A DNA stretch of 64,000 bases from Methyloversatilis discipulorum (lineage in GTDB: Bacteria; Armatimonadota; Fimbriimonadia; Fimbriimonadales; Fimbriimonadaceae), in the NCBI GenBank assembly GCA_943371575.1, contig CALRVI020000001.1, positions 103,953 to 167,952 on the forward strand. The letters are read 5' to 3'. Positions 1 through 64,000 of the stretch are shown one piece after another; the first letter of the stretch is position 1, and the number at the start of each line of letters is the position of its first letter. The notes below the pieces were generated by a model, which saw only the letters and a list, made by a program, of their open reading frames with translations, was not told where the DNA came from and did not search any database. The position numbers were made by a program, and so were the translations under genes.

Positions 1-262
1 CGATCGGCACTTCCATCGTGGTGAGCGACATCGTGCTCACGGTTTGGATGATCGGAAAGCTCCAGGCTCGGCCGCCGAAGACTACTTTGTAGCCTTCGCG
101 GCCCCCTTGGTTCTTCCCCGAGGCACCCGAGATCACGAGCACCTGGTTCGGCGGAGCAATCCTGAGAAATGATTTGGCGATCCACGCAATCAGAACCAGG
201 AGGACAAGAAGCCCCCCGGCGCCAATCGCGGCGGACATTGCGTACTTGGTGAGATCTAGCAT
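1..262 (-). CDS. SPFH/band-7 flotillin-like protein, N-terminal part only (gene runs off the window start)
   Basis: Minus-strand translation from ATG at 262..260 reads MLDLTKYAMSAAIGAGGLLVLLVLIAWIAKSFLRIAPPNQVLVISGASGKNQGGREGYKVVFGGRAWSFPIIQTV. That is one N-terminal TM helix followed by the start of an SPFH fold, as in YqiK/FloT flotillins. It lies directly downstream of an NfeD-like gene, the classical pairing. Confidence 0.6.
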   Translation of the reverse strand, partial: MLDLTKYAMSAAIGAGGLLVLLVLIAWIAKSFLRIAPPNQVLVISGASGKNQGGREGYKVVFGGRAWSFPIIQTVSTMSLTTMEVPI

Positions 263-288
263 CTGAGTTTTCCCTTACAAAACGTTCC

Positions 289-864
289 TTACGAGTTCAA
301 ATAATCCGAAGCCTTGGCGACGACGGCCCGGTCTCCTTCCACCGTGACGACCACTATTTCGTCGCCTTTCGCGATGCTGGCTCCCTCCAGCGGAAGCGCG
401 AGCATGTCGATGAGGTCACCCTTCACGGAAACGCGAATCTTGCCCGGCTCTCCGTTGGTCGGCGGCACGACCATCGTGCCTGTGACACCGAGGAAATCCG
501 CTTCCTTCACGCTGGAGTCAGTGTCATCGCGACGCGCCCAGCGCATCAGATAAGCCGCGATGGTTCCGGCGAGCAGTCCGGTCGCGAGCGAGGCGAACAT
601 CCGAATCGGCTCCACCGTCACGTTGAAGAGGGTTGTGGCAAGGCCAAAAAGTCCGAATCCCCCAACAAAGTAGACCCAGAACCTCATGCTGAAGAACGGG
701 AGCCAGAAGTCCGAACTCGCGTGGGCGACATCGGTCAGGTCGTGACTGGTGTCGATATCGGTATTGGCATCAGCATCAAACGAATGATCGCCGAATCCGC
801 CAAGGGCTGAGAGCAAGATAAGCCCTCCCCCTAAGATTGCCGCCACGATGTAAAGCGTTAACAT
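289..864 (-). CDS. NfeD-family membrane protein (membrane N-terminus + C-terminal OB-fold)
   Basis: 191-aa ORF with several hydrophobic helices. The C-terminal segment GVTGTMVVPPTNGEPGKIRVSVKGDLIDMLALPLEGASIAKGDEIVVVTVEGDRAVV is typical of the NfeD C-terminal beta-barrel. Upstream partner of the flotillin gene. Confidence 0.7.
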   Translation of the reverse strand: MLTLYIVAAILGGGLILLSALGGFGDHSFDADANTDIDTSHDLTDVAHASSDFWLPFFSMRFWVYFVGGFGLFGLATTLFNVTVEPIRMFASLATGLLAGTIAAYLMRWARRDDTDSSVKEADFLGVTGTMVVPPTNGEPGKIRVSVKGDLIDMLALPLEGASIAKGDEIVVVTVEGDRAVVAKASDYLNS

Positions 865-1037
865 CGAATTCTCTTTCCTCCAAGACTACGTGAATCTTGG
901 CACGAGGTTGAGGTGACAGGTCGAAATTCTTGGGGAACCGGGAACCAGGCTCCTGACATTGTTCACAAAGTTCGAACCTTCCAGGGGGTTGCTCATTGGG
1001 ATCGCACACTTTCGTACCCTGAGACGACCCCCGCACT

Positions 1038-1076
1038 CGCCCTCTCCAAACTTCGTTTGAGCAGGGCCGGGAGGGA
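1038..1076 (+). repeat. Truncated/degenerate copy of the ~50-nt nested-hairpin repeat family
   Basis: cgccctctccaaacttcgtttgagcagggccgggaggga matches the 5' arm and loop of the full copies at 10860, 12508 and 21928; the 3' arm has decayed. About 50 nt upstream also aligns (diverged) with the reverse complement of 21817-21880. Confidence 0.7.
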
Positions 1077-1300
1077 CAGGCGTACCTCTTGCCTTTGAGT
1101 CTCATCCTCGGAAAGGGCGAGTTCAATAGCCGGCACCTGATTCGAACGGGGAGAATCCTCCTCTCTCACCGACGACGCCTCGCGCTCCGGCGAGTCCGAA
1201 CGTGAGGGAGCGGTTCCCCCAGACAGTTCTTCTTTCCCCGGGTCTCGCTCCTTGGGGAGAGCGCGGTTCGTCTTCCCCAGTGGTGGATACGATCCGGTTG

Positions 1301-2320
1301 ATGATTGAGGAGCGCGAGCGTGCGACCCTGAGCCCCCGCGCGATGCTTGCGGCGGAAAGCGCGGGTCGCCCTCGTCCCGAACCCCACGATCCGATCCGCA
1401 CCTGCTTCCAGCGCGATCGTGACCGGATTCTCCACAGCAAGGCCTTCCGTCGGCTGAAACACAAAACCCAGGTTTTCATCGCCCCGAGCGGGGACCACTA
1501 CCGCACGCGCCTCACGCATACGCTCGAGGTGTCCCAGATTGCTCGCACCGTTTCCCGAGCTCTGCGCCTCAACGAGGATCTGACGGAAGCCATCGCCCTT
1601 GGGCACGATGTGGGGCATACCCCGTTTGGTCATGCAGGCGAGCAAGCGTTGGATGCGGTGCTCCAAGAAAGCTTCGCCGGGGTCGAGGGGGTTCCGCAGG
1701 GGTTTCGACACTACGAGCACAGCCTCCGGATATTGGACGTGCTCGCGAATCTGAATCTCAGCGAGGAAGTCCGCGCGGGCATTGGCGGTCACAGCAAGGG
1801 GCGGAAAGATCTGAGTGCCCATGATGGCGAGCCGACATCCACGCTGGAGGCGGCGGTCGTACGCATCAGCGACCGGATCGCTTATCTCTGCCACGACCTC
1901 GACGATGCGCTGCGAAGCGGAGTGATTCATGGCGTCCCAGAGGAGTTCCAAGCCCTCGGGGACACGCAGGGACAACGAATCTCGGCGATGGTGATGGATG
2001 TGATCGCGCACAGTGAGGATCGGGACGCCATCGGGATTTCGAGTGAGATGATCGGCACGATGAACGCGCTGAAGGAGTGGCTTTTCGAGCACGTCTACCT
2101 GCGTGACCCTCACCCGATGGGTCAGGTCACCAAGGCCAAACATGTCGTGCGAGCACTGTTCCTACATTTCGCCGAACCAGGAAATTTGCCCGATGGGTTT
2201 GTCGGAGTTCAGGGTGCGGTGGACTATGTGGCCGGGATGACGGATCGATTTGCCATCCAGACTTACCAAAGGCTCTTCGTGCCCAGCGACTTCACTTCCG
2301 GGCTTGATCCGTTCGTGTGA
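1301..2320 (+). CDS. dgt: dGTP triphosphohydrolase-like HD-domain phosphohydrolase
   Basis: Contains FQRDRDRILHSKAFRRLKHKTQVF, YRTRLTHTLEVSQIAR and LGHDVGHTPFGHAGE, the Dgt-family HD motifs. The ORF is open from 1202; ATG at 1301 was chosen to avoid a low-complexity leader, so the start is uncertain. Confidence 0.85.
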   Translation: MIEERERATLSPRAMLAAESAGRPRPEPHDPIRTCFQRDRDRILHSKAFRRLKHKTQVFIAPSGDHYRTRLTHTLEVSQIARTVSRALRLNEDLTEAIALGHDVGHTPFGHAGEQALDAVLQESFAGVEGVPQGFRHYEHSLRILDVLANLNLSEEVRAGIGGHSKGRKDLSAHDGEPTSTLEAAVVRISDRIAYLCHDLDDALRSGVIHGVPEEFQALGDTQGQRISAMVMDVIAHSEDRDAIGISSEMIGTMNALKEWLFEHVYLRDPHPMGQVTKAKHVVRALFLHFAEPGNLPDGFVGVQGAVDYVAGMTDRFAIQTYQRLFVPSDFTSGLDPFV

Positions 2321-2345
2321 GAGAGCTGAGCTTCGCAACGAAGAA

Positions 2346-2374
2346 CCCCCGGCAGATGTATCTGCTGGGGGTTT
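2346..2374. terminator. Candidate bidirectional intrinsic terminator between convergent dgt and dehydrogenase genes
   Basis: cccccggcag-atgtat-ctgctggggg is a 10-bp stem with one G-T wobble. It is followed by ttt on the plus strand and preceded by aagaa (ttctt on the minus strand). Confidence 0.55.
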
Positions 2375-2392
2375 GGAGGTGAGACCTGAGAA

Positions 2393-3319
2393 TCAGCCTT
2401 GAACCAGGGCGAGGGTGGCCTTGAGGGCCTCGGCGCTCTTGTGGAGCAGTTCGCGCTCGGAATCGTTGACGGCGGGCTCGTAGATTTCCACGACGCCATG
2501 TCGGCCGACCACCGTCGGGAGCGAAAGCGAAATATCGGAGATCCCGAGCTTGCCGCTTTGCGCCGCCGACACGGGCAGAACCTTGTGGTTATTCAGGGCC
2601 ATCGCCTCGACCACTTCCTTGATCGACACGCCGACCGCTCGCCCGGCACCGCCCTTTTGGGCAATGACGGTTGCGCCCGACTTCTTGGTGGCCTCGAAGA
2701 TTTCGGCACCCTTTTCGTCGGTGTAACCCGGGATCGATCGCAGGCTCACGCCGTTGATCGCCGCGCTCGACCAGATGGGAACCATCGAATCGCCGTGCTC
2801 ACCCAGGATGAGAGCCTTAACATCGAACGCGCCGACGCCGAAGTGGTCAGCAAGCAGGCTGCGGAATCGAGCGGTGTCGAGAACCGTGCCCAGGCCGAGC
2901 ACTTGGCTCGCCGGAACGATGCCGGACTGAACGGTGAGATGGGTGAGAATATCCACCGGGTTGCTGACGACCAGGATAGTCGCTCCATCGTTCAGCTTGA
3001 CCTTCTTCAGCTCGTCGAGGATCCCGTTAAATAGACCGACGTTGCGGTTGATGAGATCCAGTCGGCTCTCATCCGGCTTGCGGCGCAGACCGGCGGTGAT
3101 GACCACACAGTCGCTGCCCGCGACCACGCCGTAGTCGCCGCTCGTGAACGTTTGGTTGTTCAGGAGGCTAGCGCCGTGGCGAAGATCAAGAGCCTCACCA
3201 GCGGCGAGGTCTTGGTTCACGTCGTTGAGGGCGATTTCCTTTACGATGCCGCCGAGTTGCAATGCGAATGCGGCATCGGAGCCCACGCGTCCGCCGCCAC
3301 CAATAATGCTGACCTTCAT
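2393..3319 (-). CDS. L-lactate/malate dehydrogenase family 2-hydroxyacid dehydrogenase
   Basis: MKVSIIGGGGRVGS Rossmann start, ITAGLRRKPDESRLDL substrate loop and ILGEHGDSMVP catalytic-His motif. GEHGDS is LDH-like, but Arg at the Q102/R102 specificity position is MDH-like, so substrate is left open. Start taken at the MKVSIIGGG Met (3319); the ORF is open to 3361. Confidence 0.85.
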   Translation of the reverse strand: MKVSIIGGGGRVGSDAAFALQLGGIVKEIALNDVNQDLAAGEALDLRHGASLLNNQTFTSGDYGVVAGSDCVVITAGLRRKPDESRLDLINRNVGLFNGILDELKKVKLNDGATILVVSNPVDILTHLTVQSGIVPASQVLGLGTVLDTARFRSLLADHFGVGAFDVKALILGEHGDSMVPIWSSAAINGVSLRSIPGYTDEKGAEIFEATKKSGATVIAQKGGAGRAVGVSIKEVVEAMALNNHKVLPVSAAQSGKLGISDISLSLPTVVGRHGVVEIYEPAVNDSERELLHKSAEALKATLALVQG

Positions 3320-3415
3320 GATCGTCCTATCCCTGCCACGGGGCAGGAGTGATGGCCTCATTATGGGCGTGGAAATCGCCGCGTCCCTGGGAATAGCGGT
3401 GCCGAAAAACTCGGG

Positions 3416-4333
3416 CTACTGAATGTCCCAGAGATACCGCTGGGAGTCGAGAATCAGACCTTGCCAATCTGATCGGACTTGGCAACCTTGGGTCAATCGC
3501 GCGATGGGAACACGAGCCATGCGTCCGTCCGCATAAACGGTCGTGATGTTGCTCTCAAACCAAGGATAGAGTCCGCCACCCGGCAGGCCACTTGCGGTGC
3601 CGCTGCCCCATTCGCGTCCACCGGTGAAAAACTGCTCGTTGGGAGTGCCCTCAAATCCGAAGGAATCGCGCGGCTTGTTCTCTCCGGCCGCGAATCGGCA
3701 CGGGGGAACAATGAGATAGTTCCCGCCACCGCTGGGTTTGCCGTCGTTGATCTCCCAGGCTGAATCTGCGAGCATCAGAGTCTCGGACGGAGTGGCGATT
3801 TGTCCGCCCTGGCGTGGGAAGCTTGTCCACCCCTTGCCTTGGTCGACCACGGGGGAAAGATAGGTGAAGTTGTAGCCCAGATTGCTCCGCTGAGACGCCT
3901 CGTAGTATCGCGTCACCGAATCGCCCCCGGTGAGATCGGGATCGAACGTGACGGCGGGGCGCGCCCGGGTCATATCGACGGGGCAGAGAAAGAGGTTGAA
4001 CTCCTCAACATACGGCAGCACGCCTTGAACCCACGTGCGATCCGTCTGAGGACTCGCATCCTGGGCAAACGACTGACGGGCGAGCATGTAGGTGTCGTCG
4101 TAGTCGGCTTGATAGAGGTTGATGCCCATGCCGACTTGCCGAGCCGATTCGGCCCACGCGACATGATGGGCCTCGCGCTTTGCTGCGGCAAACGTTGGCA
4201 CGAGCAGGGCCGCCAAGATTGCGATGATTGCAATCACGACGATCATTTCAACGAGTGTGAACCCGGATTTCGTCAAACGGATCGGCCTACCTCCACAGGA
4301 TTTGGTGAAGCCTGACCGCTCAGACTTCACCAT
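3416..4333 (-). CDS. Prepilin-type N-terminal cleavage/methylation domain protein (DUF1559-like pseudopilin)
   Basis: KSGFTLVEMIVVIAIIAILAALLVP is a class III signal (G|FTLxE + hydrophobic helix). The C-terminal NITTVYADGRMARV resembles the H-X9-DG tail of this family. Confidence 0.8.
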   Translation of the reverse strand: MVKSERSGFTKSCGGRPIRLTKSGFTLVEMIVVIAIIAILAALLVPTFAAAKREAHHVAWAESARQVGMGINLYQADYDDTYMLARQSFAQDASPQTDRTWVQGVLPYVEEFNLFLCPVDMTRARPAVTFDPDLTGGDSVTRYYEASQRSNLGYNFTYLSPVVDQGKGWTSFPRQGGQIATPSETLMLADSAWEINDGKPSGGGNYLIVPPCRFAAGENKPRDSFGFEGTPNEQFFTGGREWGSGTASGLPGGGLYPWFESNITTVYADGRMARVPIARLTQGCQVRSDWQGLILDSQRYLWDIQ

Positions 4334-4407
4334 TGATTATATCACGCCCCGGGAATCCGTGAGTTTCAGAAATTTCTGCTTCGGAAAGTAAATTTCTGCC
4401 GGGCCTT

Positions 4408-5193
4408 TCAAGCAATGACATCGGGCAGGGCGCCGGCACCCGCCTGGAACGCTAAGAACTCACCCACGTACTCGAACCCAAGCGATTCGTACCACCCACG
4501 AAGACTGCCGTGGCACTGGAGCACGAGGGGCTTGCCTTGTTGAGCGGCCATCGACATGGCGGCTCTCACCATCTGGCCTCCGTAGCCCAGTTTGCGCTTG
4601 TTTCGAGCGACACACAGATTGTAGAGCCCGATGGATTGCTCCGACTCCGACAACATCATCGAGGCGAGAGGCCGCATGTGGAGTTCGAAATTCAGCAAGT
4701 GGTGAGCAGAAGACGCCGTGGCATGAGCGACCAGCGATTTTGCCTTCGCGGGGGCGGAGGGGAAGAACTGCTCGGCCATGAACTTGGCAGCGATGATCCT
4801 GGTGTGGGCGGTTTCGCAAGGGACGAGCCCGCGCCATGGCTGACCCGGCAAGGACGTCGTGAGCTGGCTCAGAGTCTGACGAACGGTGTAGCCTTCGGCG
4901 ATCAAGGCGCTGATCAACCCCTCAGGGGCCCAATCTTCGGCGACATAGATCCAGAGACCGCAGGGGTGGCCGGCATCTTCGCGCAGATCGCGGAGAGTCT
5001 CCTCGACCGACACGGATCCATCGAACGCAGCGGCGAAATTCCCGAAACTGAGTCGGTGCGGCGAACGGGCAAGTCGATAGCCTCGTCGCTGAGAGATCGT
5101 CGTTCCGGGGAGCAGCCGGGCAAGCGAAAAGTACGTTTGCTCGACGTTGTCGAGCGCCGCCAGAACCGCGTCGCTCAAAACACCGTGCTCCAC
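4408..5193 (-). CDS. GNAT-family N-acetyltransferase
   Basis: The C-terminal LYNLCVARNKRKLGYGGQMVRAAMSMAAQQGKPLVLQCHGSLRGWYESLGFEYVG is a GNAT acetyl-CoA-binding core (R/Q-x-x-G-x-G/A). The ORF is open to 5337 but would overlap the upstream gene; GTG at 5193 is proposed and the start is uncertain. Confidence 0.6.
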   Translation of the reverse strand: MEHGVLSDAVLAALDNVEQTYFSLARLLPGTTISQRRGYRLARSPHRLSFGNFAAAFDGSVSVEETLRDLREDAGHPCGLWIYVAEDWAPEGLISALIAEGYTVRQTLSQLTTSLPGQPWRGLVPCETAHTRIIAAKFMAEQFFPSAPAKAKSLVAHATASSAHHLLNFELHMRPLASMMLSESEQSIGLYNLCVARNKRKLGYGGQMVRAAMSMAAQQGKPLVLQCHGSLRGWYESLGFEYVGEFLAFQAGAGALPDVIA

Positions 5194-6395
5194 ACCAAGG
5201 CTGGGTTCACTCTCTGCGGGGCCAAGGTGATCCCCATCGAGACGCCTCCTCCTAGCTGGAATCCGAAGTAGCCCCTCAGACCCCGTGGAGTCACGAATCC
5301 GGCAGCGAAGGCATCGCTTGTCTCGTTCAGACGCCACAGATCGAGACCCGCTCCGACCTGCAAACCCACCGTCGGTTCGAGGATCAGGGCGAATCGGATA
5401 GTCGGAGAATAGAACGACGAAGGCGCACTGAATTGCTGACCACGCAGCGTTGAGGTGAGGAAGTTCGCCACGGACTTAAGAAGCTGCTCGCGCACGAGAA
5501 ATCCGCCATAGTGACCGGTCTCCAGAGTGAGTTCTTGCGCGTTGCCGAGGGCGTCGCGGAGCCTCTGGCTCGACACCTTCGGAACCACGTTGTCGTGGCG
5601 CGCAGAGATCAAATAGCTCGGCCTCAGATCATCTTTGCGAAGGTAAGTGAGGGGCTCGACATCTCGAAGTTGCTCGCGCATGATCTCTTCGGTGAAGCCT
5701 TTCGCGCGAAGTTGTTCGCGCTGCAACCCCACTCGACTGGAGTTCCACATAATTGCCGCGAGGTCGGCCCCACCGAGCATAAATGCCCCGCACTTGAACC
5801 GCGGCTCAACGGCGAAGCCGAGCGACGACACGATTGCGCCCAGACTCGTTCCGGTGAGGCCAATCGCGTTCGGATCAAGCTCGGACTTCGTCCCGATGAA
5901 GTCCACCGCGCGGCGCAAATCCCAAACCGATTGAATCAAGGTCTTGCGGAGTTGGTCGGGATCGGCAACAATCGCCAACTCGCCACTCCTTGTGCCCTTC
6001 GGAGTGCGACTCAGGTGATACGGGAGCGGCATGAGGATCGAGGCGATCCCTTTGCGAGCGAGTTCCGTCGCCATCTCTTCCTCGAGCGCCTGATCGGTGG
6101 CACCCCAAAAGTGGAGAAGAATCACGACCGGGGCGCGTCCTACCCGTTGAGTGGGAACAAAACAGTCGAGCCGGACGGAATTGTTCTCTTCGTAGGGCGT
6201 CACCATCGCAGAGGGGAACGTAACCTGGTACTTTTCCCAGGACTCGGTTTCCCGCACCGACCGCCAGCGATCGAATTCGATGGCGGGAGGCGGAACCAAC
6301 ACCTCCGGCGTCTCTTGCGAGGCTGCCGCCCAGCCCGCAAGTCCGCAGAGAAGAAAGATGATAAACAGTTTGGCCGCTTGGATCACGTTGAGCAC
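5175..6395 (-). CDS. Secreted alpha/beta hydrolase (dienelactone hydrolase / S9-like)
   Basis: Signal peptide LNVIQAAKLFIIFLLCGLAGWAAASQ, nucleophile elbow GLTGTSLGA (GxSxG) and a HFWG oxyanion-type segment. The C-terminal ~90 aa are Gly/aromatic-rich and end in F. Confidence 0.65.
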   Translation of the reverse strand: MLNVIQAAKLFIIFLLCGLAGWAAASQETPEVLVPPPAIEFDRWRSVRETESWEKYQVTFPSAMVTPYEENNSVRLDCFVPTQRVGRAPVVILLHFWGATDQALEEEMATELARKGIASILMPLPYHLSRTPKGTRSGELAIVADPDQLRKTLIQSVWDLRRAVDFIGTKSELDPNAIGLTGTSLGAIVSSLGFAVEPRFKCGAFMLGGADLAAIMWNSSRVGLQREQLRAKGFTEEIMREQLRDVEPLTYLRKDDLRPSYLISARHDNVVPKVSSQRLRDALGNAQELTLETGHYGGFLVREQLLKSVANFLTSTLRGQQFSAPSSFYSPTIRFALILEPTVGLQVGAGLDLWRLNETSDAFAAGFVTPRGLRGYFGFQLGGGVSMGITLAPQRVNPALVWSTVF

Positions 6396-8352
6396 GGTGA
6401 CGCTTGGTCAACCAGTTGCAAGTTTAGACAACGCGGTGACTCTCGCGCTGGGTGTCGGGGGATTAAATGCACAAACCGCCCAACTTGACCCCAGTGTGAA
6501 GCGGTTTTACGAAGAAGGGCGGTACAAGAGCCCCTTCGTCACAACGTGCCAGGGCGATCCGTGGCGGATCCCCTTCCTGATGGAAGTGGCCCAGCAAGAG
6601 GTGATTCTCGCCGTGGATTCGCCTCACAAAATTGTCGCAATGGCGGGCCGGTTCACCGAAAATGGCTCCCGGCGCGACCTTCTCGGCAATCCTGCCCTGA
6701 GCGCAATCAACCGCTCCAAGGCTCCCGGTGCCCTGCTGCGAACCCTCATGCGCCTGCGACAGCGCGGGGTCATCACGGGCGAGCCGACGCCCCCGGAAGG
6801 AATCCCGAACCAGGTTCAATCGGCAGCCGCCACGGTGCTTGAATCGATGCTCGACAACGAGGCCCTGATTCGAGCCGCATGGGGTTCTGGCACGGATCTC
6901 ACTCGGCTGAAGAAACTCACGCAGGAGCGCGCCTGGGAGGGAGCGAATCCGGTGAGTTACCGCGAGTGGACGAACCTTGCAGATCGCGTCGACATGGCGT
7001 ATCTCATCGCAGCGGCGCAGGATCTAGCGGCGGCAATGCAAGAAGCCAGCACTCTCGCGGCCTCAGTCGATGCGAGCGCGAGCTACGAATGGCGCATCGC
7101 CACCCAGTGGGGCGACATCGTGCTGAGCGGGGGCAAGGAAAATCGGCACACCGGCGCGATTCTCCTCGCCATCGATACGGGCGGCAACGACACCTACGTC
7201 AACAATCCCACCCAGGGCAACGATTCGTCGTGGTTCAGCGCGGTGATTGATTCAGCTGGCGACGACAAGTATGTCAGCGACCTCGGCTACGTCGGAAAAC
7301 CGGTGCGCGAGGGTCAAACTCGTGCCGCTCAACGAGGAAAACAAGGCCCGGCCAGTGCGGCTTTTGGCATGACCTTTCTCTTCGATCTCGCGGGAAGAGA
7401 TCTCTATCGCTCCGCCGCCAACGGGCTCGGATCAGGCATGTTTGGCGTGGCGTATCTGCAAGATCGTAGCGGGGATGATATCTACGACGCCTATTCCGAC
7501 AGCATCGGATTTGGCATGTTCGGGCTGGGCATTCTCGAAGACGCAGAAGGCAACGACCGTTACTCAGGGTTCAACCAGGTTCAGGGCGTCGGGCTCCCGA
7601 ACGGAGTCGGCTGGCTGATCGACCGGGCCGGGGATGACCTTTACACCGCCGAGAACGCGGTCAAGGACTTCCCGAGCCCTCAAAGTGCCGAGCACAACGT
7701 CAGCATGGCGCAGGGCGCGGGCAACGGGGTTCGGCTTGACTATGTGAACGGTCGGAGCCTCGCCGGAGGAATCGGCCTGCTCCACGATCTGCGTGGGGAC
7801 GACACCTATTCATGTGGGGTCTTCGGTCAGGGAGTGGGCTACTGGATGGGCCTCGGGGCTCTCTGGGATGCTGATGGGAACGACAAGTACACGGGAACGT
7901 GGTACGTCCAAGGCTCGGCGGCTCACTTCGGGATTGGCTACCTGGTCGACGACAAAGGCAGCGACCGATACGACGCTCTCATCAACATGAGCCAGGGAGC
8001 GGGTCACGATTTCAGCATCGGACTCCTGTTGGAGCGCGCGGGGAATGACACCTACAATGGCGCCGGGCTCTCGCTCGGAGCCGGGAATTCCAACGGCATT
8101 GGCGGATTCTTCGATCTTGCCGGAGACGACAGCTACCTCACCAAAGGCCCGACGACCCTTGGCCGAGCCAACGAAGTCGCCCAAGGATCCTTGCGGATGG
8201 CGGCTCTGACCCTTGGGGTTTTCTTTGATGGTCACGGGCAAGATAGCTACCCCGCCAGCTTCTCCTACGCGAAAAACGGAGGGCGCGAAGGCACTCGTCA
8301 AGCCAATCGATCTGGAGGGCCAGGGGCCATCGGGGCTTTTGTGGATCAATAA
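6358..8352 (+). CDS. Repeat protein with about 12 copies of a ~26-aa D-x-x-G-[ND]-D-x-Y unit (possible Ca-binding beta-helix)
   Basis: Seen in translation: GGNDTY, AGDDKY, AGRDLY, SGDDIY, EGNDRY, AGDDLY, RGDDTY, DGNDKY, KGSDRY, AGNDTY, AGDDSY, HGQDSY. Each is followed by a G-x-G-rich stretch ending in L/F. Start uncertain: candidates at 6280, 6358 and 6397, and the first two overlap the divergent hydrolase start. Confidence 0.6.
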   Translation: MINSLAAWITLSTVTLGQPVASLDNAVTLALGVGGLNAQTAQLDPSVKRFYEEGRYKSPFVTTCQGDPWRIPFLMEVAQQEVILAVDSPHKIVAMAGRFTENGSRRDLLGNPALSAINRSKAPGALLRTLMRLRQRGVITGEPTPPEGIPNQVQSAAATVLESMLDNEALIRAAWGSGTDLTRLKKLTQERAWEGANPVSYREWTNLADRVDMAYLIAAAQDLAAAMQEASTLAASVDASASYEWRIATQWGDIVLSGGKENRHTGAILLAIDTGGNDTYVNNPTQGNDSSWFSAVIDSAGDDKYVSDLGYVGKPVREGQTRAAQRGKQGPASAAFGMTFLFDLAGRDLYRSAANGLGSGMFGVAYLQDRSGDDIYDAYSDSIGFGMFGLGILEDAEGNDRYSGFNQVQGVGLPNGVGWLIDRAGDDLYTAENAVKDFPSPQSAEHNVSMAQGAGNGVRLDYVNGRSLAGGIGLLHDLRGDDTYSCGVFGQGVGYWMGLGALWDADGNDKYTGTWYVQGSAAHFGIGYLVDDKGSDRYDALINMSQGAGHDFSIGLLLERAGNDTYNGAGLSLGAGNSNGIGGFFDLAGDDSYLTKGPTTLGRANEVAQGSLRMAALTLGVFFDGHGQDSYPASFSYAKNGGREGTRQANRSGGPGAIGAFVDQ

Positions 8353-8413
8353 GCGTCGCAAAGGTGTTGACGGTCTCAGGCCGTGAGTTTCCAGTAACAT
8401 AGCCCGTAGCCGT

Positions 8414-9100
8414 ATGATCCCGATTCGCGACAACCTCAAAACGCGCGAAATCCCCGTCCTTGTTTGGACGTTGATCGGGCTGAACGTGCTGATTTACGTG
8501 TGGGATCGGGGGGGCGGACTCTTCGGCCCGAACCTCGCGTTTGCCGACCTCGCCATGCGCCCGCGTCAGGTGCTGCTCGCCCTCTCGCCGAACGGCGATC
8601 CGGTAGAGATGGCGAAAACCTTCACCAGCATGTTCCTCCACGGGAGCCTGGCGCACATTGTCGGGAACGTCCTTTTCCTCGCCGCCTTCGGGCCGAGCGT
8701 GGAGTCGGCGTTTCGAGGCGGACGGTTCGCGCTCTACTATCTCTTCTGGGGCGTCTGCGCGGCGGCGGCACACATCTATGTGAACCCAGGAAGCGACACC
8801 CCGACCGTCGGAGCCTCCGGTGCCATTGGAGGAGTTCTGGGCGCTTACTTCCTGCTCTTCCCAGGGAGCCAGATCCGCGTGGTGATCCCGCCGTTCATCT
8901 TCCTGCCCTTCACGGTGACAAGTTGGGTGCTGCTCGGCATGTGGTTTGCGTGGCAGATCATCTTCCCGCAGCCCGGCGTCGCCAATTGGGCCCACGCGGG
9001 GGGATTCCTTGCGGGCATGATCACCGTGCTTGTTCTGGGTGGGCGCGAGAAGGTCTTGCACGGCAGCAAGATCGAGGAGGACACAGATTTTGAAGATTGA
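8414..9100 (+). CDS. Rhomboid-family intramembrane serine protease
   Basis: FLHGSLAHIVGNVLFL (H-x4-H-x3-N) and GASGAIGGVLGAYF (GxSG catalytic Ser), plus a downstream His in a TM helix (AHAGGFLAG). Confidence 0.85.
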   Translation: MIPIRDNLKTREIPVLVWTLIGLNVLIYVWDRGGGLFGPNLAFADLAMRPRQVLLALSPNGDPVEMAKTFTSMFLHGSLAHIVGNVLFLAAFGPSVESAFRGGRFALYYLFWGVCAAAAHIYVNPGSDTPTVGASGAIGGVLGAYFLLFPGSQIRVVIPPFIFLPFTVTSWVLLGMWFAWQIIFPQPGVANWAHAGGFLAGMITVLVLGGREKVLHGSKIEEDTDFED

Positions 9101-11192
9101 TCGGTTGAACGCGCTCTGGCTCAAATTGCTTTGGCCGAGCCTCATCGTGACCGCGATTCTGGCGGGCATCAATCTCATCCCCCGATGGCAAGCCGAGCGG
9201 AGCAATCGAGCGGTTTCCTTGGTTGTCGAGTTCGCCACCGTGCGCGATTTTGCCCTTTCGCAAGGAGTTTCGGTCCCAGATGCACTCGCCGAACTCAGCG
9301 AGATCGGCGTCAAGGCGATTGCTCTCAACGAAAAGACCGCCGGGGATCTGATCTCCTCTGGGCAAGTTTCGGTGACCCCTTCGCCTCAGACCACCCGAGG
9401 GCTGGCGAGCAACGAGTTCCTGATCACAGGTCGGGCGAGTGATCTGGAGTGGATTCAGAGTGCTTACCAGGCGAGAACAGGAAAAAAACTGCTCCAAAGC
9501 GGACTCAGTGGCGCGGTGCCCCGTCAACGGCTGCTCACCGATGATCCGCAGTTTTTGCGTTCGATCACTCTGGGAGTTGATCCGGCTGAGGCAAAGCTCG
9601 TGCGCGATGCGGGCCTTGCAATTGTCGGACGCATCGCAAATCCCATCGGCACGAGTCCGAGGAGCATCGACTGGAACCTGGGCGAGCTCAAGCGCCACGG
9701 GGCGGAATACTATCTCCCGCTCGGCGATGCGGTTCTCGGTGACCGGGAGCTGGTGAACCACACGATTCAAAGCCTCGAATCCAATGGCTTGATCTACGTT
9801 GCCGCGGAGTTTGGCAAAACGAGCGGCGAGAGCAAGATTGTCGGCAAGCTTCAAGATCAAACCGTGCGACTCCATGCCGCTCAAGCGGCGGAGCTTCAGC
9901 GCATGGCTCCGGCGGCGATCGTCGAGCGGTATGTCAAAGCGGCGCGCGAGCGCAATATCCGCATGCTCCTGGTGCGACCAGCCAGTGCATCGGGCGAACA
10001 GCCACTGGGAGAGTTCAACAAGCTTCTGCGCGAAATCCGGCAGGGCTTGGAGCACGATGGCCTGACGCTGAAGGCAGCCCGGCCATTCGCGATGCCGGAG
10101 TCGAATTCGCTCCTCAAACTCATCCTGGGTCTCGCAACGGTGCCGGTGATGGCGTTTGTCGCGAGTCGCCTCTTTTCGGCTGGACTGGTGCAGAGTATGA
10201 CGGTGGTCGGTGCGGGATTGCTTGGTCTGGCCACGATCAGTACCTCCCTCCGCGAGTACACCGCGCTTGCCGCAAGCATCGCTTTCCCGATAGCAGGATA
10301 TCTGTGGTGGTTGGAAAAGGATCGCCGTCCGGTTTGGCTTTTTATCGCGGGGATTTCTGCGTTCAGTTTCGTCGGGGGGCTTCAGGTTGCGGGGCATCTG
10401 ACGGGGCTCAAATACATGCTCCACCTCGACATCTTCACCGGGGTGAAGCTCTCGGTGTTCCTGCCGATTCTCATCGTCGGCTTGATCCTCGCGTTCCGGC
10501 TGAAATCGTGGAAGCAGATCGGCGAAACCCCGGTGCTCTGGGGATCGCTGGTTGCGAGCATTGTCGGGCTCGGCGTGTTAATGTTCATGAACGCCCGCAC
10601 CGGGAACGACAACCCCGCCGCCGTGAGTGGCCTGGAACTCCAGTTCCGTGATCTGCTGGATCGTTTGCTGTTTGTACGTCCCCGGACGAAGGAGTTCCTG
10701 ATCGGTCACCCTGCTCTCGTTGTCGGAGCCTGGCTCGCCCTGGTGGCCCAACAACGCTCCCCAAGTGCCCCGATCCGTTCAGAGTCGGGAGAGTTGGTGT
10801 CTTCTGAGGAAGAATCGGGAACCCCAACCCTCGGCACTGGGGAACAAACCCTCGAATCTCGCCCTCTCCAAACCCCGTTTGGGGAGGGTGGCCAAAGGCC
10901 GGGAGGGGCTGATTCCTCCCCTGCTTCCGCCTCCCACACCGAGACCCCCATCCCGACCCTGAAGGGATCGGGGCACCCGAATGCGCTAAAGCCAGTCGCC
11001 TATCTCCTCCTCGCCGTCGGAGCGATTGGGCAGACCAGCATCGTCAACACGATGTGCCACCTTCACACCCCGATCCACCTCAGCGTGGCCCGAATCCTCT
11101 CAGGACTCGTGGCGGGATGTATACTCGGCGTGCTCGTTATTCTTGTGGCGCAGAGGGTCTGGCCGGATCTGCGAGCACGGGGTTCTGAGTAA
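9090..11192 (+). CDS. Large polytopic membrane protein, DUF5693-like (family that commonly neighbours csaB)
   Basis: One N-terminal TM, a soluble ~330-aa domain, then multiple TM helices. Immediately upstream of csaB (stop TAA directly followed by the csaB ATG). TTG at 9090 is proposed as the start; the ORF is open from 9030 but would overlap the rhomboid gene. Carries an in-frame repeat-element insertion near 10760-10990. Confidence 0.5.
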   Translation: MKIDRLNALWLKLLWPSLIVTAILAGINLIPRWQAERSNRAVSLVVEFATVRDFALSQGVSVPDALAELSEIGVKAIALNEKTAGDLISSGQVSVTPSPQTTRGLASNEFLITGRASDLEWIQSAYQARTGKKLLQSGLSGAVPRQRLLTDDPQFLRSITLGVDPAEAKLVRDAGLAIVGRIANPIGTSPRSIDWNLGELKRHGAEYYLPLGDAVLGDRELVNHTIQSLESNGLIYVAAEFGKTSGESKIVGKLQDQTVRLHAAQAAELQRMAPAAIVERYVKAARERNIRMLLVRPASASGEQPLGEFNKLLREIRQGLEHDGLTLKAARPFAMPESNSLLKLILGLATVPVMAFVASRLFSAGLVQSMTVVGAGLLGLATISTSLREYTALAASIAFPIAGYLWWLEKDRRPVWLFIAGISAFSFVGGLQVAGHLTGLKYMLHLDIFTGVKLSVFLPILIVGLILAFRLKSWKQIGETPVLWGSLVASIVGLGVLMFMNARTGNDNPAAVSGLELQFRDLLDRLLFVRPRTKEFLIGHPALVVGAWLALVAQQRSPSAPIRSESGELVSSEEESGTPTLGTGEQTLESRPLQTPFGEGGQRPGGADSSPASASHTETPIPTLKGSGHPNALKPVAYLLLAVGAIGQTSIVNTMCHLHTPIHLSVARILSGLVAGCILGVLVILVAQRVWPDLRARGSE
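10860..10909 (+). repeat. Full copy of the ~50-nt nested-hairpin repeat, inside a CDS
   Basis: cgccctctccaaaccccgtttggggagggtggccaaaggccgggaggggc, translated in frame as SRPLQTPFGEGGQRPGGA. Confidence 0.9.
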
Positions 11193-12260
11193 ATGGCAAA
11201 GCTGCTTTTGGCGGGATATTTTGGGTCAGGCAATCTAGGGGACGATGCCATCTTGCGCGGTTTTGTGAGCGCAATCCCCGATGACTACAAGTTCCGCGTG
11301 ATCTGCGGAAACCCCGAACGGCTCAATCGACTCCACGGCTACAGCGGCGTAGGCAAAACCGATCTGGCCAAAGTGCGAGAAGCGATCGCCGAATGCGATG
11401 CGCTGGTCTTCCCCGGCGGCAGCATTTTCCAAGATGTCACAAGCGTGCGCAGCGTGGCCTACTATTCTTCCCTCGTCAAGGATGCCAAAAAAGCCGGCAA
11501 GAAAGTGATCATGCTCGGCCAGGGCGTGGGCCCGCTGAATCGGTGGATGGGCAAGCGACTCGCCGCGTCCGCCTTCCAATCTGCCGACATGATTTGTGTC
11601 CGTGACGCCGCCTCGGTCGGTGCGCTCAAGGAACTCGGAATCAAGGGTGTCCCCAAAGTCACCGCCGACAACGCATTTCTTCTCCCGGAACCCCCGCGCA
11701 GCGAAGAATCGAGCAGCTTTGGCGTCGCGGGAATGAAGACGATCGGCGTTTCGGCGCGACCATTCGGCAGAGATAAGAGCAAGGCCGTCATCAAGACTTT
11801 CGCCGAGTTCGTCAAGTTGCTCTCCAACAACGGCTACGTGCCGGTCATGCTCGCCTTGGACGAAGCTGAAGACGCCCATATCATCCAGGAGATCGCCAAG
11901 GTTCACGGCGGCAAGGTGCCGGAGCTCAAGGGCGTCTCGAACCCGATTCAGATGCAGGAGCGCATTTCGCGGATGGAAGCCGTGGTCGCAATGCGGCTTC
12001 ATGCGGGAATCCTCGCAACAACCGTCGGCGTCCCCAGCTACATGGTGAGCTACGATCCGAAAGTCACCGCTTTTGCGAACTCTCTCGGCTACGCAAGCCC
12101 TCCAAGTATCCAGGGGTTGACGGCGGATCGGTTGTTCAATGGGTTCCAAACATTCATCAAAGATCGGGAGCGCACGGCGACGGCCATCCGGGCAAAGCGC
12201 GAGGAACTCGCCAAAGCCGCCCAAGCCAACATCGACGCCCTGCGTGCCTGCCTTGAGTAG
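11193..12260 (+). CDS. csaB: Polysaccharide pyruvyl transferase CsaB
   Basis: The N-terminus MAKLLLAGYFGSGNLGDDAIL and overall length are typical of CsaB-type pyruvyl transferases. GGSIFQDVTS and HAGILA segments are present. Confidence 0.8.
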   Translation: MAKLLLAGYFGSGNLGDDAILRGFVSAIPDDYKFRVICGNPERLNRLHGYSGVGKTDLAKVREAIAECDALVFPGGSIFQDVTSVRSVAYYSSLVKDAKKAGKKVIMLGQGVGPLNRWMGKRLAASAFQSADMICVRDAASVGALKELGIKGVPKVTADNAFLLPEPPRSEESSSFGVAGMKTIGVSARPFGRDKSKAVIKTFAEFVKLLSNNGYVPVMLALDEAEDAHIIQEIAKVHGGKVPELKGVSNPIQMQERISRMEAVVAMRLHAGILATTVGVPSYMVSYDPKVTAFANSLGYASPPSIQGLTADRLFNGFQTFIKDRERTATAIRAKREELAKAAQANIDALRACLE

Positions 12261-15129
12261 CGGTGTCGTTCGATTCGGCCTGGCGGTGTGGCTACTGGGC
12301 GGGTCGGTTGCTTTGGGGTTCGCACACTCCGACAGAGCGTTGGCGGCTGTTTCGCCCCTCCCGGCCTTTGGCCACCCTCCCCGAGTCAAGCTCGGAGAGG
12401 GCGAAATTCGGGAGTTGAGTGGGGATACCTTCGCTTTTCTCCAACCAGACACCCCATCGGAATTGGCTCCTGTGACCCTGGAAACCGGGGAGCAAATTCC
12501 CGATTCTCGCCCTCTCCAAACTTCGTTTGGGGAGGGTGGCCAAAGGCCGGGAGGGGCGGGCACTCCTTCTCTGTCCGAACCACAGTCGCCGCCTCAAACA
12601 GCCCAGGGTCAAACCCAGCCCCCACCCCCCAAAGTCGAAAATCTCCCGGACAAAAAGCCCTCCGCCACCGAGGAGTTCCGACGCTGGCTCGACAACACCC
12701 TGATCGAGCGCACTAAACTTTTCGGTCAGAGACGCCTCGCCTATTCCTTCCGACAGGTCAGTGGCGACAGGACGGCCTACAACACGACGAACGCCGGGGG
12801 ATTCGGCGACCAAAGCTTCACCAACTTGGGATATGTGCGCGTCGAGAGCCGGGGGATCTATGGCTGGCTCAACCTGGACGCGAACCTCCAAGATGCTCGA
12901 TTCGAAGACCCCCAGATCGGTCGGTACCGTCTGTTCACCGAGCGTGGAAAGTGGTCGGGGCAACTGGGCGACGTGACCGCCCGACTCCCGAGCACGAACC
13001 GGTTTGTCCAATACGGACGAAGCGTCAACGGACTCCAGCTCGGCTACAAGTCCGGCGGATTCGAGATCGGGCTGGTGCGCACCAACTCCCGTGGCGAAGC
13101 CCGGACCGTGACGATTCAAGGCACGAACTCGGCAGGCCCCTACTATCTCCAAAGCAGCCAGGTCATCCGAGGGAGCGAGCGGATTGAAGTCGATGGCGTT
13201 GCCCAAATCCTCGGTCAGGATTACACGATCGACTACGAAATTGGCTCCATCACCTTTGTCAATCGCCAAACTCTGCAAGCAAAGTTGATTCCGCCAACGA
13301 GCACGATTGTTGCCACTTACGAATCTCTCAATTTCAGCGGCGGCGGAGGTCGAGTAGAAGGCGGAGTCGTCAACTACAACCTGGGTCGAGGGGGCAAGAT
13401 CGGCCTGACCGGTCTCCGCCAGAAAAGTGGATCCTCGGGCGACCTTTCCACCCGGCTTGAGAAGTTTCAGGGTTTCGGCCCGCCCTCCACGCCGTACTTC
13501 CTGCAATTCGAACCTCTGCTGGACCAACCGGTCGTGATCCGGGTGGATGGTGTCCTGCAAACCGAAGGGGTGGACTACACCTTTGATACAAGCAATCGGG
13601 CGATCTTCTACTTCACCCGATTCATGCCCGCCACCAATCAGATCGACGTGCTCTACACGCCCCGCCCGACATCCTCAAGTACCGGCGATCGCGAGGTTTT
13701 TGGCATTGACTACACCGTGAACCTTGGGCCAGGGACGAATCTGCAACTGAGCCAGGCTACGGGTCGCACCACCAACACCCCGACGCCCAGCTCAGGAACG
13801 GCGCGCAGCGCGCGACTCGGCTATCAACGCGGCCCGTGGACGGCCACCACGTCGACGCGGACGGTGCCGAGCACGTTCGTCAGTGTCGAGTCGGCGGGAT
13901 TCCTGCGCAACGAAGACGCCAGCGATTTCACTCTCCGCCACGCGAGCACGAAGAACGGAAGTCTAAGTTTCAGCTATCTCAATTCGAGCATCACCCGATT
14001 TACCGGGAGCACGGCCACGCCGACCCGGAGCCGATTCTCGCGCTCTGAGGTCAGCTACGACCTCACCCGCGAGGCCACGCGAGCTTTCCCGCTCCGACTC
14101 TCGATTCTTCGAACTAAATCGCGAACCGGCACGAACCAAACCGACGTGGACAGTCTGAACCTGGAGACTTCGCGCACCTGGGGCGGTCTGCGGCTCCAAT
14201 TCGGAGGAAGCCAGCAAAAAGTCAGCGGGACTCAGCCGGCGGATCTCACCACTACGCGACTCCAGGCAAGTTACTCGAGGAGCCGGGAGTGGCAGTTCAC
14301 CGCCGGCTCGTCGCTCAGCTGGATCAGCACGGATACTGACTCCGGCCAAGGCCGAGAACTCTCGCTCACCGCAAACTACAATCCGAGCGACCGATTCAGC
14401 GCGCGTCTCGGCTTCAGTGACAACGATGCGGGCGACCTGAGTAGCCTGGCCGGGATCGACACGGGATACGGGGCGGGATACAACGGCAACGGATTCTCCT
14501 CAGGGGCCGGGTCGAGTTTCGGCGTCGGGGCAACCAACGGCAGGAGTCTCAACCTCTTTGCCAACTGGGAAATGACCGACCGCATCACGGGGCGTCTGAG
14601 CGGAATCATCTTCCGATCCTCGGGCAACTTTAGCTCGAACTCAGAGTCGAAATCTCTCTCCGCAGGCCTCGATGTTGATCTTGGCGATGGCCATATCCTC
14701 TCTGGCGACCTCAGCACGAGCAGCACGGAATTCCTCGATTCCCCGGTCCGGAGCAGCGTGACGACGGGATCGGGATCGATCACCGGATCATTCGGCAAGC
14801 TGAGCTACCGCTTCACGGGAACGGCACTGATCACCGGCGGCACGAGTACTTTCAAGCAGGATTCCTGGAGCTTCGATCTTGGCTTGGACTACCGACTGAG
14901 CAACCGCGAAAACTTGGGATTGCTCATCAACGCCGGGAGGCTCAGCGGCTATCTGCCGCAAGATGAAGCAGACCTTGCGTTCAGCTACCGCTACCAGATC
15001 TGGGAGAACCTCGCTCTCAACGCGAACTATCGCTACCGAAACATTCGCAACCGAGACGCCAGCCTGACCTCGGGCGCTTATCGGTCGAACACATTTGACA
15101 TCGAACTCGGGTTCAATTTCTCTGGCTGA
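12253..15129 (+). CDS. Large outer-membrane beta-barrel protein candidate
   Basis: With a TTG start at 12253 the N-terminus SSGVVRFGLAVWLLGGSVALGFAHSDRALAA is a good signal peptide. The C-terminal ~500 aa are S/T/G/N/Y-rich alternating strands ending ...FDIELGFNFSG. Two repeat-element copies lie in the post-signal linker. The ORF is open from 12139 inside csaB. Confidence 0.55.
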   Translation: MSSGVVRFGLAVWLLGGSVALGFAHSDRALAAVSPLPAFGHPPRVKLGEGEIRELSGDTFAFLQPDTPSELAPVTLETGEQIPDSRPLQTSFGEGGQRPGGAGTPSLSEPQSPPQTAQGQTQPPPPKVENLPDKKPSATEEFRRWLDNTLIERTKLFGQRRLAYSFRQVSGDRTAYNTTNAGGFGDQSFTNLGYVRVESRGIYGWLNLDANLQDARFEDPQIGRYRLFTERGKWSGQLGDVTARLPSTNRFVQYGRSVNGLQLGYKSGGFEIGLVRTNSRGEARTVTIQGTNSAGPYYLQSSQVIRGSERIEVDGVAQILGQDYTIDYEIGSITFVNRQTLQAKLIPPTSTIVATYESLNFSGGGGRVEGGVVNYNLGRGGKIGLTGLRQKSGSSGDLSTRLEKFQGFGPPSTPYFLQFEPLLDQPVVIRVDGVLQTEGVDYTFDTSNRAIFYFTRFMPATNQIDVLYTPRPTSSSTGDREVFGIDYTVNLGPGTNLQLSQATGRTTNTPTPSSGTARSARLGYQRGPWTATTSTRTVPSTFVSVESAGFLRNEDASDFTLRHASTKNGSLSFSYLNSSITRFTGSTATPTRSRFSRSEVSYDLTREATRAFPLRLSILRTKSRTGTNQTDVDSLNLETSRTWGGLRLQFGGSQQKVSGTQPADLTTTRLQASYSRSREWQFTAGSSLSWISTDTDSGQGRELSLTANYNPSDRFSARLGFSDNDAGDLSSLAGIDTGYGAGYNGNGFSSGAGSSFGVGATNGRSLNLFANWEMTDRITGRLSGIIFRSSGNFSSNSESKSLSAGLDVDLGDGHILSGDLSTSSTEFLDSPVRSSVTTGSGSITGSFGKLSYRFTGTALITGGTSTFKQDSWSFDLGLDYRLSNRENLGLLINAGRLSGYLPQDEADLAFSYRYQIWENLALNANYRYRNIRNRDASLTSGAYRSNTFDIELGFNFSG
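12354..12403 (-). repeat. Full copy of the ~50-nt nested-hairpin repeat (inverted orientation), inside a CDS
   Basis: gcccctcccggcctttggccaccctccccgagtcaagctcggagagggcg is the reverse complement of the consensus, with the GAGC/CTCG stem variant. Confidence 0.9.
12508..12557 (+). repeat. Full copy of the ~50-nt nested-hairpin repeat, inside a CDS
   Basis: cgccctctccaaacttcgtttggggagggtggccaaaggccgggaggggc, translated as SRPLQTSFGEGGQRPGGA in the same frame as the copy at 10860. Confidence 0.9.
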
Positions 15130-15189
15130 GAGGGAACGAATCCGTAACCAGAACCCCTCTCAACACGTTAGGGAATTGAGTCAAAGACT

Positions 15190-16473
15190 ATGAAAGCTTT
15201 GTTTGGATTGATGTTGGGTGTGGCTACCCTGGCTTTGGTCGGTTGCGGAGGCGATCTCCTCACCCGGACGGCGACCATTACGGGAACGGTGGTGGATGTG
15301 GATTTCAACCCCGTTCGAGATGCAGAAGTCACCGCGTTTGGCACCACGGTGCGGACCACAAATACCGGTTCGTTCACCCTCACCCAGATGCCGGAAGGCG
15401 ACGTGGACGTTCTCGCCCAAACGACGATCAACGGCACCCGGTATCGAGGTCGCACGGTGATTGTGAACTCGGCGAACCAGCAACAGGGCAGCGTGAACAT
15501 CGTGGTTGGCCCAGAAAGCCAACTCGCAACGATTCGCGGCACGGTGCGCGATGCCGATGGATTCCTCCTCACCGGTGCCTCGGTGTTTGCTTACCTCGGA
15601 TCGGGGAGTTCCCAACGCACCCTCACCGATCGCAACGGCGAGTACATTTTGCGGGACGTGATCGGGAACACCACCTACACGCTCAGCGCAAGCGGTCGCA
15701 CCTTCCGAAGCGATCAGACAACCGTCACGGTCACTCCCGGCACGACGCGAACCCAGAACTTCATCCTGCGCGATGCAGGCTTGCCGTTCCTGAATCCGCC
15801 GCAGAACATCGGTGCCACCTCCTGGGTTGCTCATCCGACTTCTCGTGAACGCGGGGCCGTCGATTGGGTCAAGCAGAAGTTCGATCCTCGTGATCGGCAA
15901 TTCAGCGCGTCCAGCCGCTCGATTCGCAGCGACATGAGCGTGGAAACCGAGCTGTTCTGGGATCGCAATGATTTCGGCGACAAGTTTGGAGTTGGCGTCT
16001 ATCGGGCTCCGAATGCGAGTGGTTCGCTCTCCGGAATCGATCTTTACTTTGATCCGCTTGCCCCGTACTACGTCGATATCGGCCTGAACCCGAGCAGCAC
16101 CTACAGCTACGCGCTCACGACGATCTCTGCGCTTTATCCGGAGTTCTCGAACAACACGGAGAGTGCGCTGAGCAACCGGATTGTTGTGGATACGCTCAAT
16201 CTGCTGAACCTGACGGGAATGGGCCCGGGGATCCGGTTCAACTGGGCCAACGGCTCGGGAGCGCAGAGCTACATCGTGTACCTCTTCGATCAATTCCCGA
16301 CCGCAGGCATCAACCAAATTTGGGATACCGAATCGAACCCCACCACCGGACTCGGGCAAACCTATACAGGCCCAGCCCTTCAAGCAGGTCGGACATACTA
16401 CTATGTGGTGCTGGGCGTGGCCAACGGGAACTCCAGCCGAACGATTAGTAAGGTTGGATCGTTCATTCCCTAG
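15190..16473 (+). CDS. Lipoprotein with carboxypeptidase-regulatory-like (CarboxypepD_reg) beta-sandwich domains
   Basis: Lipobox MKALFGLMLGVATLALVGC. Two units of the type ITGTVVDVDFNPVRDAEVTAFGTTVRTTNTGSFTL and IRGTVRDADGFLLTGASVFAY...TDRNGEYIL. Confidence 0.6.
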   Translation: MKALFGLMLGVATLALVGCGGDLLTRTATITGTVVDVDFNPVRDAEVTAFGTTVRTTNTGSFTLTQMPEGDVDVLAQTTINGTRYRGRTVIVNSANQQQGSVNIVVGPESQLATIRGTVRDADGFLLTGASVFAYLGSGSSQRTLTDRNGEYILRDVIGNTTYTLSASGRTFRSDQTTVTVTPGTTRTQNFILRDAGLPFLNPPQNIGATSWVAHPTSRERGAVDWVKQKFDPRDRQFSASSRSIRSDMSVETELFWDRNDFGDKFGVGVYRAPNASGSLSGIDLYFDPLAPYYVDIGLNPSSTYSYALTTISALYPEFSNNTESALSNRIVVDTLNLLNLTGMGPGIRFNWANGSGAQSYIVYLFDQFPTAGINQIWDTESNPTTGLGQTYTGPALQAGRTYYYVVLGVANGNSSRTISKVGSFIP

Positions 16474-16488
16474 AGGTTTCTGCTCTTG

Positions 16489-19257
16489 ATGCTTGACTCA
16501 CGATTCAGGGCGGCTTCGGCCGCCCTCCTTGTTGCTTTCCTGACCACCTGCGGGGGCGCGAATTCATTGCGGATCGAGGTGGGGGCCACGCGATCCCCGG
16601 AATCGATGGGAGATCGAGTGGATGCAGTGGCGAGGCAGGTGGGTCAGCGCCTGGCGGAGCTCTCCTCCCGTCGCCGAGCCCTGGATTCTTCGTCGGTGCC
16701 GTTCAGCGTGCCGATGCGCGCGACTTTGACGCAAGGCGGGCTTCCTCTCCCGACCGTGCGCGGAGGCTCGCGTGGGCCGGAAGCGGGAGGCGGACTGACC
16801 CTCGCGTTTGAAACGACGGGGGATCGTGCCTTCCCCAGCGACTACCGAGCCTATCTTCAGCAGGTTTTTGCCGCCGCCGAACCCGCGATGACCGCAGTCT
16901 TCGGTCCGCCAGCCACCGCCGGAACCGTCCGGGTGCTCAGCTACGAAGCGGATATCCCGGCCCGGCAGGCCGTGGCGGGAGGCGTTTACGTCGTCAATGG
17001 CCCCCTCGGCCCGGAAATCCGATTCCCCGTCTACCAGAGCCCAGCAAGCACGGCGGTGAACTTCATCCACTGCTTGCTGCTGGCTTATCAGGCCGACAAA
17101 GTCACGCCGTTTGATGCCTACAACGAAGGTCTCGTGCGCGCCGCGACCATGCAAGTCGCTCGTGTTCCTGGATCCATTCCGAGCGTCACCGCTGATTCCA
17201 TCGAGCAAACCCTCGATAACCTGTACGACATCAGTGCCTCCTACCACTGGAGCAACTATCCTGGCGTCGGGGCCCCGAGCTTTATCGCCCCCAACCTCCT
17301 CACCGACCCGCTCCCAGTGGGGGGATCGACGGGGGGGGCCTACTTGCTCCGCTACAAGATGGCAGGAACCGCCTGGTCGAAGGTGCTGACCCAGTACCCC
17401 GCGTTTATCCGGTCGTTCAATCAGAGCTTGTTTGCTGCGCCCTCTCTCTATCAAACCGAGGTCGATCTGGTTCAGCTGGGGCAGACCACGCTGAACTCTG
17501 TCGCCGGTGCCCCGGGGGCGACGATCGAAGGCTTGAGCTTCGCTGATTGGGCACTTCGTCAGGCGATTCTCGATACGCGGCGGAATGCTGGCCTGAAGGT
17601 GGTTCCGGAGGTGTTTCCGCTTTCACCGACCCCAGGAAGTGCCGACTTCGGACCCTTCGCGGTGATCCTACACGCCTTCCGCACATCCAGCGCGGGAAGC
17701 GAAACTTTGCTCGACGGCACCAGTTACCCGCTCTACTGGCGGAACGATTTCACGCGATTCTTCACGGCGGTGCAAGACGACCGGATGTCGGTGACCGGGG
17801 GCTATGGCTCGGTCGCACCGAATTTCCCGGCGAGGACGAGCGCGAACGTGCCGTACCGCGTCGCGATTGATTTGCCCTTCCAAAGCAAGCTCGTTCGGCT
17901 CTACGTTCCGGCGGGATCGATCGCGACAGGCGCGGCTCCGACGGCGAAGAATTTCTACGGGACGCTCGTGGGCTTCGATGGCCAAAACGGTCTCTCGCTC
18001 CAGGTGGACTCCGCCGCCGGGGTTTCGACCATCCCGATCACCGATGGCGCGTTTGGCGCAACGATTGACGCCAGCCTCTTTGATGCCGCGCAGATGGTGC
18101 GGATTCGATTGCTCCAGGGCAGTTCGATTCTGGTGGATCAACGCATCGCCAAAGGCAAGGGCCCGATGGCGGTGGATCTCCGCAGCCCAGCCTCCGACAC
18201 GTCGTTTGTCTTCGCCCGAGAAAATCGTCTAGTCGGCGTTGGATTCCCGATCGATCCTTATCGCCCCAACCCAGCCGACACCTTGAGTCTTCCGGACAAC
18301 CAGACCCTTGTCGCCCGGTGGAATCCCTTCTTTTCTCGCTACGATTTCTATCCGAGTGAAGGCGAATTCCGTCAGGGCCTCGGGTACTTCGTGCGGGGCA
18401 CCACAACCTCGGGGATCCTCGTCCAAGGTCGCACCAGTGAGAAGACTCCGCTCAGCGTGGCTCTCCAGCCTGGATGGAATCTCGTGAGTCTGCCCAGTTC
18501 GACTGCGGTCACAACACTGGATGTCCAAGCCACCACGACCACTCAAGCAGTGGTTCCTTGGTCAGAGGCTCGCGGGGTGCTGGTGGGCGACACCTTCTTC
18601 ACTTTCAACCCTGATCCTGGCAACCCCGATGCCGGGTCTCTGCTGCCCGCGACGACGTTTGAACCAGGGAAAGCCTACTTTGTTCGATGCCTTGCTTCGG
18701 AAGGTGCGGTGCTCGTCTTCAGCAACGGAGCCACCCGGTCACGGAGTCTGCAAACCCTGACCAAGGCTCTGGCCCAAGCCCGAGAACTGCGCGACCCTGC
18801 CGCGCTTCGCAAAGGTGGAGGGGTCACCACAGGGAATACCGGCAACACTGGCAAGGGCGGCGGAAATGGTCTTTCGACTTGGATTGCGAATATCCAGGTG
18901 CGCTCGACCCAAGGCCAGTACTGCGAGGCCGTGCTCGGCATGCAGTCGGGAGCCCAAGCCGGAATCGGAGTCGAAGATCATCCTCTTCCCACTGGCCCAG
19001 GGGGGTTCCAGATGAGCTTCAGCCAGCATGGAAACCTCTACCGTGATGTCCGGCCGATCCTGAGCGGAACGCGCTACCGGGTGACTCTGAGCGGTTTGAT
19101 TCCCGGCACCCAAGTATCGTTTGTGCCGCAATTCTGGATCGGAAGCGCGAATCTGACGGTTCACGGGGTTCCAGGCGGATCGCAGACTCTGCCCCGCACG
19201 GGCCTGGCCTTCTGGCCGACGACCTCGACAATGACTGTGGAGATTGAAGCGCGATGA
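16489..19257 (+). CDS. Large secreted lipoprotein, function unknown
   Basis: Signal/lipobox AASAALLVAFLTTCGG; 922 aa with no recognisable catalytic motif by eye. Tightly linked to the flanking lipoprotein genes, with an ATGA overlap at its 3' end. Confidence 0.5.
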   Translation: MLDSRFRAASAALLVAFLTTCGGANSLRIEVGATRSPESMGDRVDAVARQVGQRLAELSSRRRALDSSSVPFSVPMRATLTQGGLPLPTVRGGSRGPEAGGGLTLAFETTGDRAFPSDYRAYLQQVFAAAEPAMTAVFGPPATAGTVRVLSYEADIPARQAVAGGVYVVNGPLGPEIRFPVYQSPASTAVNFIHCLLLAYQADKVTPFDAYNEGLVRAATMQVARVPGSIPSVTADSIEQTLDNLYDISASYHWSNYPGVGAPSFIAPNLLTDPLPVGGSTGGAYLLRYKMAGTAWSKVLTQYPAFIRSFNQSLFAAPSLYQTEVDLVQLGQTTLNSVAGAPGATIEGLSFADWALRQAILDTRRNAGLKVVPEVFPLSPTPGSADFGPFAVILHAFRTSSAGSETLLDGTSYPLYWRNDFTRFFTAVQDDRMSVTGGYGSVAPNFPARTSANVPYRVAIDLPFQSKLVRLYVPAGSIATGAAPTAKNFYGTLVGFDGQNGLSLQVDSAAGVSTIPITDGAFGATIDASLFDAAQMVRIRLLQGSSILVDQRIAKGKGPMAVDLRSPASDTSFVFARENRLVGVGFPIDPYRPNPADTLSLPDNQTLVARWNPFFSRYDFYPSEGEFRQGLGYFVRGTTTSGILVQGRTSEKTPLSVALQPGWNLVSLPSSTAVTTLDVQATTTTQAVVPWSEARGVLVGDTFFTFNPDPGNPDAGSLLPATTFEPGKAYFVRCLASEGAVLVFSNGATRSRSLQTLTKALAQARELRDPAALRKGGGVTTGNTGNTGKGGGNGLSTWIANIQVRSTQGQYCEAVLGMQSGAQAGIGVEDHPLPTGPGGFQMSFSQHGNLYRDVRPILSGTRYRVTLSGLIPGTQVSFVPQFWIGSANLTVHGVPGGSQTLPRTGLAFWPTTSTMTVEIEAR

Positions 19258-20138
19258 ACCGGCGACCCAACAAAACTTTGTGGGCGGCCCTGATCTTCGC
19301 CCTGCTCATCATCCTGGGATGTGGCGGCGGTGGTGGAGGAGTGGCTCCGAGCAATGTCGACGTGTTTGGCAATGTCGTCTGGATTGAAACAGGGTCGGCG
19401 ACGGCTCCTCAAGCCACGGTTCGGATTGGCGATGTTTCGGCGCAAACCGACTCGTTCGATGGCTATTTCAGCCTCTCCGTTCCCGCCGGGGCGACCAGTC
19501 TGACCGTCACCTACGCCCCGACCTCGACGAGCCCACCGATTGTCCGTACCTTCACGTTTCCTGCGGCCACCGTCGATCGTGATCTCGGCGAAATCTACAT
19601 TGGTCCAGACGAGGTCATCGTCACAGGAATTCTCCGTGACTCGGCGACAAATTCACCAGTAAGTGGTGGAAATATCACCATCGCTGGCCGAAGCGCCACG
19701 AGCGCGGCGGACGGGAGATTCAGTGTTCCCAACGTCGCCTACAGTGGCTCGACCCTCAGCGTTTTCCTTGGATTGCAAGGCCGAGTGACCGCAACGGGTT
19801 ACTTCACGAGCTTCTTCAATCCTCCCAGCGGCGCGGTCGGCGGGTTTGTCGATGTCGGCACGGTGCTGATGACTTCGCAAGGGAGCGGAACTCCGCCGCC
19901 GATTCCGAGCAACGTCAACGGAACTGCGGCCCCCAATGCCGCCGGCGCGACAATTCAGGTTCTCCAGGGAGCTTCAGTGATCCGCACCACGACGGTGGAC
20001 GGACTCGGCCAGTTCAAACTCTGGCTGCCCGTGGGCACCTACACCGTCCAAGCGACCCTCGGGGCGCGAAGCGGAAGCACCCCCTTGACGATTTCGGACG
20101 TCCAACAAATAGTCAACGTCAATGTCACTCTCAATTAG
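19254..20138 (+). CDS. Lipoprotein with carboxypeptidase-regulatory-like domains
   Basis: Lipobox LIFALLIILGCGGGGGG. Segments VTGILRDSATNSPVSGGNITIAGRSATSAADGRFSV and a C-terminal unit VDGLGQFKLWLPVGTYTV. Confidence 0.55.
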   Translation: MNRRPNKTLWAALIFALLIILGCGGGGGGVAPSNVDVFGNVVWIETGSATAPQATVRIGDVSAQTDSFDGYFSLSVPAGATSLTVTYAPTSTSPPIVRTFTFPAATVDRDLGEIYIGPDEVIVTGILRDSATNSPVSGGNITIAGRSATSAADGRFSVPNVAYSGSTLSVFLGLQGRVTATGYFTSFFNPPSGAVGGFVDVGTVLMTSQGSGTPPPIPSNVNGTAAPNAAGATIQVLQGASVIRTTTVDGLGQFKLWLPVGTYTVQATLGARSGSTPLTISDVQQIVNVNVTLN

Positions 20139-21570
20139 GTCGGCCCGCTCCACTGCACTCACCGCCATCCTGCTCTGCGTGGTAGGTGCGGTGGGATTTG
20201 TCTCCGTGCGGTGGGTGACCGACGTCGTGAAGAGCGACGCACTCGCCCCCTACCGAGCCCAAAACACCCCGTTCAAGCTCGGCGAAGGCGTGATTATGGA
20301 GGGATTCTCCATCAATAGCTATCTCGGGAGCCGACTCGTCACCGAAGCAAAAGTGAAGGAAGCGGTCATCCGGGGCGATAGGAGTCTTGTGGATCTCAAG
20401 GGGGTCTACGACGGAAAGTTCTACGACGAGGACGGCAAAGTCTATCAGTTCAGCGCCAATGCGGCGACTTACGGCACCTACTCCAAGGCGATCATCGCCC
20501 GCGAAGGGATTCGGGTCTGGAACGAGAAGGTTGATCTCCAGGCGGCGGGCTTCGTTTACGACCACAACACACGCACGCTTGTGGTTGAAGGCGCGGTGAC
20601 CGGAAAGATCAACGGCGGAGACACCCGCGCCGAATCATTGGAGCTGAATCTGGCCAAAGGCAGCCTCTCCACGGGCAAGATCGCCTGGACAGGCCCGCTT
20701 CAAGTCGAAGGCCGTGGCCTGACCCGCTGGAGTATTTCAAGCGACAGCTCCAGCCACAAGGACGGCATCACCACCTTCATTAACGCCAAGGGCTCCGACA
20801 AGGACACGATTGTCAAAAGCGACAAGATGACCCACGATCGCACGAACGAAATCGTCACGGCTCAGGGCAATGTCGAGTACTTCGGGCAAGAAGCCAATGT
20901 GGACTGCGAAAAGGTCGTGATTGAGCGCAAGCTCGGTAAGGCCACCCTCACTGGCAAGAAGGTGACGATGCTCATCAAGCCCGAGGAAACTGCGCCGAAA
21001 GAGTCCCAAATTCCGCCGGTCAGCCCCTTGGTACCGGTTGATGTCGCGAACTCACGTCCGACAACCGGGGACACTCCGGAGGAAGAGGCCCGGCGTCGCG
21101 AAAATGAACAGATTCGCTCTCCGGAAAACCTGCGCCAGTATCCGCTCGCCATCACTGCAAGTAAGATTGAATATTGGTACCGCAAGGGTCAGCGTCGTGC
21201 CGTGGTGACGGGGTCTCCGTTTGCCCGCCAGGAACTCGGAGCGATGAAGTGGCGCGAGCTGTACGCCTTTCGTGCGGAATATGATGGTGAAAAGGAGCAG
21301 CTCCGGCTCTCCAGCCAGGGTTCGCAGCGCAACATCCGGGTGATCAACTCGATTGGCGATGATCTGCTCGCGGAGACCTTCATTGTCAGCACCAAGAAGG
21401 ACGACGACTCGTACGAAGGCACAAGGATCGAGGGGGTCTACATGGTGGACGACAACGATCTGCCTCAACAAAGCGGCTCAACGGGCGGCGGGACATCCAC
21501 TGGTGGGACGACAGGTGGCGGCACCACGGGCGGTTCCCCACCCACAGTTTCCGGCCGGATCGGAACGTAG
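20122..21570 (+). CDS. Membrane-anchored LptC/LptA (OstA_N)-like domain protein with Gly/Thr-rich tail
   Basis: N-terminal TM ALTAILLCVVGAVGFVSV. Repeated motifs of the type SDKMTHDRTNEIVTAQGNVEYFGQEANVDCEKVVIE resemble OstA/LptA beta-jellyroll signatures. The tail is GGGTSTGGTTGGGTTGG. Confidence 0.4.
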   Translation: MSLSIRSARSTALTAILLCVVGAVGFVSVRWVTDVVKSDALAPYRAQNTPFKLGEGVIMEGFSINSYLGSRLVTEAKVKEAVIRGDRSLVDLKGVYDGKFYDEDGKVYQFSANAATYGTYSKAIIAREGIRVWNEKVDLQAAGFVYDHNTRTLVVEGAVTGKINGGDTRAESLELNLAKGSLSTGKIAWTGPLQVEGRGLTRWSISSDSSSHKDGITTFINAKGSDKDTIVKSDKMTHDRTNEIVTAQGNVEYFGQEANVDCEKVVIERKLGKATLTGKKVTMLIKPEETAPKESQIPPVSPLVPVDVANSRPTTGDTPEEEARRRENEQIRSPENLRQYPLAITASKIEYWYRKGQRRAVVTGSPFARQELGAMKWRELYAFRAEYDGEKEQLRLSSQGSQRNIRVINSIGDDLLAETFIVSTKKDDDSYEGTRIEGVYMVDDNDLPQQSGSTGGGTSTGGTTGGGTTGGSPPTVSGRIGT

Positions 21571-21608
21571 CTCGCAGACATCTTTCCGACCAAAGCATCC
21601 ATCAAGCC

Positions 21609-21640
21609 CCCCCTTCCCCGAACGAAGTTTGGAGAGGGCG
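21609..21640 (-). repeat. Partial copy (hairpin half) of the nested-hairpin repeat
   Basis: ccccttccccgaacgaagtttggagagggcg is the reverse complement of the cgccctctccaaacttcgtt.gggg part of the consensus. Confidence 0.65.
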
Positions 21641-21766
21641 TGTGCGGGGGTCGGTTGTAAGGGGCCAAGTTCGGGTGAAAGAGACCAACTTTCAGTCACG
21701 GATTCCTCCCCCAGGATGGGGGAGGGCAGGGAGGGGGCCGCTCACGCGAAAGTCAGTGGTCATCCC

Positions 21767-21816
21767 GCCCCTCCCGGCCTTTGGCCACCCTCCCCAAACG
21801 GAGTTTGGAGAGGGCG
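21767..21816 (-). repeat. Full copy of the ~50-nt nested-hairpin repeat (inverted), intergenic
   Basis: gcccctcccggcctttggccaccctccccaaacggagtttggagagggcg. Confidence 0.9.
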
Positions 21817-21927
21817 AGTGCGGCAGTCGTCCCCAGGTGCGAAAGGGACGGATCCCAAACAGGAGGAATTGGGTGCCCCGATCCCTTTAGGGTCGGGATT
21901 TCTGCACACGCAACCAACTAACGCCCA

Positions 21928-21977
21928 CGCCCTCTCCGAGCTCGACTCGGGGAGGGTGGCCAACGGCCGGGAGGGGC
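21928..21977 (+). repeat. Full copy of the ~50-nt nested-hairpin repeat, intergenic
   Basis: cgccctctccgagctcgactcggggagggtggccaacggccgggaggggc (GAGC/CTCG stem variant). Confidence 0.9.
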
Positions 21978-22105
21978 TGAGTACCACTCAGCTTCAAAAC
22001 AAAGGACACCCCCCAATCCCCAATTTTGCGAAACCGACAAAGGATCAACCCCTGGAGCTCCGTGGCTGAAGACAGCACCGGGACATCAGCGGTACTCTGC
22101 CCCTC

Positions 22106-22561
22106 ATGCCCATCGAGATCTTGAATCAGACCGGAAAACGCATGGTGCTCGCCCCGATGCGGCTTGCCCTCGAAGCAGGCTTGCGAGACCTCCAGCGCGA
22201 GGAAGCCGGGCTCCAGGTGGTCATTCTTGCGAACGAGGAGATGCGGTCGCTTAACCGGGAGACCCGGCAGGTGGATGCCGAAACCGATGTCCTCAGCTTC
22301 CCCGCACCGAATCTCCCCGGATTCGAGAACTGGCTGGGAGAAATCGCGATCAGCATCGACTTTGCCCGTGCCCAAGCCACGAGTCGCAAAGTGCGCGTGG
22401 TCGATGAGCTCGCAATGCTGGCGATCCACGGACTCCTTCATCTCGCCGGATTCGACGACGAGCAAGAAGAAGCGCGCGCCCAGATGGTCGATCGCCAGAA
22501 CAGAATCCTTGCCTCCGTCAACCTTCCCACCGACGCCGACTGGCACTCGTTGCCGCACTAA
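22106..22561 (+). CDS. ybeY: Endoribonuclease YbeY (rRNA maturation factor)
   Basis: ETDVLSFP and HGLLHLAGFDD (YbeY H-G-x-L-H-L-x-G-x-D metal motif), about 150 aa. Confidence 0.9.
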   Translation: MPIEILNQTGKRMVLAPMRLALEAGLRDLQREEAGLQVVILANEEMRSLNRETRQVDAETDVLSFPAPNLPGFENWLGEIAISIDFARAQATSRKVRVVDELAMLAIHGLLHLAGFDDEQEEARAQMVDRQNRILASVNLPTDADWHSLPH

Positions 22562-22608
22562 CAAATCCTTCGCTCCCGGTGAAAATCCGGGTACATAGAG
22601 CAGAACGC

Positions 22609-23319
22609 ATGGCACGGCGCGATCTCATCGGACCCTTCCGGGTGGCTTTCACAGGAATCGTCCACACCTTCCGCACCCAGCGGCACATGCGGATTCACCT
22701 CTACGTCACCTTCGTGACCGTGCTTGCCGCGATTGCCTTCCGCCTTGGCCTGCGCGAAATTCTGATCCTCCTCTTCATGATCACCTTCGTGCTTGTGGCG
22801 GAGATGTTCAACAGTGCCATCGAAGCGACCGTCGATCTCGTCTCACCGAACTACCACCCTCTGGCCAAGTTTGCCAAGGATATCGCGGCTGGAGCGGTGC
22901 TCATCACCACGATCATGGCGATCATCGTGGGCTCGCTGATTGCGGTTGGCGATGGTCAGTTGGAGCGCATTCGCATCAGTCTCGCCGGAGAAGGGATCGG
23001 CATGTCCGCCACCTGGAAGCTGATTCTTGGCGTGCTGGCCGCCGTGGTCATCACGATCATCGGCAAGGGCCTCGGTTCACGCGGCCAGGTGCTCCAAGGC
23101 GGACTCGTGAGCGGTCACGCCGCGATTGGCTTCTTCCTCGCCACCAGCGTCCTCATGATTTCCGGCCAGGTGCTCGTGGGAGCCATCGCGATTCTCCTTG
23201 CCGCGATCATTGCCCAAAGCCGCTGGGAAGCCAAGTTCCACAGCATCTTCGAACTCTCGCTTGGTGCAACGGTGGGAGTCATTCTTGGACTTTTGATTTT
23301 CGGAATTCTGCCGAAGTGA
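22609..23319 (+). CDS. dgkA: Diacylglycerol/undecaprenol kinase (DgkA) fused to a PAP2-like membrane phosphatase-like C-terminal module
   Basis: The N-terminal half has FRTQRHMRIHL, VAEMFNSAIEATVDLVSP and AKDIAAGAVL, the DgkA signatures. The C-terminal ~115 aa add further TM helices carrying VSGH and SRWEAKFHSIFE (SR-x5-H-x3-E), close to PAP2 motifs C2/C3. An alternative GTG start lies at 22579. Confidence 0.7.
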   Translation: MARRDLIGPFRVAFTGIVHTFRTQRHMRIHLYVTFVTVLAAIAFRLGLREILILLFMITFVLVAEMFNSAIEATVDLVSPNYHPLAKFAKDIAAGAVLITTIMAIIVGSLIAVGDGQLERIRISLAGEGIGMSATWKLILGVLAAVVITIIGKGLGSRGQVLQGGLVSGHAAIGFFLATSVLMISGQVLVGAIAILLAAIIAQSRWEAKFHSIFELSLGATVGVILGLLIFGILPK

Positions 23320-23342
23320 TACAATAGTCAAAACGACGCCCT

Positions 23343-24842
23343 ATGAGCAGTGACCCTAGCGAACGTAGGCGGCGTTCTCAACCTGGGATGAATCAGGCAG
23401 GCAGCGGTCGACCCGCGGTTCTCGCCCTCATCGCGATCTCCCTTCCGGTGATCGCCCTCGCCCAAGGTTTGAACGCTGCTGACCGCACAAAAGCCTTCGA
23501 TCTGTTGGCCAATCCGAGTTACCTCGGCTTTCTTCTCCTCGCTTTCGTGGCGGTGATGGTACTCAACGGCATCTTCGTTGCCGGCGATGTCGCCGTCGAT
23601 GCCCTGAAGCCCAGCCACGTCAAGGCTTTCCCTGAGGAATCACGCGAATCTCGAACCCTCGGCGACTTGCTCAAAAAGCGCGATGCCGTGGTCGCCGCGT
23701 CGGTGCTAGGGGCGCAGACGATGCGTTCCTGGCTCATCATGCTCTGCTTCCTGGCTGCCCCCTGGTTTGGCCGCCAGATCGGCCTGGTGCCGCAGGAGCC
23801 GACTCCGGGCGATCTCTTTTGGGGATCGGTTCTCGCCGCGCTCATTCTCAGCATCCCTGCGATGGGCATCAATGTGGCCTTCTTCGAGCTCGTCGGCAAA
23901 GCCTACGGCTCGACCCGCCCAGTGAAAGCAAGCCTTGGTCTGGCCGGAATTCTCACCGTTTTCACGTTCCTCTTCCAGATTCCCGGCAACATCGCAATGA
24001 AACTCGCCGGGCTTGTCACCCAGAGATTCGGTACGGACGCCCGCTTTAGCAGCGACTCCAAAGCCGAAGAAGAAATCCGAGAAATCCTCGAATCGAGCGA
24101 GGAATCGGGCGAGATTGAAGAAGACGAGCGCGAAATGCTCCACTCCGTCTTCGAATTCGGCGACACCGTGGCCCGCGAAGTCATGACTCCCCGCGTGGAT
24201 GTCGAAAGTGTGCCGATCACGGCAAGCCTTTCTGAGATTGCCGCGCTTGTCGAGCAAACCGGCCACTCCCGATTCCCGGTTTACCAAGAAAGCGATGACC
24301 ACATCATCGGTATTGTCCACGCCAAGGATCTGCTCGGAGCCTTCGCGCGTGGTCAGGGCGATATTCCGCTGTCTCAACTCATCCGCCCCGCGGTTCACGT
24401 GCCGGAGAACAAGGATCTTCACGAGCTTCTCAGCGAGATGAAGGCGAAGAAGGTGCAGCTCGCGATCCTCGCCGACGAATTCGGCGCGACGGCGGGCATT
24501 GTCACCATCGAGGACATCATCGAGGAGATCGTGGGCGAGATTGCCGACGAGTACGACAACGAAGTCCCCGAGGTCACGGCCCACGAATCGGGCTATCTCG
24601 TCAGCGGAAAGCTCCACATTGACGACGTCAACGACACCATCGGTACCGAGTTCGAGAGTGAAGAATTCGACACGATTGGCGGCTATGTCTTCGGCCTCTT
24701 TGGTCGGCAGCCCAAGGTCGGGGAATCGCTCGAGGAAGACGGCTTCCGCTTCACCATCGCCGAAAGCGACGGTCGCCGCATCCTGCGCGTGCATGTTGAA
24801 GAGATCAAAGACGAAGAGACGGCGGTCTCCGAAGTCGTTTAA
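23343..24842 (+). CDS. CNNM/DUF21 + CBS pair + CorC_HlyC domain transporter (TlyC/CorB-like)
   Basis: Four N-terminal TM helices, then EEDEREMLHSVFEFGDTVAREVMTPR (typical DUF21-CBS junction), two CBS units, and a C-terminal FDTIGGYVFGLFGRQPKVGE...RILRVHV (CorC_HlyC). Confidence 0.85.
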   Translation: MSSDPSERRRRSQPGMNQAGSGRPAVLALIAISLPVIALAQGLNAADRTKAFDLLANPSYLGFLLLAFVAVMVLNGIFVAGDVAVDALKPSHVKAFPEESRESRTLGDLLKKRDAVVAASVLGAQTMRSWLIMLCFLAAPWFGRQIGLVPQEPTPGDLFWGSVLAALILSIPAMGINVAFFELVGKAYGSTRPVKASLGLAGILTVFTFLFQIPGNIAMKLAGLVTQRFGTDARFSSDSKAEEEIREILESSEESGEIEEDEREMLHSVFEFGDTVAREVMTPRVDVESVPITASLSEIAALVEQTGHSRFPVYQESDDHIIGIVHAKDLLGAFARGQGDIPLSQLIRPAVHVPENKDLHELLSEMKAKKVQLAILADEFGATAGIVTIEDIIEEIVGEIADEYDNEVPEVTAHESGYLVSGKLHIDDVNDTIGTEFESEEFDTIGGYVFGLFGRQPKVGESLEEDGFRFTIAESDGRRILRVHVEEIKDEETAVSEVV

Positions 24843-25930
24843 CTTCGCAGCATCTTGAGCAGGAGTTCCGCAGACGCATCGAGCGCATTCGCGGGGCCGA
24901 GAATCGTCTCGAGCTCCGCGAAAGCCGCGAGTTGCTCGCTGGGGTCGGCCATGAGCCCGTCGAGCAGCTCCCGAATCTTCGTCGGGTTCGCCTCCCACTG
25001 AATCAGCTCCGGGAGCACTTTTCGTCCGAGCAGGATATTCGGCAAGGAGATGAATTCGATGTTGGGGCGCCGGATTTTGTATTCAATCTCCATCGCCTTG
25101 CTCCCGCGATACACCACGGTGGTCGGGCATCCACAAAGCGCACTCTCCAGAGTCGCCGTGCCGCTGCACACGAGAGCCGCACGAGAGGATTTCAGCATCG
25201 GATACAGGTCGCCATGGAAGGTCGCCTCGCCGCCGCCATGAGCCTTCCAAAGCTCGCGGAGTCTCGTTTCCCCCAAGTTTGCCGCAACCGAAACCCGAAT
25301 CGGCCCGAGCCCCTTCACCGATTCGATCAGCACCGGGAGGTTGTGGGTGACTTCGTGCTCTCGGCTACCGGGAAGAAGGGCCACGCCGCTCCGCTCTGCC
25401 TCAGGAACCTCAGCCTGCGCGACCATCTGTCGAAGAGGGTGTCCAAACCAGTGCGCCGAGCCCCCCATTTTCGTGAGAATCTCCGCGCTCCACGAGAACG
25501 GGGTCACGATCTCATGGCTGACAACCGGCATATCCGCGCCCTGTTTGTCCTTCCGCCAGCTTCCCGGCGGGACGAAGTAGAGCACCTTCCAACCTTGGGA
25601 CTTGGCGTATCGGGCGAGTTTGATGTTCATGTAGCCGAAGTCAATCGGCACACAAACCCCCGGTTGCCCCGTGCGGAGAGCCCTCTTTGCCGCCAGATAT
25701 CCTCGGAAGATCGTAGGAGCCCGAAGCGCGGATTCGATGATCCCGATCGCCCCCCATCGACTCGAATCGGCAACCAGCCTGCCGCCATCTGCCGCCAAGC
25801 GTTTGCCTCCGACGCCCTCAATCGAAACCGGCCCACCCAAGTCACGAACCACCCGGCGGGCGAGCTGAGCCGCATAAGCATCGCCGCTCGCCTCGCCCGC
25901 CGAGAAGAAGAGTCGCGGAGCCGTCGCCAA
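24839..25930 (-). CDS. lpxB: Lipid-A-disaccharide synthase
   Basis: N-terminus LFFSAGEASGDAYAAQLARRV (GEASGD), about 360 aa, with PGSREHEV and a SGTATLE segment characteristic of LpxB. Confidence 0.85.
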   Translation of the reverse strand: MATAPRLFFSAGEASGDAYAAQLARRVVRDLGGPVSIEGVGGKRLAADGGRLVADSSRWGAIGIIESALRAPTIFRGYLAAKRALRTGQPGVCVPIDFGYMNIKLARYAKSQGWKVLYFVPPGSWRKDKQGADMPVVSHEIVTPFSWSAEILTKMGGSAHWFGHPLRQMVAQAEVPEAERSGVALLPGSREHEVTHNLPVLIESVKGLGPIRVSVAANLGETRLRELWKAHGGGEATFHGDLYPMLKSSRAALVCSGTATLESALCGCPTTVVYRGSKAMEIEYKIRRPNIEFISLPNILLGRKVLPELIQWEANPTKIRELLDGLMADPSEQLAAFAELETILGPANALDASAELLLKMLRS

Positions 25931-25936
25931 GCCGGA

Positions 25937-27031
25937 TTACCCGTTGCGCTCGGCGAATCCGCGCATGAAGTCCGCCAGAGCCTTCGCACCTTCCTCGGGG
26001 AAGGCGTTGTAGACGCTCGCCCGGAGTCCGCCCACGCTGCGGTGACCCTTCAGTTCGAGATAACCTTCGGCCTTGGTTTCCTCCAGGAACTTGGTGGTCA
26101 GATCTTCGGTCGGAAGGGTGAACGGAATGTTCATGAGGCTTCGGTTCGCCTCCACCGCGTGGCCCTTGTAGAACCCACCGCTGGCATCAATCACGCCGTA
26201 GATATGCGCCGCCTTGGCCTTGTTCATCTCCTCCACTTTGGCGAGACCGCCAAAGTTGATCCAGTGTCGAAACACCAGCCCCGCGATGTACACCGACCAG
26301 CACGGCGGGGTGTTGTACATCCAACCATTGTCGACGTGGGTTTTGTAGTCGAGCATCGGCGGCAGACCCGGCGTGATGCGCTCGACCATATCGTCGCGAA
26401 GGATCACGAGCGTGACGCCGCTCGGCCCGAGGTTCTTTTGGGCACCGGCGTAGATCATCGCGTAACGGCTGACATCAAAGGGTCGGGAGGCGATGTTGGA
26501 GCTCATGTCGCAGATCCAATCGCGACCATCCGCCGGAGGATCAGCCGCGAAATCCACGCCCTGAATGGTCTCGTTCATCGTGAAGTGAACATAGCGTGCC
26601 CCGTCGTTGTGGGCCAGATCGCCGTAGGCTGGAGCGTGGTTGTAGGCACTCTCCTTGGCATCGTAGATCGCTTTGGGATCGCCTTCGAGCTTGGCTGCAG
26701 CGATTCCCTTCTTGCTCCATTCCCCGGTGGTGATGTAGTCCGCCGAGCCTCCGCGCAGGAAGTTCTGGGCGATCATCGTGAATTGCAGGCTCGCGCCGCC
26801 CTGCAGGAAGAGGATTTTGTAGTTGTCCGGGATCCCCATCAGGGTACGGGTATCGGCTTCAGCCGCCTCAGCAACCTTGATGAAGGCCTTGCCCCGGTGG
26901 CTCATTTCCATGATGCTCATGCCGGCGCCCTGCCAGTTCAGCATCTCGTCGCGGGCTTGCTCCAGCACCGGCACAGGGATCGCCCCCGGCCCGGCGGAGA
27001 AGTTGAAGACACGATTGTAGCCTTGGCTCAT
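25937..27031 (-). CDS. serC: Phosphoserine aminotransferase
   Basis: FNFSAGPGAIPVPVLEQARDEMLNWQGAGMSIMEMSHRGK is the SerC N-terminal signature. GAQKNLGPSGVT contains the PLP-Lys motif. Confidence 0.9.
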   Translation of the reverse strand: MSQGYNRVFNFSAGPGAIPVPVLEQARDEMLNWQGAGMSIMEMSHRGKAFIKVAEAAEADTRTLMGIPDNYKILFLQGGASLQFTMIAQNFLRGGSADYITTGEWSKKGIAAAKLEGDPKAIYDAKESAYNHAPAYGDLAHNDGARYVHFTMNETIQGVDFAADPPADGRDWICDMSSNIASRPFDVSRYAMIYAGAQKNLGPSGVTLVILRDDMVERITPGLPPMLDYKTHVDNGWMYNTPPCWSVYIAGLVFRHWINFGGLAKVEEMNKAKAAHIYGVIDASGGFYKGHAVEANRSLMNIPFTLPTEDLTTKFLEETKAEGYLELKGHRSVGGLRASVYNAFPEEGAKALADFMRGFAERNG

Positions 27032-27079
27032 GCCGCCAGTTTAGCCGAGCCAGGAGTTGCGAAACAGGCTTCTTTGTCC

Positions 27080-27931
27080 TTATCGAGCGAACTCAATCTC
27101 GGAGATCAGAGAGACCGCCCGTCCATCGACCCGTATCGCATAAAGCGCCTCGCGCTCGCCGTCCTCCAGTCGCCCTCGAAAGGTGATGAAGCGCGGGTCT
27201 TGGGTCGGCCTCGGGTCGTACGCCGTTGACCCTACCGGAGAGAGTCGCACTGCGCTTGATGCACCGGATCGAATGAGGAACACGGCTTGCCAGTCATCCT
27301 TTTTCGCCGCGAAAATCCAATCATTCTCGGTGCCGGGGAGCGCCGTGATGCTCGTGATCTCCGTGCCCTGAGAAAGCCCACTGACAAATGATCGGGCGTT
27401 GAAGTCGATCTCGGTTCGATCGTTGAGATCAAACTTCTTCCATCCCGAGGCCGTCGGATAAATCGCCGTGCGTTCGTCGCCGGAGATCGCCGCGTTGCCA
27501 GTGGCCTTGCCGAGATCAAACGAGAGACCGATCGGCTTGAAATCCGGCCCGTAAACCCGCGCGACCGATCCATCCTGATCTTTGATCGTGACAAGCAGTC
27601 GATCGGATCGCGGGAACCAGGCGATGTGGGTCACTTCACCCGCACTCAGCTTGGTGTTGAAGCTTTCTCCCGGGCTATTGCCGAGAGGCAATCTGCGGAC
27701 GCTGAGCGTCGGGACATCACCCGGAATGGCGTGGGCGAGCAGAGTCCCGTTCCGGTTCACCGCCGGATGCCGACCAGGCCCGAGGTTTTCTGAGTTCTTG
27801 GCAAACTCTTGCACCACAATCTCGCGCCGCTGACTCGAACTGTGCACGCCCTCCCACGCCACCGGGAACACGGCTCGGGGCACGTCCTTGAGCGATTGCC
27901 CGAGCACGATCATCGCAAAGATTGCCGACAT
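27080..27931 (-). CDS. Periplasmic beta-propeller-like protein (TolB/PD40-like), function unknown
   Basis: Start taken at MSAIFAMIVLG (signal-like); the longer ORF to 28111 would overlap queC. Recurrent short strands such as AWFPRSDRLLV, AISGDERTAIY and ALPGTENDWIF resemble PD40/WD-like blades. Confidence 0.35.
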   Translation of the reverse strand: MSAIFAMIVLGQSLKDVPRAVFPVAWEGVHSSSQRREIVVQEFAKNSENLGPGRHPAVNRNGTLLAHAIPGDVPTLSVRRLPLGNSPGESFNTKLSAGEVTHIAWFPRSDRLLVTIKDQDGSVARVYGPDFKPIGLSFDLGKATGNAAISGDERTAIYPTASGWKKFDLNDRTEIDFNARSFVSGLSQGTEITSITALPGTENDWIFAAKKDDWQAVFLIRSGASSAVRLSPVGSTAYDPRPTQDPRFITFRGRLEDGEREALYAIRVDGRAVSLISEIEFAR

Positions 27932-27985
27932 ACAGAGTGAAGACGTCTGGCCCCGGAGATTCGGTACGCCTCCTGGTACCTTGGG

Positions 27986-28669
27986 GTGATGAAACGGGCC
28001 GTGGTGTTGCTGAGTGGAGGCCTCGATTCCGCTACCGTCCTCGCGATGGCCCAGGATCGGGGTGTGGAATGTCACTGTCTCACCGTGTCTTACGGGCAGC
28101 GGCACCACCACGAACTAGAGTGCGCCAAACGGGTCGCCGAAGCCCTCGGCGCGGCCAGTCATCGAGAGTTCTCGATTCCCCTGAACCAGTTTGGAGGCAG
28201 TGCCCTCACCGCCGATATCGACGTCCCCAAGGATTCTCTCGCCGAAGGGATTCCCGTCACCTACGTCCCCGCCCGCAACACCGTGATGCTCAGCGTCGCC
28301 CTTGCCTACGCCGAAGTGACGGGAGCGACCGAGATCCATATCGGCGTCAACGCGGTGGACTACTCCGGCTACCCCGACTGCCGCCCCGAGTTTGTCGAAG
28401 CCTTCGAAAAGCTCGCCCAAATCGCCACGAAGGCTGGGGTCGAAGGGACCGAAATGACGATTCATGCCCCCCTGATCCACCTCACCAAGGTGCAAATCAT
28501 CGAAGAAGGACTGAAACGAGGCGTGGACTACAGACTCACGAGTTCTTGCTATGACCCCCTGCCGAGCGGTCATGCGTGTGGCCACTGTGATTCCTGCCTG
28601 ATCCGGGGTGCCGCGTTCGCCGAACTCGGCCGCCGCGACCCCGCCCTCGCCCCGGAGCCGGAGGCATGA
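27986..28669 (+). CDS. queC: 7-cyano-7-deazaguanine synthase
   Basis: [17 protein letters not shown] (PP-loop SGGxDS) and the C-terminal zinc motif [20 protein letters not shown]. Confidence 0.9.
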
Positions 28670-29370
28670 GCAAGCTCCGGATCAGCGAGATCTTCGCGAG
28701 CCTCCAAGGCGAAGGCGAGCTCATGGGAACGCCGAGCACCTTTGTCCGCACCAGCGGATGCAACCTCCGCTGCGTCTGGTGCGATACCCCCTACGCCAGC
28801 TGGTCGCCCGAGGGGCCAGTGATGGATCTCAGCGAGATCCTCCAGATCATCGAGCAAAACGGCCACAAGCACGTGGTTCTCACCGGCGGCGAGCCGATGA
28901 TCTTCGCCCCTCTGGTGGAGCTCACCCAGGAACTTCGGGCGAGAGGCCACCACATCACCATCGAAACTGCGGGCACTGTGGATCTCCCCGTCGAGTGCGA
29001 CCTCATGTCGATCAGCCCGAAGCTCTCTCACTCCGCCCCGCCACCAGAAACCCCGGATAACTGGCACGAACGCCACGAGTCCTCACGGCTGAAACCCGAA
29101 ACCCTCCGTGCATTGATCCAGCGATACGGCTACCAACTCAAGTTCGTTGTCGATGGCGCAAACCCTGATCGAGACCTCATCGAAATCCAGGCCCTTCTGG
29201 CGCAACTAGGCGATATCCCCGCCGAGAAAGTGTTTCTCATGCCAGAAGGCCGCGATGAAATCGCCCTGCGCCAAGCCATGCAGGCTCTCTCGCCGATCTG
29301 CATGAGCCACGGCTACCGCCTGGCTCCCCGACTGCAAATCACCCTCTATGGGGACACGCGGGGCACTTGA
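28666..29370 (+). CDS. queE: 7-carboxy-7-deazaguanine synthase (radical SAM)
   Basis: [40 protein letters not shown] (QueE CxxxCxxC radical-SAM cluster context). ATGA overlap with queC. Confidence 0.85.
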
Positions 29371-29431
29371 TCGGAAATCCTGCTCCGATCCCGGCAAACC
29401 TGTCGTACCATAAATCCACACGAGGGCTGAT

Positions 29432-30127
29432 ATGAGTAAACCGATTGTCTCGCTGACCTACGATGGCACCCTTCCTGGTCATCTTGAGGTCGTGGTGCCT
29501 CAGTTGCAGACCTTCGGACTCCTCGGAACCTTTTACGCCGACCCGGCCTCGCTCCTCGACGACTACCCCGCGTGGAATCGTGCGGCCCTCTCCGGGCACG
29601 AGATCGGCAACGGAGCCCTCATCGGCGCGGCTCTCCCCGATGGTTCGCTCCCCGCTTGGACGGAGGAGATGATCTGCGACGACCTCAGCGAAGCCGACGA
29701 TCTCATCGAAGAGCTGTTCCCCGAGCAAGCTTCCCACAGCATCGGTCTGCCGTGGGGGAAAGCTCTGTGCAGCAATGACCAGCCGTACCTCGCGGCGATT
29801 GCGGGAAGCCACCCTGTGATCCGCACCGGCGAGCCTGGGCTCAACAAGCCAAACCAAACCAACCTCCACGCTCTGCGCATGGTGCCAATGGAAGACCTGG
29901 AAGCCGACCAAATGATCGAAGCTGTCCGGATCGGTATCCAGCACCAAGCCTGGGTGATTCTCGCCTTCGAAGGAGTCGGCGAAGGCCATCGAGCCATCGA
30001 TTCCGAGTGCCACCGGAGACTCCTCGGATTCCTCAAAATGTCCAGCGATCTCATCGAAGTCGCCCCCGTCATCCACGCGGCGTCGCGATTCGGGCAGGGT
30101 CAGTGGAGTGAAGTCTCGGTTCGTTAG
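29432..30127 (+). CDS. Polysaccharide deacetylase (NodB-homology) family protein
   Basis: VSLTYDGTLPGH, GTFYADP and SGHEIGNGAL follow the TFDD/HE-x-x-H-like layout of the NodB-fold family. Confidence 0.5.
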   Translation: MSKPIVSLTYDGTLPGHLEVVVPQLQTFGLLGTFYADPASLLDDYPAWNRAALSGHEIGNGALIGAALPDGSLPAWTEEMICDDLSEADDLIEELFPEQASHSIGLPWGKALCSNDQPYLAAIAGSHPVIRTGEPGLNKPNQTNLHALRMVPMEDLEADQMIEAVRIGIQHQAWVILAFEGVGEGHRAIDSECHRRLLGFLKMSSDLIEVAPVIHAASRFGQGQWSEVSVR

Positions 30128-30176
30128 AGCGGCGTTTCGAGCGAGAAAGACGCGAAATCAGGCAAACTGAATCACC

Positions 30177-32234
30177 TTGGAGCCGACCCGCCACGAGTTT
30201 TTGTTCCAGTCCGGAACGCTGCCGAAGGCCATCTTCTACATCCTGACCTTTCTCTCGATCGGCATCATGATGTGGCAGTTCGCCGGTCGCGCCCGGTTTT
30301 GGATGAAGGGCAAAAAGCTCACCTGGCGGCCCGATTACATCAGCGGGATTGTCACCTACATCCTCGCTCAGCGCAAGGTGATGGGCAGCCGCCCGAAAGA
30401 CGGCGCGCCTCTCCACTTGATGATTTTCTATGGGTTCCTGTCGCTGTTCATCGCGACAACCCTGCTCGCCATCGCCACCTATGGCCCGCTCATCGGCCTT
30501 CCCAACTGGCACCGAGGCAGCTACTACCTTGCATACGAAACGATCTTCGATGCCTTGGGATTGCTGTTCATCGTCGGCGTCGCATGGGCGTATTTGCGCC
30601 GCCGAAGGCTCTCTGCTGAGCGAGGCGAACCCACGCGCGATCCCGTCACCGGCAAACTCGCCCGATCAAGCAACCCCATCACGACGGAGTGGAAAGACTT
30701 CGCCGCTCTCGGACTGCTGTTTGTGCTCGGAATCACCGGCTACGTCCTCGAAGGGGCCCGCATCGCCGCGAACCCTCAGCCCTGGGATCACTATTCGTTT
30801 GTCGGATACGGCCTGGCTCAGCTGATGCCCGGCCTCTCTCCGACCGGCTACGTGGCGATTTGGTGGTTCCACATGGTCGTGGTGTGGGCGTTCTTCATCG
30901 CCTTGCCCCATATGAGGCTGAAGCACATCGTCGTTGCGACTCTGACGGCGGCGGGAGACCCGAAAAAGCCGATGGGCGCGCTCCCTGCCGTGGACATGGC
31001 GGATTTCGCCGACACGGGATCCATGGGAGCGGCGGAAGCCAAAGACTACTCCCGCTGGCACCTGATGTCGCTGGATGCCTGCATGAGCTGCGGTCGGTGC
31101 ACCGAAGTCTGCCCGGCCTACGGCGCAGGCAAGATTCTCAATCCCAAGCAGGTGGTTCAAGATATCCATCGCACCCTCACCATCGGCGAGAACGTTCCCG
31201 CCACGGTCAGCGAGGATGCGCTCTGGGCTTGCACCACATGCAACGCCTGCGTGGAAGCTTGCCCGGTGCTCATCCGTCACGTGGATCTCATCGTCGATGC
31301 CCGCCGAAACCTGGTGAGCGAAGGCCGACTGAGCGGCAGTGGTTCGCTCGTTCTCAAGCAGATCGGCGGCACGGGTTCCGCGTGGGGCCAAGCCGCAAGT
31401 TCGCGGGAAGAGTGGATGAAGGGCATGGATATCCCTCTCTGCCGAGATGGGGAATCGTTCGACGTCCTCTTCTGGGTGGGATGCGCGGGCGCGATGGATC
31501 CTGCCGCCGTGCGGACCACCAAAGCCATGGCCCGCCTGATGCAAAAAGCCGGAATCCGCTTCGCCTGTCTTGGCGAAGAAGAATCGTGCACCGGCGACCC
31601 GGCGCGTCGGATTGGCGACGAAACCACATTCGTCACTCAGGCAGAGCACAACCAAAAAGTGTTTGCCAAGTACGGCGTCACGAAAATCGTCACCGCCTGC
31701 CCCCACTGCCTGAACACCCTCGGCAACGAATACGGCGATTTCGGGGCGAGGCTCCAGGTGCTCCACCACACCCAGCTCTTGGATGACTTGATCGCAGAAG
31801 GGCGGTTGAAGCCTGCCTCTCTCCTCCCCGGATCGACCACTTATCACGACCCCTGCTACCTCGCTCGGATCAACAACATCAGCGATGCCCCGCGTCGATT
31901 GGTCGGCCAAAGCGGCAATCACGACGACCCCACCCCTCTGCTCCTCAAAACCCTGGCCTCCGGCGACGACGAGACGATCTTTGCCGAGCCAGAGCACCAC
32001 GCCCGCAAGACTCTGTGCTGCGGCGCGGGCGGCGGTCGGATGTGGATGGAAGAAGAGCCCAACCAGCGTCCTGGCGAAAAGCGCGCGCAGGAGCTTTTGG
32101 CCACAGGAGCCAAAGAGGTCGCTGTGAGCTGTCCCTTCTGCCGCATCATGCTGGATGCCAGCGTGAAACAAGCGACCGATGAGGAGATCAACCTCGTCGA
32201 TCTTGCCGAATTGGTGGAGCGGGCCAACTCATGA
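30177..32234 (+). CDS. Membrane-bound (Fe-S) oxidoreductase: NarI/HdrE-like polytopic N-domain fused to 2x[4Fe-4S] + two CCG domains (HdrD/GlcF/DsrK-like)
   Basis: N-terminal ~260 aa have 5-6 TM helices with conserved His. These are followed by CMSCGRCTEVCP and CTTCNACVEACP ferredoxin motifs, then CCG-type motifs WVGCAG...ACLG.EESCTGD and CPHCLNTLG...CCGAGGG. TTG start at 30177. Confidence 0.8.
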   Translation: MEPTRHEFLFQSGTLPKAIFYILTFLSIGIMMWQFAGRARFWMKGKKLTWRPDYISGIVTYILAQRKVMGSRPKDGAPLHLMIFYGFLSLFIATTLLAIATYGPLIGLPNWHRGSYYLAYETIFDALGLLFIVGVAWAYLRRRRLSAERGEPTRDPVTGKLARSSNPITTEWKDFAALGLLFVLGITGYVLEGARIAANPQPWDHYSFVGYGLAQLMPGLSPTGYVAIWWFHMVVVWAFFIALPHMRLKHIVVATLTAAGDPKKPMGALPAVDMADFADTGSMGAAEAKDYSRWHLMSLDACMSCGRCTEVCPAYGAGKILNPKQVVQDIHRTLTIGENVPATVSEDALWACTTCNACVEACPVLIRHVDLIVDARRNLVSEGRLSGSGSLVLKQIGGTGSAWGQAASSREEWMKGMDIPLCRDGESFDVLFWVGCAGAMDPAAVRTTKAMARLMQKAGIRFACLGEEESCTGDPARRIGDETTFVTQAEHNQKVFAKYGVTKIVTACPHCLNTLGNEYGDFGARLQVLHHTQLLDDLIAEGRLKPASLLPGSTTYHDPCYLARINNISDAPRRLVGQSGNHDDPTPLLLKTLASGDDETIFAEPEHHARKTLCCGAGGGRMWMEEEPNQRPGEKRAQELLATGAKEVAVSCPFCRIMLDASVKQATDEEINLVDLAELVERANS

Positions 32235-32566
32235 TCCTGGGCGTGGGGATCGACCTGGTGGAGATCACGCGGATTGAAGCCGCGATGAACATCGATGGCT
32301 TCGCCGAGCGCATTCTCACCGATGGCGAGCGAGAGCGAAAGCTCTCCATTCACTACGTCGCCGGACGCTGGGCGGCCAAGGAGGCGGCGAAGAAGGTGAT
32401 TCCCGCCCTGAATTCCTGGCATCAAATCGAGGTTCTGACCGCCGAATCGGGTGCGCCCTACGCGGTGATTCATGGCGGCGCACTCGCCCCCGGCATGAAG
32501 CTGCACCTCTCAATTTCCCACGATGCACGCTTTGCCGTCGCCGTCGCGATTCTCGAATCCGTTTGA
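32231..32566 (+). CDS. acpS: Holo-[acyl-carrier-protein] synthase
   Basis: MILGVGIDLVEITRIE...RWAAKEAAKK...ISISHD, the canonical AcpS layout; 111 aa. Confidence 0.85.
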   Translation: MILGVGIDLVEITRIEAAMNIDGFAERILTDGERERKLSIHYVAGRWAAKEAAKKVIPALNSWHQIEVLTAESGAPYAVIHGGALAPGMKLHLSISHDARFAVAVAILESV

Positions 32567-32576
32567 GTGTGTAGGG

Positions 32577-35381
32577 TTAGGAAACCGCCGCTTGAAGAGC
32601 CGCAATGCCTGCGGCAATCGCTTCATCGACCTTGCTGGCATCCCGACCGCCTGCCGTCGCGAAGTTCGGCGCGCCTCCTCCTCCGCCGCCCGTGACCTGA
32701 GCCACGGTTTTGACCAAATCCCCCGCCTTCGCCCCTGCCTTCAGAGCATCCGGTCCGACTTTGGCGACAAAAGTGACCTTCCCGCCCGCCACATTCACAA
32801 TGAGAGCGACCGCGGTCGGCTTCCCATCCACCAAACGGTCAGAAATTGCTTTCGCATCTGCCGGATCCGCATCTTCCAGCTTTTGAACAAAGAGGTTCAC
32901 TTTGCCGAGATTGTGTTCCTCAGCCGCGCTCGCTCCCGCGCCTTGCTGGGCGAGCTTTTCACGCTTCTTACGCTCCTCGCGCAGGGTGTCGAGAGTTTTT
33001 TCGATGCTGGCAATCAGCTCGTGGGGATTGGTTTTGAGCTTTGCGGAGGCAACATGAAGAGTCTCCAACTGCAGATTCAGCCAATCAACCGCCTTGGTAC
33101 CCGTGACCGCCGTGATCCGCCGCACTCCGCTCGCCGCGCTGCTTTCGTGGAGAATCTTGAAGAGCCCAATCTCGCCGGTGTTCGTAACGTGAATCCCCCC
33201 ACAAAGCTCCCGACTGAAGCTCGGCTGACCCGGATCCATGGTACCGACCTGCACCACGCGTACGCGATCTGCGTACTTTTCGCCGAACAGAGCCATCGCG
33301 CCCATCCTGCGGGCATCATCGAGCGGCACATCCTCGTAAGTGACCATGCCCTGCGCGGCAAGAATTTGCTCGGTCACCGTCTGCTCCACCGCCGCAATCT
33401 CTTCGCGTGACATGCCTGCGCCGTGGGTGAAGTCGAATCGCAGCACATCCGGCGCCACCATCGATCCCGCCTGAGTCACATGAGTGCCCAGATGCTGACG
33501 AAGCGCGGCATGCATGAGGTGAGTGGCCGTATGGTGCCGAGTGACCTCCTTGCGCCTCGTGCGATCCACAATCGCCTGAACCTTTTGGTTGAAGAACGCT
33601 TCTTGCAGTTTGGCTTTCGCCGCTTCGTCACCCAAGCCAACCGGATTGGACCCACTCATGACCTCGACGAGGTGGATGAAGACGCCGTCTTGCTTGGTGA
33701 CGTCAACCACTTTGAGCTCAAATCCCTCGCCCAGGATGCGCCCGGTATCGGAGACTTGGCCGCCGCTCTCCGCGTAAAACGGAGTCTGATCGAGTGCTAA
33801 AACGAACTCGCTGCTCGATTCGCCCCCTTCCACCATCGGGTGAGTTCCCGTAATCGTCGCTTCCGATTCCGTCGCGGCGTATCCCAAGAACTTCGTGGAG
33901 GTCGCCTTGTCATCGCCCTGGGTAAACACGGCAAGGATGCCGACCCCGCCATAGACCGTGTCCATGCCACTGCTTGCCCGGGATCGTTCCTGGGCTTCCG
34001 CCATGGCGGCGCGATATCCCTCGACGTCCACGCTGACTCCGGCTTCCGCGCAGAGTTCCTGGGTCACTTCGAGCGGGAACCCGAAGGTGTCGTAGAGCAT
34101 AAACGCCATATCCCCCGCCAGAGGCGTGGACTTGGCCTTGCTTCCGCCGCGCCAGGCCGCCAGCAGGTCTTCCAACCGCTCGCTCCCCGCTTCCAAAGTG
34201 CGCCGAAACTGCGCTTCCTCGTTGCGAAGAGTCTCTTCGATCACCGGACGACGATCGACTAACTCATGATAGTGCCCGCCAAAGTTCGCGACCACTGCCT
34301 CGACCAATTGGTGAAGAAAAGCATCTTCAAACTTGAGGACACGCACGCCCTTTAGCACCGCACGACGCAGAAGTCGGCGCAGAACGTATCCGCGTCCAGT
34401 ATTCGATGGAAGAATGCCATCCGCGATGCAGAAACACGCCGCGCGGAGGTGGTCGCCGATGATCCGCATCGCCCGCATCGACTCCTCATCCGACCCGTAG
34501 GCCGGAGCCCCCAAGCCTTCCATCGCCCGGAAAATCGGCTGAAACGCATCGGTGTCATACACACTGCGGAACCCGTTGAGCACCGCGACGGTGCGCTCGA
34601 TCCCCATGCCGGTGTCGATGCTCTTGAACGGCAGATCCGGCATCGCCTTCTTAGCGTATCCCTGATCCGGCCGCGCGGGATCCTTTAGATCGCCTTGCCA
34701 CTCGTATTGAATGAAGACATCGTTCCAAATCTCCAGCCACTTGCCCTCGGCTTCATCGCGCAGGTAGTGGTCTTTGGTGTAAGGACCGGTTGGCGGAGCC
34801 TCCGTGCCAGTCCAATAGAACATCTCACTATTCGGCCCGCACGGCCCCGGAGGGCCTTTGCTGAAAGCTCCGGCAGGCCAATAGTTGGTGTCTTCGTCCA
34901 TCCGGAAGATGCGCGATTCAGGATCAATCCCTGCCGCGCTGAGGAGTGCTGACCATTTGGTGAAAGCCTCATCGTCCTCGCTGAACACGGTGAAGGCCAG
35001 CCTCTTTGGATCAAGGCCCAGCCACTCCGGGCTCGTCAGGAACTCCCATGAGAACTCAATTGCTTGCCCCTTGAAGTAATCGCCAAAGCTGAAATTGCCC
35101 AGCATTTCGAAGAAGGTGAGGTGGCTGTCATCGCCCACTTCGTCGATATCCCCGGTGCGCAGGCACTTCTGGCTGGTGGTCAGCCGCTTGCTCGCCGGTT
35201 CGGCTACGCCTCGGAAGTAAGGCTTGAACTGCACCATCCCCGCGCCGTTGAAGAGGAGCGATTCATCCAGGCGTCCTGTGACATCGAACGGAATGAGCGA
35301 CCCACTCGGGTGCTCACTGTGTCCCTTCGAGATGAAGAAGTCAAGGTATTTCCGGCGCAGCTCCTGGACGGTCATGTGCAA
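32577..35381 (-). CDS. alaS: Alanine--tRNA ligase
   Basis: LRRKYLDFFISKGH, FTNAGM-like FNGAGMVQFKP, the editing-domain HTATHLMHAALR and CGGIHV motifs, and a C-terminal DHHA1-like GGGGGAPNFATAGG. Confidence 0.95.
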   Translation of the reverse strand: MHMTVQELRRKYLDFFISKGHSEHPSGSLIPFDVTGRLDESLLFNGAGMVQFKPYFRGVAEPASKRLTTSQKCLRTGDIDEVGDDSHLTFFEMLGNFSFGDYFKGQAIEFSWEFLTSPEWLGLDPKRLAFTVFSEDDEAFTKWSALLSAAGIDPESRIFRMDEDTNYWPAGAFSKGPPGPCGPNSEMFYWTGTEAPPTGPYTKDHYLRDEAEGKWLEIWNDVFIQYEWQGDLKDPARPDQGYAKKAMPDLPFKSIDTGMGIERTVAVLNGFRSVYDTDAFQPIFRAMEGLGAPAYGSDEESMRAMRIIGDHLRAACFCIADGILPSNTGRGYVLRRLLRRAVLKGVRVLKFEDAFLHQLVEAVVANFGGHYHELVDRRPVIEETLRNEEAQFRRTLEAGSERLEDLLAAWRGGSKAKSTPLAGDMAFMLYDTFGFPLEVTQELCAEAGVSVDVEGYRAAMAEAQERSRASSGMDTVYGGVGILAVFTQGDDKATSTKFLGYAATESEATITGTHPMVEGGESSSEFVLALDQTPFYAESGGQVSDTGRILGEGFELKVVDVTKQDGVFIHLVEVMSGSNPVGLGDEAAKAKLQEAFFNQKVQAIVDRTRRKEVTRHHTATHLMHAALRQHLGTHVTQAGSMVAPDVLRFDFTHGAGMSREEIAAVEQTVTEQILAAQGMVTYEDVPLDDARRMGAMALFGEKYADRVRVVQVGTMDPGQPSFSRELCGGIHVTNTGEIGLFKILHESSAASGVRRITAVTGTKAVDWLNLQLETLHVASAKLKTNPHELIASIEKTLDTLREERKKREKLAQQGAGASAAEEHNLGKVNLFVQKLEDADPADAKAISDRLVDGKPTAVALIVNVAGGKVTFVAKVGPDALKAGAKAGDLVKTVAQVTGGGGGGAPNFATAGGRDASKVDEAIAAGIAALQAAVS

Positions 35382-35698
35382 CCGTCATGGTACCAGGGGG
35401 CGATAGGGGTGAGGTCGGGAAGTGTGGAGCTTGCAAGTTGATCCAAAAAGAATGACTGGCCGTGTTCATCCCCATTCGATGTCGGTATCGCTACGCGGGT
35501 TTCTTGAATAATGAGTGAAAATCTGATATACTTTATCCGTTCCGGGCAGCCAGAGCAGGAAGAAAGCGCTAGGCTCGTCAGCCGATGTGAAAGCCTCTTG
35601 TCGTGGGAGTTTATCTCGGCCTGGTTCCAGCCCGAAGGGATATCTCTATACTTGGTATCCATCGGAGCAGAAAGTGGGCGAAATCGGGGAACAAGGCG

Positions 35699-36568
35699 AT
35701 GATCATTGAGAAATTACTTGACATCTTTTGCGATACTGCTTTAGAGCAAGCGAGAGAAGTTGCCTCCAATGATCCGCTCATCGAGTCTCTTCGCGAGACG
35801 ATCGAGCAATGGAATTCGAACCTTCCTGTAGGCGCTCGCATAGAGGCGACGTATTCGTTGTTGCCGCAGGGCATGGCTTCTTCAGACGGAAGACTTCCGG
35901 CTTTAGGTGATCTACGTGCGAGAATTTGCGTGGGACAGCTACCAGCTGTAAGTGATTGGCTGCGCGCCCTCTTTGAACGGTGGCATCAAGTTAGAACCAC
36001 TGTTACTGATCCAGCCCCTTTCTTTACACAACCGGAGGACTGGGTGGTTGCCCAACTAGAGGTTCTTGCCAGATCGCTCCATGATTGTTGCGCTAGAGAC
36101 TGGACAAGGTTTGGCAATTCAATCTACTCCGACATTGTTGACCTCAAAGGTAGGTTGGAGGCGCTGCAAGACATTGAGAATCCAGAAGACCCCCTGCAGG
36201 TGGCGCTAAGCCGGTTTCTGCCGAAGGATTCCATTCGCGAGGATCACATTAAGGTTCTATTACGGCTGAGTCAGTTTGGAGGAGAGTGCTTTATTGCTGC
36301 CCCCGAGGGTGACTACGAGTGCCTACATATGCCCTCGGCCGTGGACTGGATGATGTGGGGATGGGAGCGCCGGCCGGCTTACATAGCCGGAACAGACAAA
36401 AATCCGGGAAGCAGATCAAATCGTCTTAGATGGATATTGGTGATAGACGATCTCGAGGAGCTCGGGCTCCTGCAAAAAGACGTTGAAGAAAAAATCGTAG
36501 TATTCAGGTTGACGGCGATAGGCTGGCGGTTAGGGAATGAACTCCAGCGGCTGCTGCCGTCGCATTGA
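35699..36568 (+). CDS. Hypothetical protein (AT-richer than flanking core genes)
   Basis: 289-aa ORF from ATG 35699 (open from 35603) with coding-like composition and no recognisable motif. Only plus-strand gene in the accessory region. Confidence 0.4.
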   Translation: MIIEKLLDIFCDTALEQAREVASNDPLIESLRETIEQWNSNLPVGARIEATYSLLPQGMASSDGRLPALGDLRARICVGQLPAVSDWLRALFERWHQVRTTVTDPAPFFTQPEDWVVAQLEVLARSLHDCCARDWTRFGNSIYSDIVDLKGRLEALQDIENPEDPLQVALSRFLPKDSIREDHIKVLLRLSQFGGECFIAAPEGDYECLHMPSAVDWMMWGWERRPAYIAGTDKNPGSRSNRLRWILVIDDLEELGLLQKDVEEKIVVFRLTAIGWRLGNELQRLLPSH

Positions 36569-36608
36569 ATTTTTAGTGCTGAAACTTGATAACCGCCACA
36601 AACAAAAA

Positions 36609-36656
36609 TGGAGCCCCCGACGAGAATTGAACTCGATGTTTTCCCTTCCAGGGGGT
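36609..36656 (-). other. tRNA 3'-half-like fragment (T-arm + acceptor 3' strand + CCA), possible integration-site remnant
   Basis: The minus strand reads ...ACCCCCTGGAAGGGAAAACATCGAG-TTCAATT-CTCGT-CGGGGGC-T-CCA. It has a CGAG/CTCG stem, a 7-nt T-loop matching TTCRANN with the G53-C61 pair, a 7-nt acceptor strand, a discriminator and an encoded CCA. No complementary GCCCCCG 5' acceptor strand lies at tRNA distance, so this is not an intact tRNA. Confidence 0.4.
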
Positions 36657-36781
36657 GACACTCGCATTTCTGCATTGAACCTGTCAGGTTGCCAGCCATG
36701 CGTCTAGGGGTGACAGGGGTTCAGACCATCCTGCAGAGCTCAGTAGAGTGCTCTCGACGCTCCTGGGGAACACCCCTGGAA

Positions 36782-36964
36782 CTATCCAACGCCATCTCCT
36801 TCGTGGTACCTCGTCTTCACGCCCGCCCGGTTCTCACTCGAGGGAGTAAAGCTCGCCGAACCATCGCACAGAACCGGCGCAGTCACGCCCACGCCGTTGC
36901 GACGAACCGAGCGTGAGCCCAGCGAATCCACCACACCCAACTGCGAGTCGAAATCTTCGCAGAA
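36782..36964 (-). pseudogene. Orphan remnant of an RHS core (truncated)
   Basis: Minus-strand translation FDSQLGVVDSLGSRSVRRNGVGVTAPVLCDGSASF... parallels LDTRVGVVDSLGSRSIRRNGVGVTAPVLGDGLARY of the main RHS gene. Nucleotides ~36855-36950 align with ~38313-38408 at roughly four in five positions. The frame stops after 57 codons. Confidence 0.7.
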
Positions 36965-37078
36965 CTAGCTTACGTCATAACCAGTTCGAGATTCTGAGAT
37001 CAGCTGAACACCAAGGTCTCAATCGTTTTGCGTGATGGAATATCTACATCTCTATTTCTGCAGGGGTCAGCCGGCTGT

Positions 37079-37393
37079 TTACTTTTCTTCCGCCATGAGT
37101 CGTGGATAGTAAATCCACCAGAAGAGGAGAGAAATACAGACAAGCGGAGCATGAATCGCTAAAAGAGATAGCTTCTCTAAAGGCTCAGCCGGCCCGCGTG
37201 GCTCTCCATGCACGGCTTGAAAGATTGCGAGACTCAGACCAGCAGGGCTGAGAAGCGATGGAATTGGAGGAATAGGGGAGACAGATGTCTCCTTCCCATT
37301 CCTCCTAGATCTTCCACATAGATAAACGTAGAGCATGAAACAAAGATCTATGAAAACCCATCCAAGCAGGCCGAACAATATTCTTTCGATCAT
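37079..37393 (-). CDS. Small integral membrane protein, candidate immunity protein for the RHS toxin
   Basis: 104 aa with three to four hydrophobic helices (ILFGLLGWVFIDLCFMLYVYL, LSLAIFQAV, LLAIHAPLVCISLLFWWIYY). Its start overlaps the RHS stop by 4 nt (37390-37393), the usual toxin-immunity arrangement. Confidence 0.5.
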   Translation of the reverse strand: MIERILFGLLGWVFIDLCFMLYVYLCGRSRRNGKETSVSPIPPIPSLLSPAGLSLAIFQAVHGEPRGPAEPLEKLSLLAIHAPLVCISLLFWWIYYPRLMAEEK

Positions 37394-40300
37394 TCTTCAG
37401 GTGACCGGAAGTATATCCGCTGGCCCAGGAAGCCCTTACCTAGCTCGTGCATTCCTGGCGAGACAAGGTCACCCGCATCGACGGTTGCCGTTGTCGGTGC
37501 GCCCTTCGGCCTGCCCGCCAGAATATGGTTCCACCAAGTAGGGGGCCCCGTCTGAACCCAAGGGGAGTCGTTACCCCAATGAGACACCTGCACTTTTCCT
37601 TTCGCTGGGACTGATCGAAGGGTTGCTCCCCCAGTCAGGGCACCGACGGTGCCACCGAGTCCAACATCCCACCAGTCGATTTCTGCTCGCCATCCCATCT
37701 GCATGCTAAAAGCCTGTCCGCCCAGTGATCCCCCTGCTCCACCGAGTGATCCCGCGACGGCCCCGCCCGCGATTCCGCCGACACCCATTGCCCCCAGTGT
37801 CGGCAACGCTGCTGCAACAACGAGTAGTCCAACTGCCCCTCCGACCGCTCCAGCAGCAGCACCTCTTCCCGCGCCACGCAGTGGATCCTCAGAATCGCTC
37901 AACGCCCCAAAAATCGCTCCGGTAAGCGCACTAGCACCGATAAATATCAGGATCGGGACAAATTTCCCTGTAGGATCAGCGAGTCTTACCGGACTACCAT
38001 GACAGTACGCATACCAGTTCCGACCATCCTTCGCCGGATCCCGGGTGAGGAAGCGCCCGGTCGAAGGATCGTAGTAGCGGTGCCCCAGCAGCTGGAATCC
38101 TGTATCCGCATCAGACTGGTACCCAAACGGCCCCGCGTGGCCGAATGGGCTGCGCCAGGTGCCGGTCGACGAGGCCACATTCCCAAAGGCATCATAGGTA
38201 CGCGAAGCCGACGCCACTGCCGAGACAGAAGTCTGCAGATCCGCATTCTTCAGCCCAGCATGGAAGGTCGTCTTGACTCCGCCGCGAACCTCGCCTGAAG
38301 TGACGTACCGAGCCAAACCATCGCCCAGAACCGGCGCAGTGACACCGACCCCATTGCGCCGAATCGAGCGTGAGCCCAGTGAGTCCACCACCCCAACCCG
38401 GGTGTCGAGGCCATTGTAGGTGTAGGAATTCGTGGTCATCCCGCCGCGCGTGATGCTCGTGATGCGGCTCTCAAAGTCGTAGGCAAACGATGTCACGCCC
38501 GAAGCGCGGGTAATCGCGGTGGTGCGCCCCGCAGCATCGTAGCTAAAGGTGCGCGGATCCGCGCCGCCCGTGATCGCGGTGAGCTTGTCGCCGCCATCAT
38601 AGGAATAGTTCTCGGTGACCCCGTTCACCACGCGGGTCTGGCGGTTGCCATTGCCATCATAGGTGTAACTCGCGGTGTAGCCAGCTCGGGTTTCCGAATT
38701 CAGCTGACCCGCCAGGTCGTAGCCGTAGTTCGTCACCACTCCGCCTTGGTTCAGCGAAGTCACCTGAGAAGCGGCGTCGTAGCCATAGGTGCGCGAGCCA
38801 AGCACCGTCTGACCCACCCGGGTCAGGATGCTGGAGACTCGGTTGCGCGAATCGTAGGCGTAGGTGTCGTAAGTGTTGTTCCCATGGAACTTGTTCAGCA
38901 ATCGCCCCGCCGAATCATATTGGAATGCGGTCAGATCCCCAAAGGAATCCGTCACCAGATCCACGCGCCCGGCCGAATCGTAGCGATTCGTTGTGGTTCC
39001 AAGGCCCACTTCCGTCATCGTCAGCGGCTGACCCGCCGTGTTGTAGGTGTAAGTCTGCTGACCCTGAGGCGTGGTGAGGCTGGTCACTTCGCCCGCTGAG
39101 TTGTAAACCCACGTGCTCGTGCCCGTGCCATCCACCATCGTGAGCTGGCGACCCGCGCTATCGTAGGTGAAGCTCGTATCGGTCTGGCCCACCGGATAGT
39201 CCACCAGAGTGGCCCGGCCTGCATCGTTGAAGCCGTACTGAATTGTCTGACCCAGCGGATTGGTGTAGGCCGTGGTTTCCCCGGTGCCGCTGTAGCTCCA
39301 CTGCTCGACCGCGCCATCCGGCATGGTGAGGCTGGCGGCCTCGCCTCGGTCGGTGTAGGTGTAGGTTCTGGTGAACCCACGAGCGTTCGTGACCGAGGTC
39401 AGATAGCTCACGTTGTTGTAGCCAAACGTGGTGGTTTCGCTCTTGGCGTTGGTCGCCGAGATCTGGCGACCAATATCATCCAGAACCCTGGTGCCGGTGC
39501 GCCCCAGCGGATCCGTCGCCGCCGTGATGTTGCTCTCCAGGTCGTAGGAGATGCTGGAAACCGCGCTTCCAGGCTCAGTAACCGAAGTCACCCGGCCCCA
39601 GTTGTCGTAGCCAATCGAGGTGATATTCGAGGCCGGATCCGTCACCGAAGTTGGGCGGCCCAGGGTGTCGTAGCTCGTCCAGCTGGTGATGTTCCCTGGC
39701 TGAGTCGCCGAGGTCACATCGCCTTGACTGTTGTAGCCCACCGAGCTCTGGCGGCCCATCGCATCGGTCGAGGTCGCAAGTTCGCCAAAGCTGTTGTAGG
39801 TGTTGGTCACCTGGGTGCGGTTCAGCGCATCTTTGGCGGTGAGCAGATTCCCCGTAGTCGAATAGGTGAAGGTCTGAACCTGGCTCAGAGGATTCGTCAC
39901 CGTGAGCAGGTCGTGGGTGACGGGATCGTAGGTGTAAGTGGTGGTCTGGTTGAGCGGATTCTTGCTCGTCAGGCGATTGCCCTTCGTGTCATAGGTGGAA
40001 GTCCAGACTTTGCCCCGCTCATCCGTCACGGTGAGCACGTTCTTGGCAGAGTCGTAGGTGTAACTGCGGCTGAATCCCGCTTGGTCAACTTCCGAAGCAA
40101 TCAGGCCATTGGAGTAGTTGTGAACAATCGTCTTGCCGTTCGGCTGAGTGAGAGTGACGCTCGCCGTCCCGAATGTCCAGGTGGTAGTGTGACCCAGCGG
40201 ATTGCTGAAGCTGGTCAGGCGCTCGCTGGTGTCATAGCCCATCGTCCAGACCTTGTTTCGCAGGTCGGTTTCGGTCAGGATGTTGCTCTGAGCGCTATAG

Positions 40301-41388
40301 GTGAAGTTCCGGTCATGAACCACCCCATCCAGCACCGGGTAGGCGATGGCGGTGAGGTCGTTGTTGGAATCGTGGGTGAACGTCCAGACCCGGTTGGTCG
40401 GATCCGTCACGCTGGAGATGAGGCCATTTCCGTTGTAGGCAAAGGTCAGGGTGCGCGTTCCATCCGTGACCGTGGTGATCTTGTCGCTGGAGTTGCGGTT
40501 GACCGTGATCTGGTTGCCGTGAGCATCCTTGACCTGGGTCAGACGACCATTTGCGTTGAACTCAAGCACGCTCCTGAACTTGCTTGTGAGAGTCCACGTT
40601 CCGTTTGAATTCTTGACAAGGTTGTCATAGACTCCGGCGGGCGGGGTGAAAACGCCTCCCGACTCGGTATACGGGTGCTCCAGCCCATGACCATAACGAA
40701 TAATCGCCGACGATCCAGGCGTGTGCGTGACCTTTACATCGTAAGAATGGCTCCAGCCTTTGCCAAGATCAAAGGAGTACGCGCCAATGGAGTTGTGGTG
40801 GAGCGTGAAGTTCACCGCCGTGTCGCCCCGAGCTGACCATCGCACGATCGGGTAGTTGGCATGGCGGTTTCCGGTGTTCGTGTTCAGAGCCGATCCGCCT
40901 CCGAATCCGCCGCCTCCGCTCGGGCCACCCGCGCCTCCACCGGTACCGCCACCGGATCCTCCTCCGGGGCCAGAACCTTCTCCACCGCTCTCCCCGCCCC
41001 CCGATCCGCCGCCGCTCTGCGCAACCGCCAGGCCATAGATGGGAAGCATCGAGACCATGAGATCTGCTTCCGCGGTAGGGGCCTGGCGAGCCTCAATCTG
41101 CCTCACCCGGGCCAGATCCCCGAGGAGCTTCGGAGTCCACATCCCTCCTCGTCCCACCGGATCCCGCCCCGGATTCGCCCCCTTCACCACCGGAGTTGGC
41201 CGATCCGTATAGTGCGCCCGAATCTGGCGGGAAAGTCCCTCGAGGCCTGCGTGGCCACGGTGTACTGCCTCAGTCAGCGCCGGATTGATCCCGATTGCTG
41301 CCGCGCTGTACGCCATCGTGATAGCAAGGGTGGTGCTCAGAGCGCGAGCTGTGCGGCGAAAGATCAGGGTTTCAGTGAAAGTCTTCAT
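37390..41388 (-). CDS. RHS/YD-repeat polymorphic toxin with signal peptide, Gly-rich linker and glycine-zipper C-terminal domain
   Basis: Start ATG 41388 preceded by GGAGA. MKTFTETLIFRRTARALSTTLAITMAYSAAAIG is signal-like. Dozens of YD repeats (e.g. YDSAGR, YDTKGN, YDLAGQ, YDGNGN). RHS core end is GHRYYDPSTGRFLTRDP...YAYCHGSPVRLADPTGK, followed by a 190-aa tail. The ORF track extends a further 190 codons upstream, not adopted here. Confidence 0.9.
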   Translation of the reverse strand: MKTFTETLIFRRTARALSTTLAITMAYSAAAIGINPALTEAVHRGHAGLEGLSRQIRAHYTDRPTPVVKGANPGRDPVGRGGMWTPKLLGDLARVRQIEARQAPTAEADLMVSMLPIYGLAVAQSGGGSGGGESGGEGSGPGGGSGGGTGGGAGGPSGGGGFGGGSALNTNTGNRHANYPIVRWSARGDTAVNFTLHHNSIGAYSFDLGKGWSHSYDVKVTHTPGSSAIIRYGHGLEHPYTESGGVFTPPAGVYDNLVKNSNGTWTLTSKFRSVLEFNANGRLTQVKDAHGNQITVNRNSSDKITTVTDGTRTLTFAYNGNGLISSVTDPTNRVWTFTHDSNNDLTAIAYPVLDGVVHDRNFTYSAQSNILTETDLRNKVWTMGYDTSERLTSFSNPLGHTTTWTFGTASVTLTQPNGKTIVHNYSNGLIASEVDQAGFSRSYTYDSAKNVLTVTDERGKVWTSTYDTKGNRLTSKNPLNQTTTYTYDPVTHDLLTVTNPLSQVQTFTYSTTGNLLTAKDALNRTQVTNTYNSFGELATSTDAMGRQSSVGYNSQGDVTSATQPGNITSWTSYDTLGRPTSVTDPASNITSIGYDNWGRVTSVTEPGSAVSSISYDLESNITAATDPLGRTGTRVLDDIGRQISATNAKSETTTFGYNNVSYLTSVTNARGFTRTYTYTDRGEAASLTMPDGAVEQWSYSGTGETTAYTNPLGQTIQYGFNDAGRATLVDYPVGQTDTSFTYDSAGRQLTMVDGTGTSTWVYNSAGEVTSLTTPQGQQTYTYNTAGQPLTMTEVGLGTTTNRYDSAGRVDLVTDSFGDLTAFQYDSAGRLLNKFHGNNTYDTYAYDSRNRVSSILTRVGQTVLGSRTYGYDAASQVTSLNQGGVVTNYGYDLAGQLNSETRAGYTASYTYDGNGNRQTRVVNGVTENYSYDGGDKLTAITGGADPRTFSYDAAGRTTAITRASGVTSFAYDFESRITSITRGGMTTNSYTYNGLDTRVGVVDSLGSRSIRRNGVGVTAPVLGDGLARYVTSGEVRGGVKTTFHAGLKNADLQTSVSAVASASRTYDAFGNVASSTGTWRSPFGHAGPFGYQSDADTGFQLLGHRYYDPSTGRFLTRDPAKDGRNWYAYCHGSPVRLADPTGKFVPILIFIGASALTGAIFGALSDSEDPLRGAGRGAAAGAVGGAVGLLVVAAALPTLGAMGVGGIAGGAVAGSLGGAGGSLGGQAFSMQMGWRAEIDWWDVGLGGTVGALTGGATLRSVPAKGKVQVSHWGNDSPWVQTGPPTWWNHILAGRPKGAPTTATVDAGDLVSPGMHELGKGFLGQRIYFRSPEE

Positions 41389-42008
41389 CTGGTCTCCGTT
41401 TGATGCTCGCAATAGTAACAGGACCTCGTCTTGGAAACAAGAAAAAACATCGAAGTTAACGGAAAACCGGGGTGACGGTGAGTGGCCCCGGTTCAAAATT
41501 GCTGAAATTGCAGACACAGAGCCATGCCGTTGCTGGGCCTGCCGACGGTAGGTGGCGGTACAGGGAACGGGAGACGACTCGACCCGGTGGTCTCCACTGC
41601 CGGCTGGTGGAGCGATCAAGGCTCCACGATGACCGCCGCTGATTGCGAACGGGAAAAACGACACCACGACCTCTTCCCCCCCCAGGGAGACGGCAGGGGC
41701 CGTTTTGAACCTAGGTGGCAGTAGACATCCGTCCGAAATCAAACTGTTGCCTAAGGTGAGCGAAATCCGTACCCCATTGAAAACTGGGGTACGGAGGACG
41801 GCCTCGAGTATCTCAAGTACGCCACCTCCATGAAAATTTCGGACTAGATTCACAATTCTACGTGGCAGGTCAAGTGGAAGAACGAGCTTCAAAATGCCAG
41901 AGTAATCGAGTGCTGGGCTCACTAGATATTCCTCAGGCCCAACAATATATAACAACATCTCGGCAGCATGCGGCCCGCGAGGAAGAAGTAATTCTAAGCG
42001 AAGGAACG

Positions 42009-42647
42009 TCAGGCCCGATAGTCATCATCCTCTAAAAAAGGATGCCATCTTTGCTCCCATTCAGCCACAACTTCCTCCTTCTCCCGTACGTACAGTTCAA
42101 GTTCCGGCAACAGATCTGGTCGGCTAGCATCAATCAATGATCGCAACTGGCCAATCAGCGTGTCGTGTAACGACATTCGCCTCTCATAGTCCTTCTGTCG
42201 ATTCACTCGCTGTTCAAAATGCTTCGTCACCTGCCGACGATTCAGATGGAGTCGATCTACCATGTACTTTGCAGGTTCAGAAATTCCTTGCAGCTCGTGA
42301 TGCACCGTCCGCTCGAAATGATCGTCGTAATCTACAACGCACGGATCCAAGTAGCCTTTCCCATGTGTTAGTGGGTCGTCATGTGGCCAGTCATCACCTT
42401 TGAATGTGTTGCAAACACAGCACGCATAAAGCACATTAGAGTACTCGAGTGTAAGCTGCGGAAATTTGCTCTTAGGACGAAAATGATCAACCGCAAAGCC
42501 TCGGATGCCGCCCACCTCGTTCTCGTGGAGCCCACAGTAAACGCACTCAAAAGAAAAATCCAACCTCAGGTGAGGCTTAAAGTCCTTATACCGCCTTACT
42601 ACCCCGGGATCCCTATTCTTGACACGCAATGCCATTTCGCAACTCAC
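42009..42647 (-). CDS. HNH endonuclease (PtuB/TIGR02646-like)
   Basis: FECVYCGLHE...GFAVDHFRPKSKFP...NVLYACCVCNTFKGDDWP gives CxxC, the D-H catalytic pair and CxxCN-x2-K, a beta-beta-alpha-Me finger. The GTG start overlaps the upstream stop (GTGA). Confidence 0.8.
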   Translation of the reverse strand: MSCEMALRVKNRDPGVVRRYKDFKPHLRLDFSFECVYCGLHENEVGGIRGFAVDHFRPKSKFPQLTLEYSNVLYACCVCNTFKGDDWPHDDPLTHGKGYLDPCVVDYDDHFERTVHHELQGISEPAKYMVDRLHLNRRQVTKHFEQRVNRQKDYERRMSLHDTLIGQLRSLIDASRPDLLPELELYVREKEEVVAEWEQRWHPFLEDDDYRA

Positions 42648-43276
42648 CCCCGACTCTTGGTCTGCCTAATGAGATCTTCCAATCTAGCCAGTAAGGCCTC
42701 CTCGCGGGCAAGGAACTCTCGATCTTGGTCGGCTTTAAAGCCCAAGTAGGAGTCTGTGGGCCGTTGGATTTCCAGCCGAATCTGATCGAGGCGGAGTGAC
42801 TCACTCTCTCCGATATCACCTGAAATCTTCTTGTCAATTAAGACCGAAAGCTCAAGTAGCCTCTCCGATAACGAACCCTGATACTGCCCAACCCTTCTTT
42901 CAATTCTCATCATTAGCGACCTTGCGTGATCCCGTACCAGATCTTTCGGGAATACATTGTCAACCGAGCCGCTCTCCTCATGATCTTCAACGTCACCAAC
43001 GTGGCTAGTCAGCATAAACAGAGGCACGTCCTGCCTGATGCCTCGGAGGTAGCTGGCCAGGGCTGTACCGTCGTACTGCACAAGAGCATCAAGTCGATGA
43101 TCGATAATAAATCCTGCGACGTCACGATTGGCGATAAGCGCAGCCACTTCATCGATGCGTTGCGGTGGGTTCAGAATCTCGATAGAAAGCGACGAGGAAG
43201 CTTCACCTAGAAGAAACTGATACTCTTCAGCTTCGCTCGGCTGGTCATCGATGAGGAAAATAGTAGGCTGACTCAT
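42644..43276 (-). CDS. Stand-alone response-regulator receiver domain protein with coiled-coil C-terminal tail
   Basis: TIFLIDDQ (acidic pair D10/D11), GFIIDHRL (phospho-acceptor D59), PLFMLTSH (T90/S91) and NVFPKD (K111). The last ~90 aa are heptad-like and charged, with no DNA-binding or enzymatic output recognised. ATGA overlap with the kinase gene. Confidence 0.75.
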   Translation of the reverse strand: MSQPTIFLIDDQPSEAEEYQFLLGEASSSLSIEILNPPQRIDEVAALIANRDVAGFIIDHRLDALVQYDGTALASYLRGIRQDVPLFMLTSHVGDVEDHEESGSVDNVFPKDLVRDHARSLMMRIERRVGQYQGSLSERLLELSVLIDKKISGDIGESESLRLDQIRLEIQRPTDSYLGFKADQDREFLAREEALLARLEDLIRQTKSRG

Positions 43277-45462
43277 CGTTCAGGCACCCCAAGGGGAAAG
43301 AGGATCGTGAACTGCGCCCCCCCAAGATCCGAGACGCATTCAACTTCCACCTTTCCTTCGTAGTTTGTAAGTACTGACTTCACAATCGCTAAACCCATTC
43401 CGGTACCAACAGGCCGACCAGATGCATCAACACGTGTGCTGAACATAGGGTTGAAAATATCTGAAGCATTCACTTCAGGAATCCCGCGGCCTGAATCCGC
43501 AAACTGAATTTGAACGACGCCTTCCGGCAGGATTGCGGAGCGAACGCGTATCTGTTTTTGATCAGGTTCGGTGAACCGCAGAGCCTCTACTGCGTTGGTC
43601 AGTAAATTGACGACAATCGCCTCCAAGTCCATCTGGAAACCCAAAAAAGAAGGATTTGTTTCAGCTAAACCTTCTAGATCCACGCGAATCCCTTTGCTTT
43701 CAAAGAATTGCTGAAAAGAGCGAGTAAGATTCGTGATTATCTCATTTACGTTGAGTTTTTTGCGTTGTCGCCTATCTCTTTTCATACTTCCAAGCGCATA
43801 CTGGCCCCAGGCCTGAACTTTTTGCGCCTCAAACTCAATAACCTCAACGTGCCTGCGGAGGTCATCAAGCTTAGACCCAGAAGTGTCATCGATTGAGCGT
43901 CTGCTCATAGTCACACGGTTTAGGATACTTGTGACTGGTTGCGCCGTCTCGTGACCGAATGCCACCATCGCAATTCCAGTCGTAGCAAGGCCGTGAAGCA
44001 ATTGTTGCTCTGTTTGTACCGCACTTACTGTACCAGCCACGCCGGCGAGGTCGGCCGCCATTTCGTTCATCGACTTGAGAGCGTCGCGCAATTCAGTTAC
44101 AGGAGGGGTCTCGGGGAACAGAGATGGTGCGTCGGCACCCTCGATCGCACGCTCAAGTGTCTTCTTTACCGTTTCAATCTTGGGGCGGAATCGCTCTATA
44201 ACCTCATCTGGCTTTTGCCTAGGAATCTTGGCTGACTGTTGATGTTGTGTGACCCGATACCGTTCGAGCTTTTGAACCAAAAAGAGCATGAACTTGCGAA
44301 GATCATTAAGCGCGACATTGTCGACTAGTCCTTCGCGATTGGTCTGGTCGTATAGCGACATATTGTCCTCCTTAGTAATGTGCACCTCACCGACGATTTG
44401 ATTGCCCGCAATCCGGTAACCAGCCGAGCCAACTCCACCTGGGCTTCCTACGCGTCGTGCATTTAATGAAAGCCAATCCCCATTCTCACCAGGTTCGCCA
44501 TACGGGCGCACCCAAAATCCGTCTCGATAGACGCGTATACCTTGGAAGCGATCCAAGAACTGCACAACGTGCCTTTTTGTCATCATAGCATCGCTAATCT
44601 CGGTAGCCTGTCTAAGGTACAAGTGCAAGGTCGTCCTGATCGGGCCGCAAAGTGGGAACGTACCAGGCGCGACGTCTCCGAATGCATCACGCCACTCATC
44701 AGTGAATGACATAGAGTCGCTGGAGCGATTAGTGATTGTCGTTGTGATAGTGCCGCTGCTTGAAAGGTCAGCCTCCAAAGTCATTTCGGCAGCCTCTATC
44801 ATTGTGGTGTGAATAGGGCCCGAAAGGTCGTCGTAGGGGCAGTGAAGGCTTATAGAAAAATCTCGCTCGGTGTCGCTAAATGGTGGAACAAGTAGCGAGA
44901 GCTCATTTCTGAGTTTGACGAAGTCGACTCTCGTCCATTCATCTCGAAGTCCTGACAAAGTTATTGTCGTACCGCTCTCTCGGGAAGCACCTGCGTGTGA
45001 AGTCTGGATTGGGTGCGTAATGTCTCCTAAGTCTCCGCTTTCAACTTCATATTTAGACCATTCTATGAAAATTTCAGTTCGAGTCCCTTCTCCTTGATGC
45101 TGAGTCGCCAGTTTGGTATGTGTCGCTAGTCGATCCAACACAAGACGACCGATGCCCTTTTCCCCAACCTTTTTTCGTCCTTTTGTTGTCAGCGGCGAGC
45201 GCTGCTTATTTCCGGTGCTTATGACCAACCACTTTTCTTCGATGTCGCTCCTTGTCATTCCATCACCATTATCGGAAATGATCATCTCCATTTCAGTTTC
45301 GCCTGGAGCAAACATGACATCTACTTGTTGCGCGTCGGCATCGTAAGCGTTTTTGACCAGCTCCACCACTCCGGTCGCAGGGCTAGATATCGCGTCGCGA
45401 CCGAGCATTTGCATTGTTCTCGGCGAGACTCTGAATGATACGGAATCGGGGTTATTCGTCAA
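43273..45462 (-). CDS. Hybrid ATPase: N-terminal GHKL (HATPase_c_3, MORC/Hsp90/MutL-like) module + C-terminal histidine-kinase transmitter (H-box + HATPase_c)
   Basis: N-terminus: VVELVKNAYDADA, ISDNGDGM and GEKGIGRLV (Bergerat N, G1, G2 boxes). C-terminus: AFGHETAQPV (H-box, H504), VVNLLTNAVEAL (N), FADSGRGIP (G1), IFNPMFSTR (F) and GTGMGLAIVKS (G2). No TM segment. The TTG start overlaps the methyltransferase stop (TTGA). Confidence 0.8.
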   Translation of the reverse strand: MTNNPDSVSFRVSPRTMQMLGRDAISSPATGVVELVKNAYDADAQQVDVMFAPGETEMEMIISDNGDGMTRSDIEEKWLVISTGNKQRSPLTTKGRKKVGEKGIGRLVLDRLATHTKLATQHQGEGTRTEIFIEWSKYEVESGDLGDITHPIQTSHAGASRESGTTITLSGLRDEWTRVDFVKLRNELSLLVPPFSDTERDFSISLHCPYDDLSGPIHTTMIEAAEMTLEADLSSSGTITTTITNRSSDSMSFTDEWRDAFGDVAPGTFPLCGPIRTTLHLYLRQATEISDAMMTKRHVVQFLDRFQGIRVYRDGFWVRPYGEPGENGDWLSLNARRVGSPGGVGSAGYRIAGNQIVGEVHITKEDNMSLYDQTNREGLVDNVALNDLRKFMLFLVQKLERYRVTQHQQSAKIPRQKPDEVIERFRPKIETVKKTLERAIEGADAPSLFPETPPVTELRDALKSMNEMAADLAGVAGTVSAVQTEQQLLHGLATTGIAMVAFGHETAQPVTSILNRVTMSRRSIDDTSGSKLDDLRRHVEVIEFEAQKVQAWGQYALGSMKRDRRQRKKLNVNEIITNLTRSFQQFFESKGIRVDLEGLAETNPSFLGFQMDLEAIVVNLLTNAVEALRFTEPDQKQIRVRSAILPEGVVQIQFADSGRGIPEVNASDIFNPMFSTRVDASGRPVGTGMGLAIVKSVLTNYEGKVEVECVSDLGGAQFTILFPLGVPER

Positions 45463-46799
45463 GAACGCATCCCCCCTTCATCACGGTTCCACGGCAACTC
45501 CCTCACAGCACGTACCGTCAGGTGGCGGCATCGTATTCGTTGATCCATCCAGCGAGTCGATTCTTCAGATCGCAAATGCTCCAGCAACAGCCTGCTGATT
45601 TTGCCACCTTTCGCTTGCAGAATGAGCAGGTGATTGTCGACAAAAACCGGCTCTGTTCCCAGCACGAGAGTTGCGCTAAGCCTAGGCGATTCACCTGGCC
45701 TGCTGGTTCGCCGGATGGCCACAAATGGCGGGCAGAACGCTCGGCCAGAATTAGTGAGAAGTGGTGCTTGGGCCGCATCGAAGACCTCAGAGCCTGCAAG
45801 AATCCTGGCGTTGATGAATCTGCGTGTAGCACCTTGAGCCAGGTCTCGGTGTGGAACCACGGTACCGACACTAACTTCGTACTGGTCACACAGGGTGCCC
45901 ATAGCACTAGCCTCGACCCAGCGGAATGTTTTGCCCTTACCTCTGGTTCCTGAGAGGAGAAACACGTCGATGTCCGTATGCTCATCGAACTGGCCCATTC
46001 TGACTACTTGGTCGACTCTTAGCATCTCCTCTAGCTCCGATCTCCACAGTTGGTACCGACTTCCTGACCGTAACACATCGGGGAGTATGGCGCGAACTCT
46101 TGCACCGGTTGGAAGTTGCGAGATCGAGCGCAGAGCGAATAACGCCGCAGAGCTCACTTTTCCGCGAGCAAAGGTAGTGCCCCTTGGCGCAATGGTCGAT
46201 GTGTATGGGGGATTGAGTAGCATTAGGCTGCAATCTGGCGGGCAAGACTGCTGAGCGCTATCGGCACAACTGATGTTGGGGAAGTATTCAGATGGGTTGG
46301 CGAACATCTTTGACTTAGTTCTTTGCTGCGCGAGGAGTACCAAACGTGCTCTTGCTGCTCTGACAAAAAGATCTTCACGATCAAATCCATGAAGTATCTC
46401 ACCCCATTCCACAAGTGTTTCGTGTAGATCGCTAGAGACCGGAAGCCGCGACGCAGCAGCGATGAGAAGGTCGCCTGCCCCACACGTAGGGTCGTAAACA
46501 CGCTTGAACTGATCCGCGGGAATGCGGGATGTCACACTTTTCCGAAGCTTTGAGCTGGTGAAGAACGCCCCAATACTCCGCCGTGTCGTGATGGACACGG
46601 CTTCCCGGAGCCTCTCAGAGACCAGCCCGTTAAGATTCGCCTGGATCATCCGACGTCGCTCCAGGCACGAATTGCCTTCAGTGCCAGTCGCTAGGTTCTC
46701 GATCAGCTCAACGTGCCCAAGAAATGGCAGTAAACCAGATTCATCTTCGAGAGAATACGCAGAACCCAAAAGAGCACCCAGTGCCCGGCGGTCAATCAC
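45459..46799 (-). CDS. Gamma-class N6-adenine DNA methyltransferase (Eco57I/TaqI-like) with C-terminal target-recognition region
   Basis: IGAFFTS (motif X, GxFxTP-like), VYDPTCGAGDLLIAA (motif I, AdoMet) and LMLLNPPY (motif IV, NPPY). GTG start with AGAGGAA about 8 nt upstream. Confidence 0.85.
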   Translation of the reverse strand: MIDRRALGALLGSAYSLEDESGLLPFLGHVELIENLATGTEGNSCLERRRMIQANLNGLVSERLREAVSITTRRSIGAFFTSSKLRKSVTSRIPADQFKRVYDPTCGAGDLLIAAASRLPVSSDLHETLVEWGEILHGFDREDLFVRAARARLVLLAQQRTKSKMFANPSEYFPNISCADSAQQSCPPDCSLMLLNPPYTSTIAPRGTTFARGKVSSAALFALRSISQLPTGARVRAILPDVLRSGSRYQLWRSELEEMLRVDQVVRMGQFDEHTDIDVFLLSGTRGKGKTFRWVEASAMGTLCDQYEVSVGTVVPHRDLAQGATRRFINARILAGSEVFDAAQAPLLTNSGRAFCPPFVAIRRTSRPGESPRLSATLVLGTEPVFVDNHLLILQAKGGKISRLLLEHLRSEESTRWMDQRIRCRHLTVRAVRELPWNRDEGGMRS

Positions 46800-46997
46800 T
46801 TTTGAATTCCTCTAATCATGCGGGCACCTAAGTAAGCAGGACCTCAGCTTGGGACGTTGCCAACCGATTTGGCACTTCAGATTTCGTATCCCAGGGTTCA
46901 TCGCACCTGCCCCAGCCCACCAAGTAAAGCAAACTCAGTCGTCCAATCACCGCTGATTTCACCGCGACTCGGAGTGTACCCACCCTGTTTGACGTAC

Positions 46998-47024
46998 GGA
47001 AAGGGTGCGGTCGAAATCGCACCC
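46998..47024 (-). terminator. Candidate intrinsic terminator after the beta-helix gene
   Basis: The minus strand reads GGGTGCG-ATTTCGAC-CGCACCC followed by TTTCC, 22 nt downstream of the stop at 47047. It separates the phage-like module from the methyltransferase operon. Confidence 0.4.
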
Positions 47025-47046
47025 GCGCGTGAACTTCTCCGCAAAG

Positions 47047-48144
47047 CTATTGCGATGAAACATCGCTGAGAACCTTAATTCGCATGATTGGATACCAACC
47101 TTCTCTGAACTCCTCGATGCTGAGCGGCGGCCTGATTCGGTACCCGTGGGCGACGTCGGCGAGGATCCCGCGATTCCCACTCGCGTAGTTCGGGCCGAGC
47201 TGGCCGACGAATTCCATCTGGTTCCAGCCGCCCTGGTTGCCGGACGCCACGTTGTCCTGCATGAGCGACCCTTTTGAGTGCTCCAACCCGATCCCGTAGT
47301 CACCAAACCCCGTCGCCGTGTTGCCCTTGATGAGGGCCGCGATCACTCCGTATGCGGAGAGACCAGAGAGCCGCCCAGGCCCGACGAATGTGCAGTTGAT
47401 CACCCGTAAGCCCTTGATGAGGGCATCCTCGCGCCATGTCGCCCAGCGATACGTCTCGCCGCGGCGGAATACCTGCTGGTCGCCTTCCCAGCGCGGGACG
47501 ATCTCCAGGGTCACCGAATCCTCGGTATTTCCCACCACTCGGAACCGGGAGCGATCAGGGTCTAAGCCCGGGCCCCAGATATCCCAGGTATTGCGAGCCG
47601 CGAGCCGCAAGGGGAACGTCGCCTCAAGTGGCGCGCGGATCTGCAGCGTGATCCGGCCTGTACCGTCACCGGCAGCCGTCCGGCTTGCCGTGATCGGATT
47701 GATGTGCCCGAGGCGATTCGTGCCACCCTTCTCGGCCTTCGGGTCATACCAGAACCCATTCTCCGGGCCGTCTTTGAACTCCCAGGGATGACCTGGAACC
47801 ACAGCGAAGAGCTCCCACTGATTGCCCGCGCCGATGAACTGCGTGTTTTCAACCGTGAGCCCGTCCGTTCGGATCGCGAGGAGCTGATGAAGAAGGCCTC
47901 CCGTGAAGGCTGAGTCCTCGATTCTGCTTCCGTGGGCCTGGCGAAGCACGACGCGCCCATCCCCTTCCAGCTTTAACGTGACGCCATCGATCCTCACCGG
48001 AGCCTCGAAGACGAGGTCGGCCCGCACCGTGATCACCCGATCCTTGAGGATCACGGGAGACGTGATGACGCGCTCATTTGCTACCGTCGCCGGCACGGAA
48101 GTCGCCCCGATCGCCAGGGCCGCAAGAAGGTTCGCAAGAACCAT
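47047..48144 (-). CDS. Right-handed parallel beta-helix (pectate-lyase-fold) protein, candidate tail-associated depolymerase
   Basis: Start at MVLANLLAALAIGATSV (one-base stop/start overlap, TGATG, with the upstream gene). Successive short repeats such as VINCTFVGPG, IKGNTATGFGDYGIGLEHS, MQDNVASGNQGG and ASGNRGILADV are typical PbH1 coils. Confidence 0.55.
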   Translation of the reverse strand: MVLANLLAALAIGATSVPATVANERVITSPVILKDRVITVRADLVFEAPVRIDGVTLKLEGDGRVVLRQAHGSRIEDSAFTGGLLHQLLAIRTDGLTVENTQFIGAGNQWELFAVVPGHPWEFKDGPENGFWYDPKAEKGGTNRLGHINPITASRTAAGDGTGRITLQIRAPLEATFPLRLAARNTWDIWGPGLDPDRSRFRVVGNTEDSVTLEIVPRWEGDQQVFRRGETYRWATWREDALIKGLRVINCTFVGPGRLSGLSAYGVIAALIKGNTATGFGDYGIGLEHSKGSLMQDNVASGNQGGWNQMEFVGQLGPNYASGNRGILADVAHGYRIRPPLSIEEFREGWYPIMRIKVLSDVSSQ

Positions 48145-49409
48145 CAGAGGTACCCCAGGTTCCTTGCTTGCTTCGTCGTGGTGAGGTTCGCTAGGCACAC
48201 CTCCGCCATTTCGATGATCCCCGTGCTCGATGTCCCCGCGTTCAGCATATTGGTCATGTAGAGCTCAAAGAGCAGAGAGGTCGTGTTCGCGGGCACCTTG
48301 TAGGCGTAGGCCATCGTTCGCCACTCGTTTCCAGAGTCGATCACCCCGATCCAAGGAGAGATGAAGGATCCAGTTGCACCGATCGGGCGGATGTTGTTCA
48401 CGAAGGTCGATTCCTGCCCGCTCACCAGGCAGTTTCGCATTCGGAACTTCATGGAGAAGAGCATCCAGTCCCCAACGGCGGCGGATGCCCCGATTGCGAG
48501 CGAAGTACTGAAAATGACGAGGGCCTTGCCACCGGTTTTGGTGACCTGCTCCGCGCTCCCTTTGAGCCCAACGGTGTCCTGAGCAAGCGTGGCGCGAGTG
48601 AATGTTCCGACCGGAGTGTCATACCCATAGGTTCCGTAGCTTCCGGGCGCGAGAGCGAGCGGCACCCCCGTCTTGGTGCCCTGGGTGCCCATCAGGGTCA
48701 GGTCATGCTCGCGAGGCATCCAGCTTCGGACGAAACTATCAAAGACCAGGCCGAGGGCCACATATCCGCGGGGGTTCGGATGAACACCGTCCGTGGTCAA
48801 GGTTCCTTGTTGGCCATCCATAACCGCGAACAACCCGGTAACCAGCGGCCAGCCGGTCTCAGAGGACAGCTGAGCAAGCCAGGCATTATGCAGAAGTACT
48901 TCGTTCCGGTCTTTGCCCGATGGGATCATGAGCTCGCAGAGGATCGGCACGACGCCCGCCTGAGCGATGTTGTTGAGATCCGCTCGGATCCTGTTTCGCA
49001 GATCACGTCGCTGCGCCGCTGTAAGCGGAGATCCCGAAGACGGCATGTCGTTGTGGCCAAGCCAGTAGAAGGCTGCGTCCGGCTGGTCGTGAAGGAAATC
49101 GAATCGGTAAGCCGTGGACTCGAATCCTCCCACCGAGAGCCCGCTATAGCCAAAGCTCGATGCGGGGGTGAGCAGGGCGGGCATGTTGCTTGATCCGCTC
49201 ACGTTGAGGATGCGTGTGCTGGACTGGAGGCAGATTTGGGAGAGCATCCCGCCGATAAATCGCCACGTGGTCGATGGGTTCGAGCCAGCTGTGATGGAGT
49301 CACCGACCATCGTGACCCGAACTGGCCGGAGCGCATTGATTGAAGAAAGTCGCTCCGCCCCACTCGGCCAGCCCCGAACACCTTCTACTCTCCCGATCGC
49401 GACGCTCAC
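48144..49409 (-). CDS. SGNH/GDSL hydrolase domain protein with C-terminal beta-rich domain (tail-associated esterase candidate)
   Basis: VTMVGDSITAGSN (block I, GDS) and TDGVHPNPRGY (block V, DxxH). The C-terminal ~190 aa have no motif. Confidence 0.65.
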   Translation of the reverse strand: MSVAIGRVEGVRGWPSGAERLSSINALRPVRVTMVGDSITAGSNPSTTWRFIGGMLSQICLQSSTRILNVSGSSNMPALLTPASSFGYSGLSVGGFESTAYRFDFLHDQPDAAFYWLGHNDMPSSGSPLTAAQRRDLRNRIRADLNNIAQAGVVPILCELMIPSGKDRNEVLLHNAWLAQLSSETGWPLVTGLFAVMDGQQGTLTTDGVHPNPRGYVALGLVFDSFVRSWMPREHDLTLMGTQGTKTGVPLALAPGSYGTYGYDTPVGTFTRATLAQDTVGLKGSAEQVTKTGGKALVIFSTSLAIGASAAVGDWMLFSMKFRMRNCLVSGQESTFVNNIRPIGATGSFISPWIGVIDSGNEWRTMAYAYKVPANTTSLLFELYMTNMLNAGTSSTGIIEMAEVCLANLTTTKQARNLGYL

Positions 49410-49723
49410 GAGGCCACCACTCCCAGAGCGATGTTGCGGGTACCCATCGCATGGTAAGGAGCCATCGCAATGGCATCGACGATGTCCGGCTCTTCACCAA
49501 GGCTGTTCACCGGCGTAATGATCAGATCCACGGGAGCTGTGCTGATAACCGCCCCAACCGCATCGGCAGGTGGTTCAAGAGATGTCCAGCCCGCCGGAGA
49601 AATAGCGACCTGGAAGAAGCCCGCATGAAGGCCGCTCGAATCCAGGAAAACACCGGAGACGAGCCCCGATCCGCTTCGCGCGGCGAGCCTGAAAGACTGG
49701 ATGCCGGGAGTGTAGTGGTTCAC
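49406..49723 (-). CDS. Hypothetical small protein in the tail-fibre region
   Basis: 105-aa ORF with a 4-nt overlap to the downstream SGNH gene, co-oriented. Confidence 0.4.
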   Translation of the reverse strand: MNHYTPGIQSFRLAARSGSGLVSGVFLDSSGLHAGFFQVAISPAGWTSLEPPADAVGAVISTAPVDLIITPVNSLGEEPDIVDAIAMAPYHAMGTRNIALGVVAS

Positions 49724-49729
49724 ATGGGT

Positions 49730-52700
49730 TCAGACCCGTTTCCAGGTCAATCCATCATCAAGGCTTCGCCACTCAGCGGGATCGGTTTCGCCCTCTGGGA
49801 TGGCTGAAAGGATCCACGTATCGGTGGAGTCATTCGCCGGGAAGACGTGGAACGTGCCGTCCTCGACCTTGATGTCGGCCGTGGTCTGATCCTTGGCAAA
49901 GAAGGCCGCGCCGGGGGATGCTTGACCTGGCCCCTGGCGACGGATGCGGATCTTGCCAGGGCCTGAGGTGCCGCTGTCGTAGACGAGGCAGGCCAGCACA
50001 CGCCAGCCGCTTCCGCTTTGATTGCCTGTGGGGAATGCTCCAGCCATGATGGTCACCGGTTCAGACCAGCTCCGGCCATCATCGAGAGACTTCGCCTGCA
50101 TCACCGAGCCAGCTCGCTCCCACAGAGCCCAGACCGGAGAAGTGCTGCCGAGGCCGTGAAGTGTTGGCCTCCTGTCATCCGGCAGGCCGATTACCACGTC
50201 TTCAGCCCAAGGCAGTCGCGAGAGGTGATCGCGTGAGCGGGTGATCCGGACCCCTGTCTCCACCGACCAAGCCCGGTAGAAGTGACCCAGGCGGTTGATG
50301 AAGTTCCAGATCCAGCCGCCGGCTTCTGCCACTGCGCCGACCCAGAACGCGCCGCGCCAGGGCCGCATTCGGAACCACTCTTTCCCGCCCCAGTGAGCCG
50401 CCCACAGATAGCCTTCGGATCCCGTGGTGGCGATGGTGTGCGCTCCAACATGCCATCCCGCGGGAGCGGTTACCGGCGTCAGGCTGTTCACCCCTCCCCC
50501 GGCGACATCGCGTAGCTCAAGCGATTTCGGCGCTATGATCGGCATCTGGTTTCCGAGGTGCGAGTAAGACCTCTGCTCAAGTGCCCCGATCGGGAGCCAG
50601 CTCGCCACCGAGAGCCGCCGCCCTTCCGGGAAGCAAGCGATTGGTGGCACTGCCGAACGAAACGTGTTCGAATAGATCCCGATCGGGCCGACCGAGCTCG
50701 GAGCAAATCCGGAGATCGTCGTGAGCTGCTTGTCCGGATCTCGCCAGAGGTGATCGATGATTGTCCACTCTTCGCCTGGGACGAACTCATCCCCCGCTCG
50801 CGTGGTGAGATCGGTGAGAGCTGACCGCCCGCGCAGGAACACGTTCTCCCAGGCCCACAGATCGCCAATGGTGGTCGCCTGGCTCGGACCGCGTGTCTGG
50901 GGCACCGTCAGAGGGATGTCCAGCAGGTAATCGTAAAACGAGAGGCAGCCATACCGGACTCCAGGGCCATCATCGAAGAGGATCGCGGCCAGGCCGCCCG
51001 TCTCGTGATAGACCTTCGCGGTGTTCCAGGGAGCCATGTGGAACACGGGATGATGGATGATCGCGGGGAGGCCCGTATCGATCCTGGTGAATTCCCAGCG
51101 GATCTTCGTCGGGGTCCGCGAGGGCATGAGACCAAACGAACTGATCCGGCGCTCATCGAGGGAAGCGGCAAAGCTCTCGTCATCCGGCTCGATGGACACA
51201 TAGGTGTCGACCAGCTCGCCCTGGCCAAAGTCGGCGAGGGCATCGGTTGCCCACTCGCTCGCGAGACCAGCAGGGATCCGGTGTGTCCCGGCAGTGGATG
51301 CGATGAGAACCTTGGTGCCATCCGCGCCCACCGCGAACACGGAACATGCCGAGATGTTCGTGCCATCCCAGCCGATCTCGATCCGGTCGGCAAGCGTCGG
51401 GGTCATGTAGGGGAAAGCAGTGAAGCTCGCCATCTCGAACTCCATTTCATCGGCATCAACGAAGATGTTCGTAGCACCCACGAGGCCCGTGCCAGATCCG
51501 AACGTGAACCGAGGAGTCGAGTCTTCCGTGGTCTCGAAGCTGTCTGGGTGATCTGCGCGATCAAGGATGCCGAAGCGATTAATGCCCCACCAGCAAGGAA
51601 GGCCGAGAATATACGTGGCGAGCCCCGTGACCCCGTTCTGGTCGATCGGCTCGGCCACCACATTGATCCGGTGCTTAGTGTCCTGCCCAGAAGGGAGAGC
51701 CGGATGAGTGACGTGTTGCTGGCGAGCTGCGTACCAGTACGCGATCGGGGAATCCCCTCCCATGAGTTTCCAGCGCGAGCTGCTTGCGGCCGAGTCGGGC
51801 GGAAACCAGAGACCATAGCTCCAGTGAGGATTCACCCAGGTGTTTACAAACGGCGCAGGATATTCCGCGTGATCGAGGGCAGGAGAGGGCGAGCCGGGTG
51901 CCTGCAGGCTCCAGACAACTCCCCACCCGCGCTGACCAAAGACGGAGGGGGTGCCATAGAGCCGGTTGTAGCTCGGCGAGGCTTGCGCGTAGACCGTCCG
52001 GTCAAGGAGGTCATTCAGGCCCGCGCCGCCTGTCCTTGCGAGCAGCTCGCTCTTCGTTGGATAGACCGTCGTGGTGGCGGTTTCCGTGGTGTTGGTTCCC
52101 CCACCGGCGCACAGATCCTCCTCGATATAATCCTGCCGCTCAAACCCATAGCCATGCGCGCCCCATCGTGAGATCAGGCCCTCGTAATCGGGGTTCATGG
52201 CCTCGACGCTCGCCGGCAAATTCGGCAGGATCCAGACCGGAGACGTGCTGAATTCTTGCTGCAGGAGTGATCCCGTGTTCGTTTCCTTGTACTCGCTCGT
52301 GACCGTGACCGACCAGGTGTTCGACCCCGAGGCGTAGGGGCTGGCTGGAGCAATTTCGATGGGCAGAGCCGTAGGTGATCCACCCTTGGGGGTGAAGCGC
52401 CATCCGCCCGAGACGTTGGAGATGGCATGAGTCTCCGAGCCTCCGGGACCTGGCTCAAAACAGCCATTGACGACAATCAGAGGGTCAGCCGCGGCGCCGC
52501 CCGTGAGGTACGGCGGAATCCCGATCGCTGGGATGGATGCGGGCACTCCGGTCATTGTTCCGGAGACATCGAGCGGAACCCCTCTTTGCCACTCGAGCAC
52601 ACCGTTAACCCACCACTGCACGTTAGTTGCCGTGATCCTCAGCGTTCCCGAAGCATTCATCCAGAGCTTCAGATCGATGAGCTTCACGACCTGGCTGACG

Positions 52701-53068
52701 ACCGAGATCCCGGGATACGTGCGAGTTTGCACGGCGCCGAGGATCGGGGCCTCGATGGTCGCAGTCGCTTCGACGAGTCCACCCATAGCCCCGTAGCCGT
52801 GGAGCCTGATCCCATTCGCCGTGAGAAGGTAGTCCGGCGTGAACATCGATTGGATCTGGCCCGAGGCGGCGGCGGTGGAGGTGAATCCGCCGAATGTCCA
52901 CACCGACGAGGACGTGGGATCCACGTTGAGTTGCATCTCCCAGACGTCGTACTCCGCGAGCAGTCCACCAAAGGGCGCGGGCTCGCCGCTAGAGACGAGC
53001 TCCGCCGAGAACCACCCCAGCGGGCTGAGGTTCCGGTCAAACCAAAGCTCAGGCCCGAAGAAGTTCAT
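49730..53068 (-). CDS. Large distal-tail/host-recognition protein with C-terminal BNR/Asp-box repeats (sialidase-like propeller)
   Basis: 1112 aa. C-terminal Asp-boxes SLDDGRSWSEP and SLDDGLTWKRV (S-x-D-x-G-x-x-W). Lies in the tail-tip gene block. Confidence 0.55.
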   Translation of the reverse strand: MNFFGPELWFDRNLSPLGWFSAELVSSGEPAPFGGLLAEYDVWEMQLNVDPTSSSVWTFGGFTSTAAASGQIQSMFTPDYLLTANGIRLHGYGAMGGLVEATATIEAPILGAVQTRTYPGISVVSQVVKLIDLKLWMNASGTLRITATNVQWWVNGVLEWQRGVPLDVSGTMTGVPASIPAIGIPPYLTGGAAADPLIVVNGCFEPGPGGSETHAISNVSGGWRFTPKGGSPTALPIEIAPASPYASGSNTWSVTVTSEYKETNTGSLLQQEFSTSPVWILPNLPASVEAMNPDYEGLISRWGAHGYGFERQDYIEEDLCAGGGTNTTETATTTVYPTKSELLARTGGAGLNDLLDRTVYAQASPSYNRLYGTPSVFGQRGWGVVWSLQAPGSPSPALDHAEYPAPFVNTWVNPHWSYGLWFPPDSAASSSRWKLMGGDSPIAYWYAARQQHVTHPALPSGQDTKHRINVVAEPIDQNGVTGLATYILGLPCWWGINRFGILDRADHPDSFETTEDSTPRFTFGSGTGLVGATNIFVDADEMEFEMASFTAFPYMTPTLADRIEIGWDGTNISACSVFAVGADGTKVLIASTAGTHRIPAGLASEWATDALADFGQGELVDTYVSIEPDDESFAASLDERRISSFGLMPSRTPTKIRWEFTRIDTGLPAIIHHPVFHMAPWNTAKVYHETGGLAAILFDDGPGVRYGCLSFYDYLLDIPLTVPQTRGPSQATTIGDLWAWENVFLRGRSALTDLTTRAGDEFVPGEEWTIIDHLWRDPDKQLTTISGFAPSSVGPIGIYSNTFRSAVPPIACFPEGRRLSVASWLPIGALEQRSYSHLGNQMPIIAPKSLELRDVAGGGVNSLTPVTAPAGWHVGAHTIATTGSEGYLWAAHWGGKEWFRMRPWRGAFWVGAVAEAGGWIWNFINRLGHFYRAWSVETGVRITRSRDHLSRLPWAEDVVIGLPDDRRPTLHGLGSTSPVWALWERAGSVMQAKSLDDGRSWSEPVTIMAGAFPTGNQSGSGWRVLACLVYDSGTSGPGKIRIRRQGPGQASPGAAFFAKDQTTADIKVEDGTFHVFPANDSTDTWILSAIPEGETDPAEWRSLDDGLTWKRV

Positions 53069-54018
53069 TACGCCGAGTCAAGGAAGAAGGCAGGCATCCC
53101 GCCTGTCCACGCCGCCTGGGCAGCCAAGGCAGGAGCGGGATCCGGGAGGGCTCCAGCTGTGACGGCAAACTGGAACTGGTACCCACCAAGCTTGGTCGAA
53201 AGAGATCCCGGAAGAGCACTTGGCGCAGACTGGATCTGACCAGTTGCCGCCGCGATGGCGCCCCCGAACGCCGCAGGGCCAGCGACGGTACCTGTCGCGT
53301 TCACACTGCAGGCGAGGAAGTACGTCTCATCCCTTGCCAGGGCCACGGAGAGCCCCGTCGCCGCTCCCCAGGCGTTGGCAACCGTGGTGATGGCGGTCTC
53401 TGGCATGAGGCGAGCAAGATCGGACAGGCGATACAGCGCGACCCGGAAGACGTTGGTGGTTGCACCGACGCCGTACCAGCGAATGCTTGCCACCGTGAGA
53501 TCAAAGGGCAGGCGGAACATCGAGCAACGAGCAACGCTGACCGTGACGTTGGTTGGCGTCGGCGCGATGTTGCCGGCGTCCTGCAGGAGCGCAAGCATGG
53601 TGTCCGGGTTGCCATCACCATAGGCGGCGGCGAGCTGGCCAAACCACGGCCTGGCTTGCACTTCCCCACCGCTCTGGGTCTGGAACCCAACGGCATCGAT
53701 GTACCGAAGGTGCTGGCCCGGGCTGAGCCACCGCTTTTCGATCTCGACCGTCGCCGTGCCGTCCGAGTGCTCAATGGTGATCATCACGCCGGTGGTTGCG
53801 CTCTTATTCCGGATGAGCAGCCCCTTGACGTTTCGCGCGGTGGAAGCACCTGGCGAGGGGATCACGGTCGTGGAGCTTGCTGTGGTGATCTGGGTGTTAT
53901 CCTGCCCCGGCGTGACCGTGCTTCCGGACAAGTCCACCCAGGAGGCGTGAACATCCACGGGCACCGCCGCCGAGGTGATGACGCGCAGGAGCGCGGACGT
54001 TGATGCGAGGAGGATCAC
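53068..54018 (-). CDS. Hypothetical tail-associated protein
   Basis: 316-aa ORF, co-oriented, with a 1-nt stop/start overlap to the downstream gene. Ala/Thr/Gly-rich and beta-like. Confidence 0.45.
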   Translation of the reverse strand: MILLASTSALLRVITSAAVPVDVHASWVDLSGSTVTPGQDNTQITTASSTTVIPSPGASTARNVKGLLIRNKSATTGVMITIEHSDGTATVEIEKRWLSPGQHLRYIDAVGFQTQSGGEVQARPWFGQLAAAYGDGNPDTMLALLQDAGNIAPTPTNVTVSVARCSMFRLPFDLTVASIRWYGVGATTNVFRVALYRLSDLARLMPETAITTVANAWGAATGLSVALARDETYFLACSVNATGTVAGPAAFGGAIAAATGQIQSAPSALPGSLSTKLGGYQFQFAVTAGALPDPAPALAAQAAWTGGMPAFFLDSA

Positions 54019-54033
54019 ACTGGTTTAGACCAG

Positions 54034-54261
54034 CTACGGCACATTCACATCTGGAGTAAAGAGCCACTCCCCGAACGTTGGCGATCCCGGATCCGTGTCC
54101 TGAGCCTCCGCGATCGGGATCTCCGGTAAGGCCATGACCCTCGCGATGGCGCCCTCCATGTTCCGGTCGGTGGCCAGGACGTTCTCCTGGTAGGCGCGGG
54201 TGCCTCGACCTTGAGCCACCATGTTCTTCATTCCGGCTTTCTGTTGCTCGATTGCTCTCAT
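54034..54261 (-). CDS. Small hypothetical protein
   Basis: Start at MRAIEQQKAGMKNMV gives an ATGA overlap with the upstream 899-aa gene. The longer ORF to 54336 is rejected. Confidence 0.35.
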   Translation of the reverse strand: MRAIEQQKAGMKNMVAQGRGTRAYQENVLATDRNMEGAIARVMALPEIPIAEAQDTDPGSPTFGEWLFTPDVNVP

Positions 54262-56957
54262 AGGTAGTCCTCGCGCGGGGCCTCGACGGTGTACCGCGCA
54301 TATTGGTGGCCATCCTTGTTGACGAATGGATCGCACGACTGGATTAGGAAGGGTTGGCCGTTGTAGGTGCAGGCATCGTAGTAGCGGGGCATCCTCACCT
54401 TTCCGGCGAGGACAGGATCGCTCGGATCATCAATGAGAGCGAGCGGGGCCTCGAAGCTCCTGGTTCGCACGGTGTGGCCAGCGATGGAGGCAATCCGCCG
54501 CAGAGCCCAGCGCACCCACTTCCCGTCGCTACTCGTGTCGAAGAGGGCCGGATCCACGTACACAACCTCCAGGATGTGCGGGCACCAGTCAGGGTGATCC
54601 GGATCCGGATAGTGCGGGTGCGATGGGGCAAGGCCAAGGAAGTTGAAGCTCTTGAAGTTGTGCCACATCGCGGTCATGCGGCCAGCCTCGCCTCCAGAAC
54701 CGCCGATGTAGCCACTGGCCGTGACGATGATCCGATTCCCCTCGAGCTTTTTCTGGCTGAACGTCTGAGAGCCAGCTTTGACAGGGAGAACCGGGCGGCC
54801 ACCAATAAGCCCATAGCTGGCCGGAACATGCACCGCGCGGCCCGCTGGCACCCGATCTTCCGTGAAATGGAGCAAAGGTGTGTAGGGCGGAAGCGTGGGG
54901 GCAAAGAGCCGCCATTGCCCATAGGTGCCAGAGTTCTCGCAGAACACCAGCCGCATCCCAAGATACTTGCGGACAATCCGCTGGATCATCTCCTCGAGGT
55001 TGGCCAGGGGCTCGACATAGAAGTCGGTTCCGTTCGAGAAGAAAAGCCGAAGCGGCAGATCCGGGATGTTGATCATTGAGTTCGGGAAGCCCGCCCACTG
55101 GAGCATGCCAACCACGGCATCGGTCGCCTTATACGACGGTTTCTGACCATCTGGGCCGGGATCAGCTTCCTCGTCAATGCCGCCCCAGTCGAATCGCACC
55201 GGTGAGAGAGCTGACCTGAGCCGATCCCACATCCCCGCCGAGGTCATTGTCCAGAACGTGCGGCCCGAGGCCCAGCTATCCGAGCCTTTGACCGGCTTGC
55301 TTGCTGTTGGCTCGACAACATAGCCGCGATGGAGGATGCACCGCTTGTCTGGATCGAGCGGATCGTATTCGGTCTCGACGCGCGACGTGAAGATCCCGCG
55401 CGTGGCAAGGCGATCATGGACGTTGACGAGGTCGTGGCATTCCCAGGTTGCCATCGCAAGGGATGGATCAATGCCCGCCTGAGTGATCTCAAGGCTTCCC
55501 GGGATCGCGAGAGGCCAGGTGCCGGAGACGACGTTGCCGGATCCATCGAGCGTCGCAACAGCGGGAATCTCAAGCTCAAACTCGCCCGGATCCACGAGCA
55601 TGGTGAAGCCATCGCGAATCACCTTGTATCCGGTCAGGGTCGGCGTTGTGGTGGTGTCGCCCGCGAAATCAAACCGGACATAGTAGGCAAGGGCCTCGGT
55701 TGTCGGGAAGGTTGCGAAGAAGCCACCCGTCGTGATTGCGGTGAGCTCGGCATTCGTGTCGGCGCGGAACATCCGAACCGTGATCGATGTGCCAGGCGGC
55801 TTCGTGCCAGTCCAGGACACGCGAAACGGCGGGCCGCCAGCAACCTTGGGGATGAACGTAAGCTGAAAGTAACCGTCTGTAAGAAATCCGCTAGATCTGT
55901 AGGTTGGGAGCACGATCTGGTGCCCCATTCTCGTGTTTCTTGGTGCATCAACGCGGATCCGATCCAAGTTGGACGGAGGACTCGCGCCTGGCGTTGGGGG
56001 ACTTGCCGCGCGTGTGCAAGCCCACACCACGAGGCCGGGGGTCGCTGCCGCGGTTGCAGCATGGTTCTGCGGAACGGAGGACAGAGCGGCGAATCCAGCT
56101 GGCTTTGGTGAAGACTTCTTGCGAGAGTTCTCGAGAGAGAACGCGATGCCGCCGTAGGGGTAGGTTCGACCAGGGTCAACGATCTCGATGTACAGGGTGA
56201 GGACATCGCCTGGAGTGGCGGACTTCCCGAGATTCCAGGAGTAATGTGTTCGCCACCGATAGTCGCCCGTTGGCTCATTCCAGCCGTACTCAAACAGGTG
56301 CATGTACCCGTCCGCCAGAACCTGGGCTGCAAGGTATCCAAGGCCTATGAACGATTGGTTATTGCTCGGCGGACCTTTAAAGTAATAGGTTCCAAGAGCC
56401 TGGCTTTTGCCGGTGATCGTGGCAGGGACAGCCACCGAGAACTGGAATCGCTTTTGGTATGGGCCCTGCGGCGAATTCGCCACAACGATCCGATCCATCG
56501 GCTCACCAGCCAGCCCAAATGACGGGGATGGAACAGCGGTTTGATCTGCGACGAGCCTCTGCTCGAGGGATCCACCAGCTGGCACCTTCTTGAAAAGGAA
56601 TGTATCACCACTGGTCGCTGCCGACCCATTGTATGAGCCATCCGGATCTTGGTGGAATGTCTCAACGAACTCGTGATTTGGAGCAATCGTAACATCCGAG
56701 GCCCCGGCGACCCCAGCGTTGCCAGCGGTGGTGAATCTCTTCGCGCCAGGGTCATCTTGATCCGCCTCCAATCGCCACCCGATTGCCTCGCGGAACGCGA
56801 CGTTCTCGCGAGGCAATCCAAGGCCACCAATTTCATCGAAGTCTCGCGCGAGGGCGTACGGTGGTTCAACGAGTGTCGGCCTGGCCTCGTCGAGAAAAAT
56901 ATGCGTCTGCCGATGGGGTGTGCTGGGCGCGAGGTGTGGAGGGTGGCGATTGCTCAT
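54258..56957 (-). CDS. Large tail-tip/baseplate-hub-like protein (position-based)
   Basis: 899-aa ORF downstream of the tape measure and upstream of the fibre/enzymatic proteins. No catalytic motif recognised. Confidence 0.5.
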   Translation of the reverse strand: MSNRHPPHLAPSTPHRQTHIFLDEARPTLVEPPYALARDFDEIGGLGLPRENVAFREAIGWRLEADQDDPGAKRFTTAGNAGVAGASDVTIAPNHEFVETFHQDPDGSYNGSAATSGDTFLFKKVPAGGSLEQRLVADQTAVPSPSFGLAGEPMDRIVVANSPQGPYQKRFQFSVAVPATITGKSQALGTYYFKGPPSNNQSFIGLGYLAAQVLADGYMHLFEYGWNEPTGDYRWRTHYSWNLGKSATPGDVLTLYIEIVDPGRTYPYGGIAFSLENSRKKSSPKPAGFAALSSVPQNHAATAAATPGLVVWACTRAASPPTPGASPPSNLDRIRVDAPRNTRMGHQIVLPTYRSSGFLTDGYFQLTFIPKVAGGPPFRVSWTGTKPPGTSITVRMFRADTNAELTAITTGGFFATFPTTEALAYYVRFDFAGDTTTTPTLTGYKVIRDGFTMLVDPGEFELEIPAVATLDGSGNVVSGTWPLAIPGSLEITQAGIDPSLAMATWECHDLVNVHDRLATRGIFTSRVETEYDPLDPDKRCILHRGYVVEPTASKPVKGSDSWASGRTFWTMTSAGMWDRLRSALSPVRFDWGGIDEEADPGPDGQKPSYKATDAVVGMLQWAGFPNSMINIPDLPLRLFFSNGTDFYVEPLANLEEMIQRIVRKYLGMRLVFCENSGTYGQWRLFAPTLPPYTPLLHFTEDRVPAGRAVHVPASYGLIGGRPVLPVKAGSQTFSQKKLEGNRIIVTASGYIGGSGGEAGRMTAMWHNFKSFNFLGLAPSHPHYPDPDHPDWCPHILEVVYVDPALFDTSSDGKWVRWALRRIASIAGHTVRTRSFEAPLALIDDPSDPVLAGKVRMPRYYDACTYNGQPFLIQSCDPFVNKDGHQYARYTVEAPREDYL

Positions 56958-56995
56958 CGGGGGTCTGCTGGTTCAGACCTTTTTCCGCAAATTGG

Positions 56996-57415
56996 TTATC
57001 GAACGGTGAAGCTCGCGCCGCAGAAACTGCATGCGTACACGCCTGGGGTGAAACTGCTTACCCAGGAGTCAATGAGAGCAGCCGTGATCACGAATCCAAG
57101 TGATCCGAAGTAGCCCAACCCGGTTCCTTGATTCCCTTGAAATGCCAGATTGAATGACCCACACTGAGGGCAACCGAATCCGTGGCCAGTGTTGCATAGA
57201 TATCGGGGGTCTACCAACACGACCGGATGCTGCCGAGCACGCGCTTGAACCCACGGAGGATCTAGTAATTGTTGCGGAATGGGTGACGCAGGAGGTGGCA
57301 CCACAGGTGGCGGACCGGAGTTGAACCTTGTTCGGAATCTATGACCGCAAAATGCGCAGATCGCATCCCCAATCGGACTTTGCTGAGAGCATGTCGGGCA
57401 GATTTTCTTTTGCAC
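56996..57415 (-). CDS. Double zinc-ribbon protein (moron candidate)
   Basis: CPTCSQQSPIGDAICAFCGHRF and CPQCGSFNL...CSFCGASF give two CxxC...CxxC pairs. GTG at 57415 is proposed because the longer ORF overlaps the upstream gene. AT-richer patch. Confidence 0.4.
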   Translation of the reverse strand: MQKKICPTCSQQSPIGDAICAFCGHRFRTRFNSGPPPVVPPPASPIPQQLLDPPWVQARARQHPVVLVDPRYLCNTGHGFGCPQCGSFNLAFQGNQGTGLGYFGSLGFVITAALIDSWVSSFTPGVYACSFCGASFTVR

Positions 57416-57422
57416 TGCGCAC

Positions 57423-58220
57423 CTACTCGATTTGCCGTCTCTGGAGATCATAGAGCCAGACTTCGCGGATATTTTCGTAGTCGTGAGACACGTATACCCA
57501 TCCATCTTTAAGCTTGAATCCTGCGATTCTGTATCCCTCTTGCTCCTCGGTTCCAGCATAGTCGTCAACTGGCTCACCAAGCTCTGCCACAAGCGTATTG
57601 TAAGGCACTGATGGCTTTGCAATGTTCCGGGCCAGTGACATCGTGGGCTGTTCTGGCCGGGTTGGTGCCGCATCGGGCCTGCGATAGACTTCAAGCCCCT
57701 GAGATCCCTGGAGGGCCATCGTTTTCCCATCGAAGCTAACGAAGAAATCTTGCTCTGACGACCCGACCCCTTTTGTCCGGGCAAGCTCAAATAGGGTCAG
57801 AACCTTGCCGTCGAACTTGTAGCGGGTGGTTCGGGTCACTTTCCCGTAGGAAATCAGACAAGATCCATCTTCATTGAACGTAAGCATCCCAAACTTCTTG
57901 TCCTCGACCCACGGCCCAAGGATTCGGCGTTCTTCGAGCTTTGGCACCGCAACCCGAAACCAGCCTATCGCGAACGCGACAGCAAACAGGGCGATCACGT
58001 GCCATGCCTTAAATCGAGAACCGCTCACCGGCGAAGCGGCAGGTGCACCAACGTGCGGAACAGCTTGCGCTGGCGGAACAGGAACCTGGTGAATCAGCCC
58101 GGGCGGTGTCGGTGACGTGAATTGATGCTGACACTGAGTACACACCTGCGCAGAAATCGCGCTCGGTGACCCACAAACCGGGCAAAACTTGCTCACCCCA
58201 TAAGACGTTGGATTGCTCAT
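57423..58220 (-). CDS. Zinc-ribbon + single-TM + extracytoplasmic domain protein (moron candidate)
   Basis: CPVCGSPSAISAQVCTQCQHQF, a Pro-rich linker, the TM helix WHVIALFAVAFAIGWF, then a ~170-aa domain. Confidence 0.55.
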   Translation of the reverse strand: MSNPTSYGVSKFCPVCGSPSAISAQVCTQCQHQFTSPTPPGLIHQVPVPPAQAVPHVGAPAASPVSGSRFKAWHVIALFAVAFAIGWFRVAVPKLEERRILGPWVEDKKFGMLTFNEDGSCLISYGKVTRTTRYKFDGKVLTLFELARTKGVGSSEQDFFVSFDGKTMALQGSQGLEVYRRPDAAPTRPEQPTMSLARNIAKPSVPYNTLVAELGEPVDDYAGTEEQEGYRIAGFKLKDGWVYVSHDYENIREVWLYDLQRRQIE

Positions 58221-58267
58221 GTCCTAGGCTGATTGTAACCCAACGACCACTATTCTGCAATAGGGTT

Positions 58268-59557
58268 CTATACGGTGAACGCACCCAGGGCGATCATGCG
58301 GCGCCGTTCAGCCTCCTGAAGCATCTGGGTCGACCAACCTGACGGGATCGCGTTGCGGGCCCGTTCTCCGCCACCTCGCATGTCCCTGCGAATGGAATCA
58401 ATCGACTCAGTGAGGCCATTTACCGCGTCCGTGTTCCGATTCATAGCGTCGGCGTTACGGTCTGCCGAATCCTTACTTCCGGAGTTCCCGCGAATGAATG
58501 GGAATGGGATCGTCAGCAAGAGAAAGGCAGCCCGGAGCAGGAGCAGGGATGTCGTAATCGCGTCAATGACTTGCGGCAATGTGTGAAGAAGATCCTCGAA
58601 CGACAACTTGAGCTCCGCCATCGCCAAGTTGAATCGCATGGCGGCAGCGATCCTGTCTGGGCTCATCGACCTCTCCATCTGCTTGAAGTATCTGTCCACT
58701 TCACCCTTGGACAGATACTTCAGATTGTAAAGGCCTTCAAGATTGAGATCCTGCAGAGCGCGGAGATCGCCACTTTGAACCATCTTGCGGATCGCCTCCA
58801 TGCCGGGGCCAAGCGCATTCGTGTCGCGGCCCATGCCAGACCTCGCCGAGTAGCCGTACCGACGAAGATGGAGCCCCTCGATCCCGCCATCGAAGTACTG
58901 CTTCTGGAATCCACGAGTTGCTCCGATGATGTCCACACCCGTCGCATCGCTGAGAACCCTCGCCGCGCGAGTCTGAGCATACGACCCCCCACCCTTGGCC
59001 ATATCATCGCCAAGCTTCTGGAGCGATTTCGATGCCATGTCTGCGCCTTTCCAGAGCGCGTAGGCAGCCATCGCGGCAAGGCCGATCGGGCCAGCCAGTT
59101 TGGAACTGATACCCAGAAGAGGCAGGATTCGGCCGACCAGGGGAGCCACATTACCACCTACCCGGGTGGAGTTCACCAAGCTGTTCAGGCGAGACCCAAA
59201 TGATGGCGGAGCGAGCCTCTGGAGGCCCCGCTGGGCGAGCCCCATCTGGTACTGAGCATCCGCAATCGCGGCAGGATTCCCCGACGCCCAAGCCTTGTTC
59301 ATGTTCAGCTGAGCCATCTGGAATCGCTGATGCGGACCCGGAAGGAATCGCTGAACGGGAGGGCGCCGACCGCCACCGCCACTTGGCACGGGGAGGGAGC
59401 CGCCACCAGGCCCTGGAGAGCCGGCCGGGACAATGCTCCCTCCTCCTGCCTGAGACATCGACTTCTGGGCGCGAGCCATCCGCTCGACCGCTTCGGCGGC
59501 GCGGTTGAACTGAGCAAGCCCAGCCACCCGAAAATCCAGTCTCATCTGATGTGCCAT
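58268..59557 (-). CDS. Tail tape measure protein candidate
   Basis: Position immediately after the G/GT chaperone pair. Helical, Ala/Gln/Arg-rich sequence with hydrophobic segments (LPLLGISSKLAGPIGLAAMAAYAL, LLLLRAAFLLLTIPFPFI) typical of tape measures. Confidence 0.55.
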   Translation of the reverse strand: MAHQMRLDFRVAGLAQFNRAAEAVERMARAQKSMSQAGGGSIVPAGSPGPGGGSLPVPSGGGGRRPPVQRFLPGPHQRFQMAQLNMNKAWASGNPAAIADAQYQMGLAQRGLQRLAPPSFGSRLNSLVNSTRVGGNVAPLVGRILPLLGISSKLAGPIGLAAMAAYALWKGADMASKSLQKLGDDMAKGGGSYAQTRAARVLSDATGVDIIGATRGFQKQYFDGGIEGLHLRRYGYSARSGMGRDTNALGPGMEAIRKMVQSGDLRALQDLNLEGLYNLKYLSKGEVDRYFKQMERSMSPDRIAAAMRFNLAMAELKLSFEDLLHTLPQVIDAITTSLLLLRAAFLLLTIPFPFIRGNSGSKDSADRNADAMNRNTDAVNGLTESIDSIRRDMRGGGERARNAIPSGWSTQMLQEAERRRMIALGAFTV

Positions 59558-59776
59558 CTATCTTAGTCCTCGCCGCTCGGCTTCTTCCCGCTCCCGTTCG
59601 TCTCTAAAGTCCGCCAGCCGCTGGCAGTCATCTACCCAGTCATCGCCAAGGGGAGCAATCTCAACCCCGAGGCCTCTTCCGATCTCGACCAGCGCACCCG
59701 CGAACCAGGAGACAATATCGGGGTGCGCTTGGTTTAGCCGATTTGCGGAGTCGAGGCCCCGGAGCCCGCTAAAGGG
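59558..59776 (-). CDS. -1 frame extension giving the GT-like frameshift fusion product
   Basis: The -1 frame is open from the heptamer to TAG at 59560..59558, directly abutting the tape-measure ATG. It reads PFSGLRGLDSANRLNQAHPDIVSWFAGALVEIGRGLGVEIAPLGDDWVDDCQRLADFRDEREREEAERRGLR and has no own start codon. Confidence 0.55.
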   Translation of the reverse strand, partial: PFSGLRGLDSANRLNQAHPDIVSWFAGALVEIGRGLGVEIAPLGDDWVDDCQRLADFRDEREREEAERRGLR

Positions 59777-60264
59777 TTCTCTTTCAGCTCCCGTTCGCGT
59801 TCTTCGGCAACCTGCTCGATGACAATCCGGGCCACGTTCACGATGGGGTGACTGACCAGCACGGCCTGGGCGAGCTCAAGCTCGTTGTAGAAATCGAAAT
59901 CTGGGGCATCTTCCACGCACTCAGGAAGCGAGATTGCTCCCAATGCATGGAGCGTCTTGGCCACTCCCTGCGCGACCACAAGGAGAGCAACGTCGCGGCA
60001 GATGTCTTGAGGGACGTCGCCACCATCAGGAACATCCAGCGGAGCCCGGGGAGCGGCCCCGTTGAGCCCGATCCAGTCGGCCACCAGATCACGGGCCAGA
60101 TCGGTAGCCCTGGCATAGTCGATGCTGTTCAGCGGAGCAACCCAAAGGGTGACCACCTTCTCGACTTGCCTTCCATCCTCGGCCTCAACAACCCCAGCCA
60201 CGGTGACCGGAGTGGCCTTCCTCCCACCGCGAGGGCGAAATCCAATGAACGATTCTTTCGCCAT
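59734..60264 (-). CDS. Tail assembly chaperone (lambda gpG analogue)
   Basis: 176-aa acidic ORF between the major tail and tape measure genes. Contains the slippery heptamer near its 3' end. Confidence 0.6.
   Translation of the reverse strand: MAKESFIGFRPRGGRKATPVTVAGVVEAEDGRQVEKVVTLWVAPLNSIDYARATDLARDLVADWIGLNGAAPRAPLDVPDGGDVPQDICRDVALLVVAQGVAKTLHALGAISLPECVEDAPDFDFYNELELAQAVLVSHPIVNVARIVIEQVAEERERELKENPLAGSGASTPQIG
59770..59776 (-). promoter_or_regulatory. Candidate -1 programmed ribosomal frameshift site C-CCU-UUA
   Basis: Zero-frame codons are AAC CCT TTA (N-P-L), so the heptamer fits X-XXY-YYZ, 12 codons before the G stop. Confidence 0.5.
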
Positions 60265-60710
60265 CAGACCACCTGCGAGATGGTCGGGTTCGCCGCGCCA
60301 TCCTCAATCGTCTCCGCCGTGATCTCGTACGTGGATTGCCCCTTATTGACGCTTGCGCCGCCGCTGGTGATCAGGCACCGGTACACCGACCGGTAGGTGT
60401 TCTCCGTGATCCGGATCGCCATGAATCCGCTTGCATCGAAGATTGTGCGCAGCACCGAGGGCGCCGCCTGGTTGCGAAGGATCTCCGAGAGTGTGACCGA
60501 TGATCCAACTTCGAGGGCAACCGGATTCTTGCGGAACCCAAAGCCATTGATGTTCTCGGTCTCGACCGTGGCCCGGTCGTTGTGAGGCTGCCGCTCCGTG
60601 ATGCGGATCGCGGTGTAGGAGCCGATCGTATACACCCCGGTCGATTCGTTGAACGTGATCGGGGCAACTTCGACCGTTGTATGCCGCCCGAGCAGTGGGT
60701 TGAGACCCAT
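60264..60710 (-). CDS. Major tail protein candidate
   Basis: 148-aa beta-rich ORF immediately upstream of the chaperone pair, with a 1-nt stop/start overlap. Confidence 0.5.
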   Translation of the reverse strand: MGLNPLLGRHTTVEVAPITFNESTGVYTIGSYTAIRITERQPHNDRATVETENINGFGFRKNPVALEVGSSVTLSEILRNQAAPSVLRTIFDASGFMAIRITENTYRSVYRCLITSGGASVNKGQSTYEITAETIEDGAANPTISQVV

Positions 60711-60874
60711 TAGCGGAACCTCACTTCCTTCCAGTCATGGGCCGGACCTTCGCAGGGCTTTGCGCCAGGCGGTGGATCTTCGCCTGCGGGCACTTCAATC
60801 ACCCGCACCTCTGCGATGTCGCCGCAACGGGTGTACCGGGTGCGGGTCTCCTCGAAAAATTGGACTTTGCTCAT
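60710..60874 (-). CDS. Small hypothetical protein (54 aa), translationally coupled
   Basis: ATG 60874..60872 overlaps the upstream TGA (ATGA), and its stop TAA overlaps the next ATG. Reads MSKVQFFEETRTRYTRCGDIAEVRVIEVPAGEDPPPGAKPCEGPAHDWKEVRFR. Absent from the ORF track, presumably because of its size. Confidence 0.35.
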   Translation of the reverse strand: MSKVQFFEETRTRYTRCGDIAEVRVIEVPAGEDPPPGAKPCEGPAHDWKEVRFR

Positions 60875-61332
60875 GGGAGTGCCATCTGCGCCCGGGCCTG
60901 GTCGGTCAGGGCATCTATCCGTTTAGACACCCGCTCTCCAACCAGCTCGGGGAGGGGCCGCATGATCATCAGATCCGTGCCCGTCGCGAGCGCATTGGCA
61001 TAGGGCGACGTGTTGAACGTGCTGATAAGGATCCAGTGCGAGCTGGAGCGCGTGAGCTGTTGCCAGTTGCGGTAGAACGTGCCGGTCTGAAAGTTGATGA
61101 TCCCGGGATGCATCGGCGGATGCGGCGAGCGAACCGAATACGGGCCGTGGGGGTTATACATCTCTCCCAACTGGGCAGTGGAGTAGGGGCCAAGGCTGGC
61201 CGTCAAAGCCCCGTCGTAGATGACCTCGCCAATCTTCCCGGCAAGAATCTGGGGGAATACCTTCATCCGCTGCGAGATTTGCTCAAGGGAAGAATAAGGA
61301 TCAGATCCGCCTGCAGATGAGCCGAAGTCCAC
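60871..61332 (-). CDS. Head-tail joining / tail terminator candidate (position-based)
   Basis: 153-aa ORF in the head-to-tail block, co-oriented and coupled. Confidence 0.4.
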   Translation of the reverse strand: MDFGSSAGGSDPYSSLEQISQRMKVFPQILAGKIGEVIYDGALTASLGPYSTAQLGEMYNPHGPYSVRSPHPPMHPGIINFQTGTFYRNWQQLTRSSSHWILISTFNTSPYANALATGTDLMIMRPLPELVGERVSKRIDALTDQARAQMALP

Positions 61333-61336
61333 AAGA

Positions 61337-61831
61337 TCACCCCATCAGAGCCAAGTACTCGGCCTCAACAGCGACAGCGGCAAGCGGGATCCCCTTGTCA
61401 AGGAAGTATGCGTTTGCAACGTTGCCAGGGCCAGCATCCACGTGGGCCGAGAGGATTGTGGTGTCAGGCCCGCTGATTGCCTTCAGCGCGGCGGCAAGCT
61501 GCTCGCCAGCATCTTGGATTTCCTGCCGGACTGCGGCGACACCCTTGGTCACGCCGCCTGCATCCTTCGTGCTGGTGATGTACCAAAGATGGCATTTCGA
61601 CCTCAGCGTCACCCCGCCGAATCCCCACTCCTCGGTGTCTTCCATCTGCCACCAAACAGCAACGCCGTAGGGAGCCGTGAATCCTTCATCGCCTGCGGTC
61701 TTCTCAAACTGCTCCAGCAGCTGACGCCAATTCAGTCGCTCGGCGGTCATATCCTCGAAGAACTTTGTCATCCCTGTCCACGTGTCACGGGTGACATCGA
61801 GGATCTGCAGCTGGGCATCGCGTGTGCTCAC
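61337..61831 (-). CDS. Head-tail joining protein candidate
   Basis: 164-aa ORF with a 4-nt overlap to the upstream gene. Confidence 0.4.
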   Translation of the reverse strand: MSTRDAQLQILDVTRDTWTGMTKFFEDMTAERLNWRQLLEQFEKTAGDEGFTAPYGVAVWWQMEDTEEWGFGGVTLRSKCHLWYITSTKDAGGVTKGVAAVRQEIQDAGEQLAAALKAISGPDTTILSAHVDAGPGNVANAYFLDKGIPLAAVAVEAEYLALMG

Positions 61832-62229
61832 GCCTTCACCCCGGGGCCAAGGGAGCGGATTGCCGGGACTCCCGAGGCTCCGAACTCACTCCAGGTCTGG
61901 CGGCCACCCACCACGGTGTACCAACCGCCGTTCTCCGGGTGACCCGGAGTGACGAGCCGAAGGAAGTAGCCATCCTCAACATCGATGGCATCATCGGCGA
62001 AATAGAACATGTCGGTGGTCAGCATGTTGTCGCGGTTCATGCGGCCAACGGGCGAGGAGCTTGCAGATTCACCCTTGGGGTCAAGCATGACCTGAACTGA
62101 GTTCGCCACCAGCTCTGCACCGACCTCCTCATCCGTGCCAGTGAGGGCATTCAGCGCGAACCCGCCAGGCTTCCAGACATCCACCCGATCGCGAAAGTAC
62201 TCGCGGGCGATCTCGGTGTCGACCGGCAT
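61828..62229 (-). CDS. Head closure/adaptor candidate
   Basis: 133-aa ORF abutting the upstream ORF with no gap. Confidence 0.4.
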   Translation of the reverse strand: MPVDTEIAREYFRDRVDVWKPGGFALNALTGTDEEVGAELVANSVQVMLDPKGESASSSPVGRMNRDNMLTTDMFYFADDAIDVEDGYFLRLVTPGHPENGGWYTVVGGRQTWSEFGASGVPAIRSLGPGVKA

Positions 62230-62631
62230 CTAAAGCCACTCCGAGAGATCGGGACTCTCAAGCTGGGTCACGGCAATATCGGACGCTCCAACGTTGGCGG
62301 ACCCATCGGAAAACGGCGCCGGGAGAGGAATGGAGCGAAGATCTGCAACGAGTGCGTTGATCGCCTCAGATCTGTCTTCGTAAGACTTGCGAAACGGGCC
62401 AGCGGCCGAGCTGGTGGCTCGCTGCGCATACCTGGTTCGGAGCTGGCGAGCAAGGTGGATAAGGGCCTGCCGCGCGGCCATCGCGTTCAGAGCCGCGTTG
62501 ATCTCCTCATCATGAAGAGCAAAGGCACTGGCATCCACATCGCCCAGGATGTTCCGGGCCGCATGGAGCGGCGAAGTCGAAACCTGCGCTAGATCGTATG
62601 TGAATGCCAATGCCGGGGTGTCCTTGAACAT
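62230..62631 (-). CDS. Head-tail connector candidate
   Basis: 133-aa helical ORF following the capsid-proximal gene. Confidence 0.4.
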   Translation of the reverse strand: MFKDTPALAFTYDLAQVSTSPLHAARNILGDVDASAFALHDEEINAALNAMAARQALIHLARQLRTRYAQRATSSAAGPFRKSYEDRSEAINALVADLRSIPLPAPFSDGSANVGASDIAVTQLESPDLSEWL

Positions 62632-62643
62632 CAGGGGGCGAAG

Positions 62644-63309
62644 TTACTCGCCCGGAGCTTCTGCGTCGACCTTCTGGGTGATCGCCTTCTTGTCTGCAGC
62701 CACACCAAGAGCCTTCGCGATCGGGGAAACTTGCTCAGCCTTGAGGTTGTGGAGGTCAGCACCCTCAAGATCGCCATGCCAGACCTTGTAGCGATAGCGT
62801 CCTTCAGCAACCTGCACCCGACTGATCTTTCCGCCGCCTTTGATCGGGATCGTGAGATCAACGACTGCAGGCGTCGCCGGCTTCTCCTGGTCAGACGTGA
62901 CCGCTTCCTTCACTGCGTCGGGCGACGGAGCCTTGTCCGGTTCCGATCCTTCCGCCTGAACCTCAGCAGGCACCACATCCAGGAGCTTCCAGCCTTGCGC
63001 CGAGGCGACCTGGATGACCCACTCGCGCCCATCGCTTGCGATGACCTCAACCTTCACCCCATCAATGCCGCGCAGGGTGCTTCGAATGCGCCCCTCGGCA
63101 TCCGCCGCCGTGAAGCTGTCCGCCGCGTAGACCACCGCGACCGAAGGGTCGGGCGTGGAATCCGCAGGAGCAGATGGGGCGTCAGCAGGGACGATGACTC
63201 CAAGATTCAGCAAGTGCTCGCGCAATCCTGCCGGAAGCTCGGAGTCTTTCACGACCGCGTCCACCTCGAACGCGGTCGTGGCTCCAACAACTCGCCAGAG
63301 CTTCGCCAT
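62644..63309 (-). CDS. Capsid-associated hypothetical protein
   Basis: 221-aa ORF whose start overlaps the capsid gene stop by 1 nt. Acidic, with Ala/Val/Pro-rich linkers. Confidence 0.4.
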   Translation of the reverse strand: MAKLWRVVGATTAFEVDAVVKDSELPAGLREHLLNLGVIVPADAPSAPADSTPDPSVAVVYAADSFTAADAEGRIRSTLRGIDGVKVEVIASDGREWVIQVASAQGWKLLDVVPAEVQAEGSEPDKAPSPDAVKEAVTSDQEKPATPAVVDLTIPIKGGGKISRVQVAEGRYRYKVWHGDLEGADLHNLKAEQVSPIAKALGVAADKKAITQKVDAEAPGE

Positions 63310-64000
63310 TAGAAGAGGCTCCAGCTGATGAATGCTCGGGGATGCGGGACGACCAGGCCACCATTGAAGCCCATCGTGGAGATCCCGCGCACCGGGTTCG
63401 TCTTGAACTCGAAGCTGTAGTACAGATCCGAGATGCTTTCCGAGTTGAACTGCCCGCCGCTCATGACCATGTTGTTGGCGTTTCGGGTGAACGTGTATCG
63501 CATGGGCGTCGCGCCGTCTGGGCGGACACCGATGACAATCGCCTTGCCATCCGGGATGTGCATCTGAACGACCCCGTTGTCATCCAGGTACGCACCATCC
63601 CAAACGACGAACTCAGGAAGCCCCTGCGAGGTCAGGTACTTGTTCAGCTCGACATCCGTGAGCGGGAAGGCCGACGGCGTCCCATTGAGGGCCATGAACT
63701 TCCCAAGATCGTTACCGTTGGTGTTCGCCAGGATTGTGTTCATCGTGACGCGATTCAGCAAGATCTTCGCGTTTGCGCCGAAAGATGCGCTGTTGCCGCG
63801 ACCATAGTCGGTCTGCAGCTTGCGAATATCCGCCAGAGGGGTGGCGGTGGCCACAGTGCTGACGGGAATTGTGGATGCGAAGTTCTGGATCGTGAACTGC
63901 TGAGCAAGAATCGACTGACCACCCTGGAAGACGTAGTACTTCCCGGTGCGAGCAAACTCACTGATCACATTCGTGATCCGGTCGATGGCACGGTTCAGAA
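63309..64000 (-). CDS. Major capsid protein, lambda gpE-like (Phage_cap_E family), C-terminal part; gene continues beyond the window
   Basis: The frame is open to the window end (..LNRAIDRITNVISEF..). VVWDGAYLDDNGVVQMHIPDGKAIVIG parallels lambda E VVYSGQYVENGVKKNFLPDNTMVLG. The C-terminal NPVRGISTMGFNGGLVVPHPRAFISWSL parallels DPAREFTMIQSAPLMLLADPDEFVSVQL. Confidence 0.6.
   Translation of the reverse strand, partial: LNRAIDRITNVISEFARTGKYYVFQGGQSILAQQFTIQNFASTIPVSTVATATPLADIRKLQTDYGRGNSASFGANAKILLNRVTMNTILANTNGNDLGKFMALNGTPSAFPLTDVELNKYLTSQGLPEFVVWDGAYLDDNGVVQMHIPDGKAIVIGVRPDGATPMRYTFTRNANNMVMSGGQFNSESISDLYYSFEFKTNPVRGISTMGFNGGLVVPHPRAFISWSLF

Follow-up and report, generated by a model that had tools for sequence, protein, structure and literature searches.

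The question raised by the operon described here is whether its four genes form a defence system of a new kind or a variant of one that has been named before. The operon lies on the minus strand at positions 42009-46799 of the window, by which we mean the whole 64,000-nucleotide stretch of DNA analysed. An N6-adenine methyltransferase, a histidine kinase with an additional GHKL ATPase module, a stand-alone receiver and an HNH nuclease are encoded by four co-oriented and tightly coupled open reading frames. The initial annotation stated that no named system combined these activities. In September 2025, van den Berg et al. named the same gene set Ambrosia, comprising AbrR-AbrA-AbrB-AbrC-AbrD of Pseudomonas aeruginosa (bioRxiv 10.1101/2025.09.30.679545), and the four genes of the window are homologous to AbrA-D and stand in the same order. 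Because the gene set belongs to a described system, an outcome which the initial annotation had itself listed as speaking against its proposal, the claim of novelty fails. With a probability of roughly 0.8 we regard the locus as a four-gene member of the Ambrosia family that lacks AbrR and would work through the phosphotransfer route outlined below. The features are as follows.

45459-46799, minus strand: AbrA-like N6-adenine methyltransferase gene, 446 aa, GTG start
43273-45462, minus strand: AbrB-like kinase gene, 729 aa, TTG start
42644-43276, minus strand: AbrC-like receiver gene, 210 aa, ATG start
42009-42647, minus strand: AbrD-like HNH gene, 212 aa from the GTG at 42647, or 208 aa from the ATG at 42635
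46808-46812, minus strand: Shine-Dalgarno sequence GAGGA, 8 nt upstream of the methyltransferase GTG, read from the sequence
47003-47024, minus strand: GC-rich hairpin GGGTGCG/CGCACCC with a 7-bp stem and an 8-nt loop, past the stop of the upstream gene

All four reading frames were recovered at these coordinates, and the junction sequences TTGA, ATGA and GTGA, which had been read as 4-nt stop/start overlaps, are all present in the window DNA. The third overlap, between receiver and HNH gene, is uncertain: the alternative HNH start at ATG 42635 has the better Shine-Dalgarno spacing and was picked by an independent gene call, and a start there would leave an 8-nt gap in place of the overlap. 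For the kinase, NCBI calls a protein of 713 aa from a downstream ATG, and an exact look-up of this protein returned no entry. Since homologues align 5' of this ATG, with F10 nearly invariant (alignment A1), and since the independent gene call also gives 729 aa, the TTG start is supported. The operon was also said to have its own ribosome binding site and an upstream hairpin terminator. The GAGGA sequence and the hairpin are both there, and the 57-nt segment containing the hairpin folds at -20.9 kcal/mol (ViennaRNA). Only a weak T tract (TTTCC) follows the stem, and a terminator scan made no call for it, which leaves the hairpin standing but not its role as a terminator. Short repeats upstream of the methyltransferase gene are probably due to chance.

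The operon has a GC content of 0.515 compared with 0.599 and 0.619 in its flanks, so that the AT-richer patch noticed before is real. Of the proposed neighbours, the RHS toxin gene was confirmed (PF05593, 1e-74). A phage-related block was found on the upstream side, where a protein of 1112 aa shares 43.5% identity with a Synechococcus phage protein and a match to a major head protein lies at 63309-63968; the putative tail-fibre genes had no PHROGs match, and their assignment as tail fibres lacks support. The locus looks horizontally acquired and lies where a prophage-like block ends.

Pfam and PADLOC searches with the four proteins agreed with their earlier reading from motifs. The methyltransferase carries the complete gamma-class N6A motif set (FFT79, DPTCGAG103, NPPY196) and matches Pfam N6_Mtase at 4.8e-5, above the gathering score; its residues 70-286 align with the PADLOC MTase_I/II models. 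It shares 35% identity with AbrA (E 2e-57) across 347 alignment columns, AbrA having been compared over its first 399 residues, and both proteins have the blocks ILPDVLRSG-RY-WRS and PPFVA-RRTS in common. Membership in MADS was rejected, the methyltransferase scoring 23 bits on NF047738 (MAD2) against a cut-off of 720. Likewise, assignments to BREX PglX and to type IIG enzymes were discarded, as PADLOC and NCBIfam similarities were only weak or partial.

The kinase is cytoplasmic, without any hydrophobic segment, and has the two Bergerat ATPase modules and the H-box attributed to it: HATPase_c_3 at residues 29-165 (4.6e-19), HATPase_c at 611-724 (2.6e-25) and H504-E505. A MORC/Hsp90-like GHKL ATPase with transducer occupies residues ~1-380 and is followed by a long coiled coil (383-559); the C-terminal half holds the DHp domain with H504-E505 and then the CA domain (~568-729). 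Its motifs comprise E34/N38, D64xGxG, G100EKGIGR, H504-E505, an N-box at 619, DSGRG656 and GTGMGL686, and E34, N38, D64, G100-R106, H504, E505, N619 and G686-L691 are invariant in alignment A1. Foldseek matched the AF2 model to MORC2/3/4, SMCHD1 and Hsp90 as well as to YF1, CpxA and HK853, and the N-terminal GHKL part (residues 10-188) matches NF050001 (1e-24) and the PADLOC REase_II models. Residues 10-381 are 38% identical to AbrB (E 8e-72), of which the first 399 residues were compared. The nearest relatives of the kinase are a metagenome protein (51%) and proteins from Chloroflexota MAGs (~43%).

In the receiver, the catalytic residues D10, D11, D59, T90 and K111 are all present as described. 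D59 and P85 are invariant in alignments A2 and A3, D10 and T90 are invariant in A3 and almost invariant in A2, and K111 is nearly invariant in A3. The receiver profile matches solved REC domains at 3.5e-6. A single-sequence search with the receiver returned 3 proteins only, and a profile built from receivers of the surveyed loci reached further. Identity to AbrC is 27% (E 3e-16), with D59 aligned to D60. The HNH protein has the PtuB-type finger that had been proposed (C35xxC, D54-H55, C76xxC, N80) and a helical C-terminal part. It matches Pfam HNH at 1.9e-6, PADLOC PtuB models down to 2.6e-20 and TIGR02646 at 8e-9, and is 30% identical to AbrD (E 1e-17).

The likeness to Ambrosia extends from the single proteins to the whole cluster. 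In both cases one cluster encodes an N6A methyltransferase, a HATPase_c_3/HATPase_c kinase, a stand-alone REC protein and a PtuB/TIGR02646-like HNH protein in identical order, and protein sizes in the window and in Ambrosia are 446/448, 729/747, 210/209 and 212/213 aa. Residues mutated by van den Berg et al. are kept, namely N38 (AbrB N40), D59 (AbrC D60) and H55 (AbrD H60). In P. aeruginosa the system is induced on infection and defends against two phage groups; the cluster requires all its genes for defence, AbrR reportedly included, and every catalytic mutant loses defence, among them AbrC D60A and the methyltransferase and HNH mutants (bioRxiv 10.1101/2025.09.30.679545). The identities of the AbrC and AbrD counterparts are modest (27-30%), and these two proteins would probably fall below the HMM cut-offs of the preprint, which are 100, 500, 150 and 200 bits for AbrA, AbrB, AbrC and AbrD in a detection that uses AbrA-D only.

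Two differences from Ambrosia bear on the mechanism. AbrR, the HipB-like XRE protein at the head of the Ambrosia cluster, is absent here: no open reading frame with an HTH was found in the 247-bp gap upstream of the operon, and within positions 36001-56000 of the window there was no match to an XRE profile. A seed of one HTH protein did not generalise in this search, and the broader XRE profile was used. Moreover, the winged helix-turn-helix (wHTH) which the Ambrosia authors report in AbrC was not reproduced. Pfam detected no HTH or wHTH at E<=1 in either the window receiver or P. aeruginosa AbrC; for the receiver, a profile search of PDB sequences found none either, and Foldseek on the AF2 model returned REC domains only. 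In this model (pLDDT 79.6) a REC fold at 1-117 is followed by three long helices at 118-209 without a beta wing. The tail, with pLDDT 48-94 in this one model, has a net charge close to neutral, which says nothing on DNA binding. The absence of a DNA-binding tail is read from one AF2 model together with the negative searches. The wHTH may be a claim about the Ambrosia prototype and not a defining feature.

Similar gene pairs have been described before Ambrosia. Bellieny-Rabelo et al. reported in 2021 that two-component-like pairs of HEF_HK (PF19191) and Response_reg_2 (PF19192) are linked to type II restriction-modification, with C5 methylases and Vsr as the main partners, and proposed a descent from paraMORC proteins; the study was in silico only (PMC8011034). 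GHKL-type histidine kinases with receivers beside restriction-modification genes were therefore already on record, which further weakens the claim that such a combination had no precedent. As in the window, a soluble kinase with HATPase_c_3, DHp and HATPase_c adjoins a stand-alone receiver-like protein, and the pairs are enriched near methylases and nucleases including HNH variants. PF19191 and PF19192 had no match in the window proteins at E<=1, nor at E<=0.01 in 11 other members of the family from 9 loci. Prokaryotic MORC and paraMORC GHKL ATPases in restriction-modification contexts were described by Iyer et al. in 2008 (PMC2292703). The resemblance of our kinase to these and to the GHKL restriction enzymes BbrUII and HgiDII is confined to the ATPase head with its MORC2/3/4-like fold, whereas its C-terminal half is a histidine-kinase core and not a nuclease. 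The HNH protein is of the same type as the effector of Septu (PtuB) and of retron Ec78 (TIGR02646, NF041761), but the window locus has neither a PtuA ABC-type ATPase nor a retron, and scores stay under the NCBIfam cut-offs. Septu membership was accordingly rejected, as the sole match to a PtuA model (PDLC00292) was the HNH protein itself. Detocs, reportedly described by Millman in 2022 and Rousset in 2023, is said to consist of the kinase DtcA, the buffer receiver DtcB and the receiver-effector DtcC. It likewise uses a two-component phosphorelay for phage defence. In contrast, the window locus has a MORC-like GHKL sensor and no buffer receiver or nucleoside-phosphorylase effector, and a methyltransferase and an HNH protein are added. 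With its single receiver, separate HNH effector and methyltransferase it was not assigned to Detocs; Dtc models, which PADLOC 2.0.0 should include, were not among the PADLOC matches.

The four-gene neighbourhood is not restricted to this genome. In our survey, kinase and receiver genes are adjacent in 78 of 84 loci. About 41 of these 78 also contain the HNH gene, mostly with the methyltransferase on one side or the other; at least 36 of the ~41 have the methyltransferase, and the exceptions lie mostly at contig edges. Gene set and order recur over many phyla with the genes overlapping or nearly abutting. Together with the phage protection conferred by the P. aeruginosa homologue, this upholds the view of a single conserved defence unit with restriction-modification-like enzymes and a kinase-receiver pair. 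That an ordinary two-component pair came to lie here beside an unrelated methylase and nuclease is hardly credible, common as cytoplasmic kinase-receiver pairs are and weak as the Pfam matches of receiver and methyltransferase may be, since the survey contradicts it and the homologous cluster needs every gene for defence.

Full sets also occur on plasmids. Plasmid P2 of Deinococcus gobiensis carries a complete HTH-methyltransferase-kinase-receiver-HNH set, and on a Bacteroides plasmid kinase, receiver, HNH and methyltransferase genes are found beside an integrase and toxin-antitoxin genes. Of the ~41 HNH-type loci, 9 have an XRE gene, as does, counted separately, the Deinococcus plasmid. In some loci a metallo-beta-lactamase protein takes the place of the HNH protein, and 8 of 15 relatives of this type have no methyltransferase. 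In some two-gene relatives the receiver is fused to an additional C-terminal domain, which resembles DtcC in its logic and had no Pfam, PADLOC or PDB-sequence match. A locus with a short receiver and a long HNH protein was considered as a 'Rosetta stone' and rejected, since the extra part of the HNH protein lies at its C-terminus and bears no relation to the receiver tail. As the same kinase-receiver pair occurs with an HNH protein, a metallo-beta-lactamase protein or a receiver-fused domain, these sequences would fit a sensor cassette that drives interchangeable effectors. That such a cassette operates across bacteria, CPR lineages and archaea, and acts on its effectors, a metallo-beta-lactamase nuclease among them, at the protein level rather than as a transcriptional switch, aspartyl phosphorylation of a receiver without a DNA-binding domain licensing the nuclease, is a tentative proposal which we consider less likely than not.

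For the window locus, the fold of the AbrB-like protein suggests that it would sense infection in the cytoplasm through its MORC-like GHKL ATPase and transducer, probably by clamping, as an ATP-driven dimer, onto DNA or a phage-induced state. The signal would then pass along the coiled coil to the DHp and CA domains, where H504 is predicted to autophosphorylate, given the strict conservation of the H-box and of the N and G boxes. From H504 the phosphoryl group would be transferred to D59 of the receiver, in keeping with the loss of defence in the D60A mutant of the homologue. The phosphorylated receiver may finally turn on the output pair of PtuB-type HNH nuclease and N6A methyltransferase, both of which are catalytically required in the homologue. 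Since no DNA-binding domain can be recognised in the receiver and no XRE regulator is found here, we favour for this last step, at about even odds, a switch at the protein level in which the helical receiver tail acts on the nuclease or the methylase.

The Ambrosia authors favour transcriptional control. In their model, infection leads to DNA binding by the phosphorylated receiver, which switches on the otherwise silent genes for the methyltransferase and the HNH protein; the nuclease cuts DNA marked by the methyltransferase, in a type IV-like logic. This agrees with their finding that an mNeonGreen reporter substituted for abrA or abrD was barely expressed before infection and strongly during it, with the effect of D60A, with the wHTH they report in AbrC, and with the observation that phage propagated on AbrA-expressing cells remain fully sensitive (bioRxiv 10.1101/2025.09.30.679545). 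However, the searches of the receiver and AbrC described above speak against a DNA-binding output. Besides, all four genes including those of the regulators belong to one coupled operon, and the induction seen in the homologue could stem from AbrR, which is absent here. We therefore consider transcriptional control by the receiver rather unlikely for the window locus.

Even less probable is the proposal of the initial annotation, in which constitutive methylation shields the host and the HNH nuclease cuts unmethylated DNA only after phosphotransfer. The strong co-occurrence of methyltransferase and HNH genes in the survey, the intact NPPY motif and motif I, and a receiver without a detected DNA-binding domain would all suit it. 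Yet the sensitivity of AbrA-grown phage and the loss of defence in the methyltransferase catalytic mutant of the homologue argue against methylation as protection of self DNA, and so do the metallo-beta-lactamase-type relatives that do without a methyltransferase. A role of methylation in the attack or in marking the target is more likely than a standing mark that protects self DNA.

Taken alone, the locus adds a further, divergent copy to a named system with a phage-defence phenotype, and its value is comparative. It presents the Ambrosia core without a nearby XRE regulator gene. While the preprint places Ambrosia in Gammaproteobacteria only (bioRxiv 10.1101/2025.09.30.679545), our results show that the family extends well past this class and that its kinase-receiver pair is also combined with other effectors. 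Should the receiver truly be devoid of a DNA-binding domain, the published transcriptional model would have to be revised, and the proposed protein-level switch, if true, would make the system a case in which two-component phosphorylation gates a nuclease.

The operon analyzed here is a newly found, divergent member of the Ambrosia kind of phage-defence system. Its four co-oriented ORFs lie on the minus strand with exactly the coordinates of the initial annotation:

45459-46799, minus strand: methyltransferase, 446 aa, with motifs FFT79, DPTCGAG103 and NPPY196
43273-45462, minus strand: kinase hybrid, 729 aa, with HATPase_c_3 at residues 29-165 and HATPase_c at 611-724 (Pfam)
42644-43276, minus strand: receiver, 210 aa
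42009-42647, minus strand: HNH protein, 212 aa

Van den Berg et al. described Ambrosia as AbrR (HipB-like XRE), AbrA (N6A methyltransferase), AbrB (kinase/HATPase), AbrC (REC) and AbrD (HNH), and reported that it shields P. aeruginosa PAO1 from Pbunavirus and Mesyanzhinovviridae phages (bioRxiv 10.1101/2025.09.30.679545). Defence was lost in point mutants of each predicted domain and needs the methyltransferase motif as well as the GHKL Asn, receiver Asp and HNH His. BLASTP of the window proteins against the sequences from Table S1 of that preprint gave 38% identity to AbrB (E 8e-72) and 35% to AbrA (E 2e-57), each comparison covering the first 399 aa of the Ambrosia protein, as well as 27% to AbrC (E 3e-16) and 30% to AbrD (E 1e-17). 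Gene order is the same, protein sizes match, and the mutated Ambrosia residues N40, D60 and H60 have N38, D59 and H55 as their counterparts in the window. The earlier statement that no named system combines these genes therefore does not hold, since Ambrosia had already been named with the homologous AbrA-AbrD. In contrast to Ambrosia, the window operon lacks AbrR: the 247-bp gap upstream of it contains no HTH ORF, and an XRE profile that found an XRE gene directly upstream at nine other loci found none over window 36001-56000.

The genes were described as joined by 4-nt overlaps, and all three junctions were read in the sequence (TTGA 45459-45462, ATGA 43273-43276, GTGA 42644-42647). The third may instead be an 8-nt gap: the GTG start of the HNH gene (42647) abuts its own G-run, whereas the alternative ATG at 42635 lies at a normal Shine-Dalgarno distance and was the choice of an independent gene call (208 aa), which leaves this start ambiguous. 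For the kinase, the NCBI-derived protein (P0001, window 43273-45462) starts at M17 (ATG) and has 713 aa. The TTG start (729 aa) is better supported, because the homologue alignment extends over the 16 residues preceding M17, among which F10 is nearly invariant, and the gene call of an independent assembly also gives 729 aa. The operon has its own RBS (GAGGA, 8 nt 5' of the methyltransferase GTG) and lies in an AT-richer patch, with a GC content of 0.515 compared to 0.599 and 0.619 in the flanks, both as previously described. The hairpin taken for an upstream terminator exists (47003-47024, a GC-rich 7-bp stem 3' of the upstream gene), but its tail is merely TTTCC and a terminator scan did not call it. 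Three imperfect 13-nt direct repeats (46797-46960; minus strand GAAWTCnnnnGTG-like, 75-76 nt spacing) extend from the methyltransferase upstream region into its start codon and may well be due to chance.

Downstream, RHS repeats were found in the 1522-aa neighbour, in agreement with the proposed RHS locus. The same search gave a weak beta-helix match and a GDSL esterase match for upstream genes and no match for the 1112-aa upstream protein. This protein shares 43.5% identity over 79% of its length with a protein of the temperate Synechococcus phage Sc-Yong805-2, whose gene is the last in a run of large genes; it also has kin among Microcystis phage proteins. Within 47047-64000, a prophage-like minus-strand gene run, the ORF at 63309-63968 hits a major head protein family, and the other large ORFs tested were not recognised by PHROGs. 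Thus, the operon lies where a prophage-like block ends. The block named tail-fibre in the initial annotation is phage-related, and a tail-fibre role of the upstream genes is plausible. Beyond the RHS gene, a 934-aa ORF (32577-35381, minus strand) matches phrog_28604 nearly end to end (E 8.7e-175), and the defence operon and RHS gene may therefore have phage-related genes on both sides.

In an alignment of 21 full-length kinase homologues, the H-box H504-E505 and the Bergerat motifs in each of the two ATPase modules do not vary, and the kinase hybrid has no hydrophobic segment. In its AF2 model (pLDDT 77.8) a long coiled coil lies between the two halves; in Foldseek the N-terminal half resembles the ATPase modules of MORC2/3/4, SMCHD1 and Hsp90, and the C-terminal half matched the DHp-CA cores of YF1, CpxA, HK853 and ZraS. 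Bellieny-Rabelo et al. described soluble kinases that combine HATPase_c_3, HEF_HK and HATPase_c domains; these pair with Response_reg_2 proteins and are enriched beside type II R-M genes (PMC8011034). Their Pfam models matched neither the window proteins nor the relatives from nine other loci; judged by these profiles, theirs is therefore a sister family of the same architecture, distinct from the window family. The methyltransferase scores barely over the Pfam N6_Mtase threshold and is matched by PADLOC methyltransferase models at residues 70-286; the HNH protein matches PADLOC PtuB models (best 2.6e-20) and TIGR02646.

The kinase-hybrid family comprises 961 matches at E<=1e-5, and relatives were found in at least 577 species-representative genomes. 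ORF calls from 84 loci were screened with iterated profiles built from the four window proteins. The receiver is directly downstream of the kinase in 78 of the 84, and in about 41 loci the HNH gene follows, mostly with the methyltransferase upstream, as in the window, or downstream. Whereas the preprint reports Ambrosia in Gammaproteobacteria only, the loci of this survey belong to Chloroflexota, Paceibacterota, TM6, Gemmatimonadota, Bacteroidota, Planctomycetota and Verrucomicrobiota, several proteobacterial classes, Lachnospiraceae and Gastranaerophilales, so that the cassette recurs across many phyla. Plasmid P2 of Deinococcus gobiensis has the order XRE-type HTH, Eco57I-type methyltransferase, kinase, hypothetical protein (the receiver) and HNH, and on a Bacteroides finegoldii plasmid the gene set adjoins integrase and toxin-antitoxin genes. 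In a Chloroflexia MAG (L075:6986-9201) the kinase gene is broken into three ORFs and the receiver shortened, which looks like a decayed copy or assembly errors.

Other relatives differ in the effector. At 15 loci (L030, L033-L035, L037, L038, L043, L053, L057, L059, L064, L068, L071, L073, L077) the HNH position is taken by a metallo-beta-lactamase-fold (MBL) protein of about 340 aa (330-350), whose gene overlaps the receiver's stop; eight of these loci, mostly cyanobacterial, lack the methyltransferase. The protein resembles defence-associated MBL proteins (PADLOC RTasMBL, LmuA, PDC-M48B, Avs1a), among them those of DRT, Lamassu (LmuA) and Avs1a. A two-gene variant, in which the kinase is followed solely by a 350-403-aa receiver, was found at 17 loci (L028, L031, L042, L045, L047, L050, L051, L056, L061, L066, L070, L072, L076, L080, L081, L083, L084) and on one Enterobacter plasmid (see also L088:6156-7226). 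The conserved C-terminal domain of this long receiver (about 250 aa; motifs YxxPP, GD, LTPSCD, FLPG, GRxGxPDLD) had no match in Pfam, PADLOC or PDB sequences and may be a receiver-fused effector. Two archaeal Nitrosopumilus loci (L018:7001-10238, L020:3889-7136) encode a kinase hybrid, a short receiver (185-193 aa) and then a protein of roughly 200 aa that has no annotation.

As a single sequence the receiver remained under the Pfam threshold, and its family profile matched solved REC domains at 3.5e-6; D10, D59, P85, T90 and K111 are conserved in family alignments. In the AF2 model (pLDDT 79.6) the REC fold continues into three long helices (118-152, 157-170, 173-209), and Foldseek matched REC domains and REC-plus-coiled-coil proteins, with no winged helix among the matches. 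No DNA-binding domain was found in AbrC by Pfam, or in the window receiver by Pfam, a PDB-sequence profile search and Foldseek with its model. Since, in addition, the tail is predicted to form long helices and AbrR is absent, we lean towards a protein-level switch, to which we give a probability of roughly one half; the support is indirect, coming from one AF2 model and the negative searches, with the receiver-tail charge being uninformative. At the window locus the MORC-like module would act as sensor, the kinase would autophosphorylate on H504 and pass the phosphoryl group to D59, and HNH/methyltransferase output would be switched on. The Ambrosia authors instead read AbrC as a winged helix-turn-helix transcription factor exerting transcriptional control, in line with their abrA and abrD reporters, which were induced upon infection (bioRxiv 10.1101/2025.09.30.679545). 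Pfam, however, matches the AbrC sequence of P. aeruginosa (preprint Table S1) weakly to Response_reg and, at E<=1, to none of the HTH families, and AbrR, absent from the window, could explain the induction; we regard transcriptional control as less likely for the window locus. Self-protective methylation, as first proposed, is disfavoured because phage propagated in AbrA-expressing cells remain sensitive (bioRxiv 10.1101/2025.09.30.679545) and MBL-type relatives occur that carry no methyltransferase.

Overall, the initial observation is confirmed and its interpretation partly supported. The value of the locus lies chiefly in the question of mechanism and in the wider picture of the family.

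Follow-up and report, generated by a model that had tools for sequence, protein, structure and literature searches.

We conclude that the gene at positions 43273..45462 on the minus strand of the window (the whole stretch analysed, 64,000 nucleotides of Methyloversatilis discipulorum, GCA_943371575.1 CALRVI020000001.1:103953-167952) probably encodes the AbrB-type sensor kinase of an Ambrosia-like anti-phage system related to restriction-modification (R-M), which is formed by four translationally coupled genes and has its nuclease under the predicted control of a receiver protein. The gene begins with a TTG start codon and codes for an AbrB-like fusion of a GHL ATPase and a histidine kinase, 729 aa in length. 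A plus-strand reading of the same interval was rejected, as its translation gives only stops.

The first-pass annotation of this DNA had described one polypeptide with a MORC/Hsp90-like head and a histidine-kinase transmitter. Pfam agrees with this description and detects HATPase_c_3 at residues 29-165 (E 4.6e-19) and HATPase_c at residues 611-724 (E 2.6e-25). The N-terminal GHKL ATP-binding domain of MORC/MutL/Hsp90 type covers residues 1-195 (44878..45462, minus strand) and carries all of the GHKL motifs I-IV, which are conserved family-wide: motif I with E34 and N38, G1 (D64xGxG68), G2 (G100xKGxGR106) and motif IV with T165. A profile of the head matched MutL, MORC2/3 and HtpG in the PDB, and in NCBIfam residues 10-188 align with the N-terminus of the BbrUII/HgiDII restriction enzymes. 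The N, G1 and G2 boxes are of the HATPase_c_3 type, as had been proposed, and the fold of the N-terminus is genuinely GHKL, from the branch that holds MutL, MORC and Hsp90. D64, G66, G68, G100, K102, G103, G105 and R106 are invariant among 55 diverse homologs, while E34 and N38 are kept in 54/55 and T165 in 47/55.

The middle region had been left unassigned at first. It does not correspond to a known small-molecule sensor; the region is assignable and structurally continues the MORC/Hsp90 ATPase module. Using Foldseek with an AF2 model of the monomer, residues 1 to ~450 were found to match the whole ATPase modules of MORC2, MORC3, SMCHD1 and Hsp90, with alignments of 445-480 columns to MORC2 (9cdj), MORC3 (5ix2, 6o1e), SMCHD1 (6mw7) and Hsp90. 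The TM scores for the transducer assignment are 0.47-0.54, normalised to the target, and a match at the sequence level is absent; likewise, a PDB profile search aimed at the middle domain gave matches for the GHKL part only. Since the match extends over whole MORC/Hsp90-type modules, the middle stretch of ~300 aa is, judged from the model, probably a transducer-like domain (residues 196-382; 44317..44877, minus strand) followed by a helical linker (residues 383-477; 44032..44316, minus strand), rather than a known small-molecule sensor. On this reading, the first ~380 residues build an ATPase module with two domains of the GHL (MutL/MORC/Hsp90) type, in which every ATP-binding residue is intact. 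Signatures of the second domain are G308-IRVYRDGF-R317-V-x-PYG, D329-W-L and D372-QTN-R376-EG; the strongest signature of the family is IRVYRDGFWVRPYGEPGENGDWLSLNARR (residues 309-337), and R376, part of DQTNREG, is invariant in 55/55 homologs and a candidate for the basic residue that the transducer (S5-like) domain of GHL ATPases offers to the gamma-phosphate. For the linker, helices at 383-411, 418-443 and 455-475 are predicted with low confidence (pLDDT <50 at 471-506). Its length is variable, with 105-154 aa between R376 and H504 across homologs, and no heptad periodicity was found in the linker of the homolog set.

A complete C-terminal kinase core had been proposed as well and was confirmed, spanning residues ~480-724: an H box on a helical hairpin is combined with N, G1, F and G2 boxes. 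The hairpin, a DHp domain (residues 478-560; 43783..44031, minus strand), consists of helices 478-525 and 532-558 in the AF2 model, the first of which bears H504-E505 with the predicted phospho-acceptor histidine. Despite this kinase-like H-E motif and fold, the DHp domain matched neither Pfam HisKA nor HEF_HK; Foldseek and PDB searches returned HK853, CpxA and YF1. The catalytic ATP-binding (CA) domain (residues 561-729; 43276..43782, minus strand; Pfam HATPase_c) contains the N box (E614, N619, N623), G1 (D656xGxG660), the F box (F670) and G2 (G686xGxG690). PDB sequence matches assign residues 502-723 to HK853 and residues 478-709 to a NifL-type kinase, and residues ~480-724 match many sensor kinases in NCBIfam, e.g., AtoS, PhoR and CpxA. 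Within the 55 homologs, H504, N623, G658, G686, G688 and G690 are invariant; N619, D656 and G660 are, together with E34 and N38, kept in at least 90%; residue 505 is E in 46 and D, Q or N in the rest. The required residues are intact at both ATP sites of the window kinase. The protein is cytoplasmic: since the highest Kyte-Doolittle mean over 19 residues is only 1.16, no transmembrane helix is predicted, and PAS, GAF, HAMP or Cache input domains gave no Pfam match even at E<10, in line with the initial impression that a membrane anchor and PAS- or GAF-like input are missing.

The kinase gene is the second of four, the order being N6-adenine methyltransferase (MTase), kinase, receiver and HNH nuclease, and at each of the three junctions start and stop overlap by 4 bp (TTGA between MTase and kinase, ATGA between kinase and receiver, GTGA between receiver and nuclease). 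The first gene (45459..46799, minus strand) codes for an AbrA-like gamma-class N6-adenine DNA methyltransferase of 446 aa (Pfam N6_Mtase) with the motifs FFTS, DPTCGAGD and NPPY; its PADLOC matches, to MTase_I/II and mad2, are partial. The third (42644..43276, minus strand) codes for an AbrC-like receiver protein of 210 aa, recognised by AF2 modelling, Foldseek and homology to AbrC. Its REC fold comprises residues 1-117 (D9, D10 and the predicted phospho-acceptor D59; AF2 pLDDT 90.5), and D59 is invariant in 45 homologs. The tail is formed by three helices (118-152, 157-171 and 182-209) without a beta-wing. Foldseek retrieved DctD and other receivers, with matches over receiver plus linker only; regarding a DNA-binding domain in the tail, neither Pfam nor NCBIfam gave an HTH match and Foldseek found none. 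The last gene (42009..42647, minus strand) encodes an AbrD-like PtuB-type HNH nuclease of 212 aa (Pfam HNH; PADLOC PtuB, E 2.6e-20; NCBIfam TIGR02646/PtuB) with the motifs C36xxC39, D54-H55 and C76-C77xC79-N80. No model for the four-gene system exists in the PADLOC 2023 library, which gave only partial matches (REase_II head, PDC-M43B, MzaB, TmtA). The GC content of the four genes is 49-55% (HNH 49.3, kinase 50.2, REC 51.2, MTase 54.8) compared to ~60% for the window. A prophage context was searched for in nine upstream ORFs, none of which had a PHROG match, and a promoter and terminator scan at the locus did not exceed shuffles.

On sequence comparison, the window cassette is a distant relative of Ambrosia, all four proteins being homologous to AbrA-D. 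Ambrosia is a validated anti-phage system of Pseudomonas aeruginosa which blocks Pbunavirus and Mesyanzhinovviridae phages and was reported only in Gammaproteobacteria, with 537 instances, using HMM thresholds of 100 (AbrA), 500 (AbrB), 150 (AbrC) and 200 bits (AbrD) (van den Berg et al., bioRxiv 10.1101/2025.09.30.679545). With Ambrosia validated in 2025, the window gene does not in itself amount to a discovery of a new kind. For AbrB, the comparison used the N-terminal 399 aa, which are 38% identical to the window kinase over 391 aa (AbrB residues 12-397, E 1e-71). AbrA and the window MTase, both upstream of the kinase, share 35% identity (E 2e-57), AbrC and the receiver, both downstream of it, 27% (E 3e-16), and AbrD and the HNH nuclease, both encoded last, 30% (E 1e-17, with DHFRP aligned); thus, the window proteins are only 27-38% identical to their Ambrosia counterparts. 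The gene order is nevertheless the same, namely N6-MTase, HATPase_c_3 plus HATPase_c kinase, ~210-aa receiver and ~212-aa PtuB-like HNH protein, except that Ambrosia starts with AbrR, a HipB-like XRE regulator, which is missing upstream in the window. Defence was lost with each of the substitutions AbrB N40A, AbrC D60A, AbrD H60A and AbrA T72A (van den Berg et al.), and the mutated residues align with the window proteins (AbrB N40 with N38, AbrC D60 with D59, AbrD H60 with H55). AbrB N40 was placed in motif I of the head because the N40A primer encodes AYDADA. Since its exchange abolishes phage defence and it corresponds to the Mg-ATP asparagine N38 of the window kinase, the head is functionally required in Ambrosia.

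The public annotation of the window gene is a plain 'sensor histidine kinase', which would suit an ordinary housekeeping two-component kinase that just happens to adjoin an R-M system, or else a decayed remnant. However, the gene order is kept across many phyla, the genes are translationally coupled with all catalytic residues intact, and the homologous Ambrosia was validated experimentally. Synteny and the Ambrosia data already contradict this explanation, and we consider it extremely improbable.

How the signal leaves the receiver is a matter of two competing models. For Ambrosia, it was proposed that the infection-sensing kinase phosphorylates a receiver which acts as transcription factor for the MTase and nuclease genes, leaving the nuclease without a direct partner. 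A wHTH is ascribed to AbrC by the authors, who prefer control by transcription; mNeonGreen replacing abrA or abrD was barely expressed before infection and strongly during it, and AbrC D60A loses defence (bioRxiv 10.1101/2025.09.30.679545). On the other hand, the domain table of the same preprint lists only Response_reg for AbrC, and the window receiver has a tail of three helices with neither beta-wing nor HTH match. Further, the window kinase and receiver are themselves part of the operon with 4-bp overlaps, and because all four genes share these overlaps, the receiver would have to induce its own operon. An XRE/AbrR gene was searched for in the upstream gap of 247 bp (46800-47046), which contains only short ORFs and no plausible HTH protein. 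Taken together, we regard transcriptional control as the unlikely option, albeit one to be taken seriously. For the window copy, we prefer direct control at the protein level via the helical tail of the receiver, because the genes are translationally coupled, the XRE gene is absent and the tail has no detectable DNA-binding domain.

A mechanism can be proposed for such protein-level control. In GHL ATPases, ATP binding shuts an N-terminal gate, with the C-terminal domain keeping the dimer together; in the window kinase, the four-helix bundle of the DHp domain would replace this C-terminal dimerisation domain. With GHL-type gating and DHp as dimer base, ATP-dependent closure of the head would be passed via the linker to the DHp domain, and closure would toggle the protein from a kinase to a phosphatase state or back. 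An infection cue on DNA probably governs when the head closes; we propose this because relatives of the head occur in direct fusion with restriction or Shedu nucleases. The phosphoryl group of H504 would then be handed to D59 of the receiver, which in turn would license the HNH nuclease. Methylation by the MTase may serve as self-mark or as target. That methylation simply serves to label self is disfavoured, since phage grown on a host carrying only AbrA is still sensitive to Ambrosia (bioRxiv 10.1101/2025.09.30.679545).

As suggested in the first-pass annotation, the head may be the sensor, for instance with a nucleotide or DNA as its ligand and autophosphorylation driven by dimerisation. This input logic is not new, as the same architecture and the idea of the head as sensor were in print in 2021 (Bellieny-Rabelo et al. 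2021, PMC8011034). With its ATP-binding module intact, the head might instead sense the nucleotide pool (ATP/NTP level), not DNA, so that the system would report metabolic perturbation in infection; an interaction with intracellular NTP concentrations has been proposed (PMC8011034). However, the closest functional relatives of the head act on DNA (BbrUII/HgiDII, DNA-bound MORC2, VcSduA, paraMORCs), and close linkage to DNA methyltransferases and nucleases characterises the family. Nucleotide-pool sensing is therefore improbable in our view, and a cue on DNA is retained as the preferred input.

The 2021 study described HEF_HK (PF19191) and Response_reg_2 (PF19192) as two-component-like elements linked to R-M systems and suggested that the head is a sensor derived from paraMORCs (Bellieny-Rabelo et al. 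2021, PMC8011034). Like the window genes, these elements comprise a soluble protein with HATPase_c_3, DHp and HATPase_c followed by a receiver-like gene, and are embedded among methyltransferases and nucleases. However, HEF_HK elements are found mainly with C5-MTase, Vsr and HNH_2, in contrast to the N6-MTase and PtuB-like HNH of the window family. Membership in HEF_HK/Response_reg_2 was rejected, since the window proteins match neither Pfam model, even at E<10; across the homologs, HEF_HK gave a weak match in 1/55 kinases (0.0048) and Response_reg_2 matched in 0/45 receivers.

Other systems share parts of this organisation. BbrUII/HgiDII, VcSduA (GHKL-Shedu), Tiamat and MORC/paraMORC proteins belong to the same GHKL branch as the window head and have motifs I-IV, MORC2/3 have a two-domain ATPase module like that of the window kinase, and conflict ATPases of MORC/paraMORC type share the association of the window family with methylases and nucleases. 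In these proteins, the ATPase is directly fused to a nuclease or helicase or partners one, whereas in the window system ATPase and nuclease are set apart by a histidine-kinase core and by a receiver that is a protein of its own. The window nuclease matches PtuB models, as known from Septu and retron Ec78. PtuB of Septu is an HNH nuclease which is paired with, and depends on, the ATPase PtuA. This ABC-type ATPase is absent from the window, where the candidate controller is a phospho-receiver. In the defensive two-component system Detocs, a histidine-kinase phosphorelay reportedly gates a defence effector, the same phosphorelay-to-effector logic as in the window system. Detocs is, however, said to have another sensor domain, an additional buffering receiver and no MTase, and its effector reportedly degrades ATP, while the candidate target in the window is DNA. 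No Detocs (Dtc) model was found for the window proteins among the PADLOC matches listed.

A survey of the kinase family, as had been recommended earlier, found it in at least 583 species genomes of many phyla. The class of such systems comprises ~3,800 clusters at 50% identity, from many phyla of bacteria as well as at least one archaeon, and the four-gene set also occurs in Ralstonia, Aggregatilinea, Deinococcus and others. In 79 loci, each from a different species, a REC-like gene follows the kinase in 69, and the complete MT/HK/REC/HNH set is present in 34. Variant cassettes have a metallo-beta-lactamase (MBL) fold protein in place of HNH, a REC fused to a further domain, or use C5-MTase or HNH_2. 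The C-terminal domain of the REC fusions had no assignment in Pfam, PDB or PADLOC. A literature search on LM5578_1851 found nothing beyond the studies cited here. The receiver tail differs in MBL-linked cassettes and other clades fuse REC to a non-HTH domain, which again speaks against a receiver acting as transcription factor. The co-variation of receiver tail and effector may be mere co-inheritance of whole cassettes. The kinase phylogeny tracks cassette type over taxonomy (8 changes vs 31.8 in shuffles), and the window kinase clusters with Chloroflexota-type copies. The host of the window copy probably belongs to Armatimonadota, in contrast to the gammaproteobacterial hosts reported for Ambrosia.

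More tentatively, and as a possibility rather than our expectation, the whole family could be seen as a pan-prokaryotic 'two-component restriction' of which Ambrosia is a gammaproteobacterial twig. A MORC-like ATP-gated clamp would read incoming DNA and drive a kinase built on its dimerisation end, and the helical tail of the phosphorylated receiver would license the effector directly, the latter being a PtuB-like HNH nuclease here and an MBL-fold nuclease or a receiver-fused domain in sister clades. A family far broader than reported, with exchangeable effectors, is an addition of the present analysis, as are the lack of an XRE regulator in the window copy and a receiver tail without a recognisable DNA-binding domain. 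Two-component kinases are usually seen as readers of small-molecule or envelope signals which control transcription. Here, the place of the sensor is taken by a GHL ATPase of chromatin/DNA type, and the output is coupled to a nuclease. Conserved candidate residues for mutation are E34/N38 in the head, R376 in the transducer, H504, the CA site and D59, and the window cassette is a natural four-gene version without XRE regulator. Given this version, the broad family and the conserved residues, transcription versus protein-protein signalling becomes directly testable.

An upstream regulator is clear only in the Deinococcus copy (annotated HTH) and in one further locus, L048 (MerR-like ORF), the other ORF lists being noisy. 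Near-full-length homologs were also found on 86 plasmid records, which, like the low GC content of the four genes, points to mobility.

The kinase gene had been placed correctly at window 43273–45462 in the first-pass annotation, and it has to be read on the minus strand, as stop codons abound in the plus-strand frame. The ORF runs from a TTG at 45462 to the stop at 43273–43275 and encodes 729 aa. Pfam assigns residues 29–165 to HATPase_c_3 (E = 4.6e-19) and residues 611–724 to HATPase_c (E = 2.6e-25). In NCBIfam, residues 10–188 align with the N-terminus of BbrUII/HgiDII restriction enzymes and approx. 480–724 with many sensor kinases; among PDB sequences, residues 478–724 match HK853, CpxA, FixL chimeras and a NifL-type kinase. 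No transmembrane helix was predicted (maximum Kyte-Doolittle 19-mer mean 1.16), and PAS, GAF and HAMP models gave no match even at E < 10. These domain matches and the absence of TM, PAS, GAF and HAMP elements confirm the original observation of a two-module protein lacking a classical sensor.

The database copy of the protein (713 aa) begins at M17. Because the region upstream of it (window 45415–45462, minus strand) includes the conserved F10 and R15 and the start of the alignment to AbrB, the kinase of the anti-phage system Ambrosia, and because the TTG at 45462 is the sole in-frame start there, the annotation probably omits the first 16 residues and hence part of the N-terminal strap. This TTG overlaps the methyltransferase (MTase) stop, and a G-rich, SD-like run lies 8–10 nt ahead of it.

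Kinase homologs were aligned in two sets, 40 close and then 55 diverse sequences, and invariance was scored over the 55. Invariant in 55/55 are D64-x-G66-x-G68 and G100-x-K102-G103-x-G105-R106 in the head, G308, W330, L331 and R376 (within D-Q-T-N-R-E-G) in the middle region, H504 in the H box, and N623, G658 and G686-x-G688-x-G690 in the CA domain. At least 90% of the sequences retain E34, N38, N619, D656 and G660, and position 505 is a glutamate in 46 of the 55. The peptide at residues 309–337, singled out in the first-pass annotation, constitutes the family signature. AlphaFold2, run on the homolog alignment, gives a model (pLDDT 77) with five parts: the GHKL domain, a second alpha/beta domain (residues approx. 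196–382), helices (383–411, 418–443, 455–475), a DHp hairpin (478–525 and 532–558) and the CA domain. Using Foldseek against PDB, the C-terminal part matches DHp-CA kinases, and residues 1 to approx. 450 align over 445–480 columns with whole ATPase modules, namely MORC2 bound to DNA (9cdj), MORC3 (5ix2, 6o1e), SMCHD1 (6mw7) and Hsp90. Since the alignment spans whole modules, the most likely identity of the middle region, previously called unassigned, is a transducer-like domain, the second of a GHL ATPase, with a helical linker after it, and not a small-molecule sensor; this is an only moderately strong reading of the predicted structure. A sequence profile of residues 1–412 matches MutL, MORC2/3 and HtpG over the GHKL part only, and the N-terminal boxes indeed belong to a GHKL fold.

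The kinase gene occupies second place in a set of four genes that share one orientation and have 4 bp stop/start overlaps (TTGA, ATGA, GTGA). It follows a gamma-class N6-adenine MTase (446 aa; motifs DPTCGAGD and NPPY) and precedes a receiver (210 aa; window 42644–43276, minus strand) and a PtuB-like HNH nuclease (212 aa; PADLOC E = 2.6e-20). The receiver has a marginal Pfam match (E = 0.008); its confident model (pLDDT 90.5) comprises REC plus three helices and matches DctD and other receivers. D59, the acceptor Asp, and G70 do not vary among 45 homologs, and at least 90% of these retain the acidic D10. It also matches weakly (E = 7e-5) the NCBIfam "LM5578_1851 family response regulator" (NF052378), a name for which no paper was found. 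GC content is 49.3% (HNH), 50.2% (kinase), 51.2% (REC) and 54.8% (MTase), against about 60% for the window.

Ambrosia, validated in P. aeruginosa (van den Berg et al., 2025; bioRxiv 10.1101/2025.09.30.679545), consists of AbrR (XRE), AbrA (N6-MTase), AbrB (kinase/Hsp90-like ATPase), AbrC (receiver) and AbrD (HNH), and was reported in Gammaproteobacteria only (537 instances). Compared with the sequences in their Table S1, the window kinase is 38% identical to AbrB (E = 1e-71), the MTase 35% to AbrA (E = 2e-57), the receiver 27% to AbrC (E = 3e-16) and the HNH protein 30% to AbrD (E = 1e-17). The loss-of-function mutants AbrB N40A, AbrC D60A and AbrD H60A (same preprint) affect residues aligned with window N38, D59 and H55. 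As the primer for N40A encodes AYDADA, this mutation targets head motif I. Phage grown on an AbrA-only host were not protected (same preprint). Head ATP site and receiver Asp are required for defence in Ambrosia, and the window cassette is homologous to and syntenic with this validated system, with the two-module kinase, intact catalytic residues and operon coupling. Unlike Ambrosia, it has no XRE gene upstream; it is a distant Ambrosia-type homolog, a probable armatimonadote copy without AbrR.

In GHL ATPases, ATP binding closes an N-terminal gate and a C-terminal domain keeps the dimer together. In the window kinase, the DHp four-helix bundle would stand in place of that domain, and head closure, probably DNA-conditioned, would switch kinase activity through the linker. 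H504~P would then phosphorylate D59 of the receiver, which would license the HNH nuclease. The Ambrosia authors favour transcriptional control by AbrC, and their reporter data support a transcriptional component (bioRxiv 10.1101/2025.09.30.679545). For the window copy, we prefer direct protein-level control, a concrete alternative to the transcriptional model, because the four genes are translationally coupled, an XRE gene is absent, the receiver tail has no detectable DNA-binding domain, and cassettes linked to a metallo-beta-lactamase-fold (MBL) protein have a different receiver tail and in other clades the receiver carries an additional fused domain. This co-variation of tail and effector could simply be co-inheritance.

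The idea of the head as sensor, put forward in the first-pass annotation, is plausible and partly supported, and was already anticipated in print. Bellieny-Rabelo et al. (2021; PMC8011034) reported soluble proteins of the layout HATPase_c_3 + HEF_HK + HATPase_c, with receiver-like proteins after them, in R-M contexts, proposed descent from paraMORCs and suggested the head as sensor. The design is shared, but their Pfam models match no window protein and nearly none of the gathered homologs; since they miss these, the window kinase family is, judged by profile searches, a sister branch of the HEF_HK family. What we add is the middle-region assignment, the corrected start codon, a much wider distribution than reported and effector-swapped variants.

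The HATPase_c_3 plus kinase-core architecture is common: the best 120 database matches (690–840 aa) all carry both Pfam domains, and a head-plus-middle profile retrieves 3,820 cluster representatives at E ≤ 1e-30. The family occurs in at least 583 species (one genome scanned per species), including Pseudomonas, Pantoea, Vibrio, Streptomyces, Bacteroidota, Chloroflexota, Planctomycetota and a Nitrosopumilus archaeon, and near-full-length homologs lie on 86 plasmid records, among them a Campylobacter conjugative plasmid. Of the 79 loci whose downstream sequence was long enough, 69 have a REC-like gene after the kinase, and several of the downstream genes in the other ten have weak Response_reg matches; a PtuB-like HNH is present in 38 and the full four-gene set in 34. 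Variants carry an MBL protein in place of HNH, an MTase moved downstream, or a C5-MTase or HNH_2 nuclease with a receiver that carries an additional fused, conserved domain whose fold is unknown. Because the kinase tree tracks cassette type (8 changes versus 31.8 in shuffles) and freely mixes phyla, the family shows the hallmarks of a modular and mobile defence system.

The C5-MTase/HNH_2-linked receivers (alignments A5/A6; e.g., loci L029 8156–9334 and L061 8154–9209) share a conserved C-terminal domain of 200–300 aa with the motifs GDI...LTPSCDL....K and SLDSPFAE..RF.RY.GR.G.PDL. It has no Pfam match, PDB and PADLOC matches fall on the REC part only, and it could serve as an effector or adaptor domain that is still uncharacterised. 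On a metagenome contig (L003/L004; 3475–5817, 15980–18286), the cassette is flanked by a DEAD/MZB helicase on one side and a 1557-aa SACS/NOV_C protein, a Tiamat-like GHL nuclease, on the other; the arrangement looks like a defence island with two different GHL-ATPase systems. In L030 (2187–8736), two tandem paralogous kinases of the family (711 and 688 aa) lie on either side of one MTase, and only one receiver comes after them. The archaeal Nitrosopumilus MAG (L017, 5986–9223) has a 686-aa family member; downstream of it come a canonical receiver (Response_reg E = 3.5e-10) and a 199-aa protein whose family is unknown. On the Campylobacter jejuni conjugative plasmid pCJ14980A (L087, 1–4454), a variant combines the kinase with a receiver fusion of 340 aa and a dcm gene in convergent orientation; an AAA ATPase and a HicAB pair adjoin it.

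The host is probably an armatimonadote, because the window alanyl-tRNA synthetase (32577–35381) is closest to Fimbriimonadaceae/Armatimonadota sequences (60–67% identity to the best named matches). Upstream of the cassette, nine large co-oriented ORFs (47047–63309) had been read as a phage head-tail block; this reading is not adopted here, as none has a PHROG match at E ≤ 0.001. The two nearest the cassette, which were scanned with Pfam, have just a weak beta-helix match and a GDSL lipase match. Directly downstream of the HNH gene lies a 1522-aa RHS-repeat protein (37390–41958; 12 RHS repeats, weak DUF6531), overlapped and followed by a small ORF (37079–37393); the two probably form a toxin/immunity pair that has nothing to do with the cassette.
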